Positions 1 through 64,000 of a stretch of 64,000 nucleotides of DNA are shown one piece after another. Source of the DNA: a plasmid. Location of the stretch: sequence record CP113993.1; one strand, written 5' to 3'. The notes below the pieces were generated by a model. The model was given only the letters and a program-made list of their open reading frames with translations. It made no database searches and had not been told where the DNA came from. Numbering within the stretch: position 1 is the first letter of the stretch; every line of letters starts with the position of its first letter. The position numbers and the translations under genes are program-made.

Positions 1-158
1 CATGATCTGGAAACGATTTTCTGGGGGTGGTGCGGGCGTTTTCCATCACTGTCATCATTTGACCGGTTTTTCTGGCAGGAGGAACCACTCTGGCGGCTGA
101 TTTTTGAAGCCGGTGAGGCCGGTCGTGGTGCACCGGTACAGGTACGTGCACTTGAGCA

Positions 159-788
159 GTGGATGATCCCGAACAAGCTGGAGAACGCAATATGATGAAA
201 TCAGACGAACAATATCAGGTTCCCGTGTGGATGCGACCTCTGTTGCCGTTGCTCTGCAATACCGGTGGTAATGATCCGGAGGAACTGCTGAATGATACAG
301 AAACCACCGCCAGTGCGAATATTGTCCGTTATGTACTGATAGTTGCAGTGCGGTCGCAGATTGATCTGCTGCAGCTACTGTACAGGAAAGGACTGTTGCG
401 CACAGAGATACCAGGTGGCTTTTCACCGGAAGAAGCGCAGGAACTCCTGGATAATTTGGTGCGCAGCCATATCAGCAAGGCGCTGTCGGGTGAGCGAATG
501 GCAGCCCGTGACAGAAATGCCGATCTGACCTGGATTCGCCAGCAACTGGTCGATGCCGCCTGGTTTGTCCGTGCCACACTGGAAGCGCATGGGATGGGCG
601 TCGGAAATGAGAGTCCCTCTGCTCCGCCGGAGACAATGCCGGACATACAGACACGGGAACTGGTTATGTTGATCAAGCGACTGGCATCATCGCTGAAAGC
701 GGTGAAACCCGACAGTAGCGTGGTGCGTGAAGCGCAGGACTGGCTGTGCGACAGAAAACTTGTGGATATCACAGATATTCTCCGGTGA
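159..788 (+). CDS. hypothetical leading-region protein (209 aa; possible internal start at the MMKSDEQ ATG near 192)
   Basis: Long ORF with plasmid-backbone GC content, co-oriented with ardA. No motif recognised. Confidence 0.4.
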   Translation: MDDPEQAGERNMMKSDEQYQVPVWMRPLLPLLCNTGGNDPEELLNDTETTASANIVRYVLIVAVRSQIDLLQLLYRKGLLRTEIPGGFSPEEAQELLDNLVRSHISKALSGERMAARDRNADLTWIRQQLVDAAWFVRATLEAHGMGVGNESPSAPPETMPDIQTRELVMLIKRLASSLKAVKPDSSVVREAQDWLCDRKLVDITDILR

Positions 789-1250
789 ACCAGACATGTA
801 TATTTTACGCAGGGACACGCCGATCATGATCGTTTCATATCAGGGGTGGTCTGGAGGTCATGCGGCGTGTCCTCTGCACTCGCCGGAATAAGGAAGTCGC
901 CGGCGGCTCCGCTTTTACCCGGCCATGCGGGGCATGGCCTTGTGGGTTTTCAGCTCTGTGGCCTCAGCGTCGTGTGCGGGCTGTGCCGTGCCTCCATCTT
1001 AGCCGGGCTGGCGTTGATGCAAGGGTACGCTTCGCCGCTGCGGTCACCCGGTCCCTCCTTCCCGTCTGCCGTGATTTTCCGGTCGTTCACCCGCTCAGAT
1101 TTCGCGGTCTCACCCTCCAACTCCCGCCAGCCGTGTGCGTCAGGCTGCGGCTTCCCTTGCGCCCTGTGCATCCCCGCCTTATCGCCCGGCTTTTATGGAG
1201 GCACGGCACCGCCCGGTGCCGCAGAACATGTGACTATGGAGGATTCGGGA

Positions 1251-1751
1251 ATGTCTGTTGTTGCACCTGCTGTATACGTTGGAACCTGGCACAAATACAA
1301 CTGTGGAAGCATCGCCGGACGCTGGTTTGACCTGACCACGTTTGATGATGAGCGCGACTTTTTCGCCGCCTGCCGTGCTCTTCACCAGGATGAAGCCGAT
1401 CCTGAACTGATGTTTCAGGATTATGAGGGATTCCCGGGGAATATGGCCTCTGAATGCCATATCAACTGGGCCTGGGTTGAAGGCTTCCGCCAGGCACGGG
1501 ATGAAGGCTGCGAAGAGGCTTATCGTCTCTGGGTGGAGGATACCGGTGAGACGGATTTTGACACCTTCCGCGATGCCTGGTGGGGCGAGGCTGACAGTGA
1601 GGAGGCTTTTGCGGTTGAGTTCGCCAGTGATACCGGCCTGCTGGCTGACGTGCCGGAGACGGTGGCGCTCTATTTTGACTATGAGGCGTATGCGCGGGAT
1701 TTATTCCTGGACTCCTTCACCTTTATTGACGGTCATGTGTTCCGTCGGTGA
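1251..1751 (+). CDS. ardA: antirestriction protein ArdA (type I R-M inhibitor, DNA mimic), ~166 aa
   Basis: N-terminus [38 protein letters not shown] matches my memory of ColIb-P9 ArdA. The protein is very acidic. GGAGG lies 8 nt upstream of the ATG at 1251. The six-frame ORF 846..1751 runs further 5' through GC-rich non-coding-looking sequence. Confidence 0.8.
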
Positions 1752-2099
1752 TTTACTCCCCCGCTCCGGCGGGGGTATGGCCTGCCAGGCCGCCGGAAAA
1801 CCCTGGCAGGCTTACGCCTGCCTGAAATGCAGGAGGGCCGCGCCTGCGGCGCTGCCCTTCCTGCCCGTCATGGTGTGAGGCATTTTTCTGTTATGTCGTT
1901 TCTGTTGTTCTGATTTCCGGAGGCGGGGACACCTTCGGCTCCCGGCTGCCTGGCGGCATCCGGTCGTCAGGCCCGACTCCGACAGGCAGCTGCTGGCGCA
2001 CCCGCCAGTCTCCGCCGAACCCGCTGGCGCGGTTTCGGGCTGCCGCTACGGTCCGATGTCTGAAAAACCAGGCTTGCAGCGACCGTTCCGGTCGCGCCG

Positions 2100-2470
2100 C
2101 CCCTGTCGCGCCGGAAACGGCGCTCCCTGCACACCTGACGGTGTGTAAGGCCACTGCGCCTGATGGCGCAGTCAACCCTTCCGCCGCCACCCCTGCGGCC
2201 TGTTTCCCGCTGTGGACTTTCCGGGGGCTGGAGTAACCACATCCCGTTTCAGCTGTCCAGGGGAAGATATACCGTCCACAAAATTTTTAGCCATAAACCC
2301 GGCAAAAAATTTTGCGTCCGCCCCCGGACAGCTGCCCCGTGACGTGGTGACGGACGCCCCATCGGAAAGGTCCACTGCGGGGAGAAACCCCGAAGAAGTG
2401 GACGGCAGAAGGGGCTTTCGCCCCTCCGGGGAGCAACCGGTCGGCCCGGCGACCTGATTCAGCAGAAGGA
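2100..2470 (+). promoter_or_regulatory. Frpo/ssi-like single-strand promoter repeat, copy A
   Basis: About 340 bp, roughly 85% identical to 4955..5325. It contains the hairpin ACTGCGCC-TGAT-GGCGCAGT and ends at AAGGAG-N7-ATG of the next ORF. IncI1/IncF leading regions carry dispersed Frpo homologues in front of early genes. Confidence 0.6.
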
Positions 2471-2479
2471 GACGTTTTC

Positions 2480-2914
2480 ATGACTGTCAGCAGCACGATT
2501 TCCGTTTTTTGCCGCGACGGGGTGTTCCGTACCGTTTACTGCCACCTGCACGGTGAGCCGACCTGGAACGGTCGCATCCTGCATACCCACTATGCCACCG
2601 GTCAGCAGGCCGAAGCCCTGGTTGAACACGGTGATATCCGTTGCCTCGGTCCCCGTTGCGACAAACCCGCCGGGCATACGCTTCAGAACCCGGTGGACGG
2701 TGTGACGGCTTATTACGGACGTGACAGTGGTTTCCGGATGGACAGTGAGGCGCGTGAGTACCGTTCTTTCAGGGAGGCTATTGCCACTGAAAGCACTGAA
2801 GAGGTGCGCTTCCATTATGTGTTCATCGACGGCTACTGGAAGGTGATGTACCGCACGCCGGAAGGCTGGAAGATGAAAGCGCTCGCGCTGGCACTGCGTC
2901 GCTGTCCGAAATGA
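2480..2914 (+). CDS. hypothetical leading-region protein (144 aa) directly downstream of Frpo-like copy A
   Basis: ORF with RBS AAGGAG. No recognisable domain, and it does not match PsiB despite the same length. Confidence 0.5.
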   Translation: MTVSSTISVFCRDGVFRTVYCHLHGEPTWNGRILHTHYATGQQAEALVEHGDIRCLGPRCDKPAGHTLQNPVDGVTAYYGRDSGFRMDSEAREYRSFREAIATESTEEVRFHYVFIDGYWKVMYRTPEGWKMKALALALRRCPK

Positions 2915-3007
2915 AAAAAAGGCAGGGCGATAAACCCTGCCTCTCTCCGCCGGCGCTTCCCCGCCAGGAAGTCCGGCATCTCAATCACTATCTATGGAGA
3001 TTATGCC

Positions 3008-3274
3008 ATGAGACCATCAATTATCTTCGCAACCGCCGAGTATGTAAAGCGTCTGCGTGAAGAGTGCCTGCGGGAGAATAAACCCCTGCACCGCCATACC
3101 CGCTTCAGACGTCAGGAGCTGGCACAGGATGAGATTAACCCGGACGTCCTGGCGATGAGCGGCCATATCGCCAGACGCTGCAGTGAGCAGAAGCGGGTGC
3201 GTATCCCCGCTATGAAAGTCAGCGAATGGGGCCACCTGCTCCGCGCGCTTGAAATTGAGCGGGTCTGCCACTGA
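3008..3274 (+). CDS. hypothetical small protein (88 aa)
   Basis: ORF only. A basic, cysteine-containing protein. Confidence 0.3.
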   Translation: MRPSIIFATAEYVKRLREECLRENKPLHRHTRFRRQELAQDEINPDVLAMSGHIARRCSEQKRVRIPAMKVSEWGHLLRALEIERVCH

Positions 3275-3338
3275 TTAACCCTTGCCGTCTGCCTGTGCAG
3301 GCGGCAGGATACGTTCAGACATCTCACCAGGAGGAACC

Positions 3339-4253
3339 GTGAGTAAGAAGAAGACCACCACGACGCCCACGCCGCATGATGCCGCGTTCCGGTCGTTCCT
3401 GGCGAATCCCGACGTCGCCAGAGATTTTCTGGAACTGCATCTTCCGGCGGAGTACCGGCAGTTGTGCGACCTGTCCACGCTGAAGCTGGAACCCGCCACC
3501 TTTGTTGAGCCGGACCTGCATCAGTACGCCAGCGATATCCTCTGGAGTGTGAAAACCACCGGGGGTGAAGATGGCTATGTTTATACGCTCATCGAGCACC
3601 AGAGCACCGAAAATCTGTACATGCCTTTCCGCATGTTACGTTACAGTGTGGCGGCGATGCAGAGACATCTGGAGCAGCACAAAACGTTGCCACTGGTCAT
3701 TCCGGTGCTGTTCTATCACGGTGAGCGCAGCCCGTACCCGTACAGCATGAACTGGCTGGACTGTTTTGAGAATCCGGCGCTTGCGGCTAAAATATACACA
3801 AAGCCGTTTCCGCTGGTTGATATCACTGTCGTTGATGACAATGAAATCATGAACCATCGCCGGATGGCCGCACTGACGCTGCTGATGAAGCATATCCGCC
3901 ATCGTGACATGATGGAGCTGCTGGACAAACTCCCGCAGGTCATGGTGGAAATTTCAGACGAGCAGGTGCGTGTTCTGATTCATTACATCGTTAACGCAGG
4001 GGACTCTGTATCACCGGAATTTATGCGGGCGCTGGCTGAGCGTCTGCCGCAGCATGAGGATAAACTGATGACTATCGCAGAACGTCTTGAGCAAAAAGGT
4101 CGCCAGGAAGGCAGGATGGAAGGACGCATGGAAGGAGCGCTTGAAAAAGCCCTGGCTATTGCGTGCCAGCTTCAGAAAATGGGGATGACGCCGGAGCAGA
4201 TTAAGCAGGCTACCGGACTTTCCGATGACGAACTGAAGAAAATCACTCACTGA
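3339..4253 (+). CDS. rpn: Rpn-family (YhgA-like) recombination-promoting nuclease / PD-(D/E)xK 'transposase_31' protein, ~304 aa from GTG
   Basis: Motifs D-x-LW...GYVYTLIEHQS, typical of the Rpn/YhgA PD-(D/E)xK core. C-terminal helical tail. AGGAGG precedes GTG at 3339. Confidence 0.7.
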   Translation: MSKKKTTTTPTPHDAAFRSFLANPDVARDFLELHLPAEYRQLCDLSTLKLEPATFVEPDLHQYASDILWSVKTTGGEDGYVYTLIEHQSTENLYMPFRMLRYSVAAMQRHLEQHKTLPLVIPVLFYHGERSPYPYSMNWLDCFENPALAAKIYTKPFPLVDITVVDDNEIMNHRRMAALTLLMKHIRHRDMMELLDKLPQVMVEISDEQVRVLIHYIVNAGDSVSPEFMRALAERLPQHEDKLMTIAERLEQKGRQEGRMEGRMEGALEKALAIACQLQKMGMTPEQIKQATGLSDDELKKITH

Positions 4254-4314
4254 GTAAACATCACAGCCCGGCAAAATGCCGGGCTTTTTTGTCAGCAGGA
4301 GCAGAGCAAACAGC

Positions 4315-4473
4315 ATGACGATTGCAGAACGTCTTATTCAAAAAGGCGCACTTGAAGTGGCGCGGGAAATAGCCTGCCGGCTGCGGGATATGGGCTGGAC
4401 GCCGGAACGGATTCAGGAGGCAACCGGACTTTCCGGTGAAGAACTGAAAAAGCTGTTTCCTGATGAGCAGTAG
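4315..4473 (+). CDS. Rpn C-terminal-tail paralogue fragment (52 aa)
   Basis: MTIAERLIQKGALEVAREIACRLRDMGWTPERIQEATGLSGEELKK parallels the end of the upstream Rpn protein (MTIAERLEQKG...ALAIACQLQKMGMTPEQIKQATGLSDDELKK). Confidence 0.35.
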   Translation: MTIAERLIQKGALEVAREIACRLRDMGWTPERIQEATGLSGEELKKLFPDEQ

Positions 4474-4503
4474 CCTGGCATTCAGCCAGGCTGTGAATCA
4501 CGC

Positions 4504-4755
4504 TCACACATCCTCTGCCGTTTCCCCCAGTTCATTTTCCAGTCGCCTGATGATATCTGCCTTACGCATCCCCTGCATGTGAGGCAGCAGGTCACGGACT
4601 GAAAGTGCCTGGGTGGTCCTCCAGACGGTGACGTCCACCTGTTCCGCATTTTCCCAGGCGTGCCATGTTCTCTGCGTCACGCCAAATTCTCTGGCCGCTT
4701 TTTCGCGTGACCAGAGCATGCTTTTTCGCCAGATTCGCAGTTCCCAGCCGGTCAT
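4504..4755 (-). CDS. small HTH (XRE/Cro-like) DNA-binding protein, 83 aa
   Basis: LWSREKAAREFGVTQRTWHAWENAE has a helix-turn-helix pattern. Confidence 0.45.
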   Translation of the reverse strand: MTGWELRIWRKSMLWSREKAAREFGVTQRTWHAWENAEQVDVTVWRTTQALSVRDLLPHMQGMRKADIIRRLENELGETAEDV

Positions 4756-4954
4756 AAAACACCTTTGAAAAAGTGAAAAAACTTCACTTTATTTTATCAT
4801 CACAATTGCCAAATCAGCGCGATAAATAAGTGTAAAAAAGTGAAGAAATTTCATTTTTTTTGCTTGTAAATGTCGTGCGGTTTTCTCTGTTTTCACCTGT
4901 GCGGGAGTGGTGTGCCAGTGACCACCACATGCCATTGTTGTGCCGTCGTTTTTC

Positions 4955-5325
4955 TTCAGTCGCGCCGTATGCGGCGCTCCCTGCACACCTTACGGTGTGT
5001 AAGGCCACTGCGCCTGATGGCGCAGCTGTCTCTGCCTGTCTGCCGCCGCACTGCGGCCTGTTCTCCGCAGACGGACTTTCCGGGGGTACATACATGACCA
5101 CATCCCGTTTCAGTCGTCCAGGGGAGAGATGTACCAGCCACAAAACTTTTTGCCGCAGGCGTCAAAAACTTTTGCGTCTGCCCCCGGACAACTGCCCCGT
5201 GACGTGGTGAGCGTCCCCCGTCGGAAAGGTCCACTGCGGGGAAATCCCCGAAGACCCGGACGGCAGAAGGAGCTTCGCTCCTCCGGGAAATGACCTGGCT
5301 GACCCGGCAGTCGTGACGATGAGGA
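4955..5325 (+). promoter_or_regulatory. Frpo/ssi-like single-strand promoter repeat, copy B
   Basis: Paralogue of 2100..2470 in the same orientation. It ends at GAGGAG just before the 5332/5335 start codon. Confidence 0.6.
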
Positions 5326-5331
5326 GACAAT

Positions 5332-6183
5332 GTGATGAATCAGACTTTACCCACTGCTGACCTGAATACTGCCGGCACGACAGATGTTATTCCGTCTGTG
5401 GCTATCGACCGCATCATCGCGCAGCGTAACGAAGGTATTGCACTGTTCATGCAGGCGATGGAATGCCTGGCGACAGCGCGCAAGATTCTGCTCGATGCGT
5501 CAGGTGATATTTTTCTTTACGGGTTTGAAGACTGCGTGACTGATTCCGTTCGTCGCATAGATAAACCGGAAGAAGCGAAAAGGAATATCACCCGTCTTGC
5601 CGACCGGAAAATCTGGGACCGCCTGATGACAGATACGGGCATGTACACCTTCATGAGTTCATGCCAGCGTGATGAGTGGAATAGCCAGCTGATGAGCGAC
5701 ACCTGTCCTGAAATCACCCTGGACAATGTACTGGCAACATTCCGCCATCTGAATGCCAGCAAGATGCAGACATTTGAACAGGGACTGATTGATGTCTACC
5801 GGAAATTGTCATGGGATTACAGAACCAATAATCCCTGCCGTCTGGGCAAGAGAATCATTATTGAAAACATGCTGTACCGCTGGAGTAACGGACGTGTGAC
5901 GCTGGACTGCAGCGGACGGGAGGCACTGGATGACCTGGTACGTCCTTTTTATCTGCTGGAGGGGCGCAACGTTCCTGACTTCCGGAGCAGCATCGGGGCG
6001 CAGTATGGTGAATTTCTCGGGAACGGCGATAATGTCGGTAAGCTGTTAGAAGGGGAATATTTTACGGTGCGTGGCTACCAGAAAGGGACCGTACACATTG
6101 TCTTTAAGCGTTCTGACCTTGTTGAAAAACTGAATGATATTATTGCACGGCATTATCCTGGTGCATTGCCGCCACGAGTCTGA
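5332..6183 (+). CDS. hypothetical leading-region protein (283 aa; start GTG 5332 or ATG 5335) downstream of Frpo-like copy B
   Basis: Long ORF with an RBS. No catalytic motif recognised. Confidence 0.55.
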   Translation: MMNQTLPTADLNTAGTTDVIPSVAIDRIIAQRNEGIALFMQAMECLATARKILLDASGDIFLYGFEDCVTDSVRRIDKPEEAKRNITRLADRKIWDRLMTDTGMYTFMSSCQRDEWNSQLMSDTCPEITLDNVLATFRHLNASKMQTFEQGLIDVYRKLSWDYRTNNPCRLGKRIIIENMLYRWSNGRVTLDCSGREALDDLVRPFYLLEGRNVPDFRSSIGAQYGEFLGNGDNVGKLLEGEYFTVRGYQKGTVHIVFKRSDLVEKLNDIIARHYPGALPPRV

Positions 6184-6269
6184 TTAAACAGAAAAGCCCT
6201 GGTATTTATGCCGGGGCTTTTTTTTTCTGTAATCATCATAATCTCAGAACACGATGTGACATTGTCACA

Positions 6270-6611
6270 TCAATTGTTGTTCATATCGATGCCATCTTTC
6301 CTGCCTGAATCTGTCTTTTTAGGTGCTGTTTTAGAGGAAGAACGGCGGGATGGTTTTTTCGATTCTGCTTCCCGAATAATGTCACGAAGTGCCTTCTCTC
6401 CTACTTCATACCCTGCATTTTTGAGCGTGTCACGAACATCTGCCAGTGTATAACCCTTTGTCCTTACCAGGACAATAATGTCATCACGAATGGCATCAAG
6501 AAAATCACGCAATGTTTTCCGTTGAGCGGTGAGGTCCGGCAATTCCGATAAAGCAGCTTTTGCCAGCTGGATGTCATCATCTGAGTAAAATTTTTTAGAA
6601 GCCATTGGCAC
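6270..6611 (-). CDS. hypothetical protein with a basic lysine/serine-rich C-terminal tail (113 aa), divergent from nikA across oriT
   Basis: ORF only. The C-terminus KKPSRRSSSKTAPKKTDSGRK suggests nucleic-acid binding. Confidence 0.45.
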   Translation of the reverse strand: MPMASKKFYSDDDIQLAKAALSELPDLTAQRKTLRDFLDAIRDDIIVLVRTKGYTLADVRDTLKNAGYEVGEKALRDIIREAESKKPSRRSSSKTAPKKTDSGRKDGIDMNNN

Positions 6612-6755
6612 TTTCTCTCCGTTTAATGTTGAAGCCTGATTTTATCACCAAAAACTGACTCCTGGCAGGGCTGCGCCCTGCCTCTGCCGTCTGCATAAGA
6701 CTATGATGCACAAAAATAACAGGCTATAATGGCCTGAAAAACGGGACAGGATGTG

Positions 6756-6793
6756 CAATTGTAATACCGTCACACGCGACGCTATTACAATTG
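6756..6793. promoter_or_regulatory. oriT: candidate oriT recognition element: perfect 11-bp inverted repeat CAATTGTAATA-N16-TATTACAATTG
   Basis: Read directly from the sequence. It lies immediately upstream of nikA, where IncI1 oriT is located. Confidence 0.5.
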
Positions 6794-6838
6794 CCATCTG
6801 GTCAGGGCTTCGCCCCGACACCCCGTAAGGAGCCTGAA

Positions 6839-7171
6839 GTGAGTGATAGTGCGGTAAGAAAGAAAAGTGAGGTACGGCAAAAGACAGTTGTCAGGACACT
6901 CAGATTCTCTCCTGTTGAGGATGAAACCATCAGGAAAAAAGCTGAAGATTCCGGACTTACTGTATCTGCTTACATCCGAAATGCAGCACTGAATAAGCGA
7001 ATTAACTCCCGTACAGATGATGCTTTTCTGAAGGAGTTAATGAGACTGGGAAGGATGCAGAAGCATCTGTTTGTTCAGGGAAAAAGAACCGGTGACAAGG
7101 AATACGCAGAAGTGCTTGTTGCCATAACCGAACTTACAAATACATTGCGTAAACAGTTAATGGAAGGTTGA
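6839..7171 (+). CDS. nikA: relaxosome accessory protein NikA (ribbon-helix-helix, MobC-like), 110 aa from GTG
   Basis: AAGGAG-N8-GTG at 6839, in frame with the 6791 ORF. Motif RFSPVEDETIRKKAEDSGLTVSAYIRNAAL is typical of RHH mobilisation proteins. Size and position match R64 nikA. Confidence 0.75.
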   Translation: MSDSAVRKKSEVRQKTVVRTLRFSPVEDETIRKKAEDSGLTVSAYIRNAALNKRINSRTDDAFLKELMRLGRMQKHLFVQGKRTGDKEYAEVLVAITELTNTLRKQLMEG

Positions 7172-7181
7172 GGATTCTCCT

Positions 7182-9881
7182 GTGAATGCAGTCATTCCGA
7201 AAAAGAGAAGGGACGGCAAGTCTTCGTTCGAAGACCTGGTATCCTACGTCTCTGTCCGGGATGACATGACCGATGAGGAACTGGATTTATCTTCTTCTTC
7301 GCAGGCTGAACAACCGCACCGAAGCCGTTTCAGTCGCCTTGTTGATTATGCGACACGTCTTCGAAATGAGTCATTCGTGGCGCTGGTTGATGTCATGAAG
7401 GACGGCTGCGAATGGATCAACTTTTATGGTGTCACCTGCTTTCATAACTGTACTTCTCTTGAAACTGCCGCTGCAGATATGGAGTACATTGCCCTGCAGG
7501 CACACTATGCAAAAGATGACACTGATCCTGTTTTTCACTACATCCTTTCCTGGCAGTCACATGAAAGCCCGCGTCCGGAACAGATTTATGACAGTGTACG
7601 TCATACGCTGAAATCACTCGGCCTTGCCGACCATCAGTATGTCTCTGCCGTGCATACTGATACAGATAATCTGCACGTCCATGTGGCTGTTAACCGGGTA
7701 CACCCTGAAACGGGTTATCTGAACCGGTTATCCTGGAGTCAGGAAAAACTCAGTCGTGCCTGCCGTGAGCTTGAACTGAAGCATGGTTTTGCTCCGGATA
7801 ACGGTTGCTGGGTCCATGCACCGGGAAATCGTATCGTTCGCAAAACCGCCGTTGAACGTGATCGCCAGAACGCGTGGACACGCGGGAAAAAACAAACTTT
7901 TCGCGAGTATGTCGCGCAGACAGCGGTCGCTGGTTTACGCAGTGAACCTGTAAGTGACTGGTTATCCCTGCATCGTCGTCTTGCGGAAGATGGTCTGTAC
8001 CTGTCTCAGATGGACGGAAAATATCTGGTGATGGATGGCTGGGATCGCAACAGGGAAGGTGTACAGCTTGACTCGTTTGGTCCCTCCTGGTGTGCAGAAA
8101 AACTCATGAAAAAAATGGGTGACTACACGCCAGTACCAAAAGACATTTTCAGCCAGGTGGAAGCACCAGGACGCTATAATCCGGACTTCATTGCAGCTGA
8201 TGTTCGCCCGGAAAAAATCGCTGAAACAGAAAGTCTGCAGCAGTATGCCTGTCGTCATCTTGGAGAACGTCTGCCGGAAATGGCACGGGAAGGACGGCTG
8301 GAAAACTGCCAGGCTATTCACCGCACACTGGCTGAAGCGGGTTTATGGATGCGTGTTCAGCATGGTCACCTGGTTATCTGTGACGGTTATGATCATAACC
8401 AGACTCCCGTTCGTGCTGACAGCGTATGGTCACTGCTGACGCTCGACAATGTGAATCAACTCGATGGTGGCTGGCTGCCTGTACCAACAGATATTTTCCG
8501 CCAGGTTACGCCAACAGAACGCTTCCGTGGTCGTCGTATGGAGAGCTGTCCTGCGACCGATAAAGAATGGCACCGTATGCGTACAGGCACGGGGCCGCAG
8601 GGGGCTATCAAACGCGAACTGTTTTCTGACAAAGAAAGTCTGTGGGGATACAGCATCAGCCATTGTAGCCCTCAGATTGAAGAAATGATCACACAGGGTG
8701 AGTTTACCTGGCAGCGTTGTCATGAGCTGTTTGCACAACAGGGACTGATGCTACAGAAACAACATCACGGGCTTGTTGTCGTTGATGCCTTTAATCATGA
8801 GCAAACGCCGGTGAAGGCCAGCAGCATTCATCCTGATCTGACACTGGGGCGTGCAGAGCCACAGGCCGGACCTTTTGTGAGTGCCCCAGCAGATTTGTTT
8901 GACAGGGTGCAACCTGAAAGTCGCTATAACCCGGAGCTGGCTGTCAGTGACAGGTACGGGGTCAGCAGTAAACGTGACCCAATGCTGCGCCGGCAGCGAC
9001 GTGAAGCCAGAGCTGAGGCCCGTGCTGACCTGCGTGCCCGCTATCTGGCATGGCGTGAACAATGGCGTAAACCAGATCTGCGTTATGGGGAACGTTGTCG
9101 GGAAATTCATCAGGCATGCCGTCTGCGGAAGTCACACATTCGTGCGCAGTACGATGATCCGGCATTACGTAAGCTGCATTATCACATTGCAGAAGTTCAG
9201 CGAATGCAGGCATTGATCAGGCTGAAAGAAGACATCAGGGATGAGCGACAGAAACTTATTGCTGACGGGAAATGGTATCCACCCTCTTACCGTCAGTGGG
9301 TCGAAATTCAGGCTGCTCAGGGAGACAGGGCTGCTGTATCGCAGCTGAGAGGCTGGGATTATCGCGATCGCCGTAAAGACAGGTCACGCACAACGACGAC
9401 AGACCGCTGTGTCGTGCTTTGTGAACCGGGCGGAACGCCGGTATACGGTAATACCGGTGATCTCGAGGCCCGTCTGCAGAAGAACGGGAGTGTTCGTTTC
9501 CGTGACCGTCGGACGGGAGAGTTTGTCTGTACGGATTATGGTGACAGGGTTGTTTTCCGTAATCACCATGACCGCAATGCGCTGGCAGATAAACTGGATT
9601 TGATTGCACCGGTATTATTCGGGCGTGATCCACGCATGGGTTTTGAACCAGAAGGAAACGACAAACAATTTAACCAGGTCTTTGCTGAAATGGTTGCCTG
9701 GCATAATGTGACAGGCCGTACCGGTCACGAAGACTACAGGATTACGCGACCGGACGTGGATCATCACCGTGAAGGAAGTGAACGCTACTACCGCGATTAT
9801 ATCGCGGCGAACAGCAACGATGACGCATCACTGCCTCCGCCGGAGCAGGATAAACGCTGGGAACCGCCTTCTCCAGGTTAA
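7182..9881 (+). CDS. nikB: relaxase NikB (MOBP family), 899 aa
   Basis: Relaxase motif III HTDTDNLHVHVAVNRV (HxDxxxxHxHxxxN). Length and position after nikA as in R64. Confidence 0.85.
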   Translation: MNAVIPKKRRDGKSSFEDLVSYVSVRDDMTDEELDLSSSSQAEQPHRSRFSRLVDYATRLRNESFVALVDVMKDGCEWINFYGVTCFHNCTSLETAAADMEYIALQAHYAKDDTDPVFHYILSWQSHESPRPEQIYDSVRHTLKSLGLADHQYVSAVHTDTDNLHVHVAVNRVHPETGYLNRLSWSQEKLSRACRELELKHGFAPDNGCWVHAPGNRIVRKTAVERDRQNAWTRGKKQTFREYVAQTAVAGLRSEPVSDWLSLHRRLAEDGLYLSQMDGKYLVMDGWDRNREGVQLDSFGPSWCAEKLMKKMGDYTPVPKDIFSQVEAPGRYNPDFIAADVRPEKIAETESLQQYACRHLGERLPEMAREGRLENCQAIHRTLAEAGLWMRVQHGHLVICDGYDHNQTPVRADSVWSLLTLDNVNQLDGGWLPVPTDIFRQVTPTERFRGRRMESCPATDKEWHRMRTGTGPQGAIKRELFSDKESLWGYSISHCSPQIEEMITQGEFTWQRCHELFAQQGLMLQKQHHGLVVVDAFNHEQTPVKASSIHPDLTLGRAEPQAGPFVSAPADLFDRVQPESRYNPELAVSDRYGVSSKRDPMLRRQRREARAEARADLRARYLAWREQWRKPDLRYGERCREIHQACRLRKSHIRAQYDDPALRKLHYHIAEVQRMQALIRLKEDIRDERQKLIADGKWYPPSYRQWVEIQAAQGDRAAVSQLRGWDYRDRRKDRSRTTTTDRCVVLCEPGGTPVYGNTGDLEARLQKNGSVRFRDRRTGEFVCTDYGDRVVFRNHHDRNALADKLDLIAPVLFGRDPRMGFEPEGNDKQFNQVFAEMVAWHNVTGRTGHEDYRITRPDVDHHREGSERYYRDYIAANSNDDASLPPPEQDKRWEPPSPG

Positions 9882-9917
9882 AAAAAAGGCCGCGCCAGAA
9901 TCCGGCGCGGCCACTGT

Positions 9918-12209
9918 TCAGTACATTCCGTCCCAGTCCGGACGGTTGGTTTTTTTATGATGAAACCCGTTTACAGGACGCCCTGTCGGGTGGTTATTGT
10001 CCTGTGGAAGCGTTAACAGGTTTATACCTGCTCTTTCTGCTCTCACTGATATCTGATTTTCCTCTTTTGTTTCAGGTAGTTCTGGTCTGTTCAGCGTGAT
10101 ATAGCGAATTCGTCGCTCTTCCCGTGTGGTCGTTTTAAGCGTATTCACCGCTGTTTCCCACAAGGCACTTTCACGTGCGTTGATATCTGTGTCGTACTCT
10201 TCCAGCATTGCCATAGCCGCCTGACGTCCTGCAATGCGTTGCTGGAATGTATCCACGATCGTGTGCGGCTCTGTGCGAATTTTTCGTCTTTTTCTGGAGG
10301 GTTTTGCAGTCAGGACGCCAATGATGGCACTGACATTTTCCGGTGACGGTATTCGACGTTGAGTGGTACGGGGAACAAGACGGCGGAGACGGTCCAGGCG
10401 TGGCGCATCCACGCTGATATACCTGTTTATAACAACGGGATCGCTGCTGCAGCTTTTCTCATCGTCAGGGATGAAGAATGATGCTGATGGTACGGTTTCT
10501 CCCCGGAAAATAGAAAAGAATTCGCCAGGATGAAGTTCAATCAACTCCTGAACATTTATCTTGCTTTCCATCAGGATGCTGATTTGTGGGCTGTCAATCC
10601 ATGATTCACCAAATATGCCGTCCTGACGCTGCAGGTTGTTCATTCTCGCCCTGGCTTCTTCACCGGCGGCGCTTTTCAGCGTTCTGGCCGTACTGCCCTC
10701 GCTGACAATCCTGCCGGCAAATTTTGTCCCCGTGTTCTGCATCAGTGTTGCAGTATTCGTGGCTGTTGTCTGTCCTTCTATACGTTCCTGGTCCTGTGCC
10801 ATCAAAATCAGAGCAAAATCCAGTGAACGCACCTGAGTGGCTTCCACAGCAATACGGTCCGTATAGTATGCCCCCACTTCATCAAGGAAACACAGATAAG
10901 GGAAACGCCCCTTATATTTTTTGACTTCCAGTGCATCGGAATCAGTTCCTTCGAGGCGGTAGCCCAAATCACGGGCGAGAATCATACTTTTCTGGGTGAT
11001 AAACATTCGTCCAAGAGCAGACGTTGTATGCGCTGATGTATCCAGAGCGGGGATCATTACCATCAGAATCCTGTCGCTGTGAATGCTGTCACGGATATCG
11101 ATATCACCGGAATCTTCAGCAAAAATATCCCCGAATGCTTCCGTGAATGTGCTGAAAGTTTCAGAAAACTGCCCGGAGAGATAAGCATGTTGTTTTCTGG
11201 GTTCTTCCGTCCAGGCTGATGGTGTCCTGACCAGCGACAGGTCGAAACCGGGAACGTCCTGAAGGTAGTTACGTAACGGTGCGATAGCTTCTTCCGGCCA
11301 CTGATCATCGAGGCCACGACAGTAAAGTTTGGCCATCCCTTCGAGAGTCATATGTTCACGGAGCATCTGCAGCGACATTGTTTTGCCTTCGCGCACACAC
11401 CAGAATTTAGTACCAAATACCAGTGCCTTATTCATGGCAATGGCCCGGGACTGCCACTCGCCCCCCTGGACGTTCTGGGGCAGCATTGACTGCATTGTCT
11501 CCGCTGTGAATGCCTCAGTGCTGTAACAGAAGGGATTCCAGGTATTTGACTGAGGACGCGTTTTTTCACCACTCAGAATGATTTCACTGCGGGATTTTCC
11601 TCCGTTCATGAAGTTAATGACTTCCACATCGTCTTCACGTCCAAAGCGTCTGGCCAGATACCAGATCGTTCTTGCCGTATCATTCTGTGCCTTGCCATCG
11701 ACAAGGGTGAATCCTCTTGCCCAGCAAAGTGGGTTAATCGCCCAGGCAAAGATGGTTTCCGTTTTACCGCCACCGGTGGTGGCGAAAAACATTATATGGC
11801 GGGTCAGATCGTCCATACTCAGCCATAACTCCCTGCCAATATCCCTGACGCGTTGATAACCAACATAGAATATGCCGCTGGCCGGTGATTCCAGAATGAC
11901 CTCATACTGGAACAGGGTTGGCCAGAAGCTGAAAAGACTTCTTTTAATCATTCTGTCCTGTGACGGGTCAGCACATTCCAGCGTCATGGGCATACGAAGA
12001 GGGCAGCGCCATCGCTGCAGACTAAATACCAGCATTGTTATCAGTGTGAACAACAGACATGCCGGTAATGCAAGTGGCCAGATAAAACTGGCCACAAGAC
12101 TTGCCACCAGGCAAAAGCCATAGATATTGAGACTCTGGAGTGCATTCCAGACAGGATTTCCCCAGGCTGTACGGTGTAAAAGCTCGGGGTTAACGCGATG
12201 TTCACTCAT
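9918..12209 (-). CDS. trbC: type IV coupling protein TrbC (DotL/IcmO-like), 763 aa
   Basis: N-terminal TM helices. Walker A FFATTGGGKTET. Convergent with nikB as in R64. Confidence 0.85.
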   Translation of the reverse strand: MSEHRVNPELLHRTAWGNPVWNALQSLNIYGFCLVASLVASFIWPLALPACLLFTLITMLVFSLQRWRCPLRMPMTLECADPSQDRMIKRSLFSFWPTLFQYEVILESPASGIFYVGYQRVRDIGRELWLSMDDLTRHIMFFATTGGGKTETIFAWAINPLCWARGFTLVDGKAQNDTARTIWYLARRFGREDDVEVINFMNGGKSRSEIILSGEKTRPQSNTWNPFCYSTEAFTAETMQSMLPQNVQGGEWQSRAIAMNKALVFGTKFWCVREGKTMSLQMLREHMTLEGMAKLYCRGLDDQWPEEAIAPLRNYLQDVPGFDLSLVRTPSAWTEEPRKQHAYLSGQFSETFSTFTEAFGDIFAEDSGDIDIRDSIHSDRILMVMIPALDTSAHTTSALGRMFITQKSMILARDLGYRLEGTDSDALEVKKYKGRFPYLCFLDEVGAYYTDRIAVEATQVRSLDFALILMAQDQERIEGQTTATNTATLMQNTGTKFAGRIVSEGSTARTLKSAAGEEARARMNNLQRQDGIFGESWIDSPQISILMESKINVQELIELHPGEFFSIFRGETVPSASFFIPDDEKSCSSDPVVINRYISVDAPRLDRLRRLVPRTTQRRIPSPENVSAIIGVLTAKPSRKRRKIRTEPHTIVDTFQQRIAGRQAAMAMLEEYDTDINARESALWETAVNTLKTTTREERRIRYITLNRPELPETKEENQISVRAERAGINLLTLPQDNNHPTGRPVNGFHHKKTNRPDWDGMY

Positions 12210-13272
12210 GGCCAGACTCGCTGTCGGTGGTTTTCAGGAATAAATTAAGCGTGCCAGTTTCCTGCAGAATTCCTGTAGGCAGATGCCAGCCGGTGTCGGA
12301 CAGCACCCATGGGGTACCGGCAAATCCGAACTTACGGAAGGCGACATTGTTTACATCAATTGCAGCTCTGGCCGCTTTCAGGCATGTTTCATCTGCAGGC
12401 GTTGTTTCTTCTGATGGCGTCATCATTCCGTTATCTGCGGAATACAGTCGGTGCCAGCCGGCAGCACGTTTCTGAGCATCTTTTTCACACAGCAGTGGTG
12501 CCACACGGTCGGTGGATTCCTCTCCACCAATAACTGAAACCGGGTAGATAACGACATTGAAGTCGCTGGCCAGGCGTTTTAAGGCCGGCTCCAGAAGTCT
12601 GCAGTTAGGACAGGCAGGATCGAGAAATGCGTACAGGGTTCGTTCATGACCGGATGACAGGTTGATGGTAAACATGCCCCGATCGGCGTTCCGCTTCAGA
12701 ACAGTAGCCAGATTATGTCGCGCAGCTGCGGCTTCCGGATTTTTGCTTGTGATTGTTTTCTCCGGTACCTGGACGTCTTTTTTCGGGGGAACCGGGAGTT
12801 GAATGCCTTCATTTAATGGCACAGTGTGATTCAGGTGAGGGGGAAGCAGTCGTGGCTCACCTGCTGTCTGTACTGCTTCAGGCGTTGTATCATCCCAGAA
12901 TACACGATCAACATAGCGGAACAGAGAGAAGCCAATCGTTGCCATTACGAACAGCACAACGCTGGCGATTATGCCACGGAACAAAGGTGTTCTGCTGAAG
13001 CGGCGTTCCATCAGGTATTCAAGACGCAGGCAGGAATCAATAGCTGTAAGTATCTGGTCAGCGTTATGCTCCTGTTTATCAATCAGGATGGTTTCTCTGT
13101 TACGGGTGCCCATGGCGTCAAAGGCTATATGAATCAGTTGATTATTTCGTGTTACCAGCCCTGACAGGGCATCCCGTGGAAGGACGGCAATAATTTCTGT
13201 CCTGCCATCCGGCCAGATTGCCTGCACGGAAATATGTTTTGCAATGCGTGTTGCAAAGTACTCGATTGTCAT
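12202..13272 (-). CDS. trbB: thioredoxin-fold thiol:disulfide interchange protein TrbB (DsbC-like)
   Basis: CxxC motif in LDPACPNCRLLEP. TM segment. Confidence 0.7.
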   Translation of the reverse strand: MTIEYFATRIAKHISVQAIWPDGRTEIIAVLPRDALSGLVTRNNQLIHIAFDAMGTRNRETILIDKQEHNADQILTAIDSCLRLEYLMERRFSRTPLFRGIIASVVLFVMATIGFSLFRYVDRVFWDDTTPEAVQTAGEPRLLPPHLNHTVPLNEGIQLPVPPKKDVQVPEKTITSKNPEAAAARHNLATVLKRNADRGMFTINLSSGHERTLYAFLDPACPNCRLLEPALKRLASDFNVVIYPVSVIGGEESTDRVAPLLCEKDAQKRAAGWHRLYSADNGMMTPSEETTPADETCLKAARAAIDVNNVAFRKFGFAGTPWVLSDTGWHLPTGILQETGTLNLFLKTTDSESGHE

Positions 13273-13290
13273 TTTCAGTTCTCCGGATAA

Positions 13291-14499
13291 TCAGAATTCG
13301 TTGTCTGTAGCAGGTGTACGGGGCAGGATGTCGTCGGTGAGGGACCAGTTGGTCAGGATGCGGCGTTTCCGGTCGCGATCTGGTTGTGGTTCATCCCAGA
13401 TAAGACCGAGACTGAGCATATCCCGCCGTAAGCCTTCCACCGCTTCATCAACACAGGGTTCAGGGCAGGGAAGGCCAAAACGCATGGCTTCGGCCTCTGC
13501 ACGTGCAACGGCCACCACGCCAGCGCCTTCAATAAATCCTTTCGTGGTATTGGCGCGGTGTAATGCATAAAACAGCGTTCTGTCCACGCCTTTCAGCCAA
13601 ATCCAGTTGGGTGGCGTAAGCCGCAGGTCATGTGCATACAGCCAGACCAGCCCACTGCGGACGTAGCGATGTTGTTTCAGCCATTGCTGTGCTCCGTTGC
13701 TTTTAATCACTCTCTGGAAAGCTGATTTGGCCAGTGAATAAACAGGGGTACAGAATTTCCCGCTGTCCCGTTTGCTTTTAATTCTGCATGAGAGGTTCAG
13801 TGTATCCATGAGCTTTAATGCTGCCTTACGATCATCCAGGAAATACTGAAGGCCAAATATGGCAAAGAGCGCTTTTTCATGTGGTGCCATGTCTTTCCAG
13901 GACGTTAAAGGTTTACCCAACTGGGCCATGAAACATCGTCTTGCAGCTGCAACATCGAGCTGCATATTGGTGATGAGAGTATGCTGTTCGACAAATGCTT
14001 CCGGGGTGAGAGCAACCCGCCGTTCAGGTCGTTTGCCACCATGAAAGAGTTTTTCCGGATCACCATCTGCCAGTACAGGGGCGATAGCAGGGGACAACGA
14101 AGCAAAGATGTGTGGCAGTCGGGTAATATCTACTGGTCTGCGGGTGAAACGACTTTGTCCCGGATGTTGATACCACTCCCACAAACACCAGAGTGTCACA
14201 GGTAAGAGGTACATCCACAGAATACCTATGGTCTGCTCCATGACGTTAACCCACTGGCTATAGCTTATGTTGGCGGCGTTGTTACCGGTCATGGCAAGCA
14301 GGTTGTATCGTGGTGCTGCATAGTTATGAAATGGTCCCCAGTCAACCAGTCCCCATAAGGTATGAAGAATCAGGCAGCTGGCGTAAACCACTTCCGGCAA
14401 GAATAACCATATGACGAATAGCAGCAGGATAAGAAGGACACCAACAGCGCCCCATATCTGCATAGGATCTTCTGCGACAGGCTGTCGATTGTAAGACAT
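13291..14499 (-). CDS. trbA: inner-membrane transfer protein TrbA (DotM/IcmP-like position), 402 aa
   Basis: Several hydrophobic helices. Position follows trbB. Confidence 0.6.
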   Translation of the reverse strand: MSYNRQPVAEDPMQIWGAVGVLLILLLFVIWLFLPEVVYASCLILHTLWGLVDWGPFHNYAAPRYNLLAMTGNNAANISYSQWVNVMEQTIGILWMYLLPVTLWCLWEWYQHPGQSRFTRRPVDITRLPHIFASLSPAIAPVLADGDPEKLFHGGKRPERRVALTPEAFVEQHTLITNMQLDVAAARRCFMAQLGKPLTSWKDMAPHEKALFAIFGLQYFLDDRKAALKLMDTLNLSCRIKSKRDSGKFCTPVYSLAKSAFQRVIKSNGAQQWLKQHRYVRSGLVWLYAHDLRLTPPNWIWLKGVDRTLFYALHRANTTKGFIEGAGVVAVARAEAEAMRFGLPCPEPCVDEAVEGLRRDMLSLGLIWDEPQPDRDRKRRILTNWSLTDDILPRTPATDNEF

Positions 14500-14600
14500 G
14501 ACAAAGTCTCCATTTCTGGAATTTAAATCAAACGGAAAGGTTAAAATTTATTTTCAGGCGATAAGATCTAACCAAAGGAATTGGCCGTGCGATAAAAGGG

Positions 14601-14640
14601 TTGTTGCAAATACGAAAATTATTAGAATAGCTGCGGGCGC
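14601..14640. repeat. 40-bp imperfect direct repeat (left copy) flanking the AT-rich 302-aa gene
   Basis: TTGTTGCAAATACGAAAATTATTAGAATAGCTGCGGGCGC versus 15787..15826, 34 of 40 identical. Confidence 0.55.
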
Positions 14641-14760
14641 TTGAGGTTGTATGCCGAAGCGTTTTGTGGACGGTATACAGCAGAAACCCCTTGGAAATTT
14701 ATTATCAATCAACTAACCAAGGGATCTTCTGTAACTACTGTTCGCTATACCGAGTATTAG

Positions 14761-15669
14761 TTATGCTGTTTGTCTTGTTTCAATAATGTCTAAATATTTT
14801 TTATATGTTTCAGAAGTGGTAGTTTGTCCTTTGGCATTTGAAATTACATTATTCACAATAGTTCTTATCATGTCATCAATAAGTTCTAACAAATTTTCTG
14901 CCATGATTCCAGTAAACTCATTACATTTAATATATGTTATATTGTTATTTTCTAATAATTTGGCTGCCCCTATGCTTCCTTTGTTTGTGAATTTCATTCC
15001 ATTTATATCAATTATCTCACCAGTGTTGTTGGTTTCATTTAAATCACTTGAAATCAATGTTTTAAGTATTGAATCTTCAAGCATAAAACATTGATCTTTT
15101 GTGAAGCTAAGGAAAAGATTACTTTTGCATTTATCATCGCTAGTGTTTGATAAAGGGGCGTAACAAAAAGTCATTGAGTTGTGTTTTATATAGTTGTTTA
15201 AAGTGAAAACAATATCATATTTTCCTTCAATTATAGTCTCTATAGACTTATCAAATAAATCATGGCATTTTTTTAAATAAATTTCATTATCAATGCTGGT
15301 AGATTTGATAAGAATACCGATCTCATATTTTGAAAATAGTGCTGATTTTGCTTTCTGATAACCATCTTCACCGCACTTATTTTTAAACTTACTAAACCAT
15401 GGTCTTTGTGGGGGGGTGAGTGTCGTACCAATGATAGAATAGATGATATAAGGGAGATAGTATTCTGCTAGTGCTGCTGAATTATTTATGACAGAATCAA
15501 AAAAATATTCGCAGTCAGGTTCTACATAGTTTGTGTATCGAGGTCTGTTTAGTGATGTAACGAATTTTTCACGAAAAAATAGAAGCTTCTCTATCTGATG
15601 CTTTAAGGATATTTCATAGAGAGACTTTGTGGATACTTCTGCATCTTCATATTCAGGTAATAGTGACAT
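14761..15669 (-). CDS. AT-rich hypothetical protein (302 aa), probably horizontally acquired cargo
   Basis: Long ORF whose base composition is far below the backbone (very A/T-rich codons). Flanked by 40-bp direct repeats. No recognisable motif. Confidence 0.6.
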   Translation of the reverse strand: MSLLPEYEDAEVSTKSLYEISLKHQIEKLLFFREKFVTSLNRPRYTNYVEPDCEYFFDSVINNSAALAEYYLPYIIYSIIGTTLTPPQRPWFSKFKNKCGEDGYQKAKSALFSKYEIGILIKSTSIDNEIYLKKCHDLFDKSIETIIEGKYDIVFTLNNYIKHNSMTFCYAPLSNTSDDKCKSNLFLSFTKDQCFMLEDSILKTLISSDLNETNNTGEIIDINGMKFTNKGSIGAAKLLENNNITYIKCNEFTGIMAENLLELIDDMIRTIVNNVISNAKGQTTTSETYKKYLDIIETRQTA

Positions 15670-15786
15670 TTTTAAACTCCATAATATAAATACATTTGAT
15701 CGTTCAAAACGATACTTATAATTAAAGAGCAGTTAGTTCATTAGAACCGAGCTGTAATGTAGCACATCACAATGCTTCGGCAAAGA

Positions 15787-15826
15787 TTGTTGCAGATACG
15801 AAAGCCGTTAGAATAGCTGCGGGCGG
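15787..15826. repeat. 40-bp imperfect direct repeat (right copy)
   Basis: TTGTTGCAGATACGAAAGCCGTTAGAATAGCTGCGGGCGG. The GCCGAAGC and GCTTCGGC motifs beside the two copies are mutually inverted. Confidence 0.55.
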
Positions 15827-16300
15827 GGTAATTATCGAACTGAGTGCGCCATTCTTTTCAGGAGACGGCAAATTAGAGATGGTTGGTTCAGGTTCAGAGC
15901 ATGAGTTTCCTGGTGTGGCGGACATGCCGGGGTGGATTTTGCAGAGATAACAGATGTAAAAAAACCGACTGGTGAGGTCGGTTTTTTTACTGTTCCGCTA
16001 CAGAGTTGGTGACTCTGGACGGGAAAAGACAGTCTGTATCTAACATGATCAATTCTATGCTTTGTCCCGCACTATGTCAAAAATCCTGCTAATCAAGTAG
16101 TATACAAAACGTTAGCTCTACTGATTGTCTGAACTCGACAACTGACGGATTTGTTAAGTCCTGGCCGGGATAACAGGTGGTGCTGCTTCCGGTGCTCTGG
16201 TCGGAGTGAGGCAGTCTGTATCTAACAATAGAGACAACCGTAGTGACAGGCAGCCCATGAGTAAGCTGCGGTGTTTCGCTCCCTTATCAAGGGAAAACGG

Positions 16301-16396
16301 ATGATTAATCTGTTAATCATCGTTCTCAGGGCAGTAGTTGCCGTTGCAAACGCGCTGATTGCTGTTCTGGAACTGATCCGGGAACTTGTCGACTGA
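16301..16396 (+). CDS. 31-aa hydrophobic peptide MINLLIIVLRAVVAVANALIAVLELIRELVD, candidate DinQ/TisB-like type I toxin
   Basis: Small ORF with an upstream AGGGAAAA. Resembles E. coli DinQ (MIDKAIIVLGALIALLELIRFLLQLLN, quoted from memory). A hairpin terminator follows at 16421..16452. A tandem 16-bp repeat lies upstream. Confidence 0.45.
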   Translation: MINLLIIVLRAVVAVANALIAVLELIRELVD

Positions 16397-16420
16397 TAAG
16401 CCTGGAAACGTAACTAAGGG

Positions 16421-16452
16421 CAGGGAGTTACCGCTTCCTGCCCTTTAACAAA
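16421..16452. terminator. bidirectional intrinsic terminator hairpin (GGGCAGGGAG-loop-CTTCCTGCCC flanked by T/A runs)
   Basis: Inverted repeat seen between the convergent small ORFs. Confidence 0.5.
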
Positions 16453-16460
16453 AAGAGATC

Positions 16461-16637
16461 TCACGTTAAAAATTTGTACCCTTCTTTAACTTCCAGTGCC
16501 TGCTCCTTTGACTCAAACATCAGTCTTGTTTTCCCGGGAACGCCCCATGAAATGTATTCAACATCTATCCACCATTTTCCATATTCTTTATATGGCCCGG
16601 ATATTACTTTTTTGACAAAGGCGTCTACCAGATTCAT
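16461..16637 (-). CDS. hypothetical small protein (58 aa from the internal ATG; RBS AAGGAA)
   Basis: ORF 16461..16745. The MNLVDAF start is preceded by AAAAAGGAAAAAACA. Confidence 0.35.
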   Translation of the reverse strand: MNLVDAFVKKVISGPYKEYGKWWIDVEYISWGVPGKTRLMFESKEQALEVKEGYKFLT

Positions 16638-17028
16638 TGTTTTTTCCTTTTTATTTTGAAAATAATTAATGCCAGAGCACAGCGAAAATAATGAATGCGC
16701 TGGCTGTGATAATTGCGATTTTCTCCCATATGATATTTTTCTCATAGGGGTTTCTACGGAGATTATTTCTTCGCATTGAGATACCGGTATTCATGTTTTA
16801 TCTTGGACTTTTGTTTTGTTGTCTGTCTGGCAGGCTGTTCTGCGCCCGTTTGTGACAAGGTTAGCTTATGGGGTTAAATGGTCACGGACATCATGCGGAC
16901 GGTTCCCTGTCACATGCCATCTGGTTTTTTCATTCAAATTGAGAGATATTGCTAAGTTGAGTCGCTTGCGATAGTGGACTCCTGTTTGTAAGTGAGTGCC
17001 ATTGTTTATTTCATGAAGAGGATTGATT

Positions 17029-17238
17029 ATGAGCATGCCTCCTGCGATAGCTAATACTTTCTTGTTTGAAATGATGAAGAGTAAATCAAAAGACGTTACA
17101 CTTGCTGCGATCTATGCATTAGGTGAAGGCCGGTGTCAGGCGGAGAACATTACTCGTGAATTACATAGATTGAGTCAAAGTGATGATATGGAAATAAAAA
17201 TTGCTGCGATTAAAGCACTTGGTCGAATTTATCGGTAA
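17029..17238 (+). CDS. small HEAT-repeat-like protein (69 aa)
   Basis: AAIYALGEG and IKIAAIKALGRI resemble PBS-lyase/HEAT repeats. GAAGAGGA RBS before the ATG at 17029. Confidence 0.35.
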   Translation: MSMPPAIANTFLFEMMKSKSKDVTLAAIYALGEGRCQAENITRELHRLSQSDDMEIKIAAIKALGRIYR

Positions 17239-17309
17239 CGGCATAAGTTATCTGTTGTAATGAACAAAAGCCGGCTCATTTGAACCGGCTGTTATGGAGG
17301 GAGCTTATC

Positions 17310-17984
17310 TTAAAATACTTCGGCTACAGGCATGCCTGCAATCTGCTCCCACTCCTTACGCTTCTCCTGAATTAGGCGAGGAAAGTCGACAGGGTAATCA
17401 TATCCTCTTTCTGCCATTGCATGCATTGTATCCGCCATCATTTTGGGATGGATGCATCCTGACGGAATTGAGACCATTGGTATATTTATGTATTTTGTAT
17501 AAATCTCTAGTGTCTTGGCGTCGGTCACAGTGCGTGTGAAGTTGTCAATGTCAAAGCCGATAATATCCATTATATTTCCAGGGTAAGCACGAGCATACAG
17601 CATAGTGCCTTTTTTGGTATCCACGCCAAAATAGACGCCCTGAGTAAAAGACAGTCCCTCATATTCTTTGTCAGGTGAATAAAAACCGGTGTTTTTTATC
17701 TCCGCGACAATTTTTTTTATTTTGTCTTTTCTTGAGCTTGCTCGGGAATACATCAATATTGCAGGGGCAATTAGTAAAAACAGACAGACGCAAGTATAAA
17801 TATAATCTTCTTGCGTCACATATCTTGAAGATGTAATGGAGAGCACTCCGAAAAGAATAAAAATGGATAACACTGGTATGCTTATGAAATATATAAATCT
17901 AAGGGCGTAATATAATGTCCACCAAGCAGGATATCTATTGATTGTTTTTACCATTTGCATAATAAACCCTCCATAAACACTCAT
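17310..17984 (-). CDS. excA: entry-exclusion-like inner-membrane protein, 224 aa, at the excA position
   Basis: Two N-terminal TM helices. Sits between traY and the trb genes, where IncI1 excA lies. AT-rich and lineage-specific, as exclusion genes usually are. Confidence 0.5.
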
Positions 17985-18033
17985 CGATATTTTAATGCGA
18001 TTGAGTGTTTATGGCAAGGTTGTTTTATTAAAA

Positions 18034-20271
18034 TTATCCTTTTATTCCATCTTTATTATCATCCTTTGTGACATTTTTTAGTCTGTCCTCTCTAACTCCA
18101 GGGCTGTGTCTAATATTTCTATTAGAACCTGCAAAAATATCTTTTACTGATGAGGTGAGGTTGCCAAGAGTATTTACACCATCTCTACCACCCAAGAAAT
18201 TGATAACATGGTCAGGAAGATATGCTTGTAAAGCAAATATTGCAGCTACAGACGTTGTACACATACGGGCGTAAATTAGCAGGAACCCGGCAAGGCTGAA
18301 TATCCCTGTTAATGATTTTACCTGTACGTTAACTAGTGCTGCGCCAAACAGTGAGTTTAATATTGTGCCGACGGCAATGATGGCGACAGAGGCAAAAAAG
18401 AAACCGAATACCATGAGAGGTGGTCTTATCATGCTGTCAATTAAGTATATATATCCGTAAGCTGCTCGACTTCCTCTGTCCTCTGATGTTCCTAGATGTG
18501 TTGCTGCCCACAGAGGCCCGGCGGTGCATCCTATTAATACGCTTACTATCCAGTTCCCAATGCCTGTCATCCAGAAAATGAATGGTATAAATGGTAGGTA
18601 AATTGATAAGGAAAAACCCGCACAAAACAACAGGAACAACAAGAAATATATTGGGGGAGCTGCAGCATCCAGCAGAGCAACAAATCCTTTAGGTAATCCA
18701 GAGAACAAATTAACAGCCTTTCCGAAAATAGAGTTATCACCCATTGTCGCGAGAACTCTGACAGTTGTATATCCTGTCCAGAGAATTTCTGTTGTACCCA
18801 ATGTATAATCGCCGATGTTTTTCATCTTAATTAATGGGTTAACTTGGTTGCTGGTTGTTCCTGTTCCTGACCATTCAGTAGCAGCTTGGTTTGTCCATTT
18901 TAATATGGTTGGCGCTATACTTTTCATGACCACACTTTGTGGGTCTGTGCTATTAGCTGCATTACTTTCATCTTGAGTTGTTATCGTTCCTATCGTTGGA
19001 GTATATGTGGAGTTCTGTAATTGAGTCTTGTATGCCCCCATAACAGCACTAAATAAATCAGTATCGCCAACTTCCCCAAGTGATGACATTGAAGTTACAG
19101 CTGGAGCTCTGTCAGCCAGCTCTGCCAGACGCTGGTTAGCAGTGGCAAAGGTCTGATACCACGCGCCAAGCGTCACCCATCCATAGGTTGTGAGATAAGA
19201 CTTGAGAGCTTCTTTCCTGGATTGTTCTCCGTTATCAATAGGTAGCGATTTTTGTACAGCACGTTCATACTCGTCGGCTGCTCTCTGAATCCGTGTCTCG
19301 ATATCCGGCAATGTTCCGTTGCCAGAATTTCTTTTTTCCAGAAATGTTGTCACAAACTCACTGGCAGCGTTGTCCATGTCGCTAATCATATTATCCATGG
19401 CTGCACGTTGTGCTGAGATAACACCGCTGTATTCGTTTTTACTGAAGGGATTAAAGAATTTTCCAATCGTCGATTGATCTGTTGTTCCGTTTCCTTCTAC
19501 TGACAGGCTGGCTGAACCACAGATACCGCTGCCATTGGATACCGTGACAGTGTAATTACCACTGGCGGTTTTAGCTGATTCTGTCATCAGTGAAGTCGAG
19601 GATTTGACCGTCTGATTAAAATCATTTAGTCCTGCGTTAACCGCATACTTACACAGTTCCATTTCAAAAATGCCACGCGCTGCTGTTCGTGTGGATGCCT
19701 GAACTGGCTGTACAGTCATTGAATAACCATTTGCGATATTATCAGCGGCAAGTTGCACCATCACATTGGCGGACCCAACCCCCATTATCGATGCGCCCCA
19801 TAACATAATGAGCTGAGCGATACTCCAGCCATTTCCGGTTGGAACGATCATCAGAAAACCTGCAACGACACTCAGTGTGCCGACGATATCGCGTCCGGTG
19901 CTGAATACCTGTCCCTGATGCCCCGAACGCACAACATGACGGATACCAATGAACATAAACCAGACAACGGCAAGTACGGCGATGATACTGTTGAACGCCC
20001 CGAACATGCTTCCGATCAGAGTGGGGGCGCTGGTTGACAGTGGATTGGTGACTACATCACCGAATATCGTGACCAGCGCCTGGCGAGACAGATCGTCAGG
20101 ATTGGTTGCGGCAGACACAATATCCTGATAGGTCACTGAAGCCATTGCCGGCAGTGAGGATATAGCAAGGCCTGCACAGAGTGCGCGAAGTAAAATTTTC
20201 ACAGTAACTCCGGAATAGAATTGCGTATGGGCAAAGGCCACACAGGATTTAATTAAGGGGGATGGCGACAT
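18034..20271 (-). CDS. traY: T4BSS inner-membrane protein TraY (DotA-like), 745 aa
   Basis: Large polytopic membrane protein. Size and position as in R64. Confidence 0.8.
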   Translation of the reverse strand: MSPSPLIKSCVAFAHTQFYSGVTVKILLRALCAGLAISSLPAMASVTYQDIVSAATNPDDLSRQALVTIFGDVVTNPLSTSAPTLIGSMFGAFNSIIAVLAVVWFMFIGIRHVVRSGHQGQVFSTGRDIVGTLSVVAGFLMIVPTGNGWSIAQLIMLWGASIMGVGSANVMVQLAADNIANGYSMTVQPVQASTRTAARGIFEMELCKYAVNAGLNDFNQTVKSSTSLMTESAKTASGNYTVTVSNGSGICGSASLSVEGNGTTDQSTIGKFFNPFSKNEYSGVISAQRAAMDNMISDMDNAASEFVTTFLEKRNSGNGTLPDIETRIQRAADEYERAVQKSLPIDNGEQSRKEALKSYLTTYGWVTLGAWYQTFATANQRLAELADRAPAVTSMSSLGEVGDTDLFSAVMGAYKTQLQNSTYTPTIGTITTQDESNAANSTDPQSVVMKSIAPTILKWTNQAATEWSGTGTTSNQVNPLIKMKNIGDYTLGTTEILWTGYTTVRVLATMGDNSIFGKAVNLFSGLPKGFVALLDAAAPPIYFLLFLLFCAGFSLSIYLPFIPFIFWMTGIGNWIVSVLIGCTAGPLWAATHLGTSEDRGSRAAYGYIYLIDSMIRPPLMVFGFFFASVAIIAVGTILNSLFGAALVNVQVKSLTGIFSLAGFLLIYARMCTTSVAAIFALQAYLPDHVINFLGGRDGVNTLGNLTSSVKDIFAGSNRNIRHSPGVREDRLKNVTKDDNKDGIKG

Positions 20272-20298
20272 GCCAGTGGTACTGGCATCTGGACGTGA

Positions 20299-20883
20299 TC
20301 AGTATTGTTTACTGGTTACGGCAATTAACGTGGCATTGCGCCAGCCATTGCGGTCGTTCAGAAAATCACGGAAAGTCCCCTGCTCGGGTTCGCTGACTTT
20401 TCGTTCATGCAACTGCCAGAGGCGGTATGTAACAATCAGTGCTCTGGAAGCACAAAGAGCGACGCCTGACAGTATCAACACAAGAGTGCTGATGGCGCGT
20501 ACCAGAGTCGTAAGAGGTAATGAAGAGGCGGCAAAGAGCATACCACTGAGAAACAAAGCGATGGCCAGCAGACTCCAGCAACAGAATCGCCATACTGTTC
20601 TGCGCCGGCGGAAACGACGATCCAGATCGTCTACTGACATATGGCTGGCCTGCAGAGCTTCTTCCCACGTGAGGTGGAGTTGCGCCTTTTTATTATTTAC
20701 CTGACGAAATCTGTCCAGCCTGCGTTTTTGTTGTTCCAGCATATGCTGTACAGAATTCGTTATCAGGCGAGTCTCCATCAGAGGAACAAAAATGTTAATA
20801 ATCCCCCGGGTGGCTATGCGGGTTATGGATGGTGATTTTTTGACGTTTTTCGTCTGGTCTGAATTTTCCGGTAACTTATTCAT
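20299..20883 (-). CDS. traX: transfer protein TraX (membrane), 194 aa
   Basis: TM segments. Position. Confidence 0.6.
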   Translation of the reverse strand: MNKLPENSDQTKNVKKSPSITRIATRGIINIFVPLMETRLITNSVQHMLEQQKRRLDRFRQVNNKKAQLHLTWEEALQASHMSVDDLDRRFRRRRTVWRFCCWSLLAIALFLSGMLFAASSLPLTTLVRAISTLVLILSGVALCASRALIVTYRLWQLHERKVSEPEQGTFRDFLNDRNGWRNATLIAVTSKQY

Positions 20884-20911
20884 TTTTTCAGTCCTGTTCT
20901 GACGTCAGCTT

Positions 20912-22114
20912 TCAACGTGCGTTTGCCTGATTGATTGTTTTCTCAAGGCTACCGAGTTGTTTCTCATAATACTGGCGGGCAGTCAGAGCCAGTTGCTGGC
21001 CAGAGATAACATTACCCTGGCGGATCTGTTCTTTCAGATCGTTCAGCTGCCAGTTCATTTGCGCAGTGATTCTTACCAGTTCACGGAGCAGGTTATCTCC
21101 CTGCATTTCCTGTAAATCCACTAGGTATGCTGTGTTGGCGTAGCGCCGGCCAGCCTCAAAAGCTTCAAACTCACGGGTACTCATATATCCCCGTGCTTTT
21201 GCTTCTGGTGAAGCCACCTGGTCGAAGTAAGCGGCCGCTGAGTCTGACTGCAGTGTTTCAGCCAGTGCTTTACGTGTGCTTTCATTAGGCGTGCTGTCAG
21301 CAATCAACGTCAGTTGGGGATTCGACGCAGAATCAATGATGCCGTTGTATTCGTTCTGGAGTCCGACGTAGGTTCGCCCACTCTGGGTATTCACTTCTCC
21401 TTTACCCAGAGCACGACCGGCAGAGGGGCGGGAAGTGTTTTTCATGTAAGCAGTCGCTGCATCTATTTGCTTCTGATCCCATGTCAGTGCCGCAGGTGTG
21501 TCCGCTGTACCTGCGCCGTGGTAAATCGAGCGTACCTGACTGTCTCCACCTGGTATTTCGCCCACAGAAGGACAAACGGCGGTTCCTCCAAAACGTGCAT
21601 ATTCTGCTTCTGTACAGTAACTGGCGTGTATGGCCGCGCCATCATAAGCTTCCCGCACGGGAGAGTTTGCTGCGCTGGCCAGACGGTCGCGGATGCTACG
21701 GTTGCTCACACCGCCACCTTTACTGAGTTTTGAGGCTGCGGATGCTGAGGCACTTTTGCTTTCTGTTGCAATCCCTGATGCGGATTCACTGCAGATGGAG
21801 TCTGGCACGGTGAAGCTTTTCCGTGCCTCCTCGAGGCGCTGAGTTTCATTACTGAAAATCATCTGCTGACGTGTCGCCTGTCCGTTCTGGGCAATGACAC
21901 TTGCCAGCTTTTCAGAGTTCTGATTGATAGCGGTACCCGTGGCTGTCTGGGTACTCAGTATGTCACTCAGCACACCTTTGATGGCCTCCATTCTGGGGAC
22001 GACCTGCTGTTCAACGGGACGGCTGGCGACGACGGTGACTGAATAAGCATGAGCCTGGTATGCCGTTCCATTCAGGATAGCTATAAGGGCTGCGAGTAAT
22101 GTTTTTCTTTGCAT
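20912..22114 (-). CDS. traW: transfer lipoprotein / periplasmic protein TraW, 400 aa
   Basis: Signal peptide MQRKTLLAALIAILNGTAYQAHA. Position. Confidence 0.65.
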   Translation of the reverse strand: MQRKTLLAALIAILNGTAYQAHAYSVTVVASRPVEQQVVPRMEAIKGVLSDILSTQTATGTAINQNSEKLASVIAQNGQATRQQMIFSNETQRLEEARKSFTVPDSICSESASGIATESKSASASAASKLSKGGGVSNRSIRDRLASAANSPVREAYDGAAIHASYCTEAEYARFGGTAVCPSVGEIPGGDSQVRSIYHGAGTADTPAALTWDQKQIDAATAYMKNTSRPSAGRALGKGEVNTQSGRTYVGLQNEYNGIIDSASNPQLTLIADSTPNESTRKALAETLQSDSAAAYFDQVASPEAKARGYMSTREFEAFEAGRRYANTAYLVDLQEMQGDNLLRELVRITAQMNWQLNDLKEQIRQGNVISGQQLALTARQYYEKQLGSLEKTINQANAR

Positions 22115-22695
22115 TTTATTGTCTCCTGCTCGGGGTGGAGCACAAGGTCAGGAAGGCTGTCGTATTTTCTGTCTTCAGGTAGTGGGGCCAGTGGGAAACA
22201 CTGATATCGCCTGGTGATATAACCTTTCCTGTTCCGGTTATCGATGATGCTGAAAGAACGACGTCTGACGCGCCGTAAGGTGGAAGGGTCAGTATCCATA
22301 ACAGGCCAGTCACCGGCACTCAGTGCCGGCGTTCCGGGAACAGATGGCCATAACCAGGTGTCATCGGACATCAGCGAAGTCAGCGGTGAAGGGAGTATCC
22401 ACTGGATGACATGCTGAACGTCGAATGGTGCTTCATCCGGGACAGAAACCTGCCATATTGCCGTTGTTATCAGCTCATCTGTGCTGGACGGCAACAACAG
22501 CCGCATGCCTGTAACCTTTCCCTGTGTTCTGGCATCCGAGGCGTATATCACTCTGGGATTGGGGGCCGGATGTAACCTGAAGACACGTGACGGCAGAGTG
22601 AATGAGAAACTGTCACCTTTTACCTCAAGTTTTTTAAGAAATACCTGCCCTCTGGCAGGTCTCCGGCAGCGTGGGGTGATATGAATTGTACACAT
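22081..22695 (-). CDS. traV: transfer protein TraV, 204 aa
   Basis: ORF in operon context, overlapping its neighbours. Confidence 0.55.
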   Translation of the reverse strand: MCTIHITPRCRRPARGQVFLKKLEVKGDSFSFTLPSRVFRLHPAPNPRVIYASDARTQGKVTGMRLLLPSSTDELITTAIWQVSVPDEAPFDVQHVIQWILPSPLTSLMSDDTWLWPSVPGTPALSAGDWPVMDTDPSTLRRVRRRSFSIIDNRNRKGYITRRYQCFPLAPLPEDRKYDSLPDLVLHPEQETIKCKEKHYSQPL

Positions 22696-25600
22696 CAGAG
22701 ATTGTATCCCTGTTTTCGGATGAGCTCCGAGGCCAGTTCTTCAATAACATTGTCACTGTTATGTTGGCCCGCCCGGTGCTCAATTAATGACGTTGCAGAA
22801 CCTCTGGGGAAGTTTTCGGCCAGAATCTTACGTGCCCGAACTGAACCTAACTTATTTGTCAGTGTTTTACGCAGGGCACTGTCTTTTGGCGATGAGTTCA
22901 GCGCCCATAGCTCCAGTGGACCGACGGTAAATTTGAGTATTCTCGCAAGCGTGCCACTTTTTACCCTGAATACTCCCAGAACAGGAACACCACTACCATC
23001 TGGTGCCGGGCCTTCCGGCATTTTCAGGAAGCGTTTCAGCATAAATTCAGGAACGTTGAAGTTATCCCTCAGTACGGGGATATCTTCGGGTTTGTAGCGC
23101 AGTAACCAGAGAGTATTTGCTGACTTAAGAACGCTTTCCGGGTAGTCCCTCAGATACTGCGTACTCAGAACCGTGCGGATAGCAAACTTGCGTTGCTCAC
23201 GCTCCTGGGTATCCAGATTTTCCCAGATGAAGTCAATGCCCCGGGCGTTATGCAGTTCATCATAAACTTTTGTCTTAACCTCCTGATCAAGTTGGTTAAT
23301 ACGTTTAAGAGCGATTTCATGGTATTCCCGTGGAAGCTGCTTTAACACTTCATCCCTGTATTGTGGCAGGGTGAAGTCACCACCGGCGATCTGACCTGCA
23401 AGCAGGTACATGATGCCGGTTTTAAGCCTGCCTGCAGGCGTTTTGTCACCGGCAACATTATTCAGATCGACAGCGATGACCCGGGTTTCCGGGTTGATCA
23501 TAAACCGGGTATACCCGGATATCATGGGGTAGTCGTTATGTCCCTGCTCGAGCGCGCGGCGGATGTAGTCCAGCAGAAGTTCGTTTGAACCATCACGCTG
23601 AACAGTACCGAAAACATCCCTGAGACTGGTATGGCCCAGCATCGAGGACACTTCGGGAAGCTGGGGCATTGCCTGATAATGTGCCCGCTGAGCCGCCATG
23701 ATATACCCGGCATTGTGGAGCATATCCCGGACTTCGAACCAGGTTGATCTGGCCCACCAGGTTGCATCATGTTTTTCATACAGTCCCGAGTCCTGCAGTG
23801 CTGAATCCACCAGTTCTTCCGTTGAGGCGCGATAAAGTCGCGGATTATTTTCACCGTACTCTTTAAAAGCCAGCTCGATAAGCTGGTTGATAATTTGTCG
23901 GGTGTCTCCGGGGTTACAGGGTTGACCGGTACCGGTATCGACACAGAGAGCACACAGCACCGATGACATGAAATTCTTTTCCGGCGTAATAGGCTTTTTA
24001 GCGCCGTACATCACGTCAAAAAGGTTACGGGTGTATTCCGGATCATTGCTCAGAATAATACCGACAGCTTCGTCTTTTCTTTCCGGAGGAAGACTGTCGC
24101 GAATAAGCTGAACCAGTCCCTGAGCACTGTATCCCTTATCGATATAGGCAATGAAGGGCAGGTTTTTCTGAGCAGATGATATCTGTATTTCCGACAATGT
24201 ATTAATCAGAACTGATTTACCCAGTCCCGGATCGCCTGGTGCGAGTTCTGTATGTTTATTTTGTTGGGATGACGCCAGACCAACCTCAATTGCGGAACCG
24301 TCTTCTGTATGTAACATAAGATTCCCTTTACCTCGCCAGACAGAGCCTGCCCTGTTAAGCGGGAAAAGCGAGATGGCATGTGACAACGGGGGATACAGGG
24401 GAACCGGGCCGGAGCCTCCGGATGCCGCGAGAATGGTATTCACCCAGGCGCGTCGGGGATCGCCAAATGTTGTCGTGGTGCCACATACGCCCCAGCCTTC
24501 AATGGCTGATTTCAGAATGGCCTGGTTTCGTGTGCATATTTCACGTGTTTTTCCCCACGTGGAGGCCATGATGGTCATTATGCAGACAGGTTCTTTTTCA
24601 TCCGTTGCCGCCAGGGCCATAACGGATTCATACATTGGACGAACGGCAGAAATGAAGCTGCTGTAAGTCAGAAGCGTTTTCTTCAGATTAAGAGCCTTCA
24701 TCCCGCCGGGCATCAGATCCATTCTGATGCGCCAGGGGACTGCGCGGGGGACGGCACGGACCAGTTCGTTAAACGTCTGCAGATTTTGCGGAGGTAAAGT
24801 AATCGATACCATTCCGTGCCAGAGTCCGCCCGCCTGAACCAGGTTGCCCTGTGTGGTCACCTGAGTGTTGAATAACTGCAAATGCAATGAAGGAGCATGT
24901 AGTACGGATTCATCGTCAGTCCAGCGATATCCCGCTGGCTGGGCATCTTCAGGCAGGTGGGGTTGCCAGTTACGCGGTGTGCTGTGCCGTTCTGTCTGAC
25001 GACGTATTTCACGCCCGACCTCGTGTATATCCAGTAGCCGGAGAATCAGGCCATCAGATGAATGTCTCAGTGCCTGTTCCACATTATCAAGAAAAGCTTC
25101 GTGGCGGATTTTCAGTGCAGATAAGGTCCACTGCCAGGGGGACTGGGCAAAGCGTGCTTTCGGTACCCGTTCAGCCAGTCTTCTGACAAGCTCATCATGG
25201 GCGGTGCGATCGCTGTTGCTGATAAGGTCGGGTCCACTCCAGATCGCCAGCCAGCAACGCTCCCGGACCAGCCATGGGGACAGTGTTGTGACTTTCTCAT
25301 CGACCACATCCTGTAACTGGATACCTGTATTAGCCAGTGAGCGCTTTTGTGGGGCGACCATGTCTTCGATTTCTTCTTTCCCCATGTCAGGATCACGCTC
25401 AAAAACGAAGCTGATTTTATGACCGCTGTTTTTATATGCCGTATTCAGGCTGTCACTCATGCTGGTGATCAGCGATTCCAGTGAACCTGGGCCAGTCTGG
25501 TCGGATGCTTCATCCATTTCCCTGAAAGCACCGCTGACTTCAAAGACAGAGAGATATTCTCCACGCTTTGTGGCTGCAATATAGGGCGAATTCAGCCATG

Positions 25601-25832
25601 GGCGACGTTCACGATCCTGTCTGTCCAGACCAATTACAGTACGTAAATCGCAATACTCAACAAAACTGCTTGCGACAGAGAAACGGGATAGCGTGTTCAG
25701 ACAGTCTTCGATAGTGAAGATTAAACGGTTTATGTTCATAGGTGAGGGAACTCCGGACTTACAGGAGGGAGGTTTGTGCAGTTTGATTTTTTTAATGCCA
25801 CCCCGCGCTGGAGTGGCATGAAGAAAAATCAA
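22695..25832 (-). CDS. traU: T4BSS ATPase TraU (DotO/IcmB, VirB4-like), 1045 aa
   Basis: Walker A GDPGLGKS. Large size. Translationally coupled with traT and traV. Confidence 0.85.
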   Translation of the reverse strand: MIFLHATPARGGIKKIKLHKPPSCKSGVPSPMNINRLIFTIEDCLNTLSRFSVASSFVEYCDLRTVIGLDRQDRERRPWLNSPYIAATKRGEYLSVFEVSGAFREMDEASDQTGPGSLESLITSMSDSLNTAYKNSGHKISFVFERDPDMGKEEIEDMVAPQKRSLANTGIQLQDVVDEKVTTLSPWLVRERCWLAIWSGPDLISNSDRTAHDELVRRLAERVPKARFAQSPWQWTLSALKIRHEAFLDNVEQALRHSSDGLILRLLDIHEVGREIRRQTERHSTPRNWQPHLPEDAQPAGYRWTDDESVLHAPSLHLQLFNTQVTTQGNLVQAGGLWHGMVSITLPPQNLQTFNELVRAVPRAVPWRIRMDLMPGGMKALNLKKTLLTYSSFISAVRPMYESVMALAATDEKEPVCIMTIMASTWGKTREICTRNQAILKSAIEGWGVCGTTTTFGDPRRAWVNTILAASGGSGPVPLYPPLSHAISLFPLNRAGSVWRGKGNLMLHTEDGSAIEVGLASSQQNKHTELAPGDPGLGKSVLINTLSEIQISSAQKNLPFIAYIDKGYSAQGLVQLIRDSLPPERKDEAVGIILSNDPEYTRNLFDVMYGAKKPITPEKNFMSSVLCALCVDTGTGQPCNPGDTRQIINQLIELAFKEYGENNPRLYRASTEELVDSALQDSGLYEKHDATWWARSTWFEVRDMLHNAGYIMAAQRAHYQAMPQLPEVSSMLGHTSLRDVFGTVQRDGSNELLLDYIRRALEQGHNDYPMISGYTRFMINPETRVIAVDLNNVAGDKTPAGRLKTGIMYLLAGQIAGGDFTLPQYRDEVLKQLPREYHEIALKRINQLDQEVKTKVYDELHNARGIDFIWENLDTQEREQRKFAIRTVLSTQYLRDYPESVLKSANTLWLLRYKPEDIPVLRDNFNVPEFMLKRFLKMPEGPAPDGSGVPVLGVFRVKSGTLARILKFTVGPLELWALNSSPKDSALRKTLTNKLGSVRARKILAENFPRGSATSLIEHRAGQHNSDNVIEELASELIRKQGYNL

Positions 25833-26629
25833 TCAACGTATTCTTTTTTGATGAATGAATCTGGTGTCAGAATCAGGGCAATCCCGTTCATTTTTTCACG
25901 CAGGGGCGAACGACCGGAAGGTGGATAGCGACGAAAAACGTCAGCGAAATCGGCCGGGCGGAAACTGCGGAATTTATCCTCAACCGCCAGTCTGTTTTGC
26001 ATCAGTGCAGAGAGCGCTTCCCGTCCCCGCCGGACCCGGAACTTATCATTACTGAAAACTTCCTGTAATGAACGACGGTTAAGGGCCACGACCGTGGATG
26101 GATGAAGGTCGGGTAGCCACACCATAACGCCCTGTGCTGCGGCATAACCATTCAGTGAATGCCAGGCGTGGCAGAAAGCACATAAGCTGTAAGGCGGGCC
26201 GTCTTCATGAAACAGTTCCTGCTCTTTCTCTGACAACGACTCTGTACTGGTGATTTCAGCTTTCTGTACATGGCGGAGTGAAAGACGTCTGGCAGACAGA
26301 CGGGCCTGCTCAAGCGCCCGTTCAGCGGCTTTTACTGCCGTGTTGTACTTTTCCTTTTCGCCGGTTGCGACTGGTTCACCACGCTTTTTTAACTTATCCA
26401 GATGTTCTGTGGCCTTATTAAGACGAACTCGTGTGTCACTGATTGTGTCGGTAAGCTGTCTGAGTGGCCATGAGTCATCCAGTCTGAAACGGTGCCTGAC
26501 GTTTTGCCGGCAGCAGATACATCGACCGGGCGTTGTTAATTCCGGTTCCGGTAACAGTGGCTCCTGTGTATGAACCACATCAATTTCTGGAAAGGGATAC
26601 AACCACAAGTCTTTAATGCTGTGTTGCAT
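25829..26629 (-). CDS. traT: transfer protein TraT, 266 aa
   Basis: ORF overlapping the traU start. Operon context. Confidence 0.55.
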   Translation of the reverse strand: MQHSIKDLWLYPFPEIDVVHTQEPLLPEPELTTPGRCICCRQNVRHRFRLDDSWPLRQLTDTISDTRVRLNKATEHLDKLKKRGEPVATGEKEKYNTAVKAAERALEQARLSARRLSLRHVQKAEITSTESLSEKEQELFHEDGPPYSLCAFCHAWHSLNGYAAAQGVMVWLPDLHPSTVVALNRRSLQEVFSNDKFRVRRGREALSALMQNRLAVEDKFRSFRPADFADVFRRYPPSGRSPLREKMNGIALILTPDSFIKKEYVD

Positions 26630-26801
26630 GAGCAGGCTCCGTACTGGTGTAACGTTTCACGGCTTCCAGAATGATGTTTGCGATTTCATCGGAACAGCAT
26701 TCTGCAAAAATGAATTCCTGATCGTCCCGACTGTCGTGGGCAATCACATTGCCGTTTTCTGTTCGTCGTAACGTTATGTGCTCCGGGCTCCAGGCAGACA
26801 T
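26613..26801 (-). CDS. traS: small transfer protein TraS, 62 aa
   Basis: Short ORF coupled to traT. Confidence 0.4.
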   Translation of the reverse strand: MSAWSPEHITLRRTENGNVIAHDSRDDQEFIFAECCSDEIANIILEAVKRYTSTEPAHATQH

Positions 26802-26864
26802 ATGTGCCTCCTTGTATTGCCGAATAGGAAGGGCACCGGATAAATGCCAGTGCCCTGGACAAGA

Positions 26865-27269
26865 TTAGCCAATGGAAATTGTGGAAATCCCCAACTGTTT
26901 CTGGCTGCGACTCATCATTTCAGGTCCGGCGACAAGTACCGCCCCAATGACGATAGATACAATGCAACTAGCCAGTCCCATCCCCCCTTGTTTCCCAACT
27001 TTTTTCAGGCCAATCAGGCCCCCGAGAAACAGAATTACGCCGATGAACTGCGCAATAGTCAGTGATGATGACTGTGCTGTTTTGGCACCTTGTTCGACAT
27101 TGCGAACCATATCGGCAAGATCTCCATCGGCAAGAACGGCTTTGGGCAGCAACATCATGGGAATGAGCAGCAGGAACTTAGTCAGTTTGCTCCGGCATGA
27201 CATTACAAACAGTTGTGCGTGGATAAATGCGGCGTACAGACGGGCCGCTACGACACGAATACGTGACAT
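26865..27269 (-). CDS. traR: membrane transfer protein TraR, 134 aa
   Basis: TM helices. Operon context. Confidence 0.5.
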   Translation of the reverse strand: MSRIRVVAARLYAAFIHAQLFVMSCRSKLTKFLLLIPMMLLPKAVLADGDLADMVRNVEQGAKTAQSSSLTIAQFIGVILFLGGLIGLKKVGKQGGMGLASCIVSIVIGAVLVAGPEMMSRSQKQLGISTISIG

Positions 27270-27319
27270 AGTTTCTCCTTAAATGGATATATCAGTGGTT
27301 TATATGAAGGTGAAAAAAA

Positions 27320-27847
27320 TCAGAAGACGATTCCAATGCTTGCCAGCAGGGCATTGAGGACACGATCGATAAAGACCAGCAGGACGCCGGCAATAAATTT
27401 GACGTTTCCCTTACTGACGGATTCACTGGCACTCAGTGCGGTATGTCCATCGAGTCCGGCCTTGCGCCAGATGGATATCCCGTTCATTACAAATCCAACA
27501 CCGGCCAGCTTGGCCAGCGACAGAACTGCATTTGCTGCGCCAGCAGCAGCGCCAAACGTCTGAGGTTGTACATATGCAATCGGGCCAAATGAGTCAGCCC
27601 TGAATCCCATTTGTACGCCTCCGGCGTTAATCATTGCCGGGAGTGATACGAGCATGCAGCTGGTTAACATCCCCGCAATAAATTTTCCGGGAGACATTTT
27701 TACCGGACCGGCTGAACGGGCGCGGGCAAACAGGGTAATCATGCTGATCACCCCGATGAATTCTCCCCAGGTAAACAGGAAATCCATTCCGGCACTGAAA
27801 ATACTGCTGGCAAAGTTCTCAATGGCGGTCAGGGCATCCATGTTCAT
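27320..27847 (-). CDS. traQ: membrane transfer protein TraQ, 175 aa
   Basis: Polytopic hydrophobic protein. Confidence 0.55.
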   Translation of the reverse strand: MNMDALTAIENFASSIFSAGMDFLFTWGEFIGVISMITLFARARSAGPVKMSPGKFIAGMLTSCMLVSLPAMINAGGVQMGFRADSFGPIAYVQPQTFGAAAGAANAVLSLAKLAGVGFVMNGISIWRKAGLDGHTALSASESVSKGNVKFIAGVLLVFIDRVLNALLASIGIVF

Positions 27848-28551
27848 CAGCGTAACGTCCCTGCACTGGTGATGATGGTCCGGGTAGTCGGATCAATCCG
27901 CTGGATCACCACATTGCCCAGCGTCTGACCTTCTCTGACAGCCCAGGTACTACCCTGCCAGCGAATCCAGGCCATACCAGTTTCCATCGACATGATTTTC
28001 ATTCCGTTAAGTACAGACGACGTTTTTTTCTTTGCTGGATGCGGTGTGGAAGAGGATTCAGTGACGCTTTTCTGTGTCATTATTCCGTTCAGGCGGCTCC
28101 GGATATCATCCAGCTGACGGCGTGTTTCCTGTGCGTATTCTTCATCCTTTTTTATAGCTTCGCCCAGCTTGTTAATGCTGTCGTGAAGCATATTCAGTGT
28201 TGCCTGAATTTTTTCATCGCGGTTATCCAGCTCTGTTTTTACATCCCGGGCAAGCTGGCTCATATCTTCTCCTGTCCGGACAGTCATAGTCTCAGTGGAC
28301 TGAACGGAAGGTGATGATTCTTGTGTGGTTTGCCAGGTCTGTACGCCAGCATCCGCATCATTAAACGGAGGCATGCCTGTTTCCGATGGCGCTCTCAGGA
28401 ACAGATACCATATGGCTGCGAGCAACACGACTGCACATAGCCCCCATGTTGCTACAGATATCCCCCAGACGGAACGTTTCCAGAAGGGGGCGGGTTTCTC
28501 TTCGGGTTCACCGAAGCTGCCGGTTTCATCTATTTCTGTTTCAGGTTTCAT
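27847..28551 (-). CDS. traP: transfer protein TraP (single TM, coiled-coil periplasmic part), 234 aa
   Basis: TM segment plus charged and coiled regions. Coupled to traO and traQ. Confidence 0.55.
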   Translation of the reverse strand: MKPETEIDETGSFGEPEEKPAPFWKRSVWGISVATWGLCAVVLLAAIWYLFLRAPSETGMPPFNDADAGVQTWQTTQESSPSVQSTETMTVRTGEDMSQLARDVKTELDNRDEKIQATLNMLHDSINKLGEAIKKDEEYAQETRRQLDDIRSRLNGIMTQKSVTESSSTPHPAKKKTSSVLNGMKIMSMETGMAWIRWQGSTWAVREGQTLGNVVIQRIDPTTRTIITSAGTLR

Positions 28552-29840
28552 TATGGTGTCTCCGGTTGTTCATCATACCGACGTTGCATCACAGCTTTTC
28601 TTTGCTCCATGGCTGTCTGCATTCGTGCCTGCGAGCGTTGTTCCGCCTGTGATGTACGATTAACTGAAGGGGAAATGCCACTGGAAAGGGAAGATGACCT
28701 GGCGTCGTTTGTCATTACCGGGTCAACAAACAGAATTGATACGACTTCATGCTGATACACTTCTACCTGTTTATAGGGCTCACTTTCTGCCTGGCGGGTT
28801 AATATCTGACTTCCTCTTTCCGCCATACCACCGGCAATAACGCCCGCAACAGCTTCACCACTGGGCATTCCCACGCGTCCGGTAACCGTGCCATAGTTAC
28901 CCTGAATAACCTGCGTGTTGGCATCTTTATAAAGTGTGCCAATACTGCCCACACCTCCTAACACTGACGGCAGAATGATATGTTTAAACCAGCGTGTATT
29001 CACATTGCTGGCCACGGATGACATCAGGTTGTCTTCCCGTTGAGCATATGCATTGACCTTAAGGTCCATGCCGTTCCAGCTCATCCGGTCGAAATGGATC
29101 TCCACGCCGTTACCCACCAGTTTGACTCCCGGACTGAACAGCGTTGCCCCTGCCCAGGGGCCAGCGGGAATGGTTGCGATAACCTTGGATGACGGGTTAT
29201 CAGAATCCACTGCAGTATCAATATATGCCGGTATACGGGTCAGAGCAGGTATCAGTTGTATCCCTTTTTCTGCTACAGGCGTGGACAGGCTGGCATTCTT
29301 TAATGCGAATTGCTGCGTACCATTCTGCCCTGTTGTTTCTGCCGGAGATTTATTCCACATAGTCGTTGCTATGGTTGGTGTACTACCGGCAGGATGCTGA
29401 TCTTTTATTCTTACAATCAGCTTTTGCAGCCGCTCCATACGTTTTTCACTGGCTGCTCGATCCTCCTGTGGTGTGCCGGAAGCCTGGCGATGAGCATAGT
29501 TTTCCGGTTTTGCTGCAGGCTGTTGTTGCTTTTCCTGAGTGTCCGGAATATCAAGCCCCTGTGGAAGACTGGCAATGAACGTCTGATTATTGCGGGCTGC
29601 AGCTGCGGCCCCTCGTTCATTATCCGCTCTTAACAGTTCACGATAGTGAGGCGTTTCGGTAACGCTGCGCGTTCCGCCGCTTGCTGCACTGTTAATGTTC
29701 ACGGCTGACTGCATATCGCTGTTACTCCCTGATAGTTTGGAAAACGCGATATAGCCGCCGCCAAATAAGATGATGCTGCCCAGTCCAAGCAGGGCAGCCA
29801 GTTTCTTTCCGGATTTACCGGCATCCTGTTCAGCACTCAT
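28551..29840 (-). CDS. traO: transfer protein TraO (DotG-like core component), 429 aa
   Basis: N-terminal TM segment. Position. Confidence 0.6.
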   Translation of the reverse strand: MSAEQDAGKSGKKLAALLGLGSIILFGGGYIAFSKLSGSNSDMQSAVNINSAASGGTRSVTETPHYRELLRADNERGAAAAARNNQTFIASLPQGLDIPDTQEKQQQPAAKPENYAHRQASGTPQEDRAASEKRMERLQKLIVRIKDQHPAGSTPTIATTMWNKSPAETTGQNGTQQFALKNASLSTPVAEKGIQLIPALTRIPAYIDTAVDSDNPSSKVIATIPAGPWAGATLFSPGVKLVGNGVEIHFDRMSWNGMDLKVNAYAQREDNLMSSVASNVNTRWFKHIILPSVLGGVGSIGTLYKDANTQVIQGNYGTVTGRVGMPSGEAVAGVIAGGMAERGSQILTRQAESEPYKQVEVYQHEVVSILFVDPVMTNDARSSSLSSGISPSVNRTSQAEQRSQARMQTAMEQRKAVMQRRYDEQPETP

Positions 29841-29842
29841 GA

Positions 29843-30826
29843 TTACTCCAGTTCTGGTGTCACGTGAATGGACTGGCCATTCACAGAGAAAGTCAGTAGT
29901 GGGGTGACGGGAAGTTTCCAGAGATGAGTTCCGTCGGCAGAGGACAAGGTCTGTTCAAATTCATCGCGCAACATCGCCCGGGAACGAACCAGAAGGTCAT
30001 CGCCGTGTTGCCAGATCGTTGTATCCGGGACATTACCTGTGAATTTCAGCCTCTTAACTGAAGGGTCCCGGGGAGGAATACCATCCAGAAATGCCTGTAA
30101 TGTTGCATCATGCAGGGCGATCTTATCCGTCGGGATGGAGACAACCGGGCTGGTTGGTCCCTGCCGTGGTATTCGCAGATCCAGACGACTGTCCATTTCC
30201 TGACTGGATGACGGCGTATCTGTTTCGCCACTGGTTACGTTCAGGATGACCGGTACCGACAGACCTTTCAGGTAGACAGAAATATTTCCGGATGCCCATG
30301 GCCGCAATGGTGTGATTGTCACCATGTTCTCGTTGTACTGCACATCAAAGAGTTTTGGTGCCGCGTTATAAGGAGGATCGGATTGTGGCCATGGTGAACC
30401 GTTGATATCGGTAAATGTCACCACGCTCAGGTTGTTCATGGCTGTGCGAACAAGAGGAAGGCTGGCACCGGGGGACAGATTAACTGTCAGAGAGCTGATA
30501 CGGGGTACAACACTGGTGATGGGCGCATTGATGGCCCGCTCGTTATCCGCCATGAGACTGCGTAGTGAGCGAATCTCATCGGCGGAGAGCTCAGAATCAA
30601 GCCTTGCCGCATCCTGTACCAGCGGGCTGGCCTGCCCGGGGGCAGGCAGCTCACCTTTTACCAGTGTTGCCGGAACACCTCCGGTGTTTTGGGAGGCGTT
30701 CTGAACGTGATCGCTGGCAGAATTTGTCGTTTGTGGTGTGCGTGCGTTCTGCCATCCTGCGTTATCTGCAGACGTGGCGGCGCTGCACACCAGGAGCAGT
30801 GTGCTCAGTAAATAACGTGATTGCAT
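29843..30826 (-). CDS. traN: transfer protein TraN (DotH-like outer-membrane-associated), 327 aa
   Basis: Signal peptide MQSRYLLSTLLLVCSAATSA. Position. Confidence 0.6.
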   Translation of the reverse strand: MQSRYLLSTLLLVCSAATSADNAGWQNARTPQTTNSASDHVQNASQNTGGVPATLVKGELPAPGQASPLVQDAARLDSELSADEIRSLRSLMADNERAINAPITSVVPRISSLTVNLSPGASLPLVRTAMNNLSVVTFTDINGSPWPQSDPPYNAAPKLFDVQYNENMVTITPLRPWASGNISVYLKGLSVPVILNVTSGETDTPSSSQEMDSRLDLRIPRQGPTSPVVSIPTDKIALHDATLQAFLDGIPPRDPSVKRLKFTGNVPDTTIWQHGDDLLVRSRAMLRDEFEQTLSSADGTHLWKLPVTPLLTFSVNGQSIHVTPELE

Positions 30827-30836
30827 ATTACTTATC

Positions 30837-31529
30837 TCAGGAGTTCGGTCCGGCGTTACGGGAGATCATCTGCCGGATTTCCATACCGGATGGTTTCAGT
30901 CTGGGGTCAACACGCTGGATGGTGATTTCGAAAACAAAAGACTGTTCTGGCTTGCTGGTTGTCTGGCCGACCAGACGCATACGGACAGGATACTGGAATG
31001 TCCAGAACCATACGCCGTCGGACATTTGTCCCTGTCGTACCAGAACGCCAGCACCTGTCGTGGCGGTCAGATTCATCTTCTCTTTCTTGATCGTCTCCAG
31101 AATGTTAGATGCCTGTAATGCATTCACATATCCGACAAAACCTTCGTCAGAAAAACGCGGAGACAGGGAGGAGATCTGTGAACGATAGTGCACAAAATCC
31201 AGGTTGAATGCGGTCGCCAGTGCCTGGCTGCCAAAGGCCATTGCATCATTCTGACTCCATGCTGGCTGACTTGTTGGTGCCAGCCTGACCAGACGACCAT
31301 TGTCTGTAGCGAAATATTCGCGCTCCACATTCGTTGAGTGCCAGTACTGAATGGCGTTACCAGTAATACTGATAAGAAGACATGTGCCCGTACATAAAAG
31401 CGCTTTTATCAGCGCAGGGACATTATTTGCCCGCTGTTCTGACTGCTTCATAGCCCTGATTGTGCTCTTCAGTATTTCCGGGTCAGGTGCCGGATGTGAT
31501 GGCGAGGATGGCTCGGTATTTTCGGTCAT
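30837..31529 (-). CDS. traM: transfer protein TraM, 230 aa
   Basis: TM segment. Operon context. Confidence 0.55.
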   Translation of the reverse strand: MTENTEPSSPSHPAPDPEILKSTIRAMKQSEQRANNVPALIKALLCTGTCLLISITGNAIQYWHSTNVEREYFATDNGRLVRLAPTSQPAWSQNDAMAFGSQALATAFNLDFVHYRSQISSLSPRFSDEGFVGYVNALQASNILETIKKEKMNLTATTGAGVLVRQGQMSDGVWFWTFQYPVRMRLVGQTTSKPEQSFVFEITIQRVDPRLKPSGMEIRQMISRNAGPNS

Positions 31530-31873
31530 AGGTTGTAGTCCTTCCAGGGATCAATATTCCCCGGCAGCTTTTCATTCACCTTGTCCACGACCGCGTCGCA
31601 GACCTGGTTTTCCAGCTGCGACAGAATGTCGTCAAGGCTGGGGAACTGGGGGAGGTTTATGCTGATTTTTTTGATTCGTGACAGACAGGACTGCAGGGAT
31701 GAGGAAACATCGTTTTCACGTTGTGACCATGCATCCGCAGCTGCACGTGCTCGCTCATATCCTGTATTACTACCGGCCTGTGCCGCGCTACCCGCACGAC
31801 AGGTTGCAGCACTTGCCGTGGATGAAATCAGGATAAGGCCGAGCACGGCAACCAGAGACTTATGCATGTTCAT
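31526..31873 (-). CDS. traL: periplasmic transfer protein TraL, 115 aa
   Basis: Signal peptide. Coupled to traM. Confidence 0.5.
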   Translation of the reverse strand: MNMHKSLVAVLGLILISSTASAATCRAGSAAQAGSNTGYERARAAADAWSQRENDVSSSLQSCLSRIKKISINLPQFPSLDDILSQLENQVCDAVVDKVNEKLPGNIDPWKDYNL

Positions 31874-31890
31874 ATGGCTTCCTTACCGGC

Positions 31891-34800
31891 TCATCGGCCG
31901 GGGCTGTGGGAGAGATCCTGATGCAGAGTTTTTTCCTGCCTGTCCTCCGGCTTTTGGCTGTTGGACCACTGCTGCCATGACTGCTCGAAGCCCAGGTTCC
32001 GGTACAACGCATCAGGTTGTTTTTCCGGCGTGTAGACAGCAGCAAAAAGCGGTTCTTCCCGGGTTTTCAGATGAAACTGCATAAGCTCCGGTGCAGGGCG
32101 ATTCGTGCTGTCAGCATCGTGGTTTACCGCTTCACCATAACCTGCAAAGCGTAAACCTTTGTCGGTCAGCGCATTGATAACCAGCTGACTGTTGTCGGCT
32201 GATGGGGTGGCCAGTGCCGGATACAATGTGCCGTTCAGCCGGACCACACCCTGCAGATGTTCATCGGCACTCTGGACAAGTAGCAGGTTGAGTTCACGCG
32301 TATCCTTATCCACTGATCCCAGAACAGGTGTCAGCTTGTCAGGGGCTGCGCTGGTTATTTCTGTTACCTGATTTGCGTTCTGTGGCGCGGAGACCGGATG
32401 TCGGTCTTCACCGATAAACAGATGTGAGCCGACGTTTTCTGGCATACGTAACGCTTTCATCTCTTCGGGCCACCCCTGGCTGATTTGCGCAGCCACTTTC
32501 ATAAAGGTTTCGACCGGAATCGCCTGAATACGCTGACCTTTATCCGGATTATCATGTGATACCGAGATCCCGTTGGTAACTGACTCCATGGACCACTTAT
32601 TCCGGAAACGTGCTTTTTGCTCTCCCGGGAGGATGAATTGTTCGCGGTTCTGAAGTGTCAGTGTCACCACGTCACCTTTCTGATGGTTTTTGACCAGACT
32701 TTCCAGTTGTTCCCCCCAGTAGAGTTTGCTGCCACTGCGGTTTTTAAGCTCAACAAAGAAACTCTCTCCTTTGCCGGGTGCATATTCAGCACGACCAAAA
32801 TTGTGCAGTACGGCAGTCACGCTCTCTCCCGGGCGAAGTTTTCCTGGTGGTTCTTCGTCTGGTGCCACATCTGCCGTTTTGCCTGGTTCAGCCGGTGATG
32901 GTGCAGAGGCGGTGCTGACGGTTGATGCTTCAGGGGCTACTGGGGACGCCGGGGATTGTGTGGCTTCTTTTTCCTGAACGGGGTCAGGGACAGCCGGTTG
33001 TTCTGGGGTATTCCGGTTAAGTTCCGGTGTTGGCTGATGGGTGACAACTGCATCCTTACTGACAGCCATTTCCTTGCGTAATTTTTCTAGTTCAGCCCGT
33101 TGATCTGGCAATTTCATCCGGACATCGATGTTGTGCTCGATAATCAACTGCATTGCTTTTTGCTTAAAGGCATCACTGCCCGTCAGCTCTATGACGCCCC
33201 CATAAAATTTGGTGGCCACAGCAAGTGCGGCCAGAACGCTGCGATCGTCATTGCTGGCACCGTTGACCATTTCCAGCCGGTTTACCCGGTCAATGAAGGC
33301 AGGTTTGCCATCCAGTTTGTACAGGACGGTTCTGTCTGCTCGTTTTTCCCAGTCAAGCTCTTTAAGAATTTCGTCCATGTTGAGCGATATCGGTGCATCA
33401 GAACGTTCCGGGGCGTAGACAATACTGTCAGGTATCGGTGGAGTCGTCGTGGTTTCCGCTGAGGGCGTGGGATCACTGTTCTCATGCGCCTGTGAATCCG
33501 TTTTTTTACGCGTAAAAAGGCCACGCGCTTTGTCGAGAAACGATGAAGTATTATCAGAAGGTGATGTGCTCTGAACAGGTTGCTGCGGAGTGGGTTCATC
33601 CCGGACAGCCGGTTCTATAGTGGCTGTTGTGGCCTGAAGTTCTGACTCATCTGCCTGAACGGGGCCTGTGTCCGGTTGCGACGGCATATCACTGTTTTCC
33701 TGCAGATGCTCAGGATTTTCATTGTTCATCAGCTCCTGATATGCGCTGTAGTCTTCGTATTCTTCAGGGCCATCTGACTCAGGAAGGAACGGCTCTGGCT
33801 GAAGGGGAATGTCTTCAGTTACATGGCTGACCGCCTCTTCCCGGGGAGTATCCGGGGATATTCCGGTGCTTTGTTTGTCATCAGGCTCCGTCATCACGGT
33901 CATTTCCTCTTTGACTGCATCAGGGGAAGGTGATGGTTCGGCTGATTCATTCATGGTTTCAGATGAGGGGCTGTCTTCAGGGGCGGCGGGGGCAGCAGCA
34001 GGGGCCGGTATTTCTGGTGAAGTGCCGGACTCCTGTTGTAACTCGTTTTTTTCCGGTTGTGACAGTTCGGCTTCAAATTCACGCCAGTCTTTATCTGTGG
34101 CCACAGAGACAACTTTTTCCGGAGGTTCCGCCGGATGAGCGGGTTCATCAGGGGCAGACGCCGTTGTACTTTCCGGGGATGCCGGTGATTCTGCAGGGGA
34201 GTCCTGAACTACAGAGCTTTCCGTTTGCGCCTGAACGTTATCAGGGTGCCGCTCATCTTTGCCGTTATTTTCAGTGGCGTGACTGGTAAATGACAGTGTT
34301 TCATCAGCAATGTTACTGCTGGAAGCAGTTGGTTGTTCCTGCTGCGTGGCGGACGGCAGAGAAGGTCCCTGGTCATGGCTGTGCCCTGTATCGGGTGATG
34401 TTTCAGGATATTCTGTCGGAGTCATGGTTTTTTCCTCAGTGTGGACCGGTGTAAAAACGAGGTTGCCGATCACCAGTGCCTCCCGGATTTCCGGGGTGTT
34501 ACTGTTGGGGGTGGAAACCCCGATATGTTCTAACTGGGCGTTGATGACATGCTGAAAAGCGGCCCGTCCCCGGCTGGCGTCCAGGTCATTGAAATCGGTC
34601 AGTCCCTGCGCTTTTTCGGCATCGGTGAACGCAGGAAAGATGACCGATCCTCCTGTCAGTTCTGCGGCTTTTGTTGCACTGACGATACCTTTGTTAACCT
34701 GGCGTGCATGATCGTTGTCGGCACAGAAGATAAAGGGGCTTTGCTTCCATTTTTGCCGGGCATCTTCGGCCACGGCAATCATGTTGCCCGCATCCACTGT

Positions 34801-35694
34801 CATCAGCACCGGAAGGCCTGTGGCTTCGTGCAGGGAGGCGGCAGTGGCATAGCCCTCGGCAAACAGCACCGGCTGGCCGTTGCGCGGTGTACCCAGCGCA
34901 AACCAGTTACCGGTTTTCTCGGAATCTTTCAGGATGCGGGCATCCTTCCCGCCGGTGACCGGAATGCGCTGGTAGGAGCGTATTGCGCCGTTACGGTTGC
35001 GGAAAGGAATAACGAGCTCATTTTTGTCGTTTATTCGCACCCCCGGCGCAGCCTGAATGCCTTTCCGGGTCAGGTATTCATGTGCCGTGGCCTGCGGCCA
35101 TTTGTTGACATAGCGGCGGGCATAAGCAGCCTGTCGGTTGTACTGTGCTTTCAGTTCCCGCTCAGCGTCCTCCCTGCGTTGCAGCGAATGCGCTTTCAGG
35201 TGAAGCCTTGCGCGGGGATCTGTCTGCTCTCCGCCGGAGAAGGTCCAGTTGACCGGCGAATCATCCGCGCTGCGATAATCCCTGTACCAGCCGGCAGGTC
35301 TGCCGTCCAGGAAGCCGCGATATGCGCCACTTTTTTGCCCGTTTTTGTCATCGGTGGTCGGAACCCGGTGGATTTTACCGTCCATGGCCGGCAGTTCTTT
35401 CAGAACCAGTCCGGCATTTTCCAGTACCTGGGCAAACTCGGTGACCGGATCACTGCCGTTCATGGAGACTTCCTGCGGTCGGGGCAGCCAGCGGTCCAGC
35501 ATGGACAGGTCCGCCCCCGGGCGGGCAAACCAGAGTTTGTGCTCTTTATCCCAGAGGACGGGCGTGTGCCCGTTCATCGGGGGATGTGCTTTTTTGAGAT
35601 CTTCTATTTCATCTGCAGGCACGGCAAGCCAGGTGCGGTAGCGGGATACAGACGGCATGAGTGCTTCTCCTGAAAAAAGACGGAAAAAAACCAC
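31891..35694 (-). CDS. sog: Sog DNA primase (SogL; an internal in-frame start is expected to give SogS), 1267 aa
   Basis: N-terminal zinc-binding/TOPRIM primase region (VLFAEGYATAASLHEATGLPVLMTVDAGN). A long P/E/T/S-rich linker follows, then a C-terminal domain. Size and position as in IncI1 sog. Confidence 0.85.
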   Translation of the reverse strand: MVFFRLFSGEALMPSVSRYRTWLAVPADEIEDLKKAHPPMNGHTPVLWDKEHKLWFARPGADLSMLDRWLPRPQEVSMNGSDPVTEFAQVLENAGLVLKELPAMDGKIHRVPTTDDKNGQKSGAYRGFLDGRPAGWYRDYRSADDSPVNWTFSGGEQTDPRARLHLKAHSLQRREDAERELKAQYNRQAAYARRYVNKWPQATAHEYLTRKGIQAAPGVRINDKNELVIPFRNRNGAIRSYQRIPVTGGKDARILKDSEKTGNWFALGTPRNGQPVLFAEGYATAASLHEATGLPVLMTVDAGNMIAVAEDARQKWKQSPFIFCADNDHARQVNKGIVSATKAAELTGGSVIFPAFTDAEKAQGLTDFNDLDASRGRAAFQHVINAQLEHIGVSTPNSNTPEIREALVIGNLVFTPVHTEEKTMTPTEYPETSPDTGHSHDQGPSLPSATQQEQPTASSSNIADETLSFTSHATENNGKDERHPDNVQAQTESSVVQDSPAESPASPESTTASAPDEPAHPAEPPEKVVSVATDKDWREFEAELSQPEKNELQQESGTSPEIPAPAAAPAAPEDSPSSETMNESAEPSPSPDAVKEEMTVMTEPDDKQSTGISPDTPREEAVSHVTEDIPLQPEPFLPESDGPEEYEDYSAYQELMNNENPEHLQENSDMPSQPDTGPVQADESELQATTATIEPAVRDEPTPQQPVQSTSPSDNTSSFLDKARGLFTRKKTDSQAHENSDPTPSAETTTTPPIPDSIVYAPERSDAPISLNMDEILKELDWEKRADRTVLYKLDGKPAFIDRVNRLEMVNGASNDDRSVLAALAVATKFYGGVIELTGSDAFKQKAMQLIIEHNIDVRMKLPDQRAELEKLRKEMAVSKDAVVTHQPTPELNRNTPEQPAVPDPVQEKEATQSPASPVAPEASTVSTASAPSPAEPGKTADVAPDEEPPGKLRPGESVTAVLHNFGRAEYAPGKGESFFVELKNRSGSKLYWGEQLESLVKNHQKGDVVTLTLQNREQFILPGEQKARFRNKWSMESVTNGISVSHDNPDKGQRIQAIPVETFMKVAAQISQGWPEEMKALRMPENVGSHLFIGEDRHPVSAPQNANQVTEITSAAPDKLTPVLGSVDKDTRELNLLLVQSADEHLQGVVRLNGTLYPALATPSADNSQLVINALTDKGLRFAGYGEAVNHDADSTNRPAPELMQFHLKTREEPLFAAVYTPEKQPDALYRNLGFEQSWQQWSNSQKPEDRQEKTLHQDLSHSPGR

Positions 35695-35747
35695 CGCCGG
35701 AAGCCGGGGGTGGCTGGGGGGATAGAAAATCGGGGGAGAAATGTTTG

Positions 35748-36299
35748 TCAGGGTCTCCAGTCTGTACCCTTATTCCAGCGATCCTGCCAGTGTTCAAGAT
35801 ATTGTGCGGCTACATCCGGCATATTCTTAAGCACAACGACATTCTCTGAATTCTTGCGTGCAGCAGCACGAGAGAAGTTATAGGAGCCGGTTTCAACCGT
35901 GTTTCCGTCAACAATGATGACTTTGTCGTGATGGATGGGGAAGGCATCTACAGTCCGGAGAGGAATGTCCAGCAGGTTGATATATTTCATCGCTTCCTGA
36001 CTTGCCCGGTTCGTATTCCCCTTGTCATCAACAACAATACGGACATCCACTCCGCGTTTTTTCGCTTTTGCCAGCGCATGCATTACATCCGGGTCGGTGA
36101 AGGAATATGCCATCATCCTGATGGAGCTTTCCGCACTGTTGATTGTGTCAAGCACCAGAGCGGATGCGCTTCCTTCAGGAGAAAAGCCGACCTTCACGGA
36201 TGGCGTGTCGATCATTGCAAACGATGGTGTCGTGAACAGTAACGGGCATGCCAGTAGCGATACCCGGAGCAGAGTAACGATAGTTTTTTTACCTGACAT
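35748..36299 (-). CDS. nuc: phospholipase-D-family periplasmic endonuclease Nuc, 183 aa from the internal ATG
   Basis: HxK(x4)D motif HHDKVIIVDGNTVETGSYNFS. Signal peptide MSGKKTIVTLLRVSLLACPLL. The six-frame ORF continues upstream, but the ATG at 36299 gives the secreted form. Confidence 0.75.
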   Translation of the reverse strand: MSGKKTIVTLLRVSLLACPLLFTTPSFAMIDTPSVKVGFSPEGSASALVLDTINSAESSIRMMAYSFTDPDVMHALAKAKKRGVDVRIVVDDKGNTNRASQEAMKYINLLDIPLRTVDAFPIHHDKVIIVDGNTVETGSYNFSRAAARKNSENVVVLKNMPDVAAQYLEHWQDRWNKGTDWRP

Positions 36300-36313
36300 A
36301 AAGACTCCAGAAT

Positions 36314-36604
36314 TTAATCGAGGCCAGTCCAGTCTCGTGGTGATTCCGTATGGTGGCGATACCACCATGGACGACCGGAGGCGATGGCCCCTCTCAGAAT
36401 GCTGAAAATGCGAGTACAGATCGTCCTGACAGTCCAGCCTGAACGGTCGAGAATAACGAAAAATAAAATGATGCCGGTGCAAATCCAGAAGGTTGTTTTG
36501 GAGGGAAAGGGGCATATAAACAGATAAATCATGGTGAACGGCAGAGGTACGCCCTGGATGTTGACTGGCGGTGTTGCATATCGCCAGAAACCTTCTCTTT
36601 TCAT
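36314..36604 (-). CDS. traK: small membrane protein TraK (IcmT-like), 96 aa
   Basis: Hydrophobic 96-aa ORF coupled to traJ. Confidence 0.45.
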   Translation of the reverse strand: MKREGFWRYATPPVNIQGVPLPFTMIYLFICPFPSKTTFWICTGIILFFVILDRSGWTVRTICTRIFSILRGAIASGRPWWYRHHTESPRDWTGLD

Positions 36605-37749
36605 GACCGTAACTCCCCTGGCGGGATAAAAAGAATCGCTTCTCTTCGGTCAACTTCATTCCGGATATACATTTCCAGAATCTGGTCCCGGATACGGCGC
36701 TTCTCCTGCCGGATTATGGCATCAATGTGATGCCCCCACTCTGCATGCGGCATTCCGGAAAGATTGTCGCGAAGCTCATCGTTAATGACGATATATTCCC
36801 GGACGGCTTTACGACCACCGTCATTTGTTCTGACCAGAACCTGAACCAGAATGAACTGCAACAGTGACAGGACAGCCCAGGCCATCGAATCCCTGATGAC
36901 AGGGGGAAACAGCCCAAGAAGACGTGCCAGCGTTTCACCAGGAGATTTCGTATGCATGGTGCTCAGGCAGTAATGTCCGGTGTTGCCTGCCTGTACCGCT
37001 GCGTCGGCGGTTTCGTTATCCCTGATCTCACCAACACCGATAATTTCGGGATTACGTCGTACAGCAGAACGCAGTCCGGCAGCAAAACTGACCACATCAC
37101 GCCCGATTTCTGCCTGATGCGGTGGGAGCAGATCGTTTTCATTTCCCAGGATATATTCCACCGGGTCTTCATATGTCACGATTTTGGCGTCGGGGAAATT
37201 GTCCATAATGTAACGGTACAGTGCTGAACACAGCGTTGATTTTCCTGACCCGGTTTCACCACATACAAATCCCAGACCGCTTTTGCAGACCATTGCTTCA
37301 AGCAGGTCTGGTTCAATGTTCATGGAGAGAATGTCCGGTATTTCTGTCGGGATGACACGCATGGTTATTGAGATTGCTTTCTCCTCCGCACCAGATGTGC
37401 CCTGAATGAGGTGAGAGCGTAACCGGATGCGTTCTCCGCGTTTAAGACCATAGCGCCCGGATGCATCCCCGTTAATCTGTATCGTCCTGTCAACCGGATT
37501 GCCTGCCAGAACGCGGGGAATGACTTCCCGACCGAACAGTTCATCAATCAGGGAGGACATGAGTGTGGTTGGTAACGTTGCACTGGAACAACGCACCCGT
37601 CGGCCAAAGCGACTGACAGATACAGGTGACCCGCCGGTCAGATCCACATCACTGACTTTATGTGCGGCACACCAGACAAAGAAATGCCGTAGTTCATCTG
37701 CAGTGAAACGCTGAAACGGAAAAAGACCAAACTCATCAGGAATATTCAT
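36601..37749 (-). CDS. traJ: T4SS ATPase TraJ (DotB / VirB11 / PilT-like), 382 aa
   Basis: Walker A GETGSGKST. A histidine box lies downstream. Confidence 0.85.
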   Translation of the reverse strand: MNIPDEFGLFPFQRFTADELRHFFVWCAAHKVSDVDLTGGSPVSVSRFGRRVRCSSATLPTTLMSSLIDELFGREVIPRVLAGNPVDRTIQINGDASGRYGLKRGERIRLRSHLIQGTSGAEEKAISITMRVIPTEIPDILSMNIEPDLLEAMVCKSGLGFVCGETGSGKSTLCSALYRYIMDNFPDAKIVTYEDPVEYILGNENDLLPPHQAEIGRDVVSFAAGLRSAVRRNPEIIGVGEIRDNETADAAVQAGNTGHYCLSTMHTKSPGETLARLLGLFPPVIRDSMAWAVLSLLQFILVQVLVRTNDGGRKAVREYIVINDELRDNLSGMPHAEWGHHIDAIIRQEKRRIRDQILEMYIRNEVDRREAILFIPPGELRS

Positions 37750-38564
37750 CGGGAGCCTCCTTCAGTGCCTATAAGCGGACGCCAGTGAGATTTCTGAAGA
37801 TTGAATTCCGCATGATTTTTAAGGCGACGAACACGATCTCCAGTGACCAGTTTTTTCCCGTCACCTGTAACGGTTTGCATTTGATCAGAAACATCCGGAC
37901 GGGTGATCATGCCCTGACGCCAGAGAAGTGAGTACAGCATCATGCCCCGGTAATCACGGGTGAGGGTTTTCTGGTTGGCTTCAAGCGTCAGGTCGGCGTT
38001 TTGTCTTCCTTCCTGCCATCCCTGCCGTAATGCGGTTTCCCACACTTTTCGTTGCACGCTGTCTTCTGGAACGACGCTGCCTTCTGTACCCGGAGTGGCT
38101 GTTGTTGAAAGCCCCCGGAGAAGCCAGTCACGCCAGCCCGGTGGATTGCTGACAAAGCGTTCAGGGCGAATGATGGTCCAGACCCGGGAAGAGGTCCGGA
38201 TTTGATCTGGCGTGATATGAGCTACGTCCTGTGCTTCATCAATAACCGGTGGTAGCCAGCCTTCCGGGCTAATCAGTGGCCGGAAATCGTATAAGGCATT
38301 AAGTGTGCTTTCCCGGGCGTTGAGTGCCTGAATCAGCTCCCATGAACGCTGAGCCTTGCCACCACGAAATCCAAGCGTTTTACCTGCGTCGGTCAGCATT
38401 TTCCAGCGGGTTTCTGACAGACTATCCGGCTTTTCACTTCGTGGTTTAAGCCATGCATTAATGTCAGGTGGTGGCGTATTGACACCACCTGGCGAGATGG
38501 TGGGGGAAGAAGAACAACCAGTAAGCAGTATTACTGGCAAAATGAGAGAGGTGAGTGCTTTCAT
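37746..38564 (-). CDS. traI: outer-membrane lipoprotein TraI (DotC-like), 272 aa
   Basis: Lipobox LLTGCSS. Confidence 0.65.
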   Translation of the reverse strand: MKALTSLILPVILLTGCSSSPTISPGGVNTPPPDINAWLKPRSEKPDSLSETRWKMLTDAGKTLGFRGGKAQRSWELIQALNARESTLNALYDFRPLISPEGWLPPVIDEAQDVAHITPDQIRTSSRVWTIIRPERFVSNPPGWRDWLLRGLSTTATPGTEGSVVPEDSVQRKVWETALRQGWQEGRQNADLTLEANQKTLTRDYRGMMLYSLLWRQGMITRPDVSDQMQTVTGDGKKLVTGDRVRRLKNHAEFNLQKSHWRPLIGTEGGSR

Positions 38565-39019
38565 TTTTTCCGGTTCTCCGGCTGCATGAAGCTGACCTGT
38601 AACAAGCCCGGATATTGATGGATTGTTGCTCTCCAGGCTGTCTGGGCTTCAATAAGTCTCAACGTATTGGAAAACGTCATATCCCGGACGTGAAGGTTGA
38701 CTGGTAACGGCAGGCGGACACCATTGTAGTTAAACTGCATCCCCCTGACTCTGGCCAGTTCGTTCAGTAATTCAATTGCATCACCTTCCCAGTCAAAGGA
38801 AAGGCGATCGCTGTTAGCTGTCAGAAGATGAGACCCCGTTGAAACCGGAAGTTGGCCGGAAAACACACCTTTGTCCCATAATGTGTACTGAGTGTGCCGG
38901 GTAACCGCCACATCAGAGGCAGCACCGTAGTTACGCGGAACAGGAGTATGCTGAGAAGGGGAGTTGCAGCCAGCCAGAAAAAGGGCGGCAAGACACCCCG
39001 CAGGTATAATACGGTTCAT
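38561..39019 (-). CDS. traH: lipoprotein TraH (DotD-like), 152 aa
   Basis: Lipobox FLAGCNS. Confidence 0.6.
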   Translation of the reverse strand: MNRIIPAGCLAALFLAGCNSPSQHTPVPRNYGAASDVAVTRHTQYTLWDKGVFSGQLPVSTGSHLLTANSDRLSFDWEGDAIELLNELARVRGMQFNYNGVRLPLPVNLHVRDMTFSNTLRLIEAQTAWRATIHQYPGLLQVSFMQPENRKK

Positions 39020-39227
39020 AATAATTCCTGAGCAGTTAAATCAGAATGGGATATACCGGTGCTCCGGTACAGACAGGATGATGTTTGTTTCCGGCTATAC
39101 TTGCGTTACCGGAAATAAATGCCAGTGTGGCCAGGTAAATAGCCTCATAGTTTACTGAAGGTGATTATTCCTGATACTGGCTGGTTGATGTGTCGTCAGA
39201 CATAAAACGAATATGAGCGTAATCTTT

Positions 39228-39370
39228 AACGCTCCGCGCCGAATCGATCCATGATGGATGACTCGACGATTTATGAATCGAACGTACCGGCGCTTGTCCC
39301 TGAAACAGTTCCCGGCCCTCGTCCGGATAACCTGCAATTCAGACAGGCACATGTGCCCGTACACTCTTGT
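39228..39370 (-). repeat. ~145-bp leader repeat, copy 1 (upstream of traH)
   Basis: Shares the core AACGCTCCGCGCCGAATCGATCCATGATGG and CTG.AGTTCTGACAGGCA with 56676..56815 and 57738..57885. In minus-strand sense it carries the 8-codon uORF MDRFGAER. Confidence 0.55.
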
Positions 39371-39413
39371 ATCTTACTGAGTATATCAGAATTTATGTAA
39401 ATTCAAATATCCT

Positions 39414-39998
39414 CTATGCCTCTTTGTTGTATTTTCCGTCAAGTATGAGCCGGGTACCATCGTAATGCATGATCAGGGCATCAAGGTACGCCGGTTTGAA
39501 TTTCTTGCCGAGCCTATCTCTGGCCAGAAATGATAAACAATGATTATGTGTCATTATTACTATGTTCCTTTTATGAGATTCTCTTGCGATTGATTCAAGC
39601 GTCTTATAAAGATCATTATTGCAGTCTGATAAACTGTCCATAACGACGGGTTCTTTACCGGAGAAGAATTTTGCAGTTTGTATGGTTCTTACCGCATTGC
39701 TGGAGTAAATATCATATTCACTGAAGATTGTTGCGAACTTAATACCTTCCTGCTGTGCTTTCTCTGTACCGGTAATAGTGATTCCGCTTTTATCCGAATA
39801 GCATGGCATATCTGAACGGTCGCAACGTTCTCCATGGCGGAAAAGGAAAATAACGGTGTTATCAGCATTAATTTCTTTTGCCTGTTCCAGGGTGATATCG
39901 GGAAGCGAGCTTTTTGCTTTTGTCACTGCCGCTACCAGGAAAACAGAAAATAAAAGAATGAATGCTGTTTTTGAATAAGAAGAACGTGGTTTCATCAT
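39414..39998 (-). CDS. traG: secreted histidine-phosphatase superfamily protein (RHG motif), 194 aa, at the traG position
   Basis: Signal peptide. FRHGER motif of the phosphoglycerate-mutase/acid-phosphatase branch. AT-rich relative to its neighbours. Confidence 0.55.
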   Translation of the reverse strand: MMKPRSSYSKTAFILLFSVFLVAAVTKAKSSLPDITLEQAKEINADNTVIFLFRHGERCDRSDMPCYSDKSGITITGTEKAQQEGIKFATIFSEYDIYSSNAVRTIQTAKFFSGKEPVVMDSLSDCNNDLYKTLESIARESHKRNIVIMTHNHCLSFLARDRLGKKFKPAYLDALIMHYDGTRLILDGKYNKEA

Positions 39999-40057
39999 GT
40001 TATTTAAACTGAATATAAAAATACCCCCGGGTTTAGTGCCGGGGGCGGGGACAGTAA

Positions 40058-41260
40058 TCAGAAAGTGAACTGAAGTTGTGCCATTGCACCGTAATCGTGG
40101 TCAGTTCCTACCAGGCCGGAAACATCGATATGTACGACGTCAAATGGAGAGATACCAACGCCAGCGGTGAAGGCGCTTCCGGAGTTTGATGCCATGTTCT
40201 GACGATAACCGGCACGCAATTGCGCCCATTTCCATGCGTTAAATTCAGCACCAACACTTGCAAACTGACGTTTGCTGTCAGAAGTGAAGCCACTGGCAGG
40301 AGTCAGATCAACGTCAAGAGCAGTGGTAAACAGGTCATTATGCCAGGATACACCGGCGGTTGCCTGTGGACGAACTTTGAAGGTTTCTTTAAAGCCATTG
40401 ACGACTTTAGTATCAATACTGCGTGGAATGATGTTCTGGGCAACAAGACCGACAGTCCAGTTGTCATTCAGGTCTGTATAAGCACCAATATCGGCGTTGA
40501 ATCCGTTTTTCGTGTTGTGGTACTTGTCACCGTCAAAATCGTCTTTGTCGTAATCACGAACCGTTACGTTGTAGTTAAACAGGTCCACACGCTGATATTT
40601 TGGTGTGACGCCAAGAGACCATTTTTGTCCGGCCGTTTCCAGTTCTTTGGCAAATGAAATTCCGACGTCGGTAATTACAGCTGCACGCCCGAATGCGCGT
40701 GAGGTCAGGGCATTCTTATCGACGTCGGTAATTGTTCCATTGGCAACTTTGTCCAGATAATCCAGGTCTGCATCGTTTACTTTTCCGTTTACGCTGACTG
40801 TTCCGTAAGACTTGACCATAAGGGCAAACGGCAGAGTGTCATTTGCCATGGCTGCTACAGCTGATGCACCTACCTGAGCATCTGCATTGATATTGCGGAA
40901 TTCCTGCAGACGATGTTTAAGATTTGCCGCTGCCTGTTGTACGCCATGCTGGTTATCTACAGCACTGTCAAACAAATCCCAGTCATCTTTAACATCATCA
41001 GCTTTATTTGATACATCATCAGGATCAGCAACTTGTGCCCCAACAGACGGCAGAAGAAGGCTGAAATCATCATTGCTGTTGTGCTTTGTCAGTAAAGCCG
41101 GGTTTGCCAGAGGTGCCACACCATAATGGGAAGATGCTACCCCGGTGCCACCCATTGCATCGTTACGCGCTTCAAAATATGACGTCGCTGCTGCAGCGTT
41201 AAAGGAAAATAATACAGCAGATGCAATGATGGTGCGGGTAATATGATTTTTCTTCATCAT
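40058..41260 (-). CDS. traF: outer-membrane beta-barrel protein (FadL/OmpP1-like fold, C-terminal Phe), 400 aa, at the traF position
   Basis: Signal peptide. Alternating beta-strand pattern. The terminal ...AQLQFTF is an OMP signature. Confidence 0.55.
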   Translation of the reverse strand: MMKKNHITRTIIASAVLFSFNAAAATSYFEARNDAMGGTGVASSHYGVAPLANPALLTKHNSNDDFSLLLPSVGAQVADPDDVSNKADDVKDDWDLFDSAVDNQHGVQQAAANLKHRLQEFRNINADAQVGASAVAAMANDTLPFALMVKSYGTVSVNGKVNDADLDYLDKVANGTITDVDKNALTSRAFGRAAVITDVGISFAKELETAGQKWSLGVTPKYQRVDLFNYNVTVRDYDKDDFDGDKYHNTKNGFNADIGAYTDLNDNWTVGLVAQNIIPRSIDTKVVNGFKETFKVRPQATAGVSWHNDLFTTALDVDLTPASGFTSDSKRQFASVGAEFNAWKWAQLRAGYRQNMASNSGSAFTAGVGISPFDVVHIDVSGLVGTDHDYGAMAQLQFTF

Positions 41261-41345
41261 TTAATTTCCTGTTTATCAGAATTTAGACAAAACAACGCTA
41301 TGACACGGATGTGCCGTAAATTTTTACTTTGGTACTATCTGGTAT

Positions 41346-42170
41346 TTACCAGGGTAATAAAGACGTATTAAATAAGCTAACAGGTAGTATTTGCCCTGTA
41401 ATAAGGTTTCCGGCAAGGCCAGGTCTCAACGTAACGCGTCGCAAAGACATTGTTGTATTCTGCCTGGTTGTATATTCAGTTAACCATTTTCTTTTTTCAT
41501 CGTTCAGAAGTGTTGGTGATAATGATAGTGCCGGATATATTACAGAGCCATTTATTTCTTTTTCCTGTCTCAATATTACCCCGCAATATTCTCTTTTCGT
41601 GTTTCCTGCGAAGGGGAAACTATGCCAGAAAATAACTTCAGTGTTGCTGCTATCATTAATAAGCATTCTGAAATTATGAGCAGTATCTGGCCATTCACCG
41701 GACAACGCTATCGGATAGTTTTCATGGCCATTCAGCCAGTCCGGATTGAGATTAAAACATTCAGCAAGATGTTCGAGAGCGTCAACTGAAAGATAGTCTG
41801 CAAGTCTGGCCGGGTCCTGTATTACCGTGGAGCGGATATTCCATGGCGACAGCAATGTTGCCAGTAATGGCGCATTTATATCATGCGACAGCATGATGTA
41901 TTCAATTCTGCTTATTATGTTTCCTGTGGTGTTATCCGCAGGCATAAACATATTATGAAGAGCATCCTCAAGCAGGATTCGGGTTAAATCAGCGGTGGAT
42001 ATGGCTAATTGTTCGCTCATTATCCCCAGAACTTCTCTTACCCCTTGTGGGTAACGGACCTGCAGTGGTGTCGGGTTTATCTGACGACCGTTGATGAGTT
42101 TTTCGCCGATTGCTTTTTTGTCCAGCGAGAGCATCATTCGGGCCGCAATACCGGTCGTATTCAGTCTCAT
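41346..42170 (-). CDS. traE: transfer-region protein TraE, 274 aa
   Basis: ORF at the position following the pil operon. Confidence 0.45.
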   Translation of the reverse strand: MRLNTTGIAARMMLSLDKKAIGEKLINGRQINPTPLQVRYPQGVREVLGIMSEQLAISTADLTRILLEDALHNMFMPADNTTGNIISRIEYIMLSHDINAPLLATLLSPWNIRSTVIQDPARLADYLSVDALEHLAECFNLNPDWLNGHENYPIALSGEWPDTAHNFRMLINDSSNTEVIFWHSFPFAGNTKREYCGVILRQEKEINGSVIYPALSLSPTLLNDEKRKWLTEYTTRQNTTMSLRRVTLRPGLAGNLITGQILPVSLFNTSLLPW

Positions 42171-42370
42171 TGTTCCTCCGACTGAAAAAGTCTTTTCAGC
42201 TCATGTGGTTATTGTATCTTCGGTGTTTTTTCTGGTGAAACGAATAATTTCGATCATGCAGATCGAATGTGTTTGGCGAGTTGTTGCAACTCGCCTTTCT
42301 GTATGTGTTTTGAATGATGCTTACAACGAGGTGCTGCCCGGGTTCAGAGGGCAAATCATAATGTAGTCAG

Positions 42371-42503
42371 GGGCGTCGACCGCGATATCAATGCGGCACT
42401 CAACATCCGGCAAAAAGGAATACTGGAACTAAAGGCGGCGGGACTCGTCGTCTCTGCCTATGGAGGCCAGCGTAAATCCGTCGCACAGACGGTTGCGGCC
42501 TGA
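42371..42503 (+). pseudogene. tnpB: 3' remnant of an IS200/IS605-family tnpB (last ~43 codons only)
   Basis: Frame encodes GVDRDINAALNIRQKGILELKAAGLVVSAYGGQRKSVAQTVAA*, the characteristic TnpB C-terminus. There is no upstream body. Confidence 0.5.
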
Positions 42504-42558
42504 GAAGTGGGAAGCTCGCCCGACAGGGCGGAGAGCAGTCACTATTTGGATATCAAAC

Positions 42559-43863
42559 TTAATTGAGCGTTACACACGACGCAATACAACCTGTCTTATG
42601 CTCGTATTTGTACCATTTACGTGAACCTGCTGGGCTCTCAACTACCTGGCAGTAGTGGGCATCCTCTGCGTTGCCCATTCTGGCAATGGCACAGAAGTCG
42701 AATTGCCCCAGATAACCTGTGTTGGAAAGCTGAGTAACTTTGAGTTTTCCACCTATTGTCCTCCACGTACCGGATTGGCACGAAAGTATTGCCCCTGTAT
42801 TATCGCGGCCTACAAGGCCGTTAGGCGAACATGATGCGCCAGCAACGGCAGTTCTTTCCAGTTGTAAGTATTCACCAGTATAAAGGCGACCATCAGCACG
42901 AACAGTACCGCCTTTCACCTGACCGCCGGTATAGATGCCCTTGTTGTTTACACTTCGAACCCATGATCCGTCGGACATATAAAATCCGCCACCGTGAGTT
43001 TCATTGAGCCAGCCTTTGCTGTTACGAGTAATTAACCAACCATTATTACTTCTGATATCACCGCCAGCGGTGACATTTACGTCAAAGTTTCCGCTATTGC
43101 CTTTTACCTGACCGCTGAAAGTGCCATTTACACCATTCACATTGCCGCTGAAATTACCAGTCTGGGCATTTACTGCCCCAACGTTATTCAGGTTATTTGA
43201 TCCCATATCAATGGCCGTGTGCATTTTGTTTAAGTCAGGGCGACCATTGACCTGGAATCTGTAAAGACGATCAGTGTCCTCTGCTGCACCACTAAGTTCA
43301 TCTGTCGATAACAGTACGGCAATATGCCCGTTGCCGCTTTTGGCACCATAATTACTTAAAGCTACTGACCAGGAACGTAATGCACCTGTGGCTGTTTTGC
43401 CGTCCTGGATATATCCACCAAGACCAGTGGTAATATCCTTAGCCATCTGGATAAGTGCTTTCACTGGATAAGGGGTGCCACCACTGGATACAACCATTGC
43501 CTGTAGTAATTCCGGGTTTTGGGTGTTTCGAACTACATATGCCTGTAACCGCTGCCCCTCGCTGTTTGTCTCAGTAAAGCCGCTGGACAAAAAGCCGGTA
43601 TTTTTCAGCATGGTTGTCGTGATAACGGCAGGGGTTGTTGTGGTACTACTGGCCTGGAGAGTTGTGTAGTTTTTCCCTATATAAGAGCGGGCTGCACTGG
43701 CCCAGTTGCTGACAAGACGAGCTTCAGCCTGCCAACCTTTGGTTTTTAAATAGTCCTGCCATATGCCTGCACCCCAGGCAACTATGATCATAACAATCAA
43801 TAAAGCCGCGCCAATTTCCAGCGATGCCCAGCCTCGGTCATATTTTTTCATCAGATTACCCAT
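42559..43863 (-). CDS. pilV: thin-pilus tip adhesin / minor pilin PilV, 434 aa, with a fixed C-terminal segment
   Basis: Prepilin-like N-terminus [23 protein letters not shown]. Contains the shufflon 19-bp repeat near the 3' end. Confidence 0.8.
42763..42781 (-). repeat. single shufflon 19-bp repeat GTGCCAATCCGGTACGTGG (Rci recombination site) inside pilV
   Basis: Exact match to the IncI1 shufflon repeat consensus as I remember it. It encodes CQSGTW at the junction between the constant and variable parts of PilV. No second copy or rci gene is present in the window. Confidence 0.6.
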
Positions 43864-44534
43864 AGTGGTTGATAAAGATTATCCAGTAGCAAAAGGACAT
43901 GGCCAAGACACAGCCATGGACCCAGTGGGCCTTCTTTATGTCCTTTTATGCACCATGTTGAATGCCATAAGACAAATCCTCCTGCGCCCAGCAACACACT
44001 CCATATGGCGTTATATAGCCCTGACCATGCGGTAATACCTGCAATAAGCCACAGGTCTCCTGTGCCAATATTAAGACGATGGCGGTTAACCAGTTTATGC
44101 AGACAGAATAAGACAATTGCGGCAGAGACAATTTCTGTTGCACGGAGCCACCATATATCAGTTGTGATTTGTGATAATATTCCAGCGATTAAAAAACGCC
44201 TGGTGAATGTACCAGGTAAGAGGCCTGTTAGTGCATCCGTTACTGCCATTTGCAGCATGAACGAAAGAATAAGAACAGCATGAATACGGTAGAGAAGTTG
44301 GGATGGCGATAAAATAATTAATGCCACAGCTATACTATATAGCCATATTCCTGACAGAACTGCAGTGTGTGTCTTATACCAGAGATGTTCTGTATCAGAT
44401 AAAAAATAACGAACTCTGAATAACAGAGTTCGTCCAATAATGGAAAATATGAACATCAATGGGAGGATATAAACAGGGGAGAGACTTATGCCTACGATTG
44501 TCTGCATTGTCTGCCTCCCTGCCCGGGAAGGCAT
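43851..44534 (-). CDS. pilU: prepilin peptidase PilU (A24 family), 227 aa
   Basis: Polytopic membrane protein with conserved Asp-containing loops. Position. Confidence 0.75.
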
Positions 44535-45052
44535 ATCCCTTTCATGTCACGATAAATTCTCCATACTTTATTAGCATATTGCTCTCTTGTTTCATGTCTG
44601 TCCTTACGGAAGCCGGCATTGTATGATCCAAGGCAATTCCAGCTGACGCCACATATCTGAAAATGTCTTGCCAGTATCCAGCTTCCTATATGGATATTAA
44701 GACATGGTTTGGTAATTAAATCCTCAGACTTTTTGATTACGCCCATCTTTATAAGCTTTGGAATATGGGTTGAGTTTATTTGCATCAACCCATAATCCGT
44801 ACTACTGGCTTTGCCTGTTTTTCTGTCCTTATTTATGTTAATTGCGCCCGGCTTCAATGAAGATTCCCCGGCAGAAATGGCCTTCAACAATAATGGTTCA
44901 ATTTGATAGCGTGCGCCGGCGGCGGCAAAGCAATTGTCCCACTTGTTAGTCCAGATTTGTTTGGGGGCGATGTATGAAGCTCGGGCGGGATAAATAAGAG
45001 AACAAAGCAGGATTAATGAAATAAGTCTGAGGGGCACTTTACCCCCGGACAT
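44492..45052 (-). CDS. pilT: lytic transglycosylase PilT (SLT domain), 186 aa
   Basis: Signal peptide. SLT motifs ...ESS... and YGLMQIN. Confidence 0.75.
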   Translation of the reverse strand: MSGGKVPLRLISLILLCSLIYPARASYIAPKQIWTNKWDNCFAAAGARYQIEPLLLKAISAGESSLKPGAININKDRKTGKASSTDYGLMQINSTHIPKLIKMGVIKKSEDLITKPCLNIHIGSWILARHFQICGVSWNCLGSYNAGFRKDRHETREQYANKVWRIYRDMKGICLPGQGGRQCRQS

Positions 45053-45061
45053 TAAAACTCC

Positions 45062-45676
45062 TTAGCCATTGATGGTGAAGATTAGTTTGTTTGTACCGGT
45101 GCTGCCATTATCAGCTGTGCATTGCGCACTGGCTTCTTCAGTAGTGACTTTTCCATCATTGTGAGTCGTACTGTTCAGGGTAATACCGTTAGTTAAACCA
45201 GTACGACTGATTTGTGTGGCAATCTGGATACAGGCATCCTGTGGGACTTTTTCATAGGTGACGGTAAAACCATTGTTGAAACCTGATGTTGAAGCCGGAG
45301 CAACAGTTACGGCACCGCCCCATGAGTTATAGAGCGTTGCTGTACCTGATGATGGAGTACCACGCACTGTCATAGTCTTGGGTACGCCACCCATCTGAAT
45401 GAGAGCACCCGTCATTTTGGCTCCACTGGTAAACGTATATCCATCGCTACCTTTTAGCAGCCCCTGAGTACTTGTGATGATTGTCTGTATGTTCGAACTT
45501 TCATTTGCCACACCGGTTCGTGAACGCAACATATACAATCCACCAAAAACAAGGGCAAGTACGATAATTACAACAAGTGCTATTGCACCCTGTTCCATAA
45601 TACCCCAGCCTTTGTCATGAGACGTTTCTTTCTCATTTTTCTTCAGAGCGTTAACATCAATATTTTGGATTAACAT
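45062..45676 (-). CDS. pilS: type IVb major prepilin PilS, 204 aa
   Basis: Long leader followed by a hydrophobic helix IALVVIIVLALVFGGLY. Confidence 0.75.
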   Translation of the reverse strand: MLIQNIDVNALKKNEKETSHDKGWGIMEQGAIALVVIIVLALVFGGLYMLRSRTGVANESSNIQTIITSTQGLLKGSDGYTFTSGAKMTGALIQMGGVPKTMTVRGTPSSGTATLYNSWGGAVTVAPASTSGFNNGFTVTYEKVPQDACIQIATQISRTGLTNGITLNSTTHNDGKVTTEEASAQCTADNGSTGTNKLIFTING

Positions 45677-45692
45677 AAATACCTCGTTTTAT

Positions 45693-46778
45693 TTAAAGAT
45701 TACCCATACTGTTGTCGCCAATAGACTGAATGTCTACAACGGCCATGACCAGTAACAGGAGTGACATGACAAGAAATATCAGCATAATTAAACGCACAAC
45801 AGCTGCTCGTTTTTTTACTCGCTCCAGCGTTTGTACAAGCCACCGTTGGCCATAATTGCCGATTAGCTCCGTTGCGCCATCTCCCTGTAATAAAGACAGG
45901 AAGTTGGCTGCTTCCCTGGATGGGAACTGATAACCGCACTGACGCAAAGCCAGCCCAAGGTGATCCCCCTGGCGTACGCGGTAAATAATGCTGTCAAGGC
46001 GTGTGCTTAACCATGGTGATGCAAAGTCCTGAAGAACGTTCAGTGAGTTGAGCGTTGTCATTTTGGCTTTCAGAAGTGCAGCCATATTCAGGAGGAATGC
46101 TGCCCCCTGTATATCCTTATAAATACTCCATGGCATTATATTGTCAGCCAAAGAGCGGCTTTTCCAGTTTTTCAGAGACCATGATATTACACCTGTGACC
46201 ACTGCAAAAAGAACGGCACATATAGCGCCGTAATTATCGACAAACAAAGATAATCCATAGAGAAAACCAAGAGCACCACTCCATGAATCAGGGGAGCTTA
46301 TTTTGCTCAGTACAGGTATTAGCTCTGTATTAAGAACATATAATGTCCCCGTCATCATGATTAACAACCCCACCGGGTAAATAGCCATTTGCCATATGGC
46401 CTGATGGAGTTGCTTTTTGGCATCTGTAAGTGTGGTGGCAAATTGTAATGCATCCACAATGGAACCACTTCTTATTCCGGCACTGATTACTGCAGCCTCT
46501 TCCTGGGGAACCCATAAACCAAGAGTATATTCCAGAGAGTTTTCGCCACTGTTTTCACGAAGAGACTCAATACAGTCTGTGGCCAGTTCAGCAAAGGGAT
46601 GCCATTTTCGTCCAAAGTCTGTCCAGGCATCCCGCATCTGTTCCAGTGCGGTCTTTAATGGCTGTTTATTTTCCAGCAGAAAACGCAGAGCTTCGTAAAA
46701 CTGCACCCTGTAGGGGGCGCTGAACGTTTTTCTGACAATGAAACGTCTCAGCCGTTGACTGAAATTCATTTCACGCAT
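45693..46778 (-). CDS. pilR: pilus assembly inner-membrane platform protein PilR (GspF/PilC-like), 361 aa
   Basis: GspF-type topology and size. Confidence 0.8.
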   Translation of the reverse strand: MREMNFSQRLRRFIVRKTFSAPYRVQFYEALRFLLENKQPLKTALEQMRDAWTDFGRKWHPFAELATDCIESLRENSGENSLEYTLGLWVPQEEAAVISAGIRSGSIVDALQFATTLTDAKKQLHQAIWQMAIYPVGLLIMMTGTLYVLNTELIPVLSKISSPDSWSGALGFLYGLSLFVDNYGAICAVLFAVVTGVISWSLKNWKSRSLADNIMPWSIYKDIQGAAFLLNMAALLKAKMTTLNSLNVLQDFASPWLSTRLDSIIYRVRQGDHLGLALRQCGYQFPSREAANFLSLLQGDGATELIGNYGQRWLVQTLERVKKRAAVVRLIMLIFLVMSLLLLVMAVVDIQSIGDNSMGNL

Positions 46779-46790
46779 GTTGTTCTCCTG

Positions 46791-48344
46791 TTAGGCATCA
46801 TCGATGCTGAGGCGTTCGTCTTCGTCCAGAGGGATGATTCTGTCGGCTTCAAGAGGGTCCACCAGGCCTTCATTGATACGGCGAAGCAGATGCTCCACAC
46901 GACTGATGCCATGCATGTTTTCAAGCCAGTATTTACGTGCTGCAACTTTGCCGCGTGTTTTCAGAATCTGAAATAAGCGATTATCAGGTTCTATCACTTC
47001 AGCAATTACGGTCCTGCCGGTGAGGCCTTTACCTATTTCACCGCGCTTTCTGCCGTTAATAATTACGTCGTGATTACAGTCGGAGCATCCGTGAGGATTT
47101 CGGAACCAGATATTATCTGTACTGCAGAGTGAATCTTTATTGCAGTGCCGCTCAAGGTAAGCGCGGTCGTCTTCGCTAAGTTCAGGTACTCGCTTTTCCC
47201 ATGGAATACGGCAGGAGGGACACAGAGTTGGTACAAGACGCTGGCTGATCATCCCAATCAGTAATTGCGCATCGCAAATAAGATCGGCATTCATACCCAT
47301 CGTAATCATCCGCTCCGGTATACCCAGAGCTGAGTTTGTATGTAATGTCGTCAGAACGATGTGACCGGTCTGAGCCGCGTAGGTTGTTGACATCATCGAG
47401 ACAAGATCACGCATTTCCCCTTCCATGATGGCATCGGGGTCAAGTCGCATTGCCGATGAAATAGCACGACTCCATGCCAGTTTGACGGCCTCTTCGTCGG
47501 ATTTGTCACAGATAATCGGGGTTTGTGTTGCCCCCAGAATCTGTCCTTCCAGCGGATCTTCGATCGTCAGCAGGTGTCGCCCCTGATTATCGTCAAGATA
47601 TACACGGCAGGCACTGCGTAACGTTGTTGATTTACCTGAACCTGTTGGACCAGACAGAACTATTTTCCCTTCCGGGCGGCGCAGCATGACGTTCAGCAAC
47701 CGGATTTGCTCCGGTATAAAGCCCAGTTGCTTAAACGTGGGAACTTTGTCTCCGTCATCGGGTATCAGGCGCATAACTGCAATCAGACCATCTCCCGTAG
47801 GTCTGTGACTGTATCGTGCACCAAATATTCCTATTTTTCGCATTAATTGTGGGGACAGGCGCGCATCCTGTTCCCTTTGAGGGAAGAAACTGGTTTCAGT
47901 CACATCAGCCATTGACAGAATGGCTGTTGCGCAAAGTGAATAACCCAACGCAGGTTGATCTTCATCTACAGTTTGCAGTTCACCGAATATTCTCATGCGA
48001 ACTTTGAAAATAGACTCTGAAATTAAAAAATGAATATCTGAAGCACCAAGTTTTCTGGCCGTTTCAAAATAGGAGAGAACTTTCTTCTCACTTTCACTGA
48101 CATCTGCAAGATCTTTCAGATGAATAATCCGTTCTTTCGGACCTTTATTTTCATCATCCTGACCGGCTTCCTGTAACTCAGACAGCGAGACTACTTTTGG
48201 GATGATGTCAGGGTATAAGTTTAGCAGTTCCTGGAGATTACTCTGTACGTCAGGTCTTGTTCGCTGATTTGTTTCGATGAGAATTTCATGGGTGTCTCCC
48301 CGGGATATAAAAAGGAGAGCATCCTTCAAATTATATTTGTCCAT
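46791..48344 (-). CDS. pilQ: pilus assembly ATPase PilQ (GspE/PilB-like), 517 aa
   Basis: Walker A GPTGSGKSTTL. Tetracysteine motif near the C-terminus. Confidence 0.85.
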   Translation of the reverse strand: MDKYNLKDALLFISRGDTHEILIETNQRTRPDVQSNLQELLNLYPDIIPKVVSLSELQEAGQDDENKGPKERIIHLKDLADVSESEKKVLSYFETARKLGASDIHFLISESIFKVRMRIFGELQTVDEDQPALGYSLCATAILSMADVTETSFFPQREQDARLSPQLMRKIGIFGARYSHRPTGDGLIAVMRLIPDDGDKVPTFKQLGFIPEQIRLLNVMLRRPEGKIVLSGPTGSGKSTTLRSACRVYLDDNQGRHLLTIEDPLEGQILGATQTPIICDKSDEEAVKLAWSRAISSAMRLDPDAIMEGEMRDLVSMMSTTYAAQTGHIVLTTLHTNSALGIPERMITMGMNADLICDAQLLIGMISQRLVPTLCPSCRIPWEKRVPELSEDDRAYLERHCNKDSLCSTDNIWFRNPHGCSDCNHDVIINGRKRGEIGKGLTGRTVIAEVIEPDNRLFQILKTRGKVAARKYWLENMHGISRVEHLLRRINEGLVDPLEADRIIPLDEDERLSIDDA

Positions 48345-48354
48345 ATCACATCAC

Positions 48355-48807
48355 TCAGAAAGTAAGGGTGGTGCCATCACTTAACGTGACGCCAGACAAT
48401 GAGATCGACTTCACCGTGACGGATGTACCCGGAAGCTGGCTACCAGTGGTGACGCTTGTCTGACGTCCATCAGCCATGCGAAGAACGGCATGAAGACGTT
48501 TATCTTTGCCGTTTATTTCCATAATAACGGGCAATTCCTTTCTGTTTTTAGATGTCGGCTGCTCTGAAACTGATGGCAAAGAGGCAGTCATACCAGAGAA
48601 ACCTGAAACAGTTTCAGATGACAGATTAACATCTGATTCTTCGAGTTGTTTCTGTAGCTGTGCGCCCTGAACTTTTGCCTGTAAAAGAATATTCCGGTTT
48701 TGTTGTGCTTCAAGTTCTCCTATTGTGACAAGAGGTTGTGTTGTTGCAAATGAAAAACCAGAGAAGAAAAATATGGATGGAATAATGAGTAATTTACCTG
48801 GACGCAT
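48355..48807 (-). CDS. pilP: pilus assembly protein PilP, 150 aa
   Basis: Signal peptide. Coupled to pilO and pilQ. Confidence 0.6.
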   Translation of the reverse strand: MRPGKLLIIPSIFFFSGFSFATTQPLVTIGELEAQQNRNILLQAKVQGAQLQKQLEESDVNLSSETVSGFSGMTASLPSVSEQPTSKNRKELPVIMEINGKDKRLHAVLRMADGRQTSVTTGSQLPGTSVTVKSISLSGVTLSDGTTLTF

Positions 48808-50089
48808 AAATATGACCTTCTGAGGAATAACTGAAAGTACCGCCGTTTAATTCAAAATGGATATTGCTCAGACGAACGCCGGTATCCTGAAATAAAGGGA
48901 ACAACTCATCAGGATTTACAGGCGTTGATAAACTGAACTGATATTCTTTCCATTTCTGAACAGGGGCTGGTTCACCATCGTTACCTGGTAATGGTTCCGG
49001 TATGGCTATTTCATTAATGGCCGGCGTTAACTGTTTTTTCTGAAACCACGTGAACACCCGCATCAGTTGTTCTGAGGGGGCAGGGACTGCCTCATCCCTG
49101 CGGGGCAGGGAAGGCAGTGGCCGGGTTACAGAAGCCAGGCGTGCACCATCTTTAAGGTTAAAGTCAGGAATAACATTAAAGATTTCTTTGCTTCTTGCCA
49201 GAAAGCCTTCAATAGTTCCTCCTGGCTGTCGTTCGTAAATCAGTGTGAATGTCTCGGGAGTACATGTTCCACCGGTAAGTTTCCAGCCTTCTAGCGCGAC
49301 CGGTGATGGTTTTCGAAGGTCCGCGCAGGCTTTCAGAAAATCACTGATTACAGGTTGTGACGCCCATGGATGCGGGAGCTCCGGTGGTGGTTCGGGCTTT
49401 TTAAACTGTAATCTTGCCCGTGCAGCTATCTCCTCGGCGGTCGGTCCGACATCCGGCTCTGGCTGAGTCATCCAGAATACTGTGCCTGCGCCGGCTGCTA
49501 CTAAAAACAGTACGGCAGGCAGTGTGAATTTGCTGCGATTGCCGACAGTAAGTTTGCAACGGCGGAGGTCTGCTGATGATAACCGGGTAATAATACTTTC
49601 CCAGTTATCAGGATGTTCCAGAGACGATACAACCTGCCATTTTTCGGGGGGCTCTTCGTTCATCGCCAGAAAAAGGCTGACCTTTTGGGCAACATCGGCA
49701 TCATTTCCTGATAAGTCAGCCATAACGGCAGGCTGGCCATTAATGGAAGCAAGGAATAAGAGCTCCTTATCGCTGTACCGGAAGACACCGTATCCATTTC
49801 TGACCCATGAGCAGAAAGCCAGTGCCAGGGAAAAATAATGATTGCGTTCTGGCCTGGTCAGTATTCCTGTGCCGGTAAGGCGGCTGATCTTTCCACGGGA
49901 ATTTCTGCTGCCTACAGTCACTTTCAGGGAGGTAAGCCGTCTGGGTTTTACATGAGACTTGTGTTTATGATGTGAGGGGACGCGCTGTTTTTTTACGACA
50001 GGAGTCCATTTAAGACAGGCAGCCCACACGCGATGATTTACTTTAGGATCTGCGAGAAGCACTACCGGGTTGATATCTTCATCAGCCAT
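48794..50089 (-). CDS. pilO: pilus assembly protein PilO, 431 aa
   Basis: Operon context. One TM segment. Confidence 0.6.
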   Translation of the reverse strand: MADEDINPVVLLADPKVNHRVWAACLKWTPVVKKQRVPSHHKHKSHVKPRRLTSLKVTVGSRNSRGKISRLTGTGILTRPERNHYFSLALAFCSWVRNGYGVFRYSDKELLFLASINGQPAVMADLSGNDADVAQKVSLFLAMNEEPPEKWQVVSSLEHPDNWESIITRLSSADLRRCKLTVGNRSKFTLPAVLFLVAAGAGTVFWMTQPEPDVGPTAEEIAARARLQFKKPEPPPELPHPWASQPVISDFLKACADLRKPSPVALEGWKLTGGTCTPETFTLIYERQPGGTIEGFLARSKEIFNVIPDFNLKDGARLASVTRPLPSLPRRDEAVPAPSEQLMRVFTWFQKKQLTPAINEIAIPEPLPGNDGEPAPVQKWKEYQFSLSTPVNPDELFPLFQDTGVRLSNIHFELNGGTFSYSSEGHIYASR

Positions 50090-51764
50090 TATTGCCTCCT
50101 GACGGGAAAGTCGGGGTAATGATGATCACAAGCGTGCTGCGTTCATTTTTCCCGGTTTGTGAACCACCAAATAATGGATTTGCTGGCGTAAATGTACCGG
50201 CTTTACTTGTCGTCGTATTGTTCTGATCGAAACCAGTAACGACAAGTGATTGCCCTTCTTTCAGATTGACCTTCTGGCTCAGTGAACGCAGTTTGGTATA
50301 TGGCATTTCGATGTAACTGTTTCCGTCTTTTGACGTAAAGCTACGGATAGTTGGGGGATCAGACAGATTAAAGTTCATCTGCAACTGGAGATTGCCTGTT
50401 TTCTGAATTAAAGGCAGCAGGGTCATATTGAATCCAGTGGTGATCATGCCCGGTGTTAATGTTGTTGTTGCTCCTACATCCGTAGTCGTAGTTGTTGCTG
50501 ACTGGGCGACGTAAACTGTCTGATCTGCCATCTGGATAGGTACCGGCGTCAGGTTTGTGACAGTGCTTTCTTGTGAAGTTACAACGCTGACATCGCCTTG
50601 TTCACTCAGTGCTTTAATCAGAAGGCTGGAACCGCTGAATTTGGCGGCATTCCCTGTTGCCGTATCCAGAATTGATACGCCTGCAGATGTAGCGCCTGTA
50701 AAATCTCCGCTTGCATTGTTCAACGTTGCTCCGGCGGAATGTAGCGATTTATAAACAAGGTTCCAGTCCAGACCGAACTGTTCGTTTCTGGTATTGCTGA
50801 CGCTCAGAACCTGTACGTTCAGGGCTACCTGGCGGTTCATAATACTGTTTTGTTCGTCTACATATCGTGCGACGGCTTCCTGGACAGCTGGAGTATCAGT
50901 GACTGTCAGCGTTGAGCTCGATGCAGATAACCAGTAACGGCCTTTTTCTGGTGTCAGCATTGCTTCAATAGTTTTCCGGATATCTTCATACAGATCGTAT
51001 TCCTGACCAACGGTTGTGCTCTGAGAGGACGTTGCATCACCGGATGCTGAGTTATCCTGGCCTCCTGTTGCCCCCATTGTGCTTGTTGAGCCAGAGCTGA
51101 CACTGGAACTGCTGCTGGTTTTGGTGTTCAGCATATGAAGTGGATACGTTCTGGTTTCAGTCAGATAGAATACAATCCGACCATTATCCATGCGCCAGTA
51201 CAGACCACTCCGGCTGGCCATCAGATCCAGAAGACCATTGATATCTCCCTGCCACATGAGGTTATTCAGCGTTAATGGCTGAGTGGAGGTAGTCATTGTT
51301 GTGCTGCCCAGGCTGCTTAACGGTAGACGTCCATTTTCATCTGGTGCTGGTAGTGTTCCTGTCATCTGGCGGGTAGCGCCTCCTTCAAGAGTTGAATTGG
51401 CTGCGTCAGGCGTGATGATCACAGGGATGCCGCATACGGCAGTAATACGTTGCCCCAGTTCCTGCAGAGTGATCTCTCCTTTTCTTGCCTGCGTGATGTA
51501 GCAGGCTGGAGCTGTTTGTTTTTTCTCTCTTGATACCTGAGCGACCGGAACAGGGTTTATCCATTGATTATCGAGCCAGGTAAGAGCCTGCGATTTACGG
51601 GCCGAAAGGGCTGATACCTTTTCCCGTGCATGTGCTGAGTCTTCCTGTGCTTTTTTCTGCATTTTGTTGATTTCGCTGAAAGTACATCCGGAGATGGAAA
51701 GAGCGACGGCGATCATGCAGGGGAGCACCGCCAGCTTCATTGAACGCTGGTGTGATTTTTTCAT
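50082..51764 (-). CDS. pilN: secretin lipoprotein PilN, 560 aa
   Basis: Lipobox ISGCTF. Gly/Thr/Ser-rich secretin-like C-terminal domain. Confidence 0.8.
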   Translation of the reverse strand: MKKSHQRSMKLAVLPCMIAVALSISGCTFSEINKMQKKAQEDSAHAREKVSALSARKSQALTWLDNQWINPVPVAQVSREKKQTAPACYITQARKGEITLQELGQRITAVCGIPVIITPDAANSTLEGGATRQMTGTLPAPDENGRLPLSSLGSTTMTTSTQPLTLNNLMWQGDINGLLDLMASRSGLYWRMDNGRIVFYLTETRTYPLHMLNTKTSSSSSVSSGSTSTMGATGGQDNSASGDATSSQSTTVGQEYDLYEDIRKTIEAMLTPEKGRYWLSASSSTLTVTDTPAVQEAVARYVDEQNSIMNRQVALNVQVLSVSNTRNEQFGLDWNLVYKSLHSAGATLNNASGDFTGATSAGVSILDTATGNAAKFSGSSLLIKALSEQGDVSVVTSQESTVTNLTPVPIQMADQTVYVAQSATTTTTDVGATTTLTPGMITTGFNMTLLPLIQKTGNLQLQMNFNLSDPPTIRSFTSKDGNSYIEMPYTKLRSLSQKVNLKEGQSLVVTGFDQNNTTTSKAGTFTPANPLFGGSQTGKNERSTLVIIITPTFPSGGNNG

Positions 51765-51777
51765 GAATATATCCAGA

Positions 51778-52215
51778 TTAGTTAACGTAGACGACAGAAC
51801 CAGCAGTAATGCCTGCCGGGGGTGTCAGACCGGTTGCAGTTCCTGATAGCCAGGTGAGTTGCCCGTTTTGGAAGATCCCTATTAGTGCAGAACCACGACT
51901 TTTTGAACGCAAAGTTTCAACAAGTCCTGGTTGTTCAGGCATCCATACCCACAGACGCCCCTGTTGTAACTGATGTTTAATTCGGGAGTCCGGAGTGACA
52001 GGGAGAGCCAGTTTATCTGAGGAAATTACTCCGTCCTGCTGGCCTGATACGTATCTGATATCATTGATTCTATTAGCAATCATTAGTATCTGACTTGCCC
52101 ATACAGACGCACTTGCATATTGCTGGGCGTTTGTGGTTTCAGACATCTTCTGATTCTGGTAGCTACCAGTGATAATCAGAATGGTCAGGCCGACGGCCAT
52201 GACCAGCCATCCCAT
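51778..52215 (-). CDS. pilM: pilus assembly protein PilM, 145 aa
   Basis: N-terminal TM segment. Coupled to pilL. Confidence 0.55.
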   Translation of the reverse strand: MGWLVMAVGLTILIITGSYQNQKMSETTNAQQYASASVWASQILMIANRINDIRYVSGQQDGVISSDKLALPVTPDSRIKHQLQQGRLWVWMPEQPGLVETLRSKSRGSALIGIFQNGQLTWLSGTATGLTPPAGITAGSVVYVN

Positions 52216-53282
52216 TAGCGACCATCCCTTGTATCAGAAACTGTAATGATGCACTGCATGCGAGAAGCCTGTGCGTATAAAGGTTTTTGCGCAGTCCGAT
52301 ATAACTCAAATACCTGCTCCATGGCTGATTCAAATGATCCCCGGAACATCAAAGGCGCATCAAGACGGTAATCGGTTACAGAAAGTGGCCATATGACCAT
52401 CCAGTGCGTTGATGCCATGCTTTCGCATTTTGTTTCTTCTGCCCACTTAATAATGTTTTCCCTTAATGTAGTGCCTGCCGGCGCACGCCACTCTTTACCC
52501 TGAGATACCGGTTTGACAGGTGTCCCGGTCATGAGTGGGATAGACTTGACTGTAGAGCCGGTCGGAGTCGGGATTGCTGCGGGCGTAGACGGAGATACGC
52601 TGTTTCCCCTGAATGGGTTTCGTGGTTTGTTCTGGCTATTTGCTGTCGTTGAAGACTCCGGGGAAGTGGATGTGGTTACCATGGCTGCTGGCGAGATAGT
52701 GGTTGCCGTGTCCTGTGCCGGTGCAGCAGCCGATGTTGTGACGGTCAACGTTTTATTATCCCAGTCCAGATGGCCCCAGAGGTGTTGTTCTTCCAGCAAC
52801 CGGTTCAGAGAACGGGTCCACTGATCATTGGCAGACCATGAAACCAGTTTGGTATTCAGTTTGGGCGTGGCTGCATTCTCTTGTCTGAATTTCCATCCTT
52901 CCGGTAGTAATGTTTTTATCCACTGACTGACGGTCCGGTTACGGGCCGTCGGCGATAGTGTTACAGGGGTGCTACCAGGCTTGCCTGTAATGATTAACCG
53001 GGAGAAATTCTGACTTATTGTTGGTGAAGGTAACGGTCGGGATTCGCTTACTGGCTGTGCTGTTTTTACTGTCTCTGGCACGCTGACTCTCGGGGGCGGA
53101 GTTATTTTAGGTGGAGAAAGTCGTTGTTGCGTAAGTGCCAGGACGCCAGCACTCTCACTGATTTGTCCGTCAACAAAAACCAGAGCAGGCGTATCTGATG
53201 GTGCCACGTTATTGCCGCCGGAAATTCCGGCACAGCCGGACAATAATGACGGCAGTATAAGTGTCAGATAGTTTTTTTTCAT
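52215..53282 (-). CDS. pilL: pilus assembly lipoprotein PilL, 355 aa
   Basis: Lipobox LLSGCAG. Pro/Thr-rich linker. Confidence 0.65.
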   Translation of the reverse strand: MKKNYLTLILPSLLSGCAGISGGNNVAPSDTPALVFVDGQISESAGVLALTQQRLSPPKITPPPRVSVPETVKTAQPVSESRPLPSPTISQNFSRLIITGKPGSTPVTLSPTARNRTVSQWIKTLLPEGWKFRQENAATPKLNTKLVSWSANDQWTRSLNRLLEEQHLWGHLDWDNKTLTVTTSAAAPAQDTATTISPAAMVTTSTSPESSTTANSQNKPRNPFRGNSVSPSTPAAIPTPTGSTVKSIPLMTGTPVKPVSQGKEWRAPAGTTLRENIIKWAEETKCESMASTHWMVIWPLSVTDYRLDAPLMFRGSFESAMEQVFELYRTAQKPLYAQASRMQCIITVSDTRDGR

Positions 53283-53610
53283 AACGGAGACTCCGTGTTC
53301 GTATATACGTGTTTGTTAGTTAATGCGGACTTTAAGTAAGGGTTCATTATTTTATGTGCAATTGGATGGGTAATGTATACCGGTATTGAGAGAATTACTC
53401 CTGAATGTCCCGTTTTAGTCGCATTCAGAAGTCTGCTTGGGTCTTTAATATTGTTGATTAGTATTTTCATTATTCTATCTTTTGAATTTTAATGTTGCAT
53501 GTTATTTTAAAGGTGAGGTTGTGGATAGCCAATTAAGCCAGTGTTTTGGGATTTTTTGTGAAAATAAAAATCCTGTTTATGAGCATTCTTTTTATATCTA
53601 AATGTATTTT

Positions 53611-54204
53611 TTAATTGGTGTGGTGGGTCTGGAGAGGACGAATGACGACTGTCATTCCGTCCGAATGCAAATGCGGGAAAGACCACTGAAACAAGAGATA
53701 TATAAAAGGAATTGATAATTTTTCGTACAGACTTGTTTTCCGTGGGTATGTAATAACTGAAAAACTCAAATCATAAGATTCCAGTCTCTTTATAAGTTTA
53801 TTTATTCTTGCTGGAGTAAAGAGATGTGAATGCATGACAATGATTTCATCATTATTAATTGCTTTTGATATCAGAGAAAGCAATACATCCCAGTGTTTCC
53901 TCATTGACTTCGGGCAACGTGTGTCAGCATAGGGGCTAAGATGTATAGTTGATTTCTTGCTTCCCTTTTTCTTCTTCACAAAGAATGTGAAGTCGTATTT
54001 AGATGCAGACCTTACAATAAGAAGTACACATCTGAAAAGTAGTGGGAAAATGCAAATCACAACCACCACACAGAAATATAACATATAAGGCAATGATAAG
54101 TTGTCAGTGTATGGATAACGTAAGTATTGCCATGGGGTAGTGATGTACAGACAAAGCGTACACCAAAGCAACCAGAGATATAATGGCGCGTTATTATTTT
54201 TCAT
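53611..54204 (-). CDS. pilK: pilus operon protein PilK, 197 aa
   Basis: Membrane ORF at the correct position. AT-rich. Confidence 0.45.
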   Translation of the reverse strand: MKNNNAPLYLWLLWCTLCLYITTPWQYLRYPYTDNLSLPYMLYFCVVVVICIFPLLFRCVLLIVRSASKYDFTFFVKKKKGSKKSTIHLSPYADTRCPKSMRKHWDVLLSLISKAINNDEIIVMHSHLFTPARINKLIKRLESYDLSFSVITYPRKTSLYEKLSIPFIYLLFQWSFPHLHSDGMTVVIRPLQTHHTN

Positions 54205-54253
54205 GTTGGCTGAGGCAGGCGACTAAAATAACAGACTAAGGAGGATTAACTGT

Positions 54254-54514
54254 TTAATTCTTTGGAACAAAAAAATGCAGTTCCTGATTATCACACACCA
54301 TTATTTCCACAGGCTTACCATTTTTATCCAGTAAATTTGGATTGGTTTCAAATGATTTGCAGTTGTTTTTACTTTTAAATGAATCAAGGTACAGGGTATT
54401 AATGTCAGATTCGTCATCTGTTGTTTCTCTTGAAATCAGGTACTGTATTGCAGTAAATATCCCCACACAGAAAATTGTGATTAGGACAACATAATAAACA
54501 ATTATTTTGGTCAT
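54254..54514 (-). CDS. pilJ: small membrane protein PilJ, 86 aa
   Basis: Small TM ORF. Confidence 0.4.
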   Translation of the reverse strand: MTKIIVYYVVLITIFCVGIFTAIQYLISRETTDDESDINTLYLDSFKSKNNCKSFETNPNLLDKNGKPVEIMVCDNQELHFFVPKN

Positions 54515-54517
54515 TGA

Positions 54518-54778
54518 TTATTCTCCGTACAGAAGTCCATCACGGTTAGGGTCGAGTTTTTTCCAGTGGACAGAGCCATCGTTGCATGTCCAGGCCTCCT
54601 GGGCAGGACGGGTGAATATTAAACCGGGTTCAGATTCACGGGAGTCCGTCACGGTGCACTGGTGTTCTTGTCTGTATTGTTTCCAGCGAGCATCGTCTAA
54701 TAACTGGATGCAGTACGCCAGAAGGATGAGCACTCCGGCACAGGAAAAGAATAAACATTTTGCTTCGGTTGCGTTCAT
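54518..54778 (-). CDS. pilI: small protein PilI, 86 aa
   Basis: Small TM ORF at the head of the pil operon. Confidence 0.4.
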   Translation of the reverse strand: MNATEAKCLFFSCAGVLILLAYCIQLLDDARWKQYRQEHQCTVTDSRESEPGLIFTRPAQEAWTCNDGSVHWKKLDPNRDGLLYGE

Positions 54779-55200
54779 GATAGCCAGTCCTGTAGATGCT
54801 GATGGCGGGAGCTGCTGCCCTTGTGCCAGCGGCAGTGGCTGCCGGGAGCACGCTCCAGTCGGAACAGAAATCGGTTGTCGCGTAGTACCACCACGAGACA
54901 GTTATCCGGCGTGCAGAAACGTCGGGCAAGCTCATCGGGGTCTGTCGGTGTTTTCGTTGAAAACAGCCTGCGTTTGCAGTGTGCGTCGACGACCAGTATT
55001 TGCAGTCGTCCGGGATGTTGCTGTGGCATCAAAGACTCCTTCCGGAACGGGAAAAGAAGCAGCTGTACCGTCATAACTGCACGTACCGGTTGCGAAAAAA
55101 CGGCACAAGCGAGTAGTGACAGAAAGAATGTCGGAAACGGCAGGAAGGGCGGTACAGGCTGCGAAGACTGGAAACGGGGTATGTCGGGGATTACACATCC

Positions 55201-55884
55201 TCAGTGTAATGTGATAGTCGTCTGCTCCTGTGTTGCACCCCAGACATCTTCTGGCAGGCTGGGCAGCCCGATAAATAGGGTGTGAAAGAGGGTTTCTCTG
55301 CGTTCGATCCCGAATTGATGTTCGTATCCTCTCACCACCTGAAATCCTTCGTCGGAGAATATTAACTCTGCCGTTTCCAGAAGCTGCATAGTTTTGCGGT
55401 GTAGTGGAGTGATCAGCTGCAACGTAACTGGTGCCCTCATATCGCCTGTCGGTAGAAAACACTCTTCGGTGCGACTTAGTTGTAGCAGATGACGTTTCCC
55501 GGAACAGGCCCGTTCAATGGATTCATTGAACACCCTCTCAGGCCATGGGCAGACATATGTGCGCCAGCCTGCTTTCTGTAATTTACCCAGTGCAGCCCGA
55601 AAACGAAACAACGGACATTCCCCGACAGTGGCAGAGCTGAGAAAGAGCGTATTCAGCGTTCCGATGATGGGAATATTGCGATCTTTTTCGGTCAATGCTT
55701 TTAACGCCATGATTTCGCCAGGGAGACTACGGAACTCAGGATGTCTGCTGGCACCAGAAAGCCATTCAAGCAGGTAATGCCGTAATCCGGTTTCACTGGT
55801 TATATTGTGGTTTTCCTGTGCCGTTTTCAGGGCATTCAGTGCACACCAGAGCAACTGGCGCACGGGATGTTCTGTCGTGGTCAT
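55201..55884 (-). CDS. traC: TraC-like positive regulator of the transfer genes, 227 aa
   Basis: ORF upstream of pilI. Position equivalent to the R64 traABCD regulatory block. Confidence 0.4.
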   Translation of the reverse strand: MTTTEHPVRQLLWCALNALKTAQENHNITSETGLRHYLLEWLSGASRHPEFRSLPGEIMALKALTEKDRNIPIIGTLNTLFLSSATVGECPLFRFRAALGKLQKAGWRTYVCPWPERVFNESIERACSGKRHLLQLSRTEECFLPTGDMRAPVTLQLITPLHRKTMQLLETAELIFSDEGFQVVRGYEHQFGIERRETLFHTLFIGLPSLPEDVWGATQEQTTITLH

Positions 55885-56136
55885 GCGAATGTCCTACTGT
55901 GAGATGAAAAGAAGACCGGTATCCGCTCTCTCCGCCACACGTGATGGCACGGGCCGGCCTTTGATAAAACGAATCAATACTCTGGGGTGAAGCCTTTTAT
56001 TTCTTTCGCCATTAAGAAATACACGATTCCATCAAAAGACAGGGGGAGTCCATGGTGGGGATGGCTTCGTGCAGGCTTCACTCCAGAATATTCTCTGAAT
56101 TGAAAAAAGCCCGGCCCGAAGGCCGGGAAATACTGG

Positions 56137-56691
56137 CTATGGGATGTTTACAAGGCGCTCCATAAAGCCGTGATGTTCGGCATTTGATACCAGTTCCAGG
56201 AGCAGGGATATCCTCGACTCAGGCTGGAGAGTATTTTCCATTCTGAGGAGATACTGATATTGTGCTTTTGTCAGCCATATGCTGGAAGCCGCATTCAGCT
56301 CTTCCCTGGCTCCCGGATTTAGCACAGGGTCCGGGTAAATCTTCATTAATCCATCAACAATATCTTTATTGACGGGTTTTATTTCACCGCCAAACTTCAC
56401 GAAATCAATGAAGGCGCTATGGCGACGTAATGCCGATACTGGTTGAATGTCAAAATTAGCCAGAATAAAAAAGTACCCTGGAAAAATAGCGAATATTCTT
56501 TCACGGTAACAGCGCCTGGAGTCTGCCCGTCTTATCTTTCTTGTTATTAATGGAGTCCATGGTACGACGTTTTGCTCATTCAGCCATGAGAATAAAGATT
56601 CTCTGTTTTTGCCGGCTGTATTATATTGCGCAAGATACCAGTTCCGGTTATTCAGGTGTTCTATATTCACGAAGTTCAACGCTCCGCGCAA
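56137..56691 (-). CDS. traB: RfaH/NusG-paralogue transcription antiterminator (TraB/ActX-like); start uncertain among TTG 56691, an internal TTG and GTG
   Basis: NGN domain pattern NWYLAQYNTAGKNRE...FPGYFFILANFD, followed by a KOW-like C-terminus. Confidence 0.65.
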   Translation of the reverse strand: MRGALNFVNIEHLNNRNWYLAQYNTAGKNRESLFSWLNEQNVVPWTPLITRKIRRADSRRCYRERIFAIFPGYFFILANFDIQPVSALRRHSAFIDFVKFGGEIKPVNKDIVDGLMKIYPDPVLNPGAREELNAASSIWLTKAQYQYLLRMENTLQPESRISLLLELVSNAEHHGFMERLVNIP

Positions 56692-56815
56692 AACCGATCC
56701 ATGATGGACGATTTTGCGATGTCAGGCGAATATGCTAAATCATATGTCTGAAGCAGTGTCCAGCCCATATCTGGATAAACTGCAGTTCTGACAGGCATAT
56801 AACCAGCAGACTCTA
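56676..56815 (-). repeat. ~145-bp leader repeat, copy 2, overlapping the traB start
   Basis: AACGCTCCGCGCAAAACCGATCCATGATGG...CTGCAGTTCTGACAGGCA. In minus-strand sense it carries the uORF MDRFCAER. Confidence 0.55.
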
Positions 56816-57111
56816 GTACGTTCTGTATCGGTGATTTGGCGAACTCACAGATAAAGAACGGCTAAGCACTAATATCAGCAATACAGTGGCACAGTATTGT
56901 GATACGCGAAATAAAACATCAGCACGTCAGTTCAGAGTAAGATCGCCATATATCGGGCATGAGCCAGATACAAATAACTGGGACACCGTCTGAAGTGATT
57001 TGCTTTATTAAAGTAACTTGTGCTTGGTGTTTATGTTTATCAATTTGGGATCGCCTGTAAAGTGCAAAATGCAATTTCCATGAAAGTGTCCCCTTTAATG
57101 GGGACACCTGT

Positions 57112-57399
57112 TCACATTTTTTCGTTTTCTTTAGCTGTATTGCTAATCATGAAAACGAAAGTTCGCATCAGCACAGCAGAGCGAAGTGCATCATATCCTT
57201 CCAGATTTAAATTCTTCAGGCTTCGCTTCAGGTAGGTTCGTACCGTTTCGGGAGAAAGCCGACAGTTCTGAGCAATGGCGTCGTAAGGAACACCCATTGC
57301 GTAAAAAACGCAGACTTTAAGCTGGTTTGTTGATAGCTCGGGAAACATGCCTTCCAACAGAGTGATGGCCGGGAGTTTCTGTATCAGTTGAGGTGACAT
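57112..57399 (-). CDS. LuxR/GerE-type HTH transcriptional regulator, ~95 aa from the ATG at 57399
   Basis: LSTNQLKVCVFYAMGVPYDAIAQNCRLSPETVRTYLKRSL is a canonical LuxR-family HTH. GGAG lies 10 nt upstream of the ATG. Confidence 0.6.
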   Translation of the reverse strand: MSPQLIQKLPAITLLEGMFPELSTNQLKVCVFYAMGVPYDAIAQNCRLSPETVRTYLKRSLKNLNLEGYDALRSAVLMRTFVFMISNTAKENEKM

Positions 57400-57428
57400 A
57401 GCAAAGGTCTCCGATGACAACTAAAAAC

Positions 57429-57470
57429 GCTATCACCGAGTTCCTACGCTCATTGGTGATAGCCCAGACG
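57429..57470 (-). terminator. intrinsic terminator/attenuator hairpin (9-bp stem GCTATCACC/GGTGATAGC followed by a T-run) in the leader of the LuxR-type gene
   Basis: Perfect inverted repeat plus GTTTTTAG in the minus-strand sense. Confidence 0.45.
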
Positions 57471-57737
57471 GGGGTAGGAATACCGGCGTCATCGGAAACC
57501 GGCCAGGCTAATGCCTGCCCCGCCTGAGCTACCATAGATGACGACAAGAAATACAAGTTCCTGTCTTTATGGTATGGCAAAAAACGACGCCAAATGAAGA
57601 AATTAACTTCTGCGCCGACGATGACTACGCGGGTTCCTACGCCCGATCACAGTTTTGCCTGTGACCAGTAAAGGGTACTTAGTATAACGCACCGAGTCAA
57701 CTAACAGCTTAAAAAACATACAAAAAAGCGTCAAAAC

Positions 57738-57885
57738 TTAACGCTCCGCGCCGAAGCGATCCAGGCATGATGCTTCTGCTTTGTGGCGTTCGAACATGCT
57801 GGTCCATATGCACGAAACGGTGTCTGACCCTCGTCCAGACAATCCGCAGTTCTGACGAACATATGAACAAATATGCTCTTGTAGA
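57738..57885 (-). repeat. ~145-bp leader repeat, copy 3
   Basis: AACGCTCCGCGCCGAAGCGATCCAGGCATGATG...CGCAGTTCTGACGAACA. Confidence 0.5.
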
Positions 57886-58196
57886 GGCTGTTGTTACACA
57901 ATTGGCGGGTTGTGTAACAAATGGTTTTATCATCTAAGAATTATTCTATTTACGATCGAATGATCTACAAAATGATTTTTTAAAGGTTTTTTAGATCGTT
58001 TAATTGCATTAAAACAGAATATTATTCTGTTAGGTGGATCGGTTGTAAGATAAATGATCGTGAGTAGGACAAAAGTCGATCTTTTAATCCAAAAGAAGGA
58101 TCTAAAGCAGAAAAATCTGCTTTTAAAAATAGATTTTATTTTTTTGACGCAGGTCAAGATTAACTTATTAGAGGTATCAGTGAGGAGGCACTGGAA

Positions 58197-58234
58197 GGGG
58201 AGCCCGCAGAATTCGGAAAAAATCGTACGCTAAG
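58197..58234. mobile_element. Tn1721/Tn3-family 38-bp terminal inverted repeat (transposon boundary)
   Basis: GGGGAGCCCGCAGAATTCGGAAAAAATCGTACGCTAAG, read directly. It abuts the tnpA 3' end. Confidence 0.8.
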
Positions 58235-60050
58235 GTTTTCCGGGCATCCGTAAGGGCCGAAACTTCCCGTCTTCCAGTCTGCGGCTCTGCCGCCAGACGT
58301 AATCGCCGGTTAGGTTGATGTGCTCCCAGCCCAGCGGCGACAGGAATTGCAGCAGCTCGCCGTCCACCGGCTTGCCGGCCTCGACCAACCCCTGGGTGGC
58401 GCGTTCCAGGTACACCGTGTTCCACAGCACGATAGCCGCCGTCACCAGGTTGAGGCCGCTGGCCCGGTAGCGCTGCTGCTCGAAGCTCCGATCCCTGATT
58501 TCCCCAAGGCGGTTGAAGAACACCGCCCTGGCCAGCGAGTTGCGCGCCTCACCTTTGTTCAGGCCGGCATGCACGCGGCGGCGCAGTTCAACACTTTGCA
58601 GCCAGTCCAGGATGAACAGCGTGCGCTCGATCCGGCCCAGCTCGCGCAGGGCCACGGCCAGTCCGTTCTGGCGCGGGTAGCTGCCGAGCTTGCGCAGCAT
58701 CAGCGAGGCGGTGACGGTGCCCTGCTTGATCGAGCTGGCCAGGCGCAGGATGTCGTCCCAGTGGGCACGCACGTGCTTGATGTTCAGGGTGCCGCCGATC
58801 AGCGGGCGCAACGTCGGGTAGGCTTGCACGCCCTGCGGCACGTACAGCTTGGTTTCGCCGAGGTCGCGGATGCGCGGCGCGAAGCGGAAGCCTAGCAGGT
58901 GCATCAGGGCAAAGACGTGATCGGTGAAGCCGGCCGTGTCGGTGTAGTGCTCCTCGATCCGCAGGTCGGACTCGTGGTACAGCAGGCCGTCGAGCACATA
59001 GGTGGAATCGCGGACGCCGACATTCACCACGCGGGTGCTGAACGGCGCGTACTGGTCGGAGATATGGGTATAGAACAGCCGTCCCGGCTCGCTACCGTAC
59101 TTCGGGTTGACGTGCCCGGTGCTCTCGCCCCGGCCACCCGCGCGGAAGCGCTGGCCATCGGAGGATGAGGTCGTGCCGTCGCCCCAGTGGGCGGCAAAGG
59201 CGTGGCGATACTGGTGGTTGACCAGCTCGGCCAAGGCCGCCGAATAGGTTTCGTCGCGGATGTGCCAGGCTTGCAGCCAGGACAGCTTGGCGTAGGTCAG
59301 GCCGGGGCTCGACTCGGCCATCTTGGTCAGCCCGAGGTTGATCGCATCACCGAGGATTGCGGACAGCAGCAACGTCCTGTCTTTGGCCTCGGCCCCGTCC
59401 TTCAAGTGGGTGAAGTGGCGGCTGAAGCCCGTCCAGTCGTCCACGTCCATCAGCAGTTCGGTGATCTTGATGCGCGGCAGTAACTGGCTGGTTTGGTCGA
59501 TCAGCGCCTGCGCCCGATCCGGCACCGCCGCATCCAGCGGGGTGATTTTCAGCCCTGACTCGGTGAGGATGGCATCGGGCAGCTCGTTGTCCTTGGCCAG
59601 GCGGGTGACGGTGGCCAACTGCTCGTCCAGCAGCTGCAAACGCTCTTCCAGGTACTGGTCGCTGTTCGGGTTGATCGCCAGGGGCAGGGCCTGCTCGCGC
59701 TTGAGTGCGGCGAACTTCTCGGCCGGCAGCAGGTAGTCGTCGAAGTCGCGGAACTGCCGCGAGCCCTTGACCCAGATGTCGCCGGAGCGCAGGGCGTTCT
59801 TCAGCTCGGACAGGGCGCAGATTTCGTAGAATTTCCGGTCGAGGCCTTCCGGGGTGATCACCAGCGGCTTCCAGCGCGGCTTGATGAAGGCCGTGGGTGC
59901 ATCGGCCGGCACCTTGCGCAGGTTGTCGGCGTTCATCTCACGCAGGGTCTGCACGGCTGCCAGCACGCCTTGCGCGGCCGGCCCGTGCTGTTCCCCAACT
60001 TTTCGCTCGGCGAAGAGTATGAACATGCGCCGCCGGCGACGAATCGCCAA
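58230..60050 (-). pseudogene. tnpA: 3'-partial Tn3-family transposase tnpA (C-terminal ~600 aa), as in the Tn1721 tet module
   Basis: Strong Tn3/Tn21-family TnpA C-terminal similarity. The N-terminal ~400 aa are missing. Confidence 0.8.
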
Positions 60051-60377
60051 ATCTCACCGTATCTCCCGAGCGGACGATTTCGCACCGGTCTGCCCGTCGA
60101 AGGGCTTGCGATCGAACGGGGCGACCTTTTCTATGCATGTCCGCGAGCCAGCGTCTTTTATGGCACGGCGCTCGACGCCGACCTTCGGACGCGCGGCGTA
60201 AGCACGCTTGTCATGGCCGGGATAAGCACCACCGGCGTTGTTCTTTCAAGCGTCGCCTGGGCTAGTGATGCGGACTACGACGTGCGTTTGGTCCAGGACT
60301 GCTGCTACGACCCGGATCGGGATGCCCACGAAGCTCTGTTGCGTTCCGGGTTCGGCGGACGTGTACAGGTCGTGTAA
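59970..60377 (+). pseudogene. isochorismatase/cysteine-hydrolase-family gene fragment (C-terminal part)
   Basis: VSTLVMAGISTTGVVLSSV...VRLVQDCC resembles the hydrolase family. No plausible N-terminus. Confidence 0.3.
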
Positions 60378-60514
60378 TTTTCGGGCCTCGCATGATCGCG
60401 GCCATAGCCGCAGGTGGATTGGTGCGAGGCAGGGCCAGTCCAAGTCAGGGTGCGGTCATCGCGGCGCCTGCAACTCTCAAAAACCCATCGCCGTAGCGGA
60501 GGTCTTGTAATCGC

Positions 60515-61399
60515 ATGTCATTACGCACGCCCGATTTATTGTTCACAGCGATAGCACCTGCCATTTGGGGCAGCACCTACATTGTCACCACCCAATACCT
60601 GCCGAACTTCTCACCGATGACGGTCGCGATGCTGCGGGCGTTGCCGGCGGGTTTATTGCTCGTGATGATCGTCCGACAGATTCCAACGGGAATCTGGTGG
60701 ATGCGCATCTTCATCCTCGGCGCACTTAATATTTCGCTATTCTGGAGCTTGTTGTTTATTTCGGTCTACCGCCTGCCGGGCGGGGTCGCGGCGACGGTAG
60801 GCGCTGTGCAGCCGCTGATGGTCGTGTTCATCTCTGCCGCTCTGCTAGGTAGCCCGATACGATTGATGGCGGTCCTGGGGGCTATTTGCGGAACTGCGGG
60901 CGTGGCGCTGTTGGTGTTGACACCAAACGCAGCGCTAGATCCTGTCGGCGTCGCAGCGGGCCTGGCGGGGGCGGTTTCCATGGCGTTCGGAACCGTGCTG
61001 ACCCGCAAGTGGCAACCTCCCGTGCCTCTGCTCACCTTTACCGCCTGGCAACTGGCGGCCGGAGGACTTCTGCTCGTTCCAGTAGCTTTAGTGTTTGATC
61101 CGCCAATCCCGATGCCTACAGGAACCAATGTTCTCGGCCTGGCGTGGCTCGGCCTGATCGGAGCGGGTTTAACCTACTTCCTTTGGTTCCGGGGGATCTC
61201 GCGACTCGAACCTACAGTTGTTTCCTTACTGGGCTTTCTCAGCCCGGGGACCGCCGTGTTGCTAGGATGGTTGTTCTTGGATCAGACGCTGAGTGCGCTT
61301 CAAATCATCGGCGTCCTGCTCGTGATCGGGAGTATCTGGCTGGGCCAACGTTCCAACCGCACTCCTAGGGCGCGTATAGCTTGCCGGAAGTCGCCTTGA
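60515..61399 (+). CDS. pecM: EamA/DMT-family transporter (pecM-like) of the tet(A) module
   Basis: Ten-TM DMT topology. Adjacent to tetA as in Tn1721. Confidence 0.8.
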   Translation: MSLRTPDLLFTAIAPAIWGSTYIVTTQYLPNFSPMTVAMLRALPAGLLLVMIVRQIPTGIWWMRIFILGALNISLFWSLLFISVYRLPGGVAATVGAVQPLMVVFISAALLGSPIRLMAVLGAICGTAGVALLVLTPNAALDPVGVAAGLAGAVSMAFGTVLTRKWQPPVPLLTFTAWQLAAGGLLLVPVALVFDPPIPMPTGTNVLGLAWLGLIGAGLTYFLWFRGISRLEPTVVSLLGFLSPGTAVLLGWLFLDQTLSALQIIGVLLVIGSIWLGQRSNRTPRARIACRKSP

Positions 61400-61430
61400 C
61401 CCGCATGGCATAGGCCTATCGTTTCCACGA

Positions 61431-62630
61431 TCAGCGATCGGCTCGTTGCCCTGCGCCGCTCCAAAGCCCGCGACGCAGCGCCGGCAGGCAGAGCAAGTAG
61501 AGGGCAGCGCCTGCAATCCATGCCCACCCGTTCCACGTTGTTATAGAAGCCGCATAGATCGCCGTGAAGAGGAGGGGTCCGACGATCGAGGTCAGGCTGG
61601 TGAGCGCCGCCAGTGAGCCTTGCAGCTGCCCCTGACGTTCCTCATCCACCTGCCTGGACAACATTGCTTGCAGCGCCGGCATTCCGATGCCACCCGAAGC
61701 AAGCAGGACCATGATCGGGAACGCCATCCATCCCCGTGTCGCGAAGGCAAGCAGGATGTAGCCTGTGCCGTCGGCAATCATTCCGAGCATGAGTGCCCGC
61801 CTTTCGCCGAGCCGGGCGGCTACAGGGCCGGTGATCATTGCCTGGGCGAGTGAATGCAGAATGCCAAATGCGGCAAGCGAAATGCCGATCGTGGTCGCGT
61901 CCCAGTGAAAGCGATCCTCGCCGAAAATGACCCAAAGCGCGGCCGGCACCTGTCCGACAAGTTGCATGATGAAGAAGACCGCCATCAGGGCGGCGACGAC
62001 GGTCATGCCCCGGGCCCACCGGAACGAAGCGAGCGGGTTGAGAGCCTCCCGGCGTAACGGCCGGCGTTCGCCTTTGTGCGACTCCGGCAAAAGGAAACAG
62101 CCCGTCAGGAAATTGAGGCCGTTCAAGGCTGCCGCGGCGAAGAACGGAGCGTGGGGGGAGAAACCGCCCATCAGCCCACCGAGCACAGGTCCCGCGACCA
62201 TCCCGAACCCGAAACAGGCGCTCATGAAGCCGAAGTGCCGCGCGCGCTCATCGCCATCAGTGATATCGGCAATATAAGCGCCGGCTACCGCCCCAGTCGC
62301 CCCGGTGATGCCGGCCACGATCCGCCCGATATAGAGAACCCAAAGGAAAGGCGCCGTCGCCATGATGGCGTAGTCGACAGCAGCGCCGGCCAGCGAGACG
62401 AGCAAGACCGGCCGCCGCCCGAAACGATCCGACAGCGCGCCCAGCACAGGTGCGCAGGCAAATTGCATCAACGCATACAGCGCCAGCAGAATGCCATAGT
62501 GGGCGGTGACGTCGTTCGAGTGAACCAGATCGCGCAGGAGGCCCGGCAGCACCGGCATAATCAGGCCGATGCCGACAGCGTCGAGCGCGACAGTGCTCAG
62601 AATTACGATCAGGGGTCTGTTGGGTTTCAC
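61431..62630 (-). CDS. tet(A): tetracycline efflux MFS transporter TetA, class A, 399 aa from the GTG
   Basis: VKPNRPLIVILSTVALDAVGIGLIMPVLPGLLRDL... is the canonical TetA(A) N-terminus. The six-frame ORF overextends to 62705. Confidence 0.9.
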   Translation of the reverse strand: MKPNRPLIVILSTVALDAVGIGLIMPVLPGLLRDLVHSNDVTAHYGILLALYALMQFACAPVLGALSDRFGRRPVLLVSLAGAAVDYAIMATAPFLWVLYIGRIVAGITGATGAVAGAYIADITDGDERARHFGFMSACFGFGMVAGPVLGGLMGGFSPHAPFFAAAALNGLNFLTGCFLLPESHKGERRPLRREALNPLASFRWARGMTVVAALMAVFFIMQLVGQVPAALWVIFGEDRFHWDATTIGISLAAFGILHSLAQAMITGPVAARLGERRALMLGMIADGTGYILLAFATRGWMAFPIMVLLASGGIGMPALQAMLSRQVDEERQGQLQGSLAALTSLTSIVGPLLFTAIYAASITTWNGWAWIAGAALYLLCLPALRRGLWSGAGQRADR

Positions 62631-62677
62631 GTCTGGCCTCCGGACCAGCCTCCGCTGGTCCGATTGAACGCGCGGAT

Positions 62678-62726
62678 TCTTTATCACTGATAAGTTGGTG
62701 GACATATTATGTTTATCAGTGATAAA
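62678..62726. promoter_or_regulatory. tetO: tet operator pair, palindromes TTTATCACTGATAAG and TTTATCAGTGATAAA, in the tetA-tetR intergenic region
   Basis: Two palindromic operators read between the divergent genes. Confidence 0.7.
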
Positions 62727-62735
62727 GTGTCAAGC

Positions 62736-63386
62736 ATGACAAAGTTGCAGCCGAATACAGTGATCCGTGCCGCCCTGGACCTGTTGAACGAGGTCGGCGT
62801 AGACGGTCTGACGACACGCAAACTGGCGGAACGGTTGGGGGTTCAGCAGCCGGCGCTTTACTGGCACTTCAGGAACAAGCGGGCGCTGCTCGACGCACTG
62901 GCCGAAGCCATGCTGGCGGAGAATCATACGCATTCGGTGCCGAGAGCCGACGACGACTGGCGCTCATTTCTGATCGGGAATGCCCGCAGCTTCAGGCAGG
63001 CGCTGCTCGCCTACCGCGATGGCGCGCGCATCCATGCCGGCACGCGACCGGGCGCACCGCAGATGGAAACGGCCGACGCGCAGCTTCGCTTCCTCTGCGA
63101 GGCGGGTTTTTCGGCCGGGGACGCCGTCAATGCGCTGATGACAATCAGCTACTTCACTGTTGGGGCCGTGCTTGAGGAGCAGGCCGGCGACAGCGATGCC
63201 GGCGAGCGCGGCGGCACCGTTGAACAGGCTCCGCTCTCGCCGCTGTTGCGGGCCGCGATAGACGCCTTCGACGAAGCCGGTCCGGACGCAGCGTTCGAGC
63301 AGGGACTCGCGGTGATTGTCGATGGATTGGCGAAAAGGAGGCTCGTTGTCAGGAACGTTGAAGGACCGAGAAAGGGTGACGATTGA
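62736..63386 (+). CDS. tetR(A): tetracycline repressor TetR, class A, 216 aa from the ATG at 62736
   Basis: MTKLQPNTVIRAALDLLNEVGVDGLTTRKLAERLGVQQPALYWHF is the canonical sequence. Confidence 0.9.
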   Translation: MTKLQPNTVIRAALDLLNEVGVDGLTTRKLAERLGVQQPALYWHFRNKRALLDALAEAMLAENHTHSVPRADDDWRSFLIGNARSFRQALLAYRDGARIHAGTRPGAPQMETADAQLRFLCEAGFSAGDAVNALMTISYFTVGAVLEEQAGDSDAGERGGTVEQAPLSPLLRAAIDAFDEAGPDAAFEQGLAVIVDGLAKRRLVVRNVEGPRKGDD

Positions 63387-64000
63387 TCAGGACCGCTGCC
63401 GGAGCGCAACCCACTCACTACAGCAGAGCCATGTAGACAACATCCCCTCCCCCTTTCCACCGCGTCAGACGCCCGTAGCAGCCCGCTACGGGCTTTTTCA
63501 TGCCCTGCCCTAGCGTCCAAGCCTCACGGCCGCGCTCGGCCTCTCTGGCGGCCTTCTGGCGCTCCTGCTGCGGCGTCCGCTCGTGGGCCGTGGCGCGGGT
63601 CCGCGCGCCGGCCTCGTGCGCCTGGCGCTCGCGGGCGAGGTCCAGGGCGGCCGTCTTCACGTTCTGCCTTGCGCAGATGAGATAGATCTAGCGTGGACTC
63701 AAGGCTCTCGCGAATGGCTCGCGTTGGAAACTTTCATTGACACTTGAGGGGCACCGCAGGGAAATTCTCGTCCTTGCGAGAACCGGCTATGTCGTGCTGC
63801 GCATCGAGCCTGCGCCCTTGGCTTGTCTCGCCCCTCTCCGCGTCGCTACGGGGCTTCCAGCGCCTTTCCGACGCTCACCGGGCTGGTTGCCCTCGCCGCT
63901 GGGCTGGCGGCCGTCTATGGCCCTGCAAACGCGCCAGAAACGCCGTCGAAGCCGTGTGCGAGACACCGCGGCCGCCGGCGTTGTGGATACCTCGCGGAAA

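Follow-up and report, generated by a model that had tools for sequence, protein, structure and literature searches.

Near-identical copies of the ColIb-P9 elements ssi1 and ssi2 as probable single-strand DNA promoters in the leading region of an IncI-complex plasmid

The DNA analysed here, a 64-kb stretch hereafter called the window, includes the leading region of an IncI-complex plasmid. This region holds two co-oriented repeats that are very probably class 1 single-strand DNA (ssDNA) promoters (a probability of about 0.93): ssi1, located before ydiA, and ssi2, located before an ORF of 144 residues, an ORF of 88 residues, and a gene for an Rpn nuclease. As judged by sequence identity, both repeats are near-identical copies of the published ssi1 and ssi2, and the elements themselves are already known.

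The repeat pair and its published counterparts

The two segments had been described in the first-pass annotation as co-oriented paralogues of approximately 85% identity, and this relationship is recovered at 81.8% over 335 columns by blastn (2105-2430 against 4959-5287; E = 2e-84) and at 82.9% over the 321 aligned bases of the MAFFT core. No further copy was detected by blastn in the 64-kb window, and in related plasmids a third copy is located just left of it, upstream of ssb. The homologous unit comprises approximately 326–329 nt. It had been proposed to end exactly at the ribosome-binding sites (RBSs), but homology stops 35–50 nt before them, and the stretches up to each start codon (2431-2479 and 5288-5331) are non-homologous. 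In the case of ssi2, the repeat held in common with the ssb-proximal copy reaches approximately 170 nt further upstream, to around position 1933.

Comparison with characterized plasmids assigns the minus strand of 2103..2428 to ssi2 (the "Frpo2" of ColIb-P9) and that of 4957..5285 to ssi1 ("Frpo1"). Using the ColIb-P9 sequences given in Supplementary Table 2 of PMC11541004 (Samuel et al. 2024), ssi2 exhibits 99.4% identity over 326/326 nt (AJ238399.1:4353-4678) and ssi1 exhibits 99.1% over 329/329 nt (AJ238399.1:1459-1787), and the identities to the copies of pESBL are 99.7% and 99.1%, respectively. Both repeats are 80–87% identical to ColIb-P9 Frpo3 and 74–78% identical to the core of F ssiD. 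The suggestion that they are single-strand promoters of the Frpo/ssi type is thus corroborated by the alignment with the F and ColIb-P9 elements, over the full length of ssi1 and ssi2 and in the orientation that had been deduced. The genes expected behind the ColIb-P9 elements were ssb, psiB, and ardA, of which only ssb stands, behind ssi3. There, psiB follows ssb, also behind ssi3, ssi2 precedes the 144-residue ORF, and ssi1 precedes ydiA, whereas ardA has its own hairpin, of "class 2", unrelated to the ssi repeats. The elements ssi1 and ssi2 of ColIb-P9 were reportedly described by Bates et al. in 1999.

The correspondence with ColIb-P9 extends to the distance from nic, the downstream genes, the gene order, and the orientation, and the elements differ from their counterparts by 2–3 base substitutions only. 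ColIb-P9 is an IncI1 plasmid, whereas the present plasmid types as IncI-gamma/K1-like, as judged by its closest small relative. The class 1 ssDNA promoters of pESBL-EA11 are likewise embedded in the same gene order with the same flanking genes, although that plasmid holds one additional ORF of 129 residues between the 88-residue ORF and the Rpn gene. More distant are Frpo1 (ssiD) and Frpo2 of F (Masai & Arai 1997; Couturier et al. 2023), which resemble the repeats in their leading-region site and orientation, in the A/T-rich apex, the 9–10-nt bulge, and the GTCCGGGGG/CCCCTGGAC stem, and in the outermost small upstream hairpin (93% over 29 nt). However, the identity is only 74–78% over 58–116 nt of the apex, the outer stem sequences are unlike, and the genes downstream in F are ygeA/ygeB (DUF932) and ssb rather than ydiA or the 144-residue gene. 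Finally, the class 2 (ssp2) ssDNA promoter found upstream of ardA and klcA, whose hairpin is located at 889-1231 of the window, is also a long transferred-strand hairpin before a leading gene, but its sequence does not resemble that of the two repeats, and its fold signal is weaker (z = -4.4). It has been reported to serve also as a replication roadblock (2026 preprint).

Plasmids bearing the element number at least 5,000 in PLSDB. That the repeats might instead be decayed coding sequence or fragments of insertion sequences is suggested by mechanical ORFs of 59–124 residues that overlap them on both strands, but the pattern of divergence makes this origin extremely improbable. Each of the eight indel runs that separate the copies (8/8) is 1, 2 or 5 nt in length, with no multiple of three; the 55 mismatches are spread 18/19/18 over the three column phases; stop codons interrupt 11 of the 12 frame-by-copy combinations; and the region carries no annotation in thousands of public records. 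Across the copies, no reading frame was found to be conserved with a bias at third positions.

Transferred strand and hairpin structure

The polarity of transfer can be read directly from the sequence, where the P-type nick motif of oriT, CATCCTG|TCCCGT, lies on the minus strand at 6741..6753. The consensus YATCCTG|Y is well established for oriT of the RP4/R64 type. The nick separates 6747 from 6746, so that the transferred strand, starting from its 5' end, extends towards lower coordinates; nikA is located at 6839 and nikB at 7182. The far end of ssi1 lies 1,789 nt from nic, compared to coordinate 1787 in AJ238399. With the motif on the minus strand and the nick at 6746/6747, the minus strand is the one transferred, and it serves as a template for the genes downstream of both repeats, all of which are on the plus strand and point towards oriT, as the first-pass annotation had deduced.

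When folded as minus-strand DNA, both repeats form the long imperfect hairpin anticipated for them, of approximately 240 nt, with minimum free energies (MFE) of -112.5 kcal/mol for ssi2 (z = -8.9) and -109.0 kcal/mol for ssi1 (z = -9.0), and none of 100 shuffles was as stable (0/100). The complementary plus strand reaches -101.7 kcal/mol for ssi2 (z = -7.4) and -89.6 kcal/mol for ssi1 (z = -5.3), which leaves the transferred strand 11–19 kcal/mol more stable. The minus-strand MFE structures hold seven G.T pairs per copy, and those of the plus strand hold 0 and 3. The active form of ssi2 is the transferred (minus) strand.

The main imperfect hairpin of ssi2, defined by MFE structures and by covariation in 10 relatives, comprises 238 nt of the minus strand (2176..2413). 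Its apical stem is A/T-rich and flanks the apical loop at 2292-2301; a bulge of 9 nt occupies 2264-2272 (minus-strand sequence GTATATCTT), and the conserved CCCCTGGAC / GTCCGGGGG stem includes a G.T wobble. Three small hairpins are predicted at its promoter-upstream edge, also on the minus strand (2108-2123, 2126-2150, and 2153-2172), and this segment (2108..2172) is the best conserved between the two copies (94%). In the folds of ssi1 on the same strand, the core of the main hairpin (5072..5233) consists of 61 pairs with an apical loop at 5155-5160, and three small upstream hairpins occupy 4962-5026.

The conservation of this structure was evaluated in ten relatives (ssi1-3, Frpo1/2 of F, and candidates from Serratia, an insect metagenome, and S. 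enterica). These sequences came from Supplementary Table 2 of Samuel 2024 as well as from the window, ColIb-P9, and F. Across them, 91% of the cells are paired, compared to 37–52% with slid partners, and 13 of 26 pairs exhibit compensatory changes, compared to 2–6 with slid partners; these values were reached by 0 of 500 shuffles. A pattern scan of a genome collection (596 Gb) with TGTCCGGGGGN{50,80}CCCTGGAC, a pattern too short for this purpose, yielded nothing but chance matches, the majority of them in unrelated and often high-GC genomes.

These structural features bear on two other explanations. First, the structure could act as RNA, in a long folded leader at the 5' end of the plus-strand mRNA (for instance, a riboregulator or thermosensor). 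The plus strand does fold better than its shuffles, as is expected of any inverted repeat, but its lower stability, the replacement of conserved minus-strand G.T pairs by C.A, which does not pair, on the sense strand, and the lack of any matching Rfam family render such a role hardly credible. Furthermore, an mRNA initiated within the stem would hold one arm only. Second, the repeats could have no role as promoters and be passive scars left by recombination, or mark the boundaries of modules in a mobile leading-region cassette. One plasmid lacking the 9.7-kb segment between the outer repeats keeps a single hybrid repeat, which fits recombination between copies (PMC3817090). Nevertheless, recombination between repeats would not explain why stability differs between the strands, why the G.T wobbles are conserved, or why distant relatives exhibit compensatory changes, and it would not explain the published promoter activity either. 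The arms of the hairpin are not free to diverge, and compensatory change is observed instead, so this explanation is very unlikely.

Promoter activity and proposed mechanism

Promoter activity has been experimentally characterized in close relatives. In pESBL, RNA-seq revealed that six leading operons, three of them driven from ssi1-3, are induced by up to approximately 500-fold at 15 min, with starts mapped by 5'-RACE (Wen 2025, PMC12672017), and in F the deletion of Frpo1/2 abolishes the early expression of downstream protein fusions (PMC9849209). Polymerase binding, induction kinetics, and start sites would be carried over to the present elements by analogy with copies of 99% identity, and the 1–3 base differences from the experimentally tested copies could in principle matter.

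Within the repeats, a simple consensus scan found no sigma-70 site in or just upstream of either of them as linear duplex, an absence that is weak evidence by itself. No -35/-10 candidate was found at 9/12 matches, and a relaxed scan yielded position-conserved candidates with 7–8/12 matches only, in several mutually exclusive registers; the candidates include TTGTGG-N16-TGGACA, TGGACA-N17-TTACTC, and a promoter on the 5' arm. Neither the hexamers nor the start-site coordinates of these elements were found in the accessible published text or supplements. The apex sequence AAAAATTTTGT resembles the distal UP-element consensus.

According to the proposed mechanism, the minus strand nicked at 6746/6747 would enter the recipient with its 5' end first, bringing in the antisense of ydiA, then ssi1 (approximately 1.5–1.8 kb in), and then ssi2 (approximately 4.3–4.6 kb in). 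Once fully entered, each element is expected to self-fold into the imperfect hairpin, the stem of which would mimic duplex promoter DNA. The host sigma-70 RNA polymerase, acting on this stem, would transcribe the transferred strand towards its 5' end, so that the sense mRNA of the plus-strand genes would be made before the complementary strand exists. Synthesis of the complementary strand would later flatten the hairpin into a duplex with no recognisable promoter, switching expression off, and the outcome would be a short pulse of early proteins. The same hairpin transcripts may also prime the synthesis of the complementary strand.

This last activity has its own explanatory weight, since the ssi elements could be mainly priming signals, where the hairpin RNA stays hybridised and primes DNA synthesis, with gene expression as a by-product. 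The name "ssi" derives from priming assays; Frpo RNA primes DNA synthesis in vitro, according to the summary of Masai & Arai 1997 in PMC7690428; and rifampicin-sensitive early conversion events have been reported in vivo near ssp1/Frpo promoters (2026 preprint). However, each copy stands directly before an RBS and an ORF, and the effect of the Frpo deletion and the induction of whole operons described above argue in the same direction. For these reasons, priming is best seen as a second function of the promoters rather than as an alternative, and elements devoted mainly to priming seem improbable.

Genes behind the repeats

The first gene behind ssi2 (2480..2914, plus strand; RBS AAGGAG at 2466-2471) encodes the 144-residue protein, which holds the legacy database name "PndC". 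It is followed on the same strand by the 88-residue ORF (3008-3274) and the gene of the Rpn/YhgA-like nuclease (3339-4253). Both (3008..4253) are presumed to be part of the ssi2 transcription unit, as inferred because they are co-oriented and no T-tailed terminator occurs earlier, and the next terminator-like hairpin lies after the Rpn gene, at 4265-4285. On the other hand, ssi1 has a single gene behind it, ydiA (DUF4942; 5335..6183, plus strand; RBS GAGGAG at 5321-5326), which enters the recipient ahead of every other protein gene and is followed by a terminator-like hairpin at 6190-6223. The first-pass annotation had started this gene at GTG 5332, for a product of 283 residues; the RefSeq start is ATG 5335, which yields 282 residues.

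Two existing labels of these proteins do not hold. PndC denotes the mok-like leader ORF of the pnd/hok killer locus, but no overlapping toxin gene of the Hok/Gef family accompanies the 144-residue protein: there is no Hok-like ORF overlapping or following 2480-2914, and none of the ORFs nearby matches the Pfam family Hok_Gef. In ColIb-P9 and pESBL, the Hok/Gef-family genes are annotated across oriT, beyond trbA. Some YdiA/DUF4942 proteins hold a UniProt-derived label of DNA methyltransferase, and a SAM-binding Rossmann fold with a catalytic (D/N)PP(Y/F/W) motif was not found. Similarly, ygeB (orf273) of F is not a homologue of YdiA, as it belongs to DUF932.

The 144-residue protein is a member of a widespread family with no Pfam model, the conserved positions of which include Y20, H22, G25, H66, Y79, R81, D82, Y113, and W120. 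The structure models of this protein and YdiA are confident and match no solved structure; that of the former is a confidently folded globular domain with a fold common to proteins of large phages. The conserved His, Arg, and Asp positions are suggestive of an enzyme or of a pocket that binds a ligand. Searches with PADLOC, NCBIfam, and PDB sequences gave no useful match, and the surroundings of two distant homologues of the 144-residue protein revealed no hairpin of class 1 or class 2.

Both proteins represent large, uncharacterized families enriched in leading regions (families 23 and 24 in Samuel 2024). An anti-defence role, as suggested in the first-pass annotation, would be reasonable for them and is in line with the existing literature. 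The more specific proposal that they are new effectors of counter-defence or host takeover, made within seconds of DNA entry, is tentative and at present rather doubtful.

The contribution of the window is therefore one of annotation, where unannotated elements are exact orthologues of experimentally characterized promoters, and any novelty would lie in the cargo (the 144-residue protein and YdiA) and not in the promoter elements. The function of the two driven genes, which represent conserved families with no counterpart of solved structure, is the part still worth following. Single-strand promoters let conjugative plasmids express anti-restriction, SOS-inhibition, and other establishment genes ahead of host defences, and for this reason they are important in the spread of resistance plasmids.

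Plasmid setting and identity of the repeat pair

The window comes from a conjugative plasmid of the IncI complex and covers its leading and transfer regions. Over its initial 8 kb it matches large Salmonella plasmids at 100% identity, and an E. coli plasmid of 82.6 kb (IncI-gamma/K1, MOBP, MPF_I) at 99.9%. The plus-strand genes nikA (6839) and nikB (7182) are flanked directly on their left by the inverted repeat of oriT and a minus-strand MobC-like gene (6270–6605). Direct reading of the sequence locates CATCCTG|TCCCGT at 6753–6741 of the minus strand, the P-type nick motif by the consensus known from RP4/R64-type oriT. The minus strand is therefore cut between 6747 and 6746, entering the recipient 5' end first, towards lower coordinates. 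With two exceptions, an HTH regulator and a small hypothetical ORF, the leading genes within 190–6183 are all on the plus strand and so have the transferred strand as template, as the first-pass annotation had correctly stated.

The two paralogous repeats described in that annotation are real. Blastn aligns 2105–2430 with 4959–5287 at 81.8% identity (E = 2e-84) and finds no further copy in the window, and a MAFFT alignment of the two cores gives 82.9% identity across 321 aligned bases. The copies had been said to end exactly at the ribosome-binding sites of the ORFs behind them; the homology stops 35–50 nt short of each site, and the second ORF, placed at 5332, starts in RefSeq at ATG 5335. 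An origin as fragments of a coding sequence is made very unlikely by the eight indel runs between the copies, all of 1, 2 or 5 nt, by the even spread of the 55 mismatches across the three phases (18/19/18), and by stop codons in 11 of the 12 frame-by-copy combinations; the repeats are thus non-coding.

Five reference Frpo/ssi sequences are given in Supplementary Table 2 of Samuel et al. 2024 (PMC11541004). Among them, ColIb-P9 'Frpo1' (ssi1) is 99.1% identical to 4957–5285 (minus strand) across 329/329 nt, and ColIb-P9 'Frpo2' (ssi2) is 99.4% identical to 2103–2428 (minus strand) across 326/326 nt; the reference coordinates of the two (1459–1787 and 4353–4678, in a record numbered from oriT) agree with the nick-site distances in the window. 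These full-length alignments support the proposal of Frpo/ssi-type promoters, and by sequence the repeats are assigned to elements already known and named, ssi1 and ssi2. ColIb-P9 also shares the gene order: ssb, a ParB-like gene, psiB, psiA, ardA, a 144-aa ORF, an 88-aa ORF, Rpn, the opposite-strand HTH gene, a DUF4942 gene and nikA. Its elements had been expected before ssb, psiB and ardA, which holds for ssb (ssi3), while ssi2 and ssi1 precede the 144-aa ORF and the DUF4942 gene instead. The third copy falls immediately to the left of the window, outside it. By comparison, the F core (ssiD = Frpo1) is only 74–78% identical to the repeats, over the apical 58–116 nt, and in F, Frpo1 and Frpo2 are found upstream of ygeA/ygeB and of ssb.

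Hairpin structure and candidate promoter registers

Both repeats form the long imperfect hairpin expected on the bottom strand. Predicted minus-strand DNA folds reach -112.5 kcal/mol (z = -8.9) for ssi2 and -109.0 kcal/mol (z = -9.0) for ssi1, and are dominated by an imperfect hairpin of about 240 nt (2176–2413 in ssi2, minus strand, apex 2292–2301). This hairpin comprises an A/T-rich apical stem, a 3'-arm bulge of 9–10 nt, several internal loops, and a conserved GTCCGGGGG/CCCCTGGAC helix with a G.T wobble. Folds of the complementary strand are weaker (-101.7 kcal/mol for ssi2, -89.6 for ssi1) and contain 0 and 3 G.T pairs, against seven in each minus-strand structure. Such an asymmetry between the strands is what one would predict if selection acted on the transferred strand and not on an mRNA.

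Across ten relatives (ssi1–3, F Frpo1/2, one Serratia, two insect-metagenome and two S. enterica candidates), RNAalifold predicted 26 shared pairs, with 91% of cells paired and compensatory changes in 13 of the 26, against 37–52% and 2–6 when the partners were slid; none of 500 shuffles reached the observed values. Ten sequences are a small sample, and the structure was predicted from the very alignment tested, so the slid-partner control is the more meaningful one. Two G.T wobbles are conserved in 7–8 of the ten. In the bulge (2264–2272 in ssi2, with an equivalent in ssi1), nine of the ten share an AT dinucleotide (CAT; TAT in ssi2), the Serratia copy being unaligned at that point. Conservation of these bases despite their being unpaired suggests that the bulge is read by sequence. 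At the promoter-upstream edge, three small hairpins (2108–2172 in ssi2, 4962–5026 in ssi1) form the most conserved portion between the two copies (94%); the outermost of the three also precedes Frpo1 and Frpo2 of F, at 93% identity across 29 nt.

A consensus scan found no sigma-70-like site in either repeat, which is weakly consistent with silence as duplex DNA. By geometry, the 3' arm, read from apex to base, should serve as the non-template strand. It offers two candidate -35/-10 registers: TTGTGG-N16/17-TGGACA, which looks physically awkward because the bulge falls inside the spacer, and TGGACA-N16/17-TTACTC, with an internal loop at -10. Further candidate registers compete with these. By our own comparison with the established consensus for the distal UP element, AAAWWTWTTTT, the apical AAAAATTTTGT agrees with it in 10 of 11 positions.

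Other elements of the leading region

The hairpin found before ardA (1251–1751), at 889–1231 (minus strand; -96.3 kcal/mol, z = -4.4), is a second long transferred-strand structure of another type, unrelated to the repeats. It shares 97% identity with the pESBL copy before ardA, 95% with the one before a klcA-like gene and 81% with the candidate 'Frpo' 4' of Samuel, and is the ssDNA promoter published as 'class 2'/ssp2. Between ardA and ssi2, the non-coding stretch 1752–2102 is likewise strongly structured when folded as the transferred strand (-104.3 kcal/mol, z = -6.0). Its rightmost 170 nt recur at 97% upstream of ssi3 in pESBL, which brings the repeat unit common to ssi2 and ssi3 to about 500 nt, longer than that of ssi1.

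A 65-aa ORF at 4276–4473 is a duplicate of the C-terminal piece of the adjacent Rpn gene, with 75–84% DNA repeats with 4068–4240 and a weak match to the C-terminus of TIGR01784. The HTH regulator (4504–4755) cannot be read from the entering strand, because it lies on the strand opposite to the leading genes; its family is aca6-like for a few members in Samuel 2024 (PMC11541004). The A/T-rich direct and inverted repeat pair next to it (4757–4861) probably serves this regulator as operator and promoter. Unrelated to the repeats, Rfam matches that pass the gathering score are a C4 antisense RNA (57452–57539, 77.5 bits) and AgrB (15956–16043, minus strand, 57 bits).

Downstream genes and early expression

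The 144-aa protein (2480–2914) matched no Pfam or NCBIfam model, and its database name is 'post-segregation killing protein PndC'. This identity is rejected, since no hok-type toxin gene was found among the ORFs and Pfam matches at the locus and the protein is globular and well-folded; the name looks like a legacy error, propagated by misannotation. A full HMMER search gave 1,981 representative homologues, with conserved positions including Y20, H22, G25, H66, Y79, R81, D82, Y113 and W120, and likeness limited to uncharacterised large-phage proteins (phrog_1987, phrog_23089). One distant homologue adjoins two ArdC-type genes and a CbtA toxin, and another sits amid small early-type genes on a 235-kb phage-like contig. 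YdiA, the DUF4942 protein, is family 24 in Samuel 2024 (PMC11541004), at median position 1 from oriT, and its 'methyltransferase' label probably derives from phage fusion proteins. A literature search found no paper characterising either protein; by association, both may plausibly have an anti-defence role.

Masai & Arai 1997, as relayed in PMC9849209 and PMC7690428, showed in vitro that the Frpo hairpin acts as a promoter and supplies primers. In transconjugants, fusions placed downstream lose their early expression when Frpo1 or Frpo2 is deleted (PMC9849209). An evolution study speaks of 'three operons transcribed by ssi3-1' in the leading region (PMC10104558). For pESBL, an IncI1 plasmid, RNA-seq performed once the donors had been eliminated showed that six operons of the leading region are induced, by as much as ~500-fold at 15 min, three under ssi1–3 ('class 1'), two under 'class 2', a distinct hairpin upstream of klcA and ardA, and one under a third type, with the start sites of all six located by 5'-RACE (PMC12672017). 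Identity between the pESBL elements and those in the window is 99.7% for ssi2 and 99.1% for ssi1, and their flanking genes are identical in kind; therefore, the pESBL experiments apply almost directly to this plasmid.

Follow-up and report, generated by a model that had tools for sequence, protein, structure and literature searches.

ORF302, a rare single-gene segment between two copies of the pnd promoter in the trbA-pnd slot of an IncI plasmid

The 302-aa open reading frame ORF302 lies beside trbA, where it has taken the place of the pnd killing module, on an IncI-type plasmid (sequence record CP113993.1; the window analyzed here is a stretch of 64,000 nt) and is bracketed by two 40-bp direct repeats. 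Judged by sequence identity, both repeats are copies of the promoter of pnd (pndCA/pndB), the hok/sok-type killing locus of IncI and IncB plasmids, and the left copy additionally carries part of the pnd leader. We lean towards a joint explanation of the locus, in which a remodeled pnd slot, a history of recombination between pnd alleles and a conflict function of ORF302 are combined. We consider conflict between genetic elements the most likely setting for ORF302, which would either protect the cell that carries the plasmid from phages or interfere with rival plasmids, a role that we infer from the genomic neighborhoods of its relatives.

Composition of the locus and the pnd remnant

A sequence-only reading had described 14.5-17.3 kb as a uniform AT-rich foreign islet set between backbone of about 50% GC. 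Only 14735..15781 proved to be specific to the plasmid lineage. This 1,047-bp segment (30.7% GC; no strand assigned) consists of ORF302 with a 3' flank of 26 bp and a 5' flank of 112 bp, and blastn aligned it with neither L002, an ordinary IncI plasmid, nor L003, which carries finQ. ORF302 itself (14761..15669, minus strand, as correctly reported before and borne out by the ORF listing) has an ATG start with GGAG ahead of it and is indeed AT-rich (30.1% GC and 24.8% GC3, compared with 50.3% GC for the whole window). To its right, 15826-17309 is backbone of 43% GC with 89-91% identity to ordinary IncI plasmids. The supposed GC content of the flanking backbone was likewise correct for trbA (51%) but not for the right-hand side (excA, 39%; traY, 45%).

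Three small genes previously counted as islet content all belong to the ordinary IncI backbone. The type I toxin candidate is dqlB, a DinQ-like gene (16301..16396, plus strand; mapped to the window from the RefSeq annotation of a 100%-identical record) that is annotated in L002 and L003 too, and the 58-aa hypothetical ORF (16461..16637, minus strand) is conserved backbone according to the annotations. These also place the 69-aa HEAT-repeat mini-protein gene (17029..17238, plus strand) in a backbone module, which is replaced by hha in some IncI plasmids. An AgrB-like antisense sRNA (15956..16043, minus strand; Rfam RF02891, 57 bits with a gathering score of 40) comes with a promoter (16080-16052) and a terminator (15990-15956) of its own in the promoter and terminator scan; the RF02891 match recurs in L002, and this sRNA is conserved IncI backbone and not cargo. 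The islet was correctly said to be free of an integrase, as neither an integrase nor a transposase is found among its ORFs.

The two repeats (14601-14640 and 15787-15826) are identical at 34 of 40 positions, as first noted, and can be extended without gaps to 44 nt (14596-14639 and 15782-15825; self-BLAST E-value 3e-8). The left repeat is contained in a pnd copy of the hok/sok type (14592..14734, plus strand), identified by blastn against L002 and L003, that comprises the promoter and about 100 nt of a truncated 5' leader. Window positions 14300-14734 correspond to L002 1501-1934 at 94.5% identity (blastn), and the copy itself shares ~94% identity with L002 1794-1934. It has a further match in the second of the pnd copies on the finQ plasmid (L003 3215-3355). 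The Rfam sok family (RF01794) aligned at 14635-14765 with 36.1 bits, under its gathering score of 59, while the intact L002 locus scored 134 bits. The right copy (15782..15825, plus strand) is an orphan pnd promoter, TTGTTG-N16-TAGAAT, ending ~4 nt past the inferred start of the pnd mRNA; position 1 of the sok family model aligns at L002 1837. It shares 95.5% identity with L002 1798-1841, and 87% with the left copy of the window. In ordinary IncI plasmids the pnd promoter sequence (-35, -10 and +1) is present as a single copy, and it is duplicated only where finQ or ORF302 cargo has recombined in.

The window carries a transfer backbone of the IncI type, whose usual gene order is trbA, pnd (Hok/Gef toxin and leader), an 83-aa ORF and then AgrB/dqlB; in this plasmid the order has been remodeled. 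Comparison of the window with L002 2487-2510 (TTTATGGGTAGTTATCGAACTG) revealed a deletion junction at 15823..15832 (no strand assigned), where the break falls between 15825 and 15826 and pnd sequence ending in GCTGCGGGCG abuts backbone beginning with GGGTAATTATCGAACTG, with a GGG microhomology at the joint. From this point rightward, 15826-17500 aligns with L002 2490-4165 (blastn), and the counterpart of L002 1842-2489, which encodes pndA and the 83-aa ORF, has been lost. Both genes are gone because the right promoter copy runs, from about +4, directly into the backbone that lies past the 83-aa ORF. The L002 interval 1935-2489 is absent from the window, which includes no counterpart of the Hok/Gef-family toxin frame found downstream of the leader at L002 1992-2144. 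Since the locus has lost its toxin frame, the bulk of its leader and its 3' portion, pnd is present here as a remnant and not as a working locus. The loss of pndCA from pRK1, the E. coli W plasmid that carries ORF302, has been published previously (PMC3032704). E. coli W is a safe laboratory strain that is easily obtained.

Recombination at pnd and the comparison with finQ

The trbA-pnd slot is more often occupied by finQ, which was found there in 547 plasmids compared with 17 for ORF302. Insertion of finQ ('RD1') between trbA and pndA of IncI1 plasmids, together with a duplication, has been described independently (PMC8004404), and in L003 this is a direct duplication of 172 bp (1794-1964 and 3215-3385, blastn). 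Both finQ and ORF302 are minimal, single-gene, low-GC cargo inserted in the same orientation in the variable trbA-excA region, and each lies between direct copies of a sequence made up of the trbA-pnd intergenic region, promoter and leader. They differ in that finQ plasmids retain an intact pnd and the full 172-bp duplication, whereas the ORF302 locus has a left copy of 143 bp, a right copy of 44 bp and a deletion of pndA and the 83-aa ORF. The products are also distinct. FinQ is a conflict protein of the AcrVA2 family (PF26125), and homology of ORF302 to FinQ/AcrVA2 was rejected: BLASTP returned nothing, hhalign of the ORF302 family alignment A3 against A4 gave a probability of 0.45%, and A3 lacks an equivalent of P311-H312-x-R314-x-x-H317-W318, which is invariant in A4.

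The 172-bp duplication around finQ involves the same sequence, and the repeats around ORF302 therefore mark recombination at pnd and not a dedicated att site. Moreover, the cargo shows 99-100% identity between plasmids although the two repeat copies beside it have diverged by 13%, so that they are not a fresh target-site duplication. ORF302 would thus have arrived through the same kind of event as finQ, a recombination between two different pnd alleles in which one joint was probably illegitimate (within the leader) and the other homologous. The outcome would be a promoter-leader sequence duplicated on either side of the cargo, and a deletion at the GGG microhomology may afterwards have removed the toxin part. 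Five further carriers share exactly the same junctions, as do all carriers examined. No intermediate with both ORF302 and an intact pnd was present among the carriers inspected, which counts against this scenario. The slot had been regarded as a cargo hotspot normally holding a stability module, and this view is supported, with pndCA as the module; alignment of IncI plasmids also revealed that the segment between the repeats is variably present, as anticipated.

The repeats had instead been interpreted as the footprint of a site-specific insertion, with the enclosed segment as a mobile cassette. Enclosure of the cargo by direct repeats would fit such a cassette, as would the finding that the unrelated finQ is bracketed by the same sequence, with right-hand copies starting within ~8 bp of each other. 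Yet the repeat corresponds to the conserved pnd promoter, found once in ordinary IncI plasmids, the duplicated lengths are unequal (172 bp for finQ; 143 and 44 bp at the ORF302 locus) and the copies have diverged by 5-13%. The finQ and ORF302 cassettes have flanks that resemble each other no more than shuffled sequence does, and a search for a motif common to them returned chance-level similarity only. The region is also devoid of a recombinase gene, and the segment was not found outside the trbA-pnd slot in PLSDB or in complete E. coli genomes. We therefore consider site-specific or cassette recombination highly improbable, and an integron-like gene cassette was rejected on the same grounds (no recombinase ORF, unrelated finQ and ORF302 flanks and a shared sequence that is the pnd promoter). 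An insertion sequence or transposon was rejected as well, given that no transposase and no terminal inverted repeat above chance at 14735/15781 were detected; the flanking direct repeats of 44-143 nt, just 84-87% identical, are unlike a short identical target duplication.

An inverted motif pair had been cited in favor of the site-specific interpretation. Its positions and orientation are correct (GCCGAAGC at 14653-14660 on the plus strand and its reverse complement at 15774-15781), but it is weak evidence for recombination. The left motif is part of the pnd leader within the left pnd copy, where other IncI plasmids read GCCGAAAGC, and finQ cassettes are without GCCGAAGC. Its frequency is compatible with chance, with six copies in the window compared with 2.3 expected, and the inverted match of 13/15 that surrounds it belongs to a set of nine comparable pairs in 1.5 kb. 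As a recombination signal, GCCGAAGC was therefore rejected. The corrected reading of the repeats, which takes them for a promoter duplication instead of an att site, stands even if ORF302 is inactive.

The ORF302 protein and its relatives

ORF302 encodes a soluble, acidic protein (302 aa, 34.7 kDa, pI 5.2) with no predicted transmembrane segment (maximum Kyte-Doolittle score 1.06), and it would be a stand-alone cytoplasmic protein of a new and rare family carried by mobile elements. The statement that it could not be assigned to any described family was confirmed against Pfam, PADLOC, NCBIfam and PHROG: ORF302 alone had no usable match in Pfam, NCBIfam or PADLOC, and 20 aligned family members gave nothing usable in Pfam, PADLOC or PHROGs. 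No PADLOC-DB v2.0.0 model matches ORF302 or its 19 relatives, which counts against the explanation favored here. A sequence-profile search of the PDB found nothing, a word-indexed search for homologues based on the family profile yielded just one further sequence, and ORF302's RefSeq accession was not mentioned in the papers searched.

The family comprises 26 representatives with 7 invariant residues, and its conserved motifs are LxEYY (67-71) and LNNYIKHN (157-164) in alignment A3. N159, K162, H163 and N164 are invariant, and N158-N159-Y-I-K162-H163 contains no conserved arginine. With an input of 20 sequences, AlphaFold produced a model of ORF302 with a pLDDT of 88.8 and a pTM of 0.87, compared with a pLDDT of 36 when 4 sequences were used. 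In the predicted architecture, an N-terminal helical bundle is combined with a beta-rich domain and, at the C terminus, a helical hairpin; the N-terminal bundle carries a polar cluster that is invariant (E69-Y70-Y71 and N158-N159-x-x-K162-H163-N164). Foldseek searches of the PDB and BFVD gave no match at E<1e-3, which also counts against our explanation, and the top matches, IpaD/SipD and profilin, were rejected with TM scores of 0.3 or less.

Based on this model, we speculate that the helical bundle is an HEPN-like effector that could cleave RNA or arrest growth, and that the beta domain could sense the trigger. Abortive-infection and toxin proteins with HEPN domains (AbiD/AbiF, AbiV, the AbiA C-terminal domain and HepT) are likewise stand-alone, AT-rich, borne on plasmids or islands and ~200-350 aa in length, and the invariant N-x-x-K-H-N of the ORF302 family recalls the HEPN R-N-x-x-x-H. 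The canonical HEPN catalytic motif is R-x4-6-H. A conserved R-x(4-6)-H motif was rejected for the ORF302 family, which has N-x4-H without an arginine, and the location of this N-x4-H at the end of a short helix counts against an HEPN-like reading. No HEPN-clan profile was present among the Pfam, NCBIfam and PADLOC matches of 20 members at E<=1. ORF302 differs from HEPN proteins in its additional beta-rich domain and C-terminal helical hairpin, and its likeness to them is not told apart from a likeness to generic four-helix bundles.

Among the 72,556 plasmids of PLSDB, 17 contain the ORF302 segment; a survey of 5,426 complete E. coli genomes found it in 10, in every case on a plasmid. A role as an IncI transfer or entry-exclusion gene was rejected, because ORF302 is missing from ordinary IncI plasmids (it occurs in 17 of ~1,680 matching records) and its relatives are also located away from conjugation genes. 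These relatives are scattered in the Gammaproteobacteria and one Campylobacterota genome, some of them on small Mob-type or MPF_I-like low-GC plasmids, and no neighbor gene is conserved across 11 loci of the family. Defense-related neighbors include PDC-S37/Hhe, PDC-S06 and a patatin effector at one locus (L012), DndC-like and REase-like proteins at another (L015), and Upx (L011), PD-T4-1 (L013) and a Schlafen/AlbA_2 protein (L008) elsewhere. Further contexts are a Tn7-like element and a resolvase, a serine-recombinase island, a prophage accessory region and a locus with dCTP deaminase and AAA_21 neighbors; other relatives reside on mobile elements without recognizable defense genes. PADLOC matches were found within ~5 kb at five of the nine genome loci, a raw count with no background rate. 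Overall, association with defense islands at roughly one third to one half of the loci examined is equally a raw figure with no background rate, and it is a point against the favored explanation. The single-gene candidates cataloged in PADLOC (PD-T4-x, PDC-Sxx and Upx) resemble the ORF302 family in consisting of one gene with no conserved partner, and ORF302 relatives sit beside such systems in variable islands; unlike these entries, ORF302 is absent from PADLOC-DB v2.0.0.

Function of ORF302 and implications for IncI plasmids

These neighborhoods make the defense or conflict role proposed earlier for the 302-aa protein plausible, although mobile elements carry anti-defense and unrelated cargo too. 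To call it the most likely undescribed system in the window was an overstatement, as its function is only inferred and the pndCA loss of pRK1 was already in print. Several other functions have to be weighed against a general conflict role. ORF302 could be a functional analogue of FinQ, i.e., a factor for fertility inhibition or plasmid competition that acts on co-resident or incoming plasmids and not on phages. FinQ inhibits F transfer, ORF302 occupies its exact slot and orientation in a comparably minimal cassette (3' flanks of 26-42 bp and 5' flanks of 112-116 bp), and other plasmids carry the closest relatives of ORF302 (50%), one of which is located downstream of a gene of the DotA/TraY family. 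However, the sequence and profile comparisons revealed no similarity to FinQ/AcrVA2, and more distant relatives lie beside anti-phage genes in chromosomal islands, a prophage and a Tn7-like element with no conjugation system near, which renders this function rather unlikely.

An anti-defense protein of the anti-restriction or anti-CRISPR kind, countering host immunity, would be consistent with the confinement of ORF302 to mobile elements, with its small size and acidity and with the membership of FinQ, the other slot occupant, in an anti-CRISPR family. The position of ORF302 beside trbA argues against this: it is nikB-proximal, placed with the help of the observed trbC-nikB adjacency, and thus opposite to the leading region, which we take from the known IncI order to be on the other side and to be where early anti-defense genes cluster. 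Several relatives are also found within arrays of defense genes rather than alongside anti-defense genes, and we regard anti-defense as improbable. Still less probable is that ORF302 is a silent or decaying passenger without current function on the plasmid. High AT content in enterobacteria often signifies H-NS silencing, and ORF302 is both very AT-rich and rare. In addition, a promoter scan detected no strong sigma-70 consensus site upstream of it, which also counts against the explanation favored here, and one carrier has five indels in the region. Conversely, 16 plasmids from E. coli, E. albertii and Salmonella, differing in replicon type and excA allele, have kept an intact frame at 98.7-100% identity, and the family displays strong conservation at the residue level with enough co-variation for a confident fold.

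A role in conflicts between genetic elements is accordingly the reading retained for ORF302. A broader interpretation, which we offer tentatively and consider doubtful as a whole, is that ORF302 represents a new stand-alone immunity or interference family, with a fold not found in the PDB or BFVD, an arginine-less HEPN-like N-N-x-x-K-H-N site and a beta sensor, and that the pnd promoter-leader is a recurrent capture point (for finQ and ORF302) whose use sometimes costs the plasmid its addiction toxin. If ORF302 is active, it would enlarge the range of single-gene systems that mobile elements direct against phages or rival plasmids by a new protein family, probably with a fold and a catalytic motif that are also new. 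The trbA-pnd junction of IncI plasmids would be a site where conflict genes are repeatedly exchanged via recombination at the pnd promoter. IncI plasmids are among the main carriers of ESBL and AmpC genes, and such exchange would bear on which plasmids can coexist.

Gene order and composition of the trbA-traY interval

In an ordinary IncI plasmid, L002 (NZ_OM142894), the gene order is trbA, Hok/Gef (pnd, a hok/sok-type killer locus), 83-aa ORF, dqlB, 58-aa ORF, HEAT and excA. The window aligned with L002 in three blocks: 14300-14734 with L002 1501-1934, 15782-15825 with L002 1798-1841, and 15826-17500 with L002 2490-4165. Relative to L002, the foreign part was limited to 14735-15781 (1,047 bp, 30.7% GC), within which lies ORF302, a 302-aa ORF (14761-15669, -). 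As the sequence-only reading had reported, the GC content of ORF302 is low (30.1%, GC3 24.8%, versus 50.3% for the window). The same reading had taken 14.5-17.3 kb as one foreign islet, which did not hold: outside 14735-15781 the interval consists of conserved backbone (43% GC), which includes both an AgrB-like sRNA (Rfam 57 bits, exceeding the gathering score) and dqlB. Nor is the right flank at ~50% GC as had been stated, with excA at 39% and traY at 45%. In the window, trbB (12202-13272, -), trbA (13291-14499, -) and ORF302 are followed by dqlB (16301-16396, +), the 58-aa ORF (16461-16637, -), a HEAT mini-protein gene (17029-17238, +), excA (17310-17984, -) and traY (18034-20271, -). Approximately 1,680 IncI-type plasmid records match the window in part, and the Salmonella plasmid pSZL30.1 matches 14300-17500 at 100% identity.

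Other parts of the interval also vary. The 83-aa ORF (L002 2216-2467, -; no Pfam match) normally follows pnd, its neighbour in all inspected IncI plasmids of the ordinary and finQ types, and has been deleted with pnd in the window. A different ~0.9-kb segment substitutes for AgrB/dqlB between the 83-aa and 58-aa ORFs of two IncI plasmids (L037 and L038), so that the trbA-excA interval is a mosaic of several small modules, each exchangeable on its own. Beside excA, hha replaces the HEAT gene in other IncI plasmids (L017, L019, L026, L038), including the ORF302 carriers pRK1 (from E. coli W) and p3RM9976. A 38-bp direct repeat (16008-16045 and 16191-16227, 82% identical), also found in L002 and the finQ-carrying L003, connects the AgrB-like sRNA gene (15956-16043, -) with the region upstream of dqlB; minus-strand RNA across 16008-16045 would pair with the plus-strand dqlB leader holding the second copy, the same trans-antisense layout as in chromosomal dinQ/agrB.

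Repeats derived from the pnd promoter

The direct repeats bracketing ORF302 were found as reported at 14601-14640 and 15787-15826 (34/40 identical, 44 nt once extended, self-BLAST E = 3e-8). Each is a copy of the sequence directly 5' of the pnd leader, both contain TTGTTG-N16-TAGAAT, and each stops at the point that corresponds, in the intact locus, to the first position of the Rfam 'sok' model (RF01794; L002 1837). Judging by the 5' end of hok mRNA (GGCGCUUGAGG...), the pnd transcript should start at GGCGCTTGAGG following the repeat. In the left copy, ~100 nt of leader remain before a break at 14734/14735, which is 26 bp away from the ORF302 stop codon; the copy's Rfam sok score is 36 bits, under the gathering score, versus 134 bits for the intact L002 locus. 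The right copy ends ...GCTGCGGGCG and is fused to GGGTAATTATCGAACTG, where the same backbone sequence reads TTTATGGGTAGTTATCGAACTG in L002, just past the start of the 83-aa ORF. Comparison of this junction with L002 therefore points to a deletion with GGG microhomology that eliminated the 83-aa ORF together with the body of the pnd transcript and the toxin gene pndA. The window's two copies are 87% identical to each other, and the right copy is 95.5% identical to L002.

Within 15782-15990 (+), the orphan right promoter copy faces 15826-15955 and a bidirectional hairpin at 15956-15990, and could produce a predicted chimeric RNA of ~150 nt, transcribed divergently from ORF302. The left copy, truncated to 14592-14734, is directed into the 3' end of ORF302, against which a predicted antisense RNA could be made.

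A second cargo gene occupies the same slot. The plasmids pEC545_1, pM105 and p45407_2 have finQ, oriented like ORF302, between trbA and a complete pnd locus, with directly repeated 172-bp copies on its two sides (L003 1794-1964 and 3215-3385, 94.8% identical); this insertion and duplication were published as 'RD1' (PMC8004404). The proposed cargo hotspot at trbA-exc stands, its diversity having been published together with the loss of pndCA from pRK1 (PMC3032704). Right-hand copies of the finQ and ORF302 arrangements start at most ~8 bp apart, the left copies differ in where they end within the leader (L002 1964 for finQ, 1934 for ORF302), and similarity between the two cassettes' flanks was no greater than for shuffled sequence. 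The finQ arrangement keeps pnd intact, whereas that of ORF302 in the window lacks pndA and the 83-aa ORF. FinQ (L003 2007-3098, -) is annotated as 259 aa by RefSeq in several plasmids, while its open frame reaches 363 aa, family members span 361-363 aa and a length of 361 aa has been quoted (PMC8004404); the true start probably lies upstream of the annotated one.

Origin and spread of the segment

The repeats had been read as the footprint of a site-specific insertion or cassette. No recombinase gene was found in the region, in line with the reported lack of an integrase, and terminal inverted repeats of the segment did not exceed chance level. A dedicated att site was rejected because the repeats are pnd promoter copies, the flanks of the two cargos are unrelated and a recombinase is absent, and a target-site duplication because the two copies are merely 87% identical; a true site-specific cassette is accordingly very improbable. 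Since the copies diverge, their left ends differ, the flanks are unrelated and neither terminal inverted repeats nor a recombinase were found, recombination between pnd alleles is favoured. Different alleles would have recombined through two joints, an illegitimate one in the leader and a homologous one; an equivalent route would be the integration of a circle with the cargo and a pnd fragment. The GGG-microhomology deletion would then account for the losses beside the right copy.

The inverted GCCGAAGC / GCTTCGGC pair was located at 14653-14660 and 15774-15781. It was dismissed as a signal, as the left motif is pnd leader (other plasmids have GCCGAAAGC at this position), finQ cassettes lack it and it is statistically unremarkable. 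A surrounding inverted 13/15 match (TGCCGAAGCGTTTTG / CACAATGCTTCGGCA, 14652-14666 and 15768-15782) is likewise ordinary, being one among nine comparable pairs in 1.5 kb, but curiously placed: one arm lies inside the pnd leader and the other ends exactly at the start of the right promoter copy. Template switching during junction formation might have left this match as a trace.

Junctions were identical in all ORF302 carriers inspected, indicating a single ancestral event that spread later. Carriers cover IncI-gamma/K1 and IncK2/Z replicons, different excA alleles, and HEAT or hha beside excA. The segment was present in 17 of 72,556 plasmids and 10 of 5,426 complete E. coli genomes, with no chromosomal copies. 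One record, L018 (pSA20043041.1, 4421-5967), is 99.6% identical over the region with five indels, and ORF302 is annotated there merely as a 97-aa fragment; either gene decay or homopolymer sequencing errors in the record would explain this. Overall, the history of pnd-promoter duplication, pndA replacement and single origin is well supported and very probably correct.

The ORF302 family and its possible function

ORF302 encodes a soluble, acidic 34.7-kDa protein which, as claimed from sequence, belongs to no assignable family: Pfam, NCBIfam, PADLOC and PHROG all returned zero matches. Word-indexed searching of 5.8 billion proteins identified four clusters, and an exhaustive HMMER run against 1.84 billion representatives gave 26. 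Across an alignment of 20 members, K28, L67, Y70, N159, K162, H163 and N164 were invariant and E8, Q25, E69, Y71, G81, C135, N158, G254 and S259 nearly so, defining the motifs LxEYY and LNNYIKHN. The 20 members had no Pfam or PADLOC matches, and the family profile retrieved nothing from the PDB. The AlphaFold model generated from this alignment was confident (pLDDT 88.8, pTM 0.87) and comprises an N-terminal region of five helices (12-163), followed by a beta-rich domain (168-256) and a pair of helices at the C terminus (257-301). The proposed structure search left the fold unmatched, with Foldseek returning nothing significant from either PDB or BFVD.

No neighbour gene was conserved across the compared loci, which suggests that an ORF302-type gene works alone or with host factors. 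Relatives at 50% identity lie on low-GC plasmid-like contigs, one adjoining a MobA/MobL relaxase and a second (L004 4459-8915, 36.6% GC) downstream of a DotA/TraY-family gene, an 81-aa ORF and a YafO-like toxin. In the latter, this type of neighbourhood, at the far end of an MPF_I transfer region, thus reappears on a different, low-GC element, which is a possible source of the ORF302 cargo. More distant relatives were found beside a resolvase (Cellvibrio), between tnsC and tnsD/tnsE of a Tn7-like element (Rheinheimera pacifica, L009 6001-12469), among PDC-S37/Hhe, PDC-S06 and a patatin effector (Pseudomonas), adjoining an integrase, a REase-like and a DndC-like protein (Aliarcobacter) and, in three other genomes, near Upx, PD-T4-1 and a Schlafen/AlbA_2 protein, respectively. 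Further relatives occur in a chromosomal serine-recombinase island with hha (L028 8193-8390) directly downstream, in a prophage accessory region adjacent to an HNH protein, near dCTP deaminase and AAA_21-type genes, and in two IMG/VR contigs. Cargo within a transposition gene set, as in R. pacifica, is an unusual position.

This distribution, judged by gene neighbourhoods, would be as expected for a conflict gene on mobile elements, which carry anti-defence genes too. Defence or inter-element interference is somewhat favoured as the function of ORF302. Within that reading, a nuclease effector of HEPN-like type, under control of the beta domain, is a tentative proposal. A FinQ-like fertility inhibitor is unlikely, though less so than the remaining alternatives. 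On IncI plasmids ORF302 sits on the nikB-trb side, outside the leading region, given the known IncI organisation and the gene order observed; this position suits a function once the plasmid is established better than early anti-defence, a role which is improbable. That ORF302 is a silent passenger is more doubtful still.

The hotspot, the finQ duplication and the pndCA loss in pRK1 were already published. New are the recognition that the repeats are copies of the pnd promoter, the description of the deletion junction, the resemblance of the ORF302 arrangement to that of finQ, and the delineation of a family whose confidently predicted fold is unmatched and which appears linked to mobile elements and to defence islands. 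As a kind of system, plasmid-borne single-gene conflict cargo is known; the ORF302 family is new. It is one among many orphan families and, being carried by E. coli W, a good and cheaply testable candidate.

Follow-up and report, generated by a model that had tools for sequence, protein, structure and literature searches.

The PilV adhesin at the tip of the thin pilus is diversified in plasmids such as R64 by the shufflon, which in R64 yields seven C-termini. A functional shufflon comprises at least two inverted sfx sites around an invertible segment, a gene for the tyrosine recombinase Rci, alternative 3′ segments of pilV, and a constant N-terminal region of PilV that ends at the sfx-encoded CQSGTW. 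Studies of R64 and TP114 established that PilV variants bind different lipopolysaccharide (LPS) structures, that loss of rci locks a single variant, and that the thin pilus plays a part in matings in broth and in the gut and not on solid surfaces (PMC5430464, PMC9045228, PMC8213034); in the first two settings, it is the locked variant that determines the recipient specificity (PMC9045228). Absence of the system has also been recorded, as the 2011 genome paper of E. coli W reports no rci and no repeat-flanked shufflon regions in its plasmid pRK1 (PMC3032704).

The locus described here lies in a 64-kb stretch of plasmid DNA (hereafter the window) that represents only part of its replicon. It resembles R64 and ColIb-P9 in the pilV constant region, the sfx sequence, the A′ coding segment, the rci-traE spacer and the gene order pilU-pilV-(shufflon)-(rci)-traE. 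However, where R64 has seven sfx sites the window has one; segments B, C and D are missing, the A open reading frame (ORF) is clipped, 56 bp of rci are left and no inversion is possible. The 388-bp spacer between pilV and traE was mapped base by base against intact plasmids and a full copy of the insertion sequence (IS) whose tail it contains, giving the following features:

41346..42170, minus strand: traE, 274 aa, intact, the first gene downstream of the deletion (ORF; TraE in near-identical records; 98.6% identical to the copy in plasmid p95)
42171..42320, minus strand: normal rci-traE intergenic region, collinear with R64 and p95
42321..42376, minus strand: rci remnant, the last 56 bp (~18 C-terminal codons and the stop codon); blastn alignments to R64 and p95 stop at 42376
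42377..42542, plus strand: IS200/IS605-family tail, 166 bp, 98.2% identical to a full copy (locus L003, 4001..4167)
42543..42762, minus strand: surviving part of segment A, 98.4% identical to segment A of R64 (locus L007, 6571..6814)
42763..42781, minus strand: the remaining 19-bp sfx recombination site, of the ...ACGTGG variant found on both sides of segment A in R64
42559..43863, minus strand: pilV, thin-pilus tip adhesin, A′ form (Pfam Shufflon_N, E = 1.8e-186, residues 37-365; annotated in near-identical records)

The sfx site, GTGCCAATCCGGTACGTGG, is the sole match in the 64-kb window at up to three mismatches, where 0.01 would be expected by chance; relaxing the scan to five mismatches adds two matches, both with the full five. 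In the pilV frame it encodes CQSGTW. When rci and the complete shufflon of R64 (record NC_005014) served as queries, three parts of the window were matched and no others: 42171..42376, 42539..42782 and the pilV constant region. Among the segments the A′ part of segment A alone was matched, and neither another shufflon segment nor a complete rci was found with these queries in the 64 kb. In a tblastn search with R64 Rci, residues 366-384 of 384 matched, with nothing else in the window below E = 1; judged against the intact gene of p95 (locus L005, 1597..2751), ~1.1 kb of the 5′ part of rci is deleted. The initial annotation, made from the sequence alone, had described one CQSGTW-encoding repeat on the minus strand at this position, with no further repeats and no alternative PilV segments, and both the mismatch scan and the R64 shufflon query agree with it. 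It had also called rci absent, which holds for the complete gene, but the last 56 bp survive. Of the components of a functional shufflon, the window thus retains the PilV constant region ending at CQSGTW; it has a single sfx site, no recombinase gene beyond the C-terminal remnant and no alternative 3′ segments. With no Rci and a single sfx site, inversion is impossible.

On the traE side, a promoter scan placed a promoter-like site, a consensus match only, at 42239->42211 and directed at traE, and a GC-rich hairpin followed by a T-run, likewise a pattern match only, lies on the plus strand at 42275..42295 in the rci-traE spacer. From these motifs, the local signals of traE appear to have been spared by the deletion.

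The adhesin gene itself is intact, as are all the pil ORFs in the window from pilV through pilK, which have the expected sizes. PilV is 434 aa long in the longest ORF and 430 aa from the start chosen by PGAP (43851), and exactly the same protein is present in the public collection. After CQSGTW, 67 codons follow, ending ...CIASCVTLN. The surviving part of segment A holds these 67 codons, which form the A′ C-terminus, with their stop codon at 42559..42561, together with a 16-bp spacer (42543..42558) of segment A DNA from beyond that stop codon. The initial annotation had left it to be determined which segment was kept, and the answer is A′: the C-terminus is the shorter ORF of the segment between two ...ACGTGG repeats and differs from R64 A′ at 2 of 73 residues, and Swiss-Prot lists a 430-aa PilV ending in this way as SHU2_ECOLX, ‘Shufflon protein A′’, and the 474-aa form as SHU1_ECOLX, ‘Shufflon protein A’. 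Public labels for the variants of segment A conflict. The 430-aa form is called ‘PilVA’ in LC567060.1 (5809..7101), a label that we rejected in favour of A′ on the basis of the two Swiss-Prot entries and the re-annotation of pESBL.

The 166-bp IS tail comprises codons 351-391 of tnpB with their stop codon (to 42503), the right-end hairpin and the terminus ...GCAGTCAC. Its plus-strand frame, ending ...DRDINAALNIRQKGILELKAAGLVVSAYGGQRKSVAQTVAA*, is 98% identical at the DNA level to the 3′ end of an annotated gene for a 391-aa TnpB, and its right joint coincides with the IS terminus. The tnpB identity proposed in the initial annotation therefore stands. That annotation had delimited 43 TnpB codons at 42371..42503, however, and here a correction is needed: homology begins at 42377, leaving 41 codons plus a stop; codons one and two of the 43 are the rci remnant read on its opposite strand. 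In the near-identical E. coli plasmid NZ_CP141737.1, PGAP calls exactly these 41 codons and stop codon a TnpB pseudogene, such that the remnants at this locus are already flagged in public records. The IS piece also extends past the tnpB stop codon to the authentic right end at 42542. As a Pfam search with the 43-aa tail alone gave no match, identification as TnpB rests on DNA identity to the full copy.

The parent element is 1336 bp long and contains only tnpB. Three features that mark the IS200/IS605 family are found in it: the 391-aa product of the full copy in L003 has the HTH_OrfB_IS605, OrfB_IS605 and Cas12f1-like TNB domains of Pfam, insertion is 3′ of a fixed tetranucleotide, TCAG, without terminal inverted repeats and with flanks free of target duplication, and subterminal hairpins lie at both ends. 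A fourth, the Y1 HUH transposase gene tnpA, was not found in the 1336 bp; having tnpB only, the element is non-autonomous within the family and would need TnpA in trans. An element ~79% identical to it carries the annotation ISEc46 and lies next to a tnpA gene. The window tail, too, shares ~79% identity with ISEc46, against 98% with the tnpB-only element, and the right-end terminus is common to them; relative to its parent, the window keeps the last 166 of 1336 bp, without a left end or a functional tnpB.

ColIb-P9 and many further IncI1 plasmids carry copies identical to the parent element in their leading region, in the psiA-ardA gap. In the window, the same gap holds a 209-aa ORF (159..788) with TCAG on both sides (201..204 and 839..842), and in ColIb-P9-type plasmids the 1336-bp element replaces exactly that ~638-bp stretch. 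Since ~638 bp are exchanged for the IS, the ColIb-P9-type copy is not a simple insertion relative to the window.

Comparison of these copies with the shufflon locus identified the insertion point. The right end ...GCAGTCAC is identical in five contexts, the window and four others. At the left end, the element is preceded by AAATCAG in L003 and by TAATCAG in a second locus (L012), a preference for TCAG that is drawn from these two tnpB-only copies. In intact plasmids the empty site in the shufflon reads TTTTCAG|TATTTGG; where these have TTTTCAG|TATTTGGATATC, the window has ...GCAGTCAC|TATTTGGATATC at the same point. Both IS ends carry subterminal hairpins, GC-rich stem-loops on CTCGCCC...GGGCG, for which z-scores in DNA folds are modest (about -2), and the right-end hairpin of the window has two base pairs fewer than those of intact copies. 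Given the same right end elsewhere, and TCAG at both the empty site and the two left ends, the sequences identify the right joint as a genuine transposition joint at the typical target of the element.

The base-by-base alignments to R64, p95 and the full IS copy place the left joint at 42376/42377 and the right joint at 42542/42543. The right joint, where the IS inserted, is 16 bp beyond the A′ stop codon; the convergent A ORF of the plus strand has thereby lost its final 6 codons. The left joint lies inside both tnpB and rci and at no IS terminus; no microhomology, and no TCAG, was found exactly at this rci-tnpB joint. A before-and-after comparison is provided by the US pESI-like plasmid pFSIS1502169, which matches the window at 99.5% and 99.1% identity to either side of the locus. 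Its rci is intact, it contains four sfx sites and two segments, and it is not locked. In the window, ~2.0 kb of the pFSIS1502169 sequence is replaced by the 166-bp IS tail. This comparison supports the view of the initial annotation that the multiple-inversion system was deleted, leaving PilV fixed.

The order of events that we infer from this anatomy is that an IS inserted in segment A and that a deletion then removed rci and the other segments, leaving a dead shufflon in which pilV is permanently fused to A′, a history that we consider very likely. A 1336-bp tnpB-only relative of ISEc46 would have inserted 3′ of the TCAG inside segment A. At a time when A′ was joined to pilV, an illegitimate deletion would then have run from tnpB codon 350/351 to ~18 codons before the end of rci, taking the left part of the IS, all other segments and sfx sites, and ~95% of rci. 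A sister allele, typified by pB2C_83, shares with the window the joint between the IS right end and segment A at the same base, the single sfx site and the fixed A′ end, but keeps 304 bp of the IS and 93 bp of rci, as compared with 166 and 56 bp, such that its internal joint differs. The same IS-A′ joint with longer remnants points to an ancestor with the whole IS at this site. A chimeric query of the IS and segment A, at a coverage of at least 80%, found no undeleted intermediate with a complete IS beside segment A in PLSDB.

Other origins of the locus were weighed against this history. Shufflons are a documented assembly problem (Brouwer et al., as cited in PMC5430464), and a collapsed shufflon might be a stitching error in a heterogeneous region. 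However, the gap holds an IS tail joined to a truncated rci, which the collapse of repeats cannot create; the same joint recurs across E. coli, E. fergusonii and Salmonella, in no fewer than 52 complete plasmids that were sequenced independently, and it lies inside an uninterrupted alignment to pRK1, which was sequenced in 2011. Because the joints hold non-shufflon DNA and recur in many independent assemblies, an artefact is effectively excluded. It is also very improbable that Rci deleted the DNA between direct sfx repeats and that the IS fragment is unrelated. The number of segments does vary naturally, from four in R64 to two in pFSIS1502169, which shows that segments are lost, and the array may have shrunk beforehand, but the endpoints of this deletion lie in rci and tnpB, neither of them at sfx, and segment A runs past the A′ stop codon to the IS end with no cut at a repeat. 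Moreover, direct sfx repeats are described as unable to recombine because of the asymmetry of the site (Gyohda 2006, as cited in PMC5430464).

If the machinery of the IS catalysed the deletion, by aberrant TnpA excision or by TnpB cutting, the event would be truly IS-mediated, as the initial annotation had suggested. The IS was on site, two different deletions begin inside it, and TCAG occurs at 42367..42370, 6 bp from the rci-side joint. Yet the joint is 6 bp off that tetranucleotide and not at it, the element has no tnpA of its own, and the endpoint on the IS side falls within tnpB, at neither the left nor the right end; TnpB would cut the flank beside the right end, which is intact. Catalysis by the IS is thus unlikely. 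What stands of the earlier suggestion is a genuine IS insertion at TCAG; with neither IS terminus at the deletion joint, the element marks what happened and is not proven to have driven the deletion. A further reading concerns the tail itself. In IS200/IS605 elements the 3′ end of tnpB and the right end encode an omega-RNA, for which the adjoining flank serves as guide. The 166-bp tail could accordingly be an orphan guide RNA, with an omega-RNA scaffold and a guide from the pilV flank, directing TnpB supplied in trans to unoccupied segment A sites of rival IncI1 plasmids. The part of the IS that was kept is exactly the part that encodes omega-RNA, the target TCAG+TATTTGGATATC is present in intact shufflons, and identical TnpB genes are carried in the early-entering leading region of many IncI1 plasmids. 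Against such a role, the promoter scan found no plus-strand promoter-like site upstream and a terminator-like hairpin just before the tail; the tail folds no better than shuffled sequence (z = -1.2), and no Rfam match was found across 41800..43000 at E <= 1. The right-end hairpin is two base pairs short, as expected for decay, and the sister allele retains a different tail length. We find a guide RNA scarcely credible, and return to insertion followed by illegitimate deletion as the preferred history of the locus.

The resulting allele is widespread. At least 52 PLSDB records contain the window-type joint, as an identical 100 bp in a single aligned piece; their hosts are E. coli, E. fergusonii and Salmonella, and their sources humans, livestock, pets and wastewater. 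Among them are pSE11-1 and four 250-280-kb megaplasmids of Salmonella. About 1,400 PLSDB records match either half of the joint query, mostly through normal rci-traE sequence. The sister joint of the pB2C_83 type adds 30 records, many of them plasmids of enterotoxigenic E. coli (ETEC) and Shigella sonnei, bringing the two alleles together to about 80-90 sequenced plasmids. pRK1 is 99.4% identical to the window over 41000..44600, in one uninterrupted 3.6-kb alignment that includes the joint, and like about 50 other IncI1-type plasmids, pSE11-1 and pSZL30.1 for instance, it shows the identical joint and no difference at the locus; the background differs, being an 80-105-kb IncI1 plasmid in the pRK1 group and a pESI-like Salmonella megaplasmid for the window. 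The allele is far older than the present replicon, and the window most likely acquired its copy by inheritance of the IncI1 module or by recombination, formation in place being less likely. The constant region of pilV in the pB2C_83 type is ~93% identical to that of the window, and the presence of the two alleles on such different backgrounds may reflect one insertion spread by recombination or repeated insertion at the same TCAG. Our literature search found no publication describing the IS-tail joint itself. The feature as such is an ordinary, widespread deletion variant of a well-known system, and is already recorded. Its practical value is modest, and it opens no new question on shufflons or TnpB; the joints at 42376/42377 and 42542/42543 do offer a simple PCR or in silico marker of locked plasmids.

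As in TP114 Δrci and fixed-shufflon derivatives of R64 (PMC9045228), loss of the recombinase locks one pilV variant in the window. Those laboratory constructs keep their silent segments, whereas here the segments are physically lost, in a natural and widespread state. By analogy with them, we infer that every thin pilus would carry PilV-A′ only and that recipient preference would be fixed in liquid and gut matings; mating on surfaces should be unaffected. Carriers of the allele, some pESI-like multidrug-resistance megaplasmids of Salmonella among them, have no means of varying the thin-pilus adhesin, and their spread in liquid and in the gut should depend on recipients that display whatever A′ binds. 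The papers covered here list ligands for A, B′, C and C′ and none for A′. Whether the locking of A′ is an adaptive specialisation, in which the adhesin suited to the usual recipients is always on display, or neutral decay, is a further point, and we think the former doubtful. Were it true, the beneficiaries would be the carriers among 80-105-kb plasmids of E. coli, E. fergusonii and Salmonella, among ETEC and Shigella plasmids and among pESI-like megaplasmids, and the existence of two deletion alleles would mean that, once the IS had inserted, loss of rci was selected repeatedly.

The locus also bears on labelling, as the gene is named ‘shufflon system ... PilV’ in a lineage without a working shufflon, which the present analysis corrects. 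This automatic product name is given even where the shufflon is non-working. A 2026 pangenome paper on pESI counts ‘the shufflon system’ as core (PMC13361800), a listing that is probably due to the automatic name of PilV. In pESI, pilV is reported to be transcribed and to be under regulation by TraB and FNR (PMC5013300).

The background of the window is a pESI-like resistance megaplasmid, as opposed to a plain IncI1 plasmid. It is near-identical to pSZL30.1, a Salmonella plasmid of 273 kb whose tet(A), dfrA14, class 2 integron and yersiniabactin genes, along with its size, mark it as pESI-like. The two are 100% identical over 1..26445 and 99.99% identical over 26435..63408 of the window, with one extra IS3-family element in pSZL30.1. 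No rci and no shufflon were found in the 150 kb of pSZL30.1 examined around the locus. Just past traA, at 60515..63408, the window carries a gene for an EamA-family transporter, tet(A) and tetR, and these genes place it in a pESI-like resistance megaplasmid. The similarity ends at 63408, where pSZL30.1 carries IS26. Its extra IS3-family element, of ~1.3 kb, lies in the tra region, in the gap between traU and traS at ~26435..26445, a site that is uninterrupted in the window. Over 38318..49623, the identity of the window to R64 shifts at the deletion, from 99.3% on the tra side (to 42376) to 93.6% on the pil side (from 42758), a change that is consistent with the recombination point near rci proposed previously (PMC8004404).

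Follow-up and report, generated by a model that had tools for sequence, protein, structure and literature searches.

A conserved structured leader of traB, present in three copies in an IncI1 plasmid, as a putative pause-and-load site for the RfaH-like protein TraB

Transfer of IncI1 plasmids requires traBC (PMC4288162), and both pil transcription and conjugation need TraB in this plasmid type (PMC5013300). How TraB locates its operons is a question for which we found no description in the literature searched. It is raised by 64,000 nt of plasmid sequence (record CP113993.1; the whole stretch is called the window below), where a repeated element stands at the heads of transfer operons, one copy lying next to the gene for an RfaH paralogue. 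All genes, element copies and hairpins given below are on the minus strand.

Searches of the window with nhmmer and a covariance model revealed three copies of a leader element of about 150 nt (E ≤ 4e-29), all in sense orientation at the heads of transcription units. Copy 1 (39222-39373; 123.8 bits, E = 6e-31) lies between traG and traH and is specific to IncI1; copy 2 (56672-56820; 116.8 bits with covariance model R1, E = 4e-29) is the leader directly upstream of traB; and copy 3 occupies 57734-57885 (122.8 bits, E = 1e-30). A repeat finder returned a 46-nt seed family at 39225, 56675 and 57737. The original prediction of three direct copies in one orientation is borne out, at practically the positions given; copy 2 begins with TGCG and not, as first read, with GGCG. 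Neither nhmmer nor the covariance model found a fourth copy in the 64-kb window (next best match, E = 7.7), or additional or degenerate copies in 30-50 kb of three related tra regions. The multiple alignment proposed along with the original prediction (MAFFT) covers about 150 nt at 75% mean column identity. Pairwise, the three IncI1 copies are 69-74% identical, and they are 72-75% identical to the leaders of other plasmids, which is similar to the divergence among themselves. Given that the folds and the core described below are all retained in spite of this divergence, each copy is under selection.

The distribution of the element points to traB. Wherever a homologous locus includes enough upstream DNA, one copy directly precedes traB; this holds for TraB identities from 50 to 99%, and relatives as distant as 50-65% still carry the leader. 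Across more than 1,300 plasmid records and all TraB loci, the element occurs at tra leaders only. Copy 2 is the orthologue of the single-copy leaders of other plasmids, while the two extra copies are found in the IncI1 lineage only; the single-copy state is ancestral. Judged from this sequence comparison, the element is the leader that traB has conserved at its 5′ side. The structure continues directly into traB without a terminator in every single-copy relative, indicating that its ancestral role was in cis.

TraB itself (56137-56670; 177 aa) is an RfaH-family NusG paralogue. It matches the Pfam NusG NGN domain (4e-5) and the NCBIfam RfaH profile (4.5e-11, covering 151 of its 159 positions but falling far short of the equivalog cut-off). 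Its closest solved relative in the PDB is the RfaH-named chain 9ik0 (2e-12), which is probably the IncX3 PrfaH structure, and E. coli RfaH matches at 4e-4 over residues 10-167. By these matches TraB is a full-length RfaH-like protein with both domains, in agreement with the original assignment of the adjacent gene. The element had also been thought to overlap the traB start; that start was the TTG at 56691 of a mechanically called ORF, whereas the conserved N-terminus MNIE... and the RefSeq annotation of pESBL place the true one at the GTG at 56670, 8 nt past the core. The traB start is often weak (GTG, TTG or no Shine-Dalgarno sequence). A strong intrinsic terminator, CCCGGCCTTCGGGCCGGG followed by CTTTTTT (56110-56127), lies 10 nt past the traB stop and before traC (55201-55884), an essential co-regulator gene (PMC4288162) whose product matched no family. 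Such a terminator directly follows traB in four of the five clades scanned, being at the same position in IncK2/Z, L003 and L082 and ambiguous in L006.

The leader is built around two hairpins, H1 and H2, followed by the core. These lie at 39366-39280, 39268-39237 and 39239-39228 in copy 1, at 56813-56728, about 56718-56687 and 56689-56678 in copy 2, and at 57878-57792, about 57781-57750 and 57751-57740 in copy 3. Compensatory changes back both hairpins, 17 of the 33 pairs being altered on both sides. In the alignment, 87.9% of paired cells can pair, compared with 79.1 ± 1.1% in shuffles and with only 31-40% in a control with slid partners; neither this value nor the covariation score was reached in any of 500 shuffles. 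In 10 of 12 sequences the fold of the sense strand is more stable than that of the antisense strand, and many pairs are G-U. The leader thus shows what is generally expected of a structured cis-regulatory RNA, namely compensatory substitutions on the transcribed strand. An antisense-RNA reading was rejected, the structure being better on the sense strand, dependent on G-U pairs and devoid of a far-end terminator. We also ruled out that GAAC, in the internal loop of H1, pairs with the invariant TTCG, because TTCG belongs to the basal stem. No Rfam 15 family (including JUMPstart, traJ leaders and C4) lies over any copy at gathering score in a scan of the whole window, and no match over copies 2 and 3 was found at E ≤ 1 (56600-58100).

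Conservation is uneven within this structure. It is highest in the block formed by the single-stranded core and the 3′ arm of H2; loops conserved in sequence are UCAGAACU in H1 and CCGCC in H0, an additional upstream hairpin, and the apical part of H1 is swapped or shortened in several clades (L002, L013 and L091). H0, which the original prediction did not include, occurs in copies 2 and 3 and in all relatives. In copy 2 it is a weak GTGA/TCAC hairpin with the loop GTTCGCCAAA (56831-56848); in copy 3 it is an 11-bp hairpin with the loop CCCGCCAA (57891-57920; -11.7 kcal/mol, z = -4.6). The H0 loop (CCGCC) and the core (GGCG/GCGG) are complementary over 4-6 nt in some clades, a possible pseudoknot; since the H0 loop stays constant while the core changes, there is no covariation for it. 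Covariation, the pause-hairpin geometry described next, the position-conserved terminator after traB and the ancestral single-copy state were likewise not part of the original prediction.

All three copies have exactly the same core, GCGCGGAGCGTT. At no more than one mismatch it has three matches in the window, all within the copies, against 0.58 expected. Between clades it varies: GCGCGGAGCGTT is found in IncI1, TCGCGGAGCGTT in K2/Z and GCGCGAAGCGTT, which lacks GGAG, in L078 and L091, and GTGCGGAGCCTT and GGGCGAGAGCAT also occur. Its distance from H2 is fixed at 11-12 nt among these variants; counted from the end of H2 to the final U of the core, this spacing has the geometry of a pause hairpin. 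The 12-nt core following the hairpins has the layout GC-GC[GRA]GC-GTT, that of the RfaH ops element being G-GC[GGTA]GC-GTG. In copy 2 (56678-56689) we propose, from sequence, a non-template-strand mini-hairpin GC[GGA]GC followed by a GTT pause; GC[GRA]GC or GC[GAGA]GC is retained in all six clades, so that such a hairpin is possible in silico throughout. As DNA, the core is predicted to fold at -2.1 kcal/mol, between the values for ops (-0.9) and for the mapped site of IncX3 PrfaH (-2.5). When the core is compared with the consensus pause signal (G-10, Y-1, G+1; TG at ops positions 11-12), G-10 and U-1 agree with it provided that the polymerase pauses at the second U, and position +1 varies between A, G and C; compensation could come from the hairpin that ends 11-12 nt upstream.

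The core had been described as an imperfect relative of ops. The architecture is indeed shared: in ops the hairpin is required, with a loop G4-A7 and a C3:G8 stem pair (PMC5995543), and here too a predicted stem of two GC pairs closed by G..A precedes GT and a putative pause position. The linear match is weak, however, with 7 of 12 positions of the consensus GGCGGTAGCGTG ungapped and 10 of 12 only with one indel, and no canonical ops is present at any operon head in the window (six matches at two mismatches against 4.55 expected). The core is therefore not an RfaH ops and at most a TraB-specific analogue. Like RfaH and ops, TraB and the core combine a specialised NusG paralogue with a site within an operon leader and with first downstream genes that have a weak Shine-Dalgarno sequence or none. 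The loop, on the other hand, is one base shorter than in ops and lacks the flipped-out T6 read by RfaH, and TraB has other residues where the alignment places the T6 pocket (H20 to W, R23 to E/D). The TraB residues at RfaH ops-contact positions 23, 24 and 71 track the loop type, which is no more than a hint, being confounded by phylogeny and dependent on an uncertain alpha-1 alignment. Unlike ops, a hairpin-less class II pause, the IncI1 core is preceded by a nascent-RNA hairpin; it sits in about 130 nt of conserved RNA structure, and the factor is encoded immediately downstream.

Copies 1 and 3 head other transcription units. The first gene downstream of copy 1 is traH (38561-39019), of the DotD family by Pfam and annotation, and the copy, which is without H0, is followed by a GAGCGT/ACGCTC hairpin with a weak T-rich tail (39215-39234). 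A terminator-like hairpin, GGAGCGTTAAGTTTTGACGCTTT then TTTGTATGTT (57725-57747), follows copy 3. In both the core forms the 5′ arm, and both fold no better than shuffles (z about -0.5); in the IncI1 variant L033 the hairpin of copy 3 is weakened. Copy 3 had been placed at the head of the leader of a LuxR-type gene. It does lie upstream of this gene, traA (57112-57399; a small LuxR/sigma-70-region-4 type regulator; PMC5801416), but about 335 nt before its ATG, with the terminator-like hairpin and a C4-antisense-RNA module in between. The traA promoter was reportedly mapped by Kim et al. in 1993. R64 has a 1-nt deletion within 57880-57895 that may be a drd-11 mutation. Between copy 3 and traA, at 57422-57691 (minus strand), maps the Hft region of pESBL (PMC4288162), which contains a c4-a1b1-like motif (57626-57678) and the C4 antisense RNA (57452-57539). 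The predicted loop of this RNA is UUUCCGAUGAC, and a candidate partner is the traA ribosome-binding site, GUCAUCGGAGA.

Taken together, TraB being RfaH-like and a terminator following traB in four of five clades make a pause-and-load site the best reading of the element. To the full proposal, that it is transcribed as the 5′ leader of the traB operon, serves as a pause-and-load site for TraB-dependent antitermination and was duplicated to two further IncI1 transcription units, we assign about an even chance; leader transcription from an upstream promoter, polymerase pausing, TraB binding and antitermination are each steps that we infer. RNA polymerase would transcribe H1 and then H2, and H2, 11-12 nt behind the RNA 3′ end, would help to hold it at ...AGCGU(U). 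The N-terminal domain of TraB would recognize the mini-hairpin of the non-template core, the counterpart of ops GC[GGTA]GC, and the TraB-modified polymerase would pass the strong terminator after traB and continue into traC-pil. In IncI1 the loading module would have been duplicated before traH-traY (copy 1) and before the C4/traA regulatory module (copy 3), each duplicate having its own weak hairpin or terminator behind it, so that these units would become TraB-dependent and a positive feedback loop would be closed. Reporter data place traB promoter elements upstream, though not at base resolution (PMC5801416); a consensus sigma-70 scan revealed no convincing promoter beside any copy, and two weak candidates picked by hand, TTGAAT-15-TATACT (before copy 1) and TTGTAG-16-TAGAAT (before the H0 of copy 3), did not enter into the argument. 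Two precedents fit the proposal: in IncX3, the 5′-UTR of prfaH contains a non-template-strand hairpin to which PrfaH binds (PMC11880322), and UpxY acts at ops-like sites behind pause hairpins that extend to -12 to -9, the start codon being at +9 or +41 (PMC11685472). Against it, RfaH is inefficient at overriding intrinsic terminators (PMC7819879). Moreover, 130 nt of conserved RNA structure are more than a 12-nt DNA site needs, so that H1 and H0 must act beyond this model.

That surplus of structure, with compensatory changes and conserved loops far beyond the needs of a DNA ops, argues for an RNA antitermination signal that acts in cis, like nut, put, EAR or the LoaP hairpins, and in which H0, H1 and H2 would be bound by the TraB C-terminal domain, TraC or a host factor and tethered to the polymerase. 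The essential TraC without family match (PMC4288162) would leave room for such a partner; the copies are followed by intrinsic terminators, a type that the NusG paralogue LoaP, a proposed RNA-hairpin binder (PMC11685472), overrides (PMC7819879). We nevertheless regard this as unlikely, if a serious possibility: conservation peaks in the single-stranded core and the H2 3′ arm rather than in a hairpin loop, copy 1 does without H0, three clades have replaced or shortened the H1 apex, and the C-terminal region of TraB aligns with the RfaH C-terminal domain, which is not known as an RNA binder. The element could instead be mainly a translational or mRNA-stability leader of traB (a ribosome-binding-site switch, a thermosensor or a stabilising 5′ structure), its extra IncI1 copies being by-products of rearrangement. 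In L002 the core GGAG lies 5 nt before the traB ATG, at Shine-Dalgarno distance, where small alternative hairpins can sequester it (GGUUC...GAGCC), and in L006 the core is degenerate; its conservation may thus be partly translational. The copy 2 core can pair with the GTG start region, the start of traB is often weak, and this plasmid type conjugates in a temperature-dependent manner (PMC5013300). Copies 1 and 3, though, have no start codon at ribosome-binding distance and yet, while diverging by about 30% elsewhere, retain H1, H2 and the identical core; the core GCGCGAAGCGTT of L078 and L091 cannot serve as a Shine-Dalgarno sequence yet is conserved, and the alternative pairings lack covariation support, which leaves this reading rather improbable.

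Leader-peptide attenuation, in which translation of an 8-codon uORF would control the downstream hairpin or terminator, or couple to the traB start, stems from the uORFs originally noted. Their readings are correct, MDRFGAER* at 39252-39226 in copy 1 and MDRFCAER* at 56702-56676 in copy 2; related MDQF.AKR... ORFs occur at L078, L082 and L084, some fused to or overlapping the traB ATG, the copy 2 uORF stops 5 nt before the GTG, and stop codons stand at the foot of downstream hairpins. The micro-ORF is not conserved as claimed, however: no ATG is present there in IncK2/Z, L002/L003, L006, L009 and L079/L081, and the frame differs in copy 3 and L091. Moreover, the uORF ATG has no Shine-Dalgarno sequence and lies inside H2, in the loop or apical stem, where base pairing explains the substitutions equally well, and we consider attenuation highly improbable. 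Only a slim chance is given to copy 3, and perhaps copy 1, being a separate small RNA gene that runs from H0 through H1, H2 and the core to its own terminator and acts in trans, either on a replication-control RNA by means of its CCGCCAA loop or as a decoy that draws off the binding partner of the traB leader. A hairpin and U-run lie within 10 nt past copy 3, its H0 loop CCCGCCAA matches the loop motif of Inc/CopA-type antisense RNAs, a PK-repZ or PK-repBA region adjoins the leader in relatives, and neighbouring Tn insertions alter plasmid copy number (PMC4288162); but the terminator of copy 3 is weak, and the single-copy relatives run into traB without one. That the repeats are remnants of an IS end, MITE or REP element with no regulatory role is effectively excluded; an IS or REP origin had been named in advance as part of an outcome refuting the original prediction. 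This reading has the repetition itself in its favour and nothing more, against three copies only in 64 kb, a single orientation, no terminal inverted repeats, a fixed tra context throughout the >1,300 records and all TraB loci, and structure-preserving substitutions.

The putative pause-and-load site for TraB resembles several known systems. In the literature searched, the IncX3 site was the sole mapped site that we found for a plasmid RfaH paralogue. PrfaH, of the ActX class, is likewise a plasmid-borne paralogue encoded by the first gene of a transfer operon and required for conjugation, and its target, which must form a non-template stem-loop, likewise lies in the leader of its own gene (PMC11880322). 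The IncX3 site differs, however, in its unrelated sequence TCGGGGTCATCCGAG, 3-bp stem, 6-nt loop and single copy, and neither a large conserved RNA structure nor duplication to other operons is reported for it (PMC11880322). In the Bacteroides UpxY/opsX system the paralogue is also encoded by the first gene, with an ops-like site just before its start codon and a nascent-RNA pause hairpin, and UpxY reads out the non-template DNA (PMC11685472); it belongs to another phylum, has other sequences and a UpxZ inhibitor, and comprises one site per operon with many paralogue/site pairs, as against one factor with three sites here. With lambda N-nut, HK022 put and the LoaP leader hairpins, the IncI1 locus shares a structured leader RNA and an antiterminator gene placed between the loading site and the first terminator (the pL-nutL-N-tL1 logic). 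Those signals act as RNA, whereas the best-conserved part of the IncI1 leader resembles a DNA-read site of the ops type, and this leader has no boxA, boxB or Rfam match.

A more speculative combination, which we think doubtful, is that H0-H1-H2-core forms a two-part signal, a nascent RNA cofactor and a non-template DNA mini-hairpin, loading TraB, possibly with TraC, and that the three IncI1 copies form a bistable switch, with H0 coupled to the replicon and a GATC cluster to methylation. If so, copy 3 would gate the C4/traA derepression module, copy 2 would gate read-through of the terminator after traB, and copy 1 would reload the factor for traH-traY. The H0 loop CCGCCAA, which equals the recognition loop of a replication-control antisense RNA, would couple the switch to the neighbouring replicon, and through the upstream GATC cluster it would be tied to the methylation state of DNA that has just been replicated or transferred. 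A two-part signal and switch of this kind could account for the transitory derepression classically seen in IncI1 transfer.

Among the major carriers of resistance genes, those for ESBLs included, are IncI1 and related I-complex plasmids, whose transfer depends absolutely on TraB and TraC. The 12-nt core, the pause hairpin and the terminator after traB offer concrete targets for studying antitermination control of conjugation, and the position of the Hft "superspreader" region on the C4-antisense-RNA module offers a mechanistic lead for that phenotype. Judged from the predicted fold, the family would widen the range of non-template-strand hairpins used by NusG paralogues to a GNA triloop, and it may represent a case in which the loading module of one factor has been duplicated, thereby rewiring several operons.

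A repeat finder grouped 39225, 56675 and 57737 as a single three-member family in the window, and a multiple alignment of the copies in mRNA (minus-strand) sense matched ~150 nt with a mean column identity of 75%. Profile-HMM and covariance-model searches both placed the copies on the minus strand at 39222–39373 (c1), 56672–56820 (c2, before traB) and 57734–57885 (c3) with E ≤ 4e-29, in agreement with the original prediction of three repeats in the same orientation near these positions; neither search found a fourth copy in the 64 kb, the next-best E value being 7.7. A 12-mer, hereafter the core (GCGCGGAGCGTT), is identical in c1, c2 and c3, and it is absent from the rest of the window at up to one mismatch (expected 0.58). 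The predicted overlap of the element with the start of traB did not hold: the conserved N-terminus MNIE and the RefSeq annotation identify GTG 56670, and not TTG 56691, as the start codon, and therefore the element abuts traB. An IS or REP origin of the repeats was refuted. No published account of the repeat or of a TraB site was found in the IncI1/R64 traB literature, the 1993 R64 traABCD paper lying outside the search. The 8-codon uORF (MDRFGAER/MDRFCAER) reads as originally given but is not a feature of the family, as five clades lack it, its frame differs in c3, and the ATG falls within the loop or apical stem of a hairpin (H2).

A 320-kb Salmonella plasmid matches region 56000–58250 at 100% identity, and many IncI1 plasmids match it at 99%; the genes of this region are annotated as encoding a NusG-family protein and TraA. 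On these matches, the window contains an IncI1-type transfer region borne on a pESI-like megaplasmid. Similarity to IncI1 plasmids stops near 58195, and beyond it the window shares a Tn3-family TnAs1 transposase end with thousands of unrelated plasmids (~58195–58250; 58230–60050), so that here the IncI1 replicon, the normal neighbour of c3, has given way to a transposon; Rfam gave no PK-repZ match anywhere in the window. Elsewhere, Rfam matched AgrB at 15956–16043 (minus strand, 57 bits, above the gathering score), and the window contains direct repeats (families D3, D4, D5 and D10; 87–94% identity, ~2.85 kb spacing; 2105–2390 and 4959–5249) and a tandem-like pair of 211–247 bp (listed with 4068–4451).

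Plasmid records with c1 at a coverage of at least 80% number ~1,370, all IncI1-like; those with a TraB homologue number 3,368. Among 90 loci from plasmids, genomes and metagenomes encoding TraB relatives (50–99% identity), the element is present once wherever the upstream sequence is long enough, and its end lies 2–12 nt 5′ of the traB start; in the L091 clade it is weak by the model (E ~0.02) and plain by eye. Outside IncI1 only this single traB-leader copy was found, also across the 20–38 kb of tra region searched in three loci (L001–L003), so that c2 is the orthologous leader and c1 and c3 are duplicates of the IncI1 lineage. Identity among the three copies (69–74%) is on a par with that to the leaders found on other plasmids (72–75%); the duplications are therefore old, and all three copies have been maintained. 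The copy c1 is always 3′ of traG; in IncK2/Z, which is without traG, traF abuts traH and there is no c1. The IncI1 'traG' (39414–39998, minus strand) closely matches the PmrG-like LPS core heptose(II)-phosphate phosphatase (NCBIfam NF011945, 2e-88).

RNAalifold applied to c1–c3 predicted a long hairpin of ~87 nt (H1) and a second of ~32 nt (H2), with 11 of the 45 pairs compensatory. Across 13 diverse leaders, 17 of the 33 consensus pairs had double-sided changes and 87.9% of the cells were paired, against 79.1 ± 1.1% in shuffles (0/500) and 31–40% with the partners shifted by 1–3 columns. G-U pairs are numerous in the consensus and the sense fold was more stable than the antisense fold in 10 of 12 sequences; therefore, the conserved fold is a structure of the sense RNA. 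No known RNA family in Rfam matched the element. The 5′ internal loop of H1 is conserved in sequence (UCAGAACU), and c2, c3 and all relatives, though not c1, have a further hairpin (H0) 8–25 nt upstream of H1, with variable stems and a conserved loop, YCCGCCA. The H0 loop motif, (C)CGCCAA, is also the loop motif of Inc/CopA-type replication antisense RNA, and the repZ/repBA leader (Rfam PK-repZ, PK-repBA) presents its complement in a UUGGCGG loop; the positions concerned are 57891–57920 (c3) and 56831–56848 (c2) in the window and 11855–11880 and 11219–11370 in L001. In most relatives (IncK2/Z, L003, L006, L009, L011, L012 and L091) a divergent PK-repZ/PK-repBA replication-control pseudoknot region adjoins the traB leader, and the transfer leader might conceivably communicate with the control of copy number. 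The densest GATC cluster of the window, with seven sites within 200 bp (57924–58123) against a mean of 0.62, is found directly upstream of H0 and c3. In IncK2/Z and the L002 clade the leader is likewise preceded by GATC-rich sequence, and GATC is nearly invariant within the 3′ arm of H2; the promoter may be under Dam or SeqA control.

The core directly follows H2 and reads GCGCGGAGCGTT in IncI1, TCGCGGAGCGTT in IncK2/Z, GCGCGAAGCGTT in the L078 and L091 clades, GTGCGGAGCCTT in the L002 clade and GGGCGAGAGCAT in the L006 clade. Its constant part is GC[GRA]GC or GC[GAGA]GC, after which come two or three bases, mostly GTT. The E. coli RfaH recruitment site ops (GGCGGTAGCGTG) can be written G-GC[GGTA]GC-GTG. 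According to Hirao and colleagues, d(GCGAAGC) and other GNA-triloop sequences reportedly form unusually stable DNA mini-hairpins. Folding energies under standard DNA parameters are −2.1 kcal/mol for the core, −0.9 for ops and −2.5 for the IncX3 PrfaH site. In the RfaH complex the ops non-template strand forms a hairpin (loop G4–A7, pair C3:G8) that is needed for recruitment (PMC5995543), and the experimentally mapped IncX3 PrfaH site is the closest work to a TraB site (PMC11880322). A G-to-A change in the core has removed GGAG in two clades, so that a Shine-Dalgarno role alone cannot account for the conservation of the core; in the L002 clade it does form such a sequence, 5 nt before ATG. The conserved part of H2 stops 11–12 nt short of the core's final U, a spacing typical of hairpin-stabilised pauses. 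The same arrangement has been shown for UpxY opsX sites, with a pause hairpin that extends to −12 to −9 and a start codon at +9 or +41 (PMC11685472); in c2 the GTG lies 8 nt after the core.

The 270-bp 'superspreader' high-frequency transfer (Hft) region of pESBL (35394–35663) corresponds to 57422–57691 on the minus strand. One end holds a C4 antisense RNA (57452–57539, minus strand; Rfam, 77.5 bits) and the other a c4-a1b1-like target motif (57626–57678, minus strand; 32.9 bits, below threshold), positions that match the reported two-ended enrichment of insertions in Hft. Because of these ends, and because the traA ribosome-binding region (GUCAUCGGAGA, 57418–57408) complements the C4 loop UUUCCGAUGAC, Hft looks like a phage P1 immI-type c4 module repressing traA, which would explain the derepression of transfer by insertions at either end; this reading was not found in the published Hft accounts searched. 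The R64 drd-11 record (NC_005014.1) has three specific substitutions in Hft and traA: at 57528 in the basal stem of the C4 RNA, at 57438 one base past the GUAGGAA complementary to the C4 3′ tail, and at 57225 in traA codon 59 (CGA to TGA). We infer that the published 'X2' is one of the first two. The record also has a 1-nt deletion at 57887 (CAGCCTC to CAGCTC), between H0 and H1 of c3, unique among 23 IncI1 loci (0/22 others). Poidevin et al., whose ~600 bp of sequence did not extend to 57887, suspected further drd-11 mutations; a polymorphism of the lineage or an error in sequencing would explain the deletion just as well. In four loci whose TraB is 53–55% identical (L078, L079, L082 and L084; ~490–730 and 935–1231 of each), a C4 RNA lies directly upstream of the single traB leader, with isrK- or a1b1-type matches in the last three, and in L082, whose ORFs were listed, a traA homologue is directly upstream of the leader. 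As the C4 and traA module of this distant clade precedes its leader with no c3-like copy, the order C4–traA–leader–traB is old, with only c3 specific to IncI1.

TraB was predicted to be an RfaH/NusG paralogue, and this was confirmed by matches to the NusG NGN domain, to RfaH models over nearly the full length, to the RfaH-named PDB chain 9ik0 (2e-12), which we take to be the IncX3 PrfaH structure, and to E. coli RfaH residues 10–167, including the CTD motif (ESRISLLLELV versus EARSMLLLNLI). The traB stop is followed after 10 nt by a strong intrinsic terminator (CCCGGCC-TTCG-GGCCGGG, then CTTTTTT; 56127–56110, minus strand). Among the loci scanned besides the window (IncK2/Z, L003, L082 and L006), the first three have a terminator of another sequence at the same place, and L006 shows no clear one. 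The hairpins behind c1 and c3, of which the core is the 5′ arm, are weak, and shuffled sequences fold as well as they do.

The best reading, to which we give about an even chance, is a TraB-specific pause-and-load module that belonged originally to the traB operon and was duplicated in the IncI1 lineage. The pausing and loading of TraB leaves H1 and H0 without explanation, and a contribution at the RNA level, whether nut, put or LoaP-like or through translation or stability, must be taken seriously as a rival or complement. In c2, where its stop is 5 nt before the GTG, the uORF may have a lineage-specific coupling role. For a pause-and-load module, the succession of loading site, antiterminator gene, terminator and long operon is the same as in lambda pL-nutL-N-tL1. 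Transfer requires traBC (PMC4288162), loss of traB in pESI lowers pilV, pilS and pilT transcripts and abolishes conjugation (PMC5013300), and traB expression is activated by TraA (PMC5801416); these published genetics fit the picture of a loading site, an antiterminator and a terminator.
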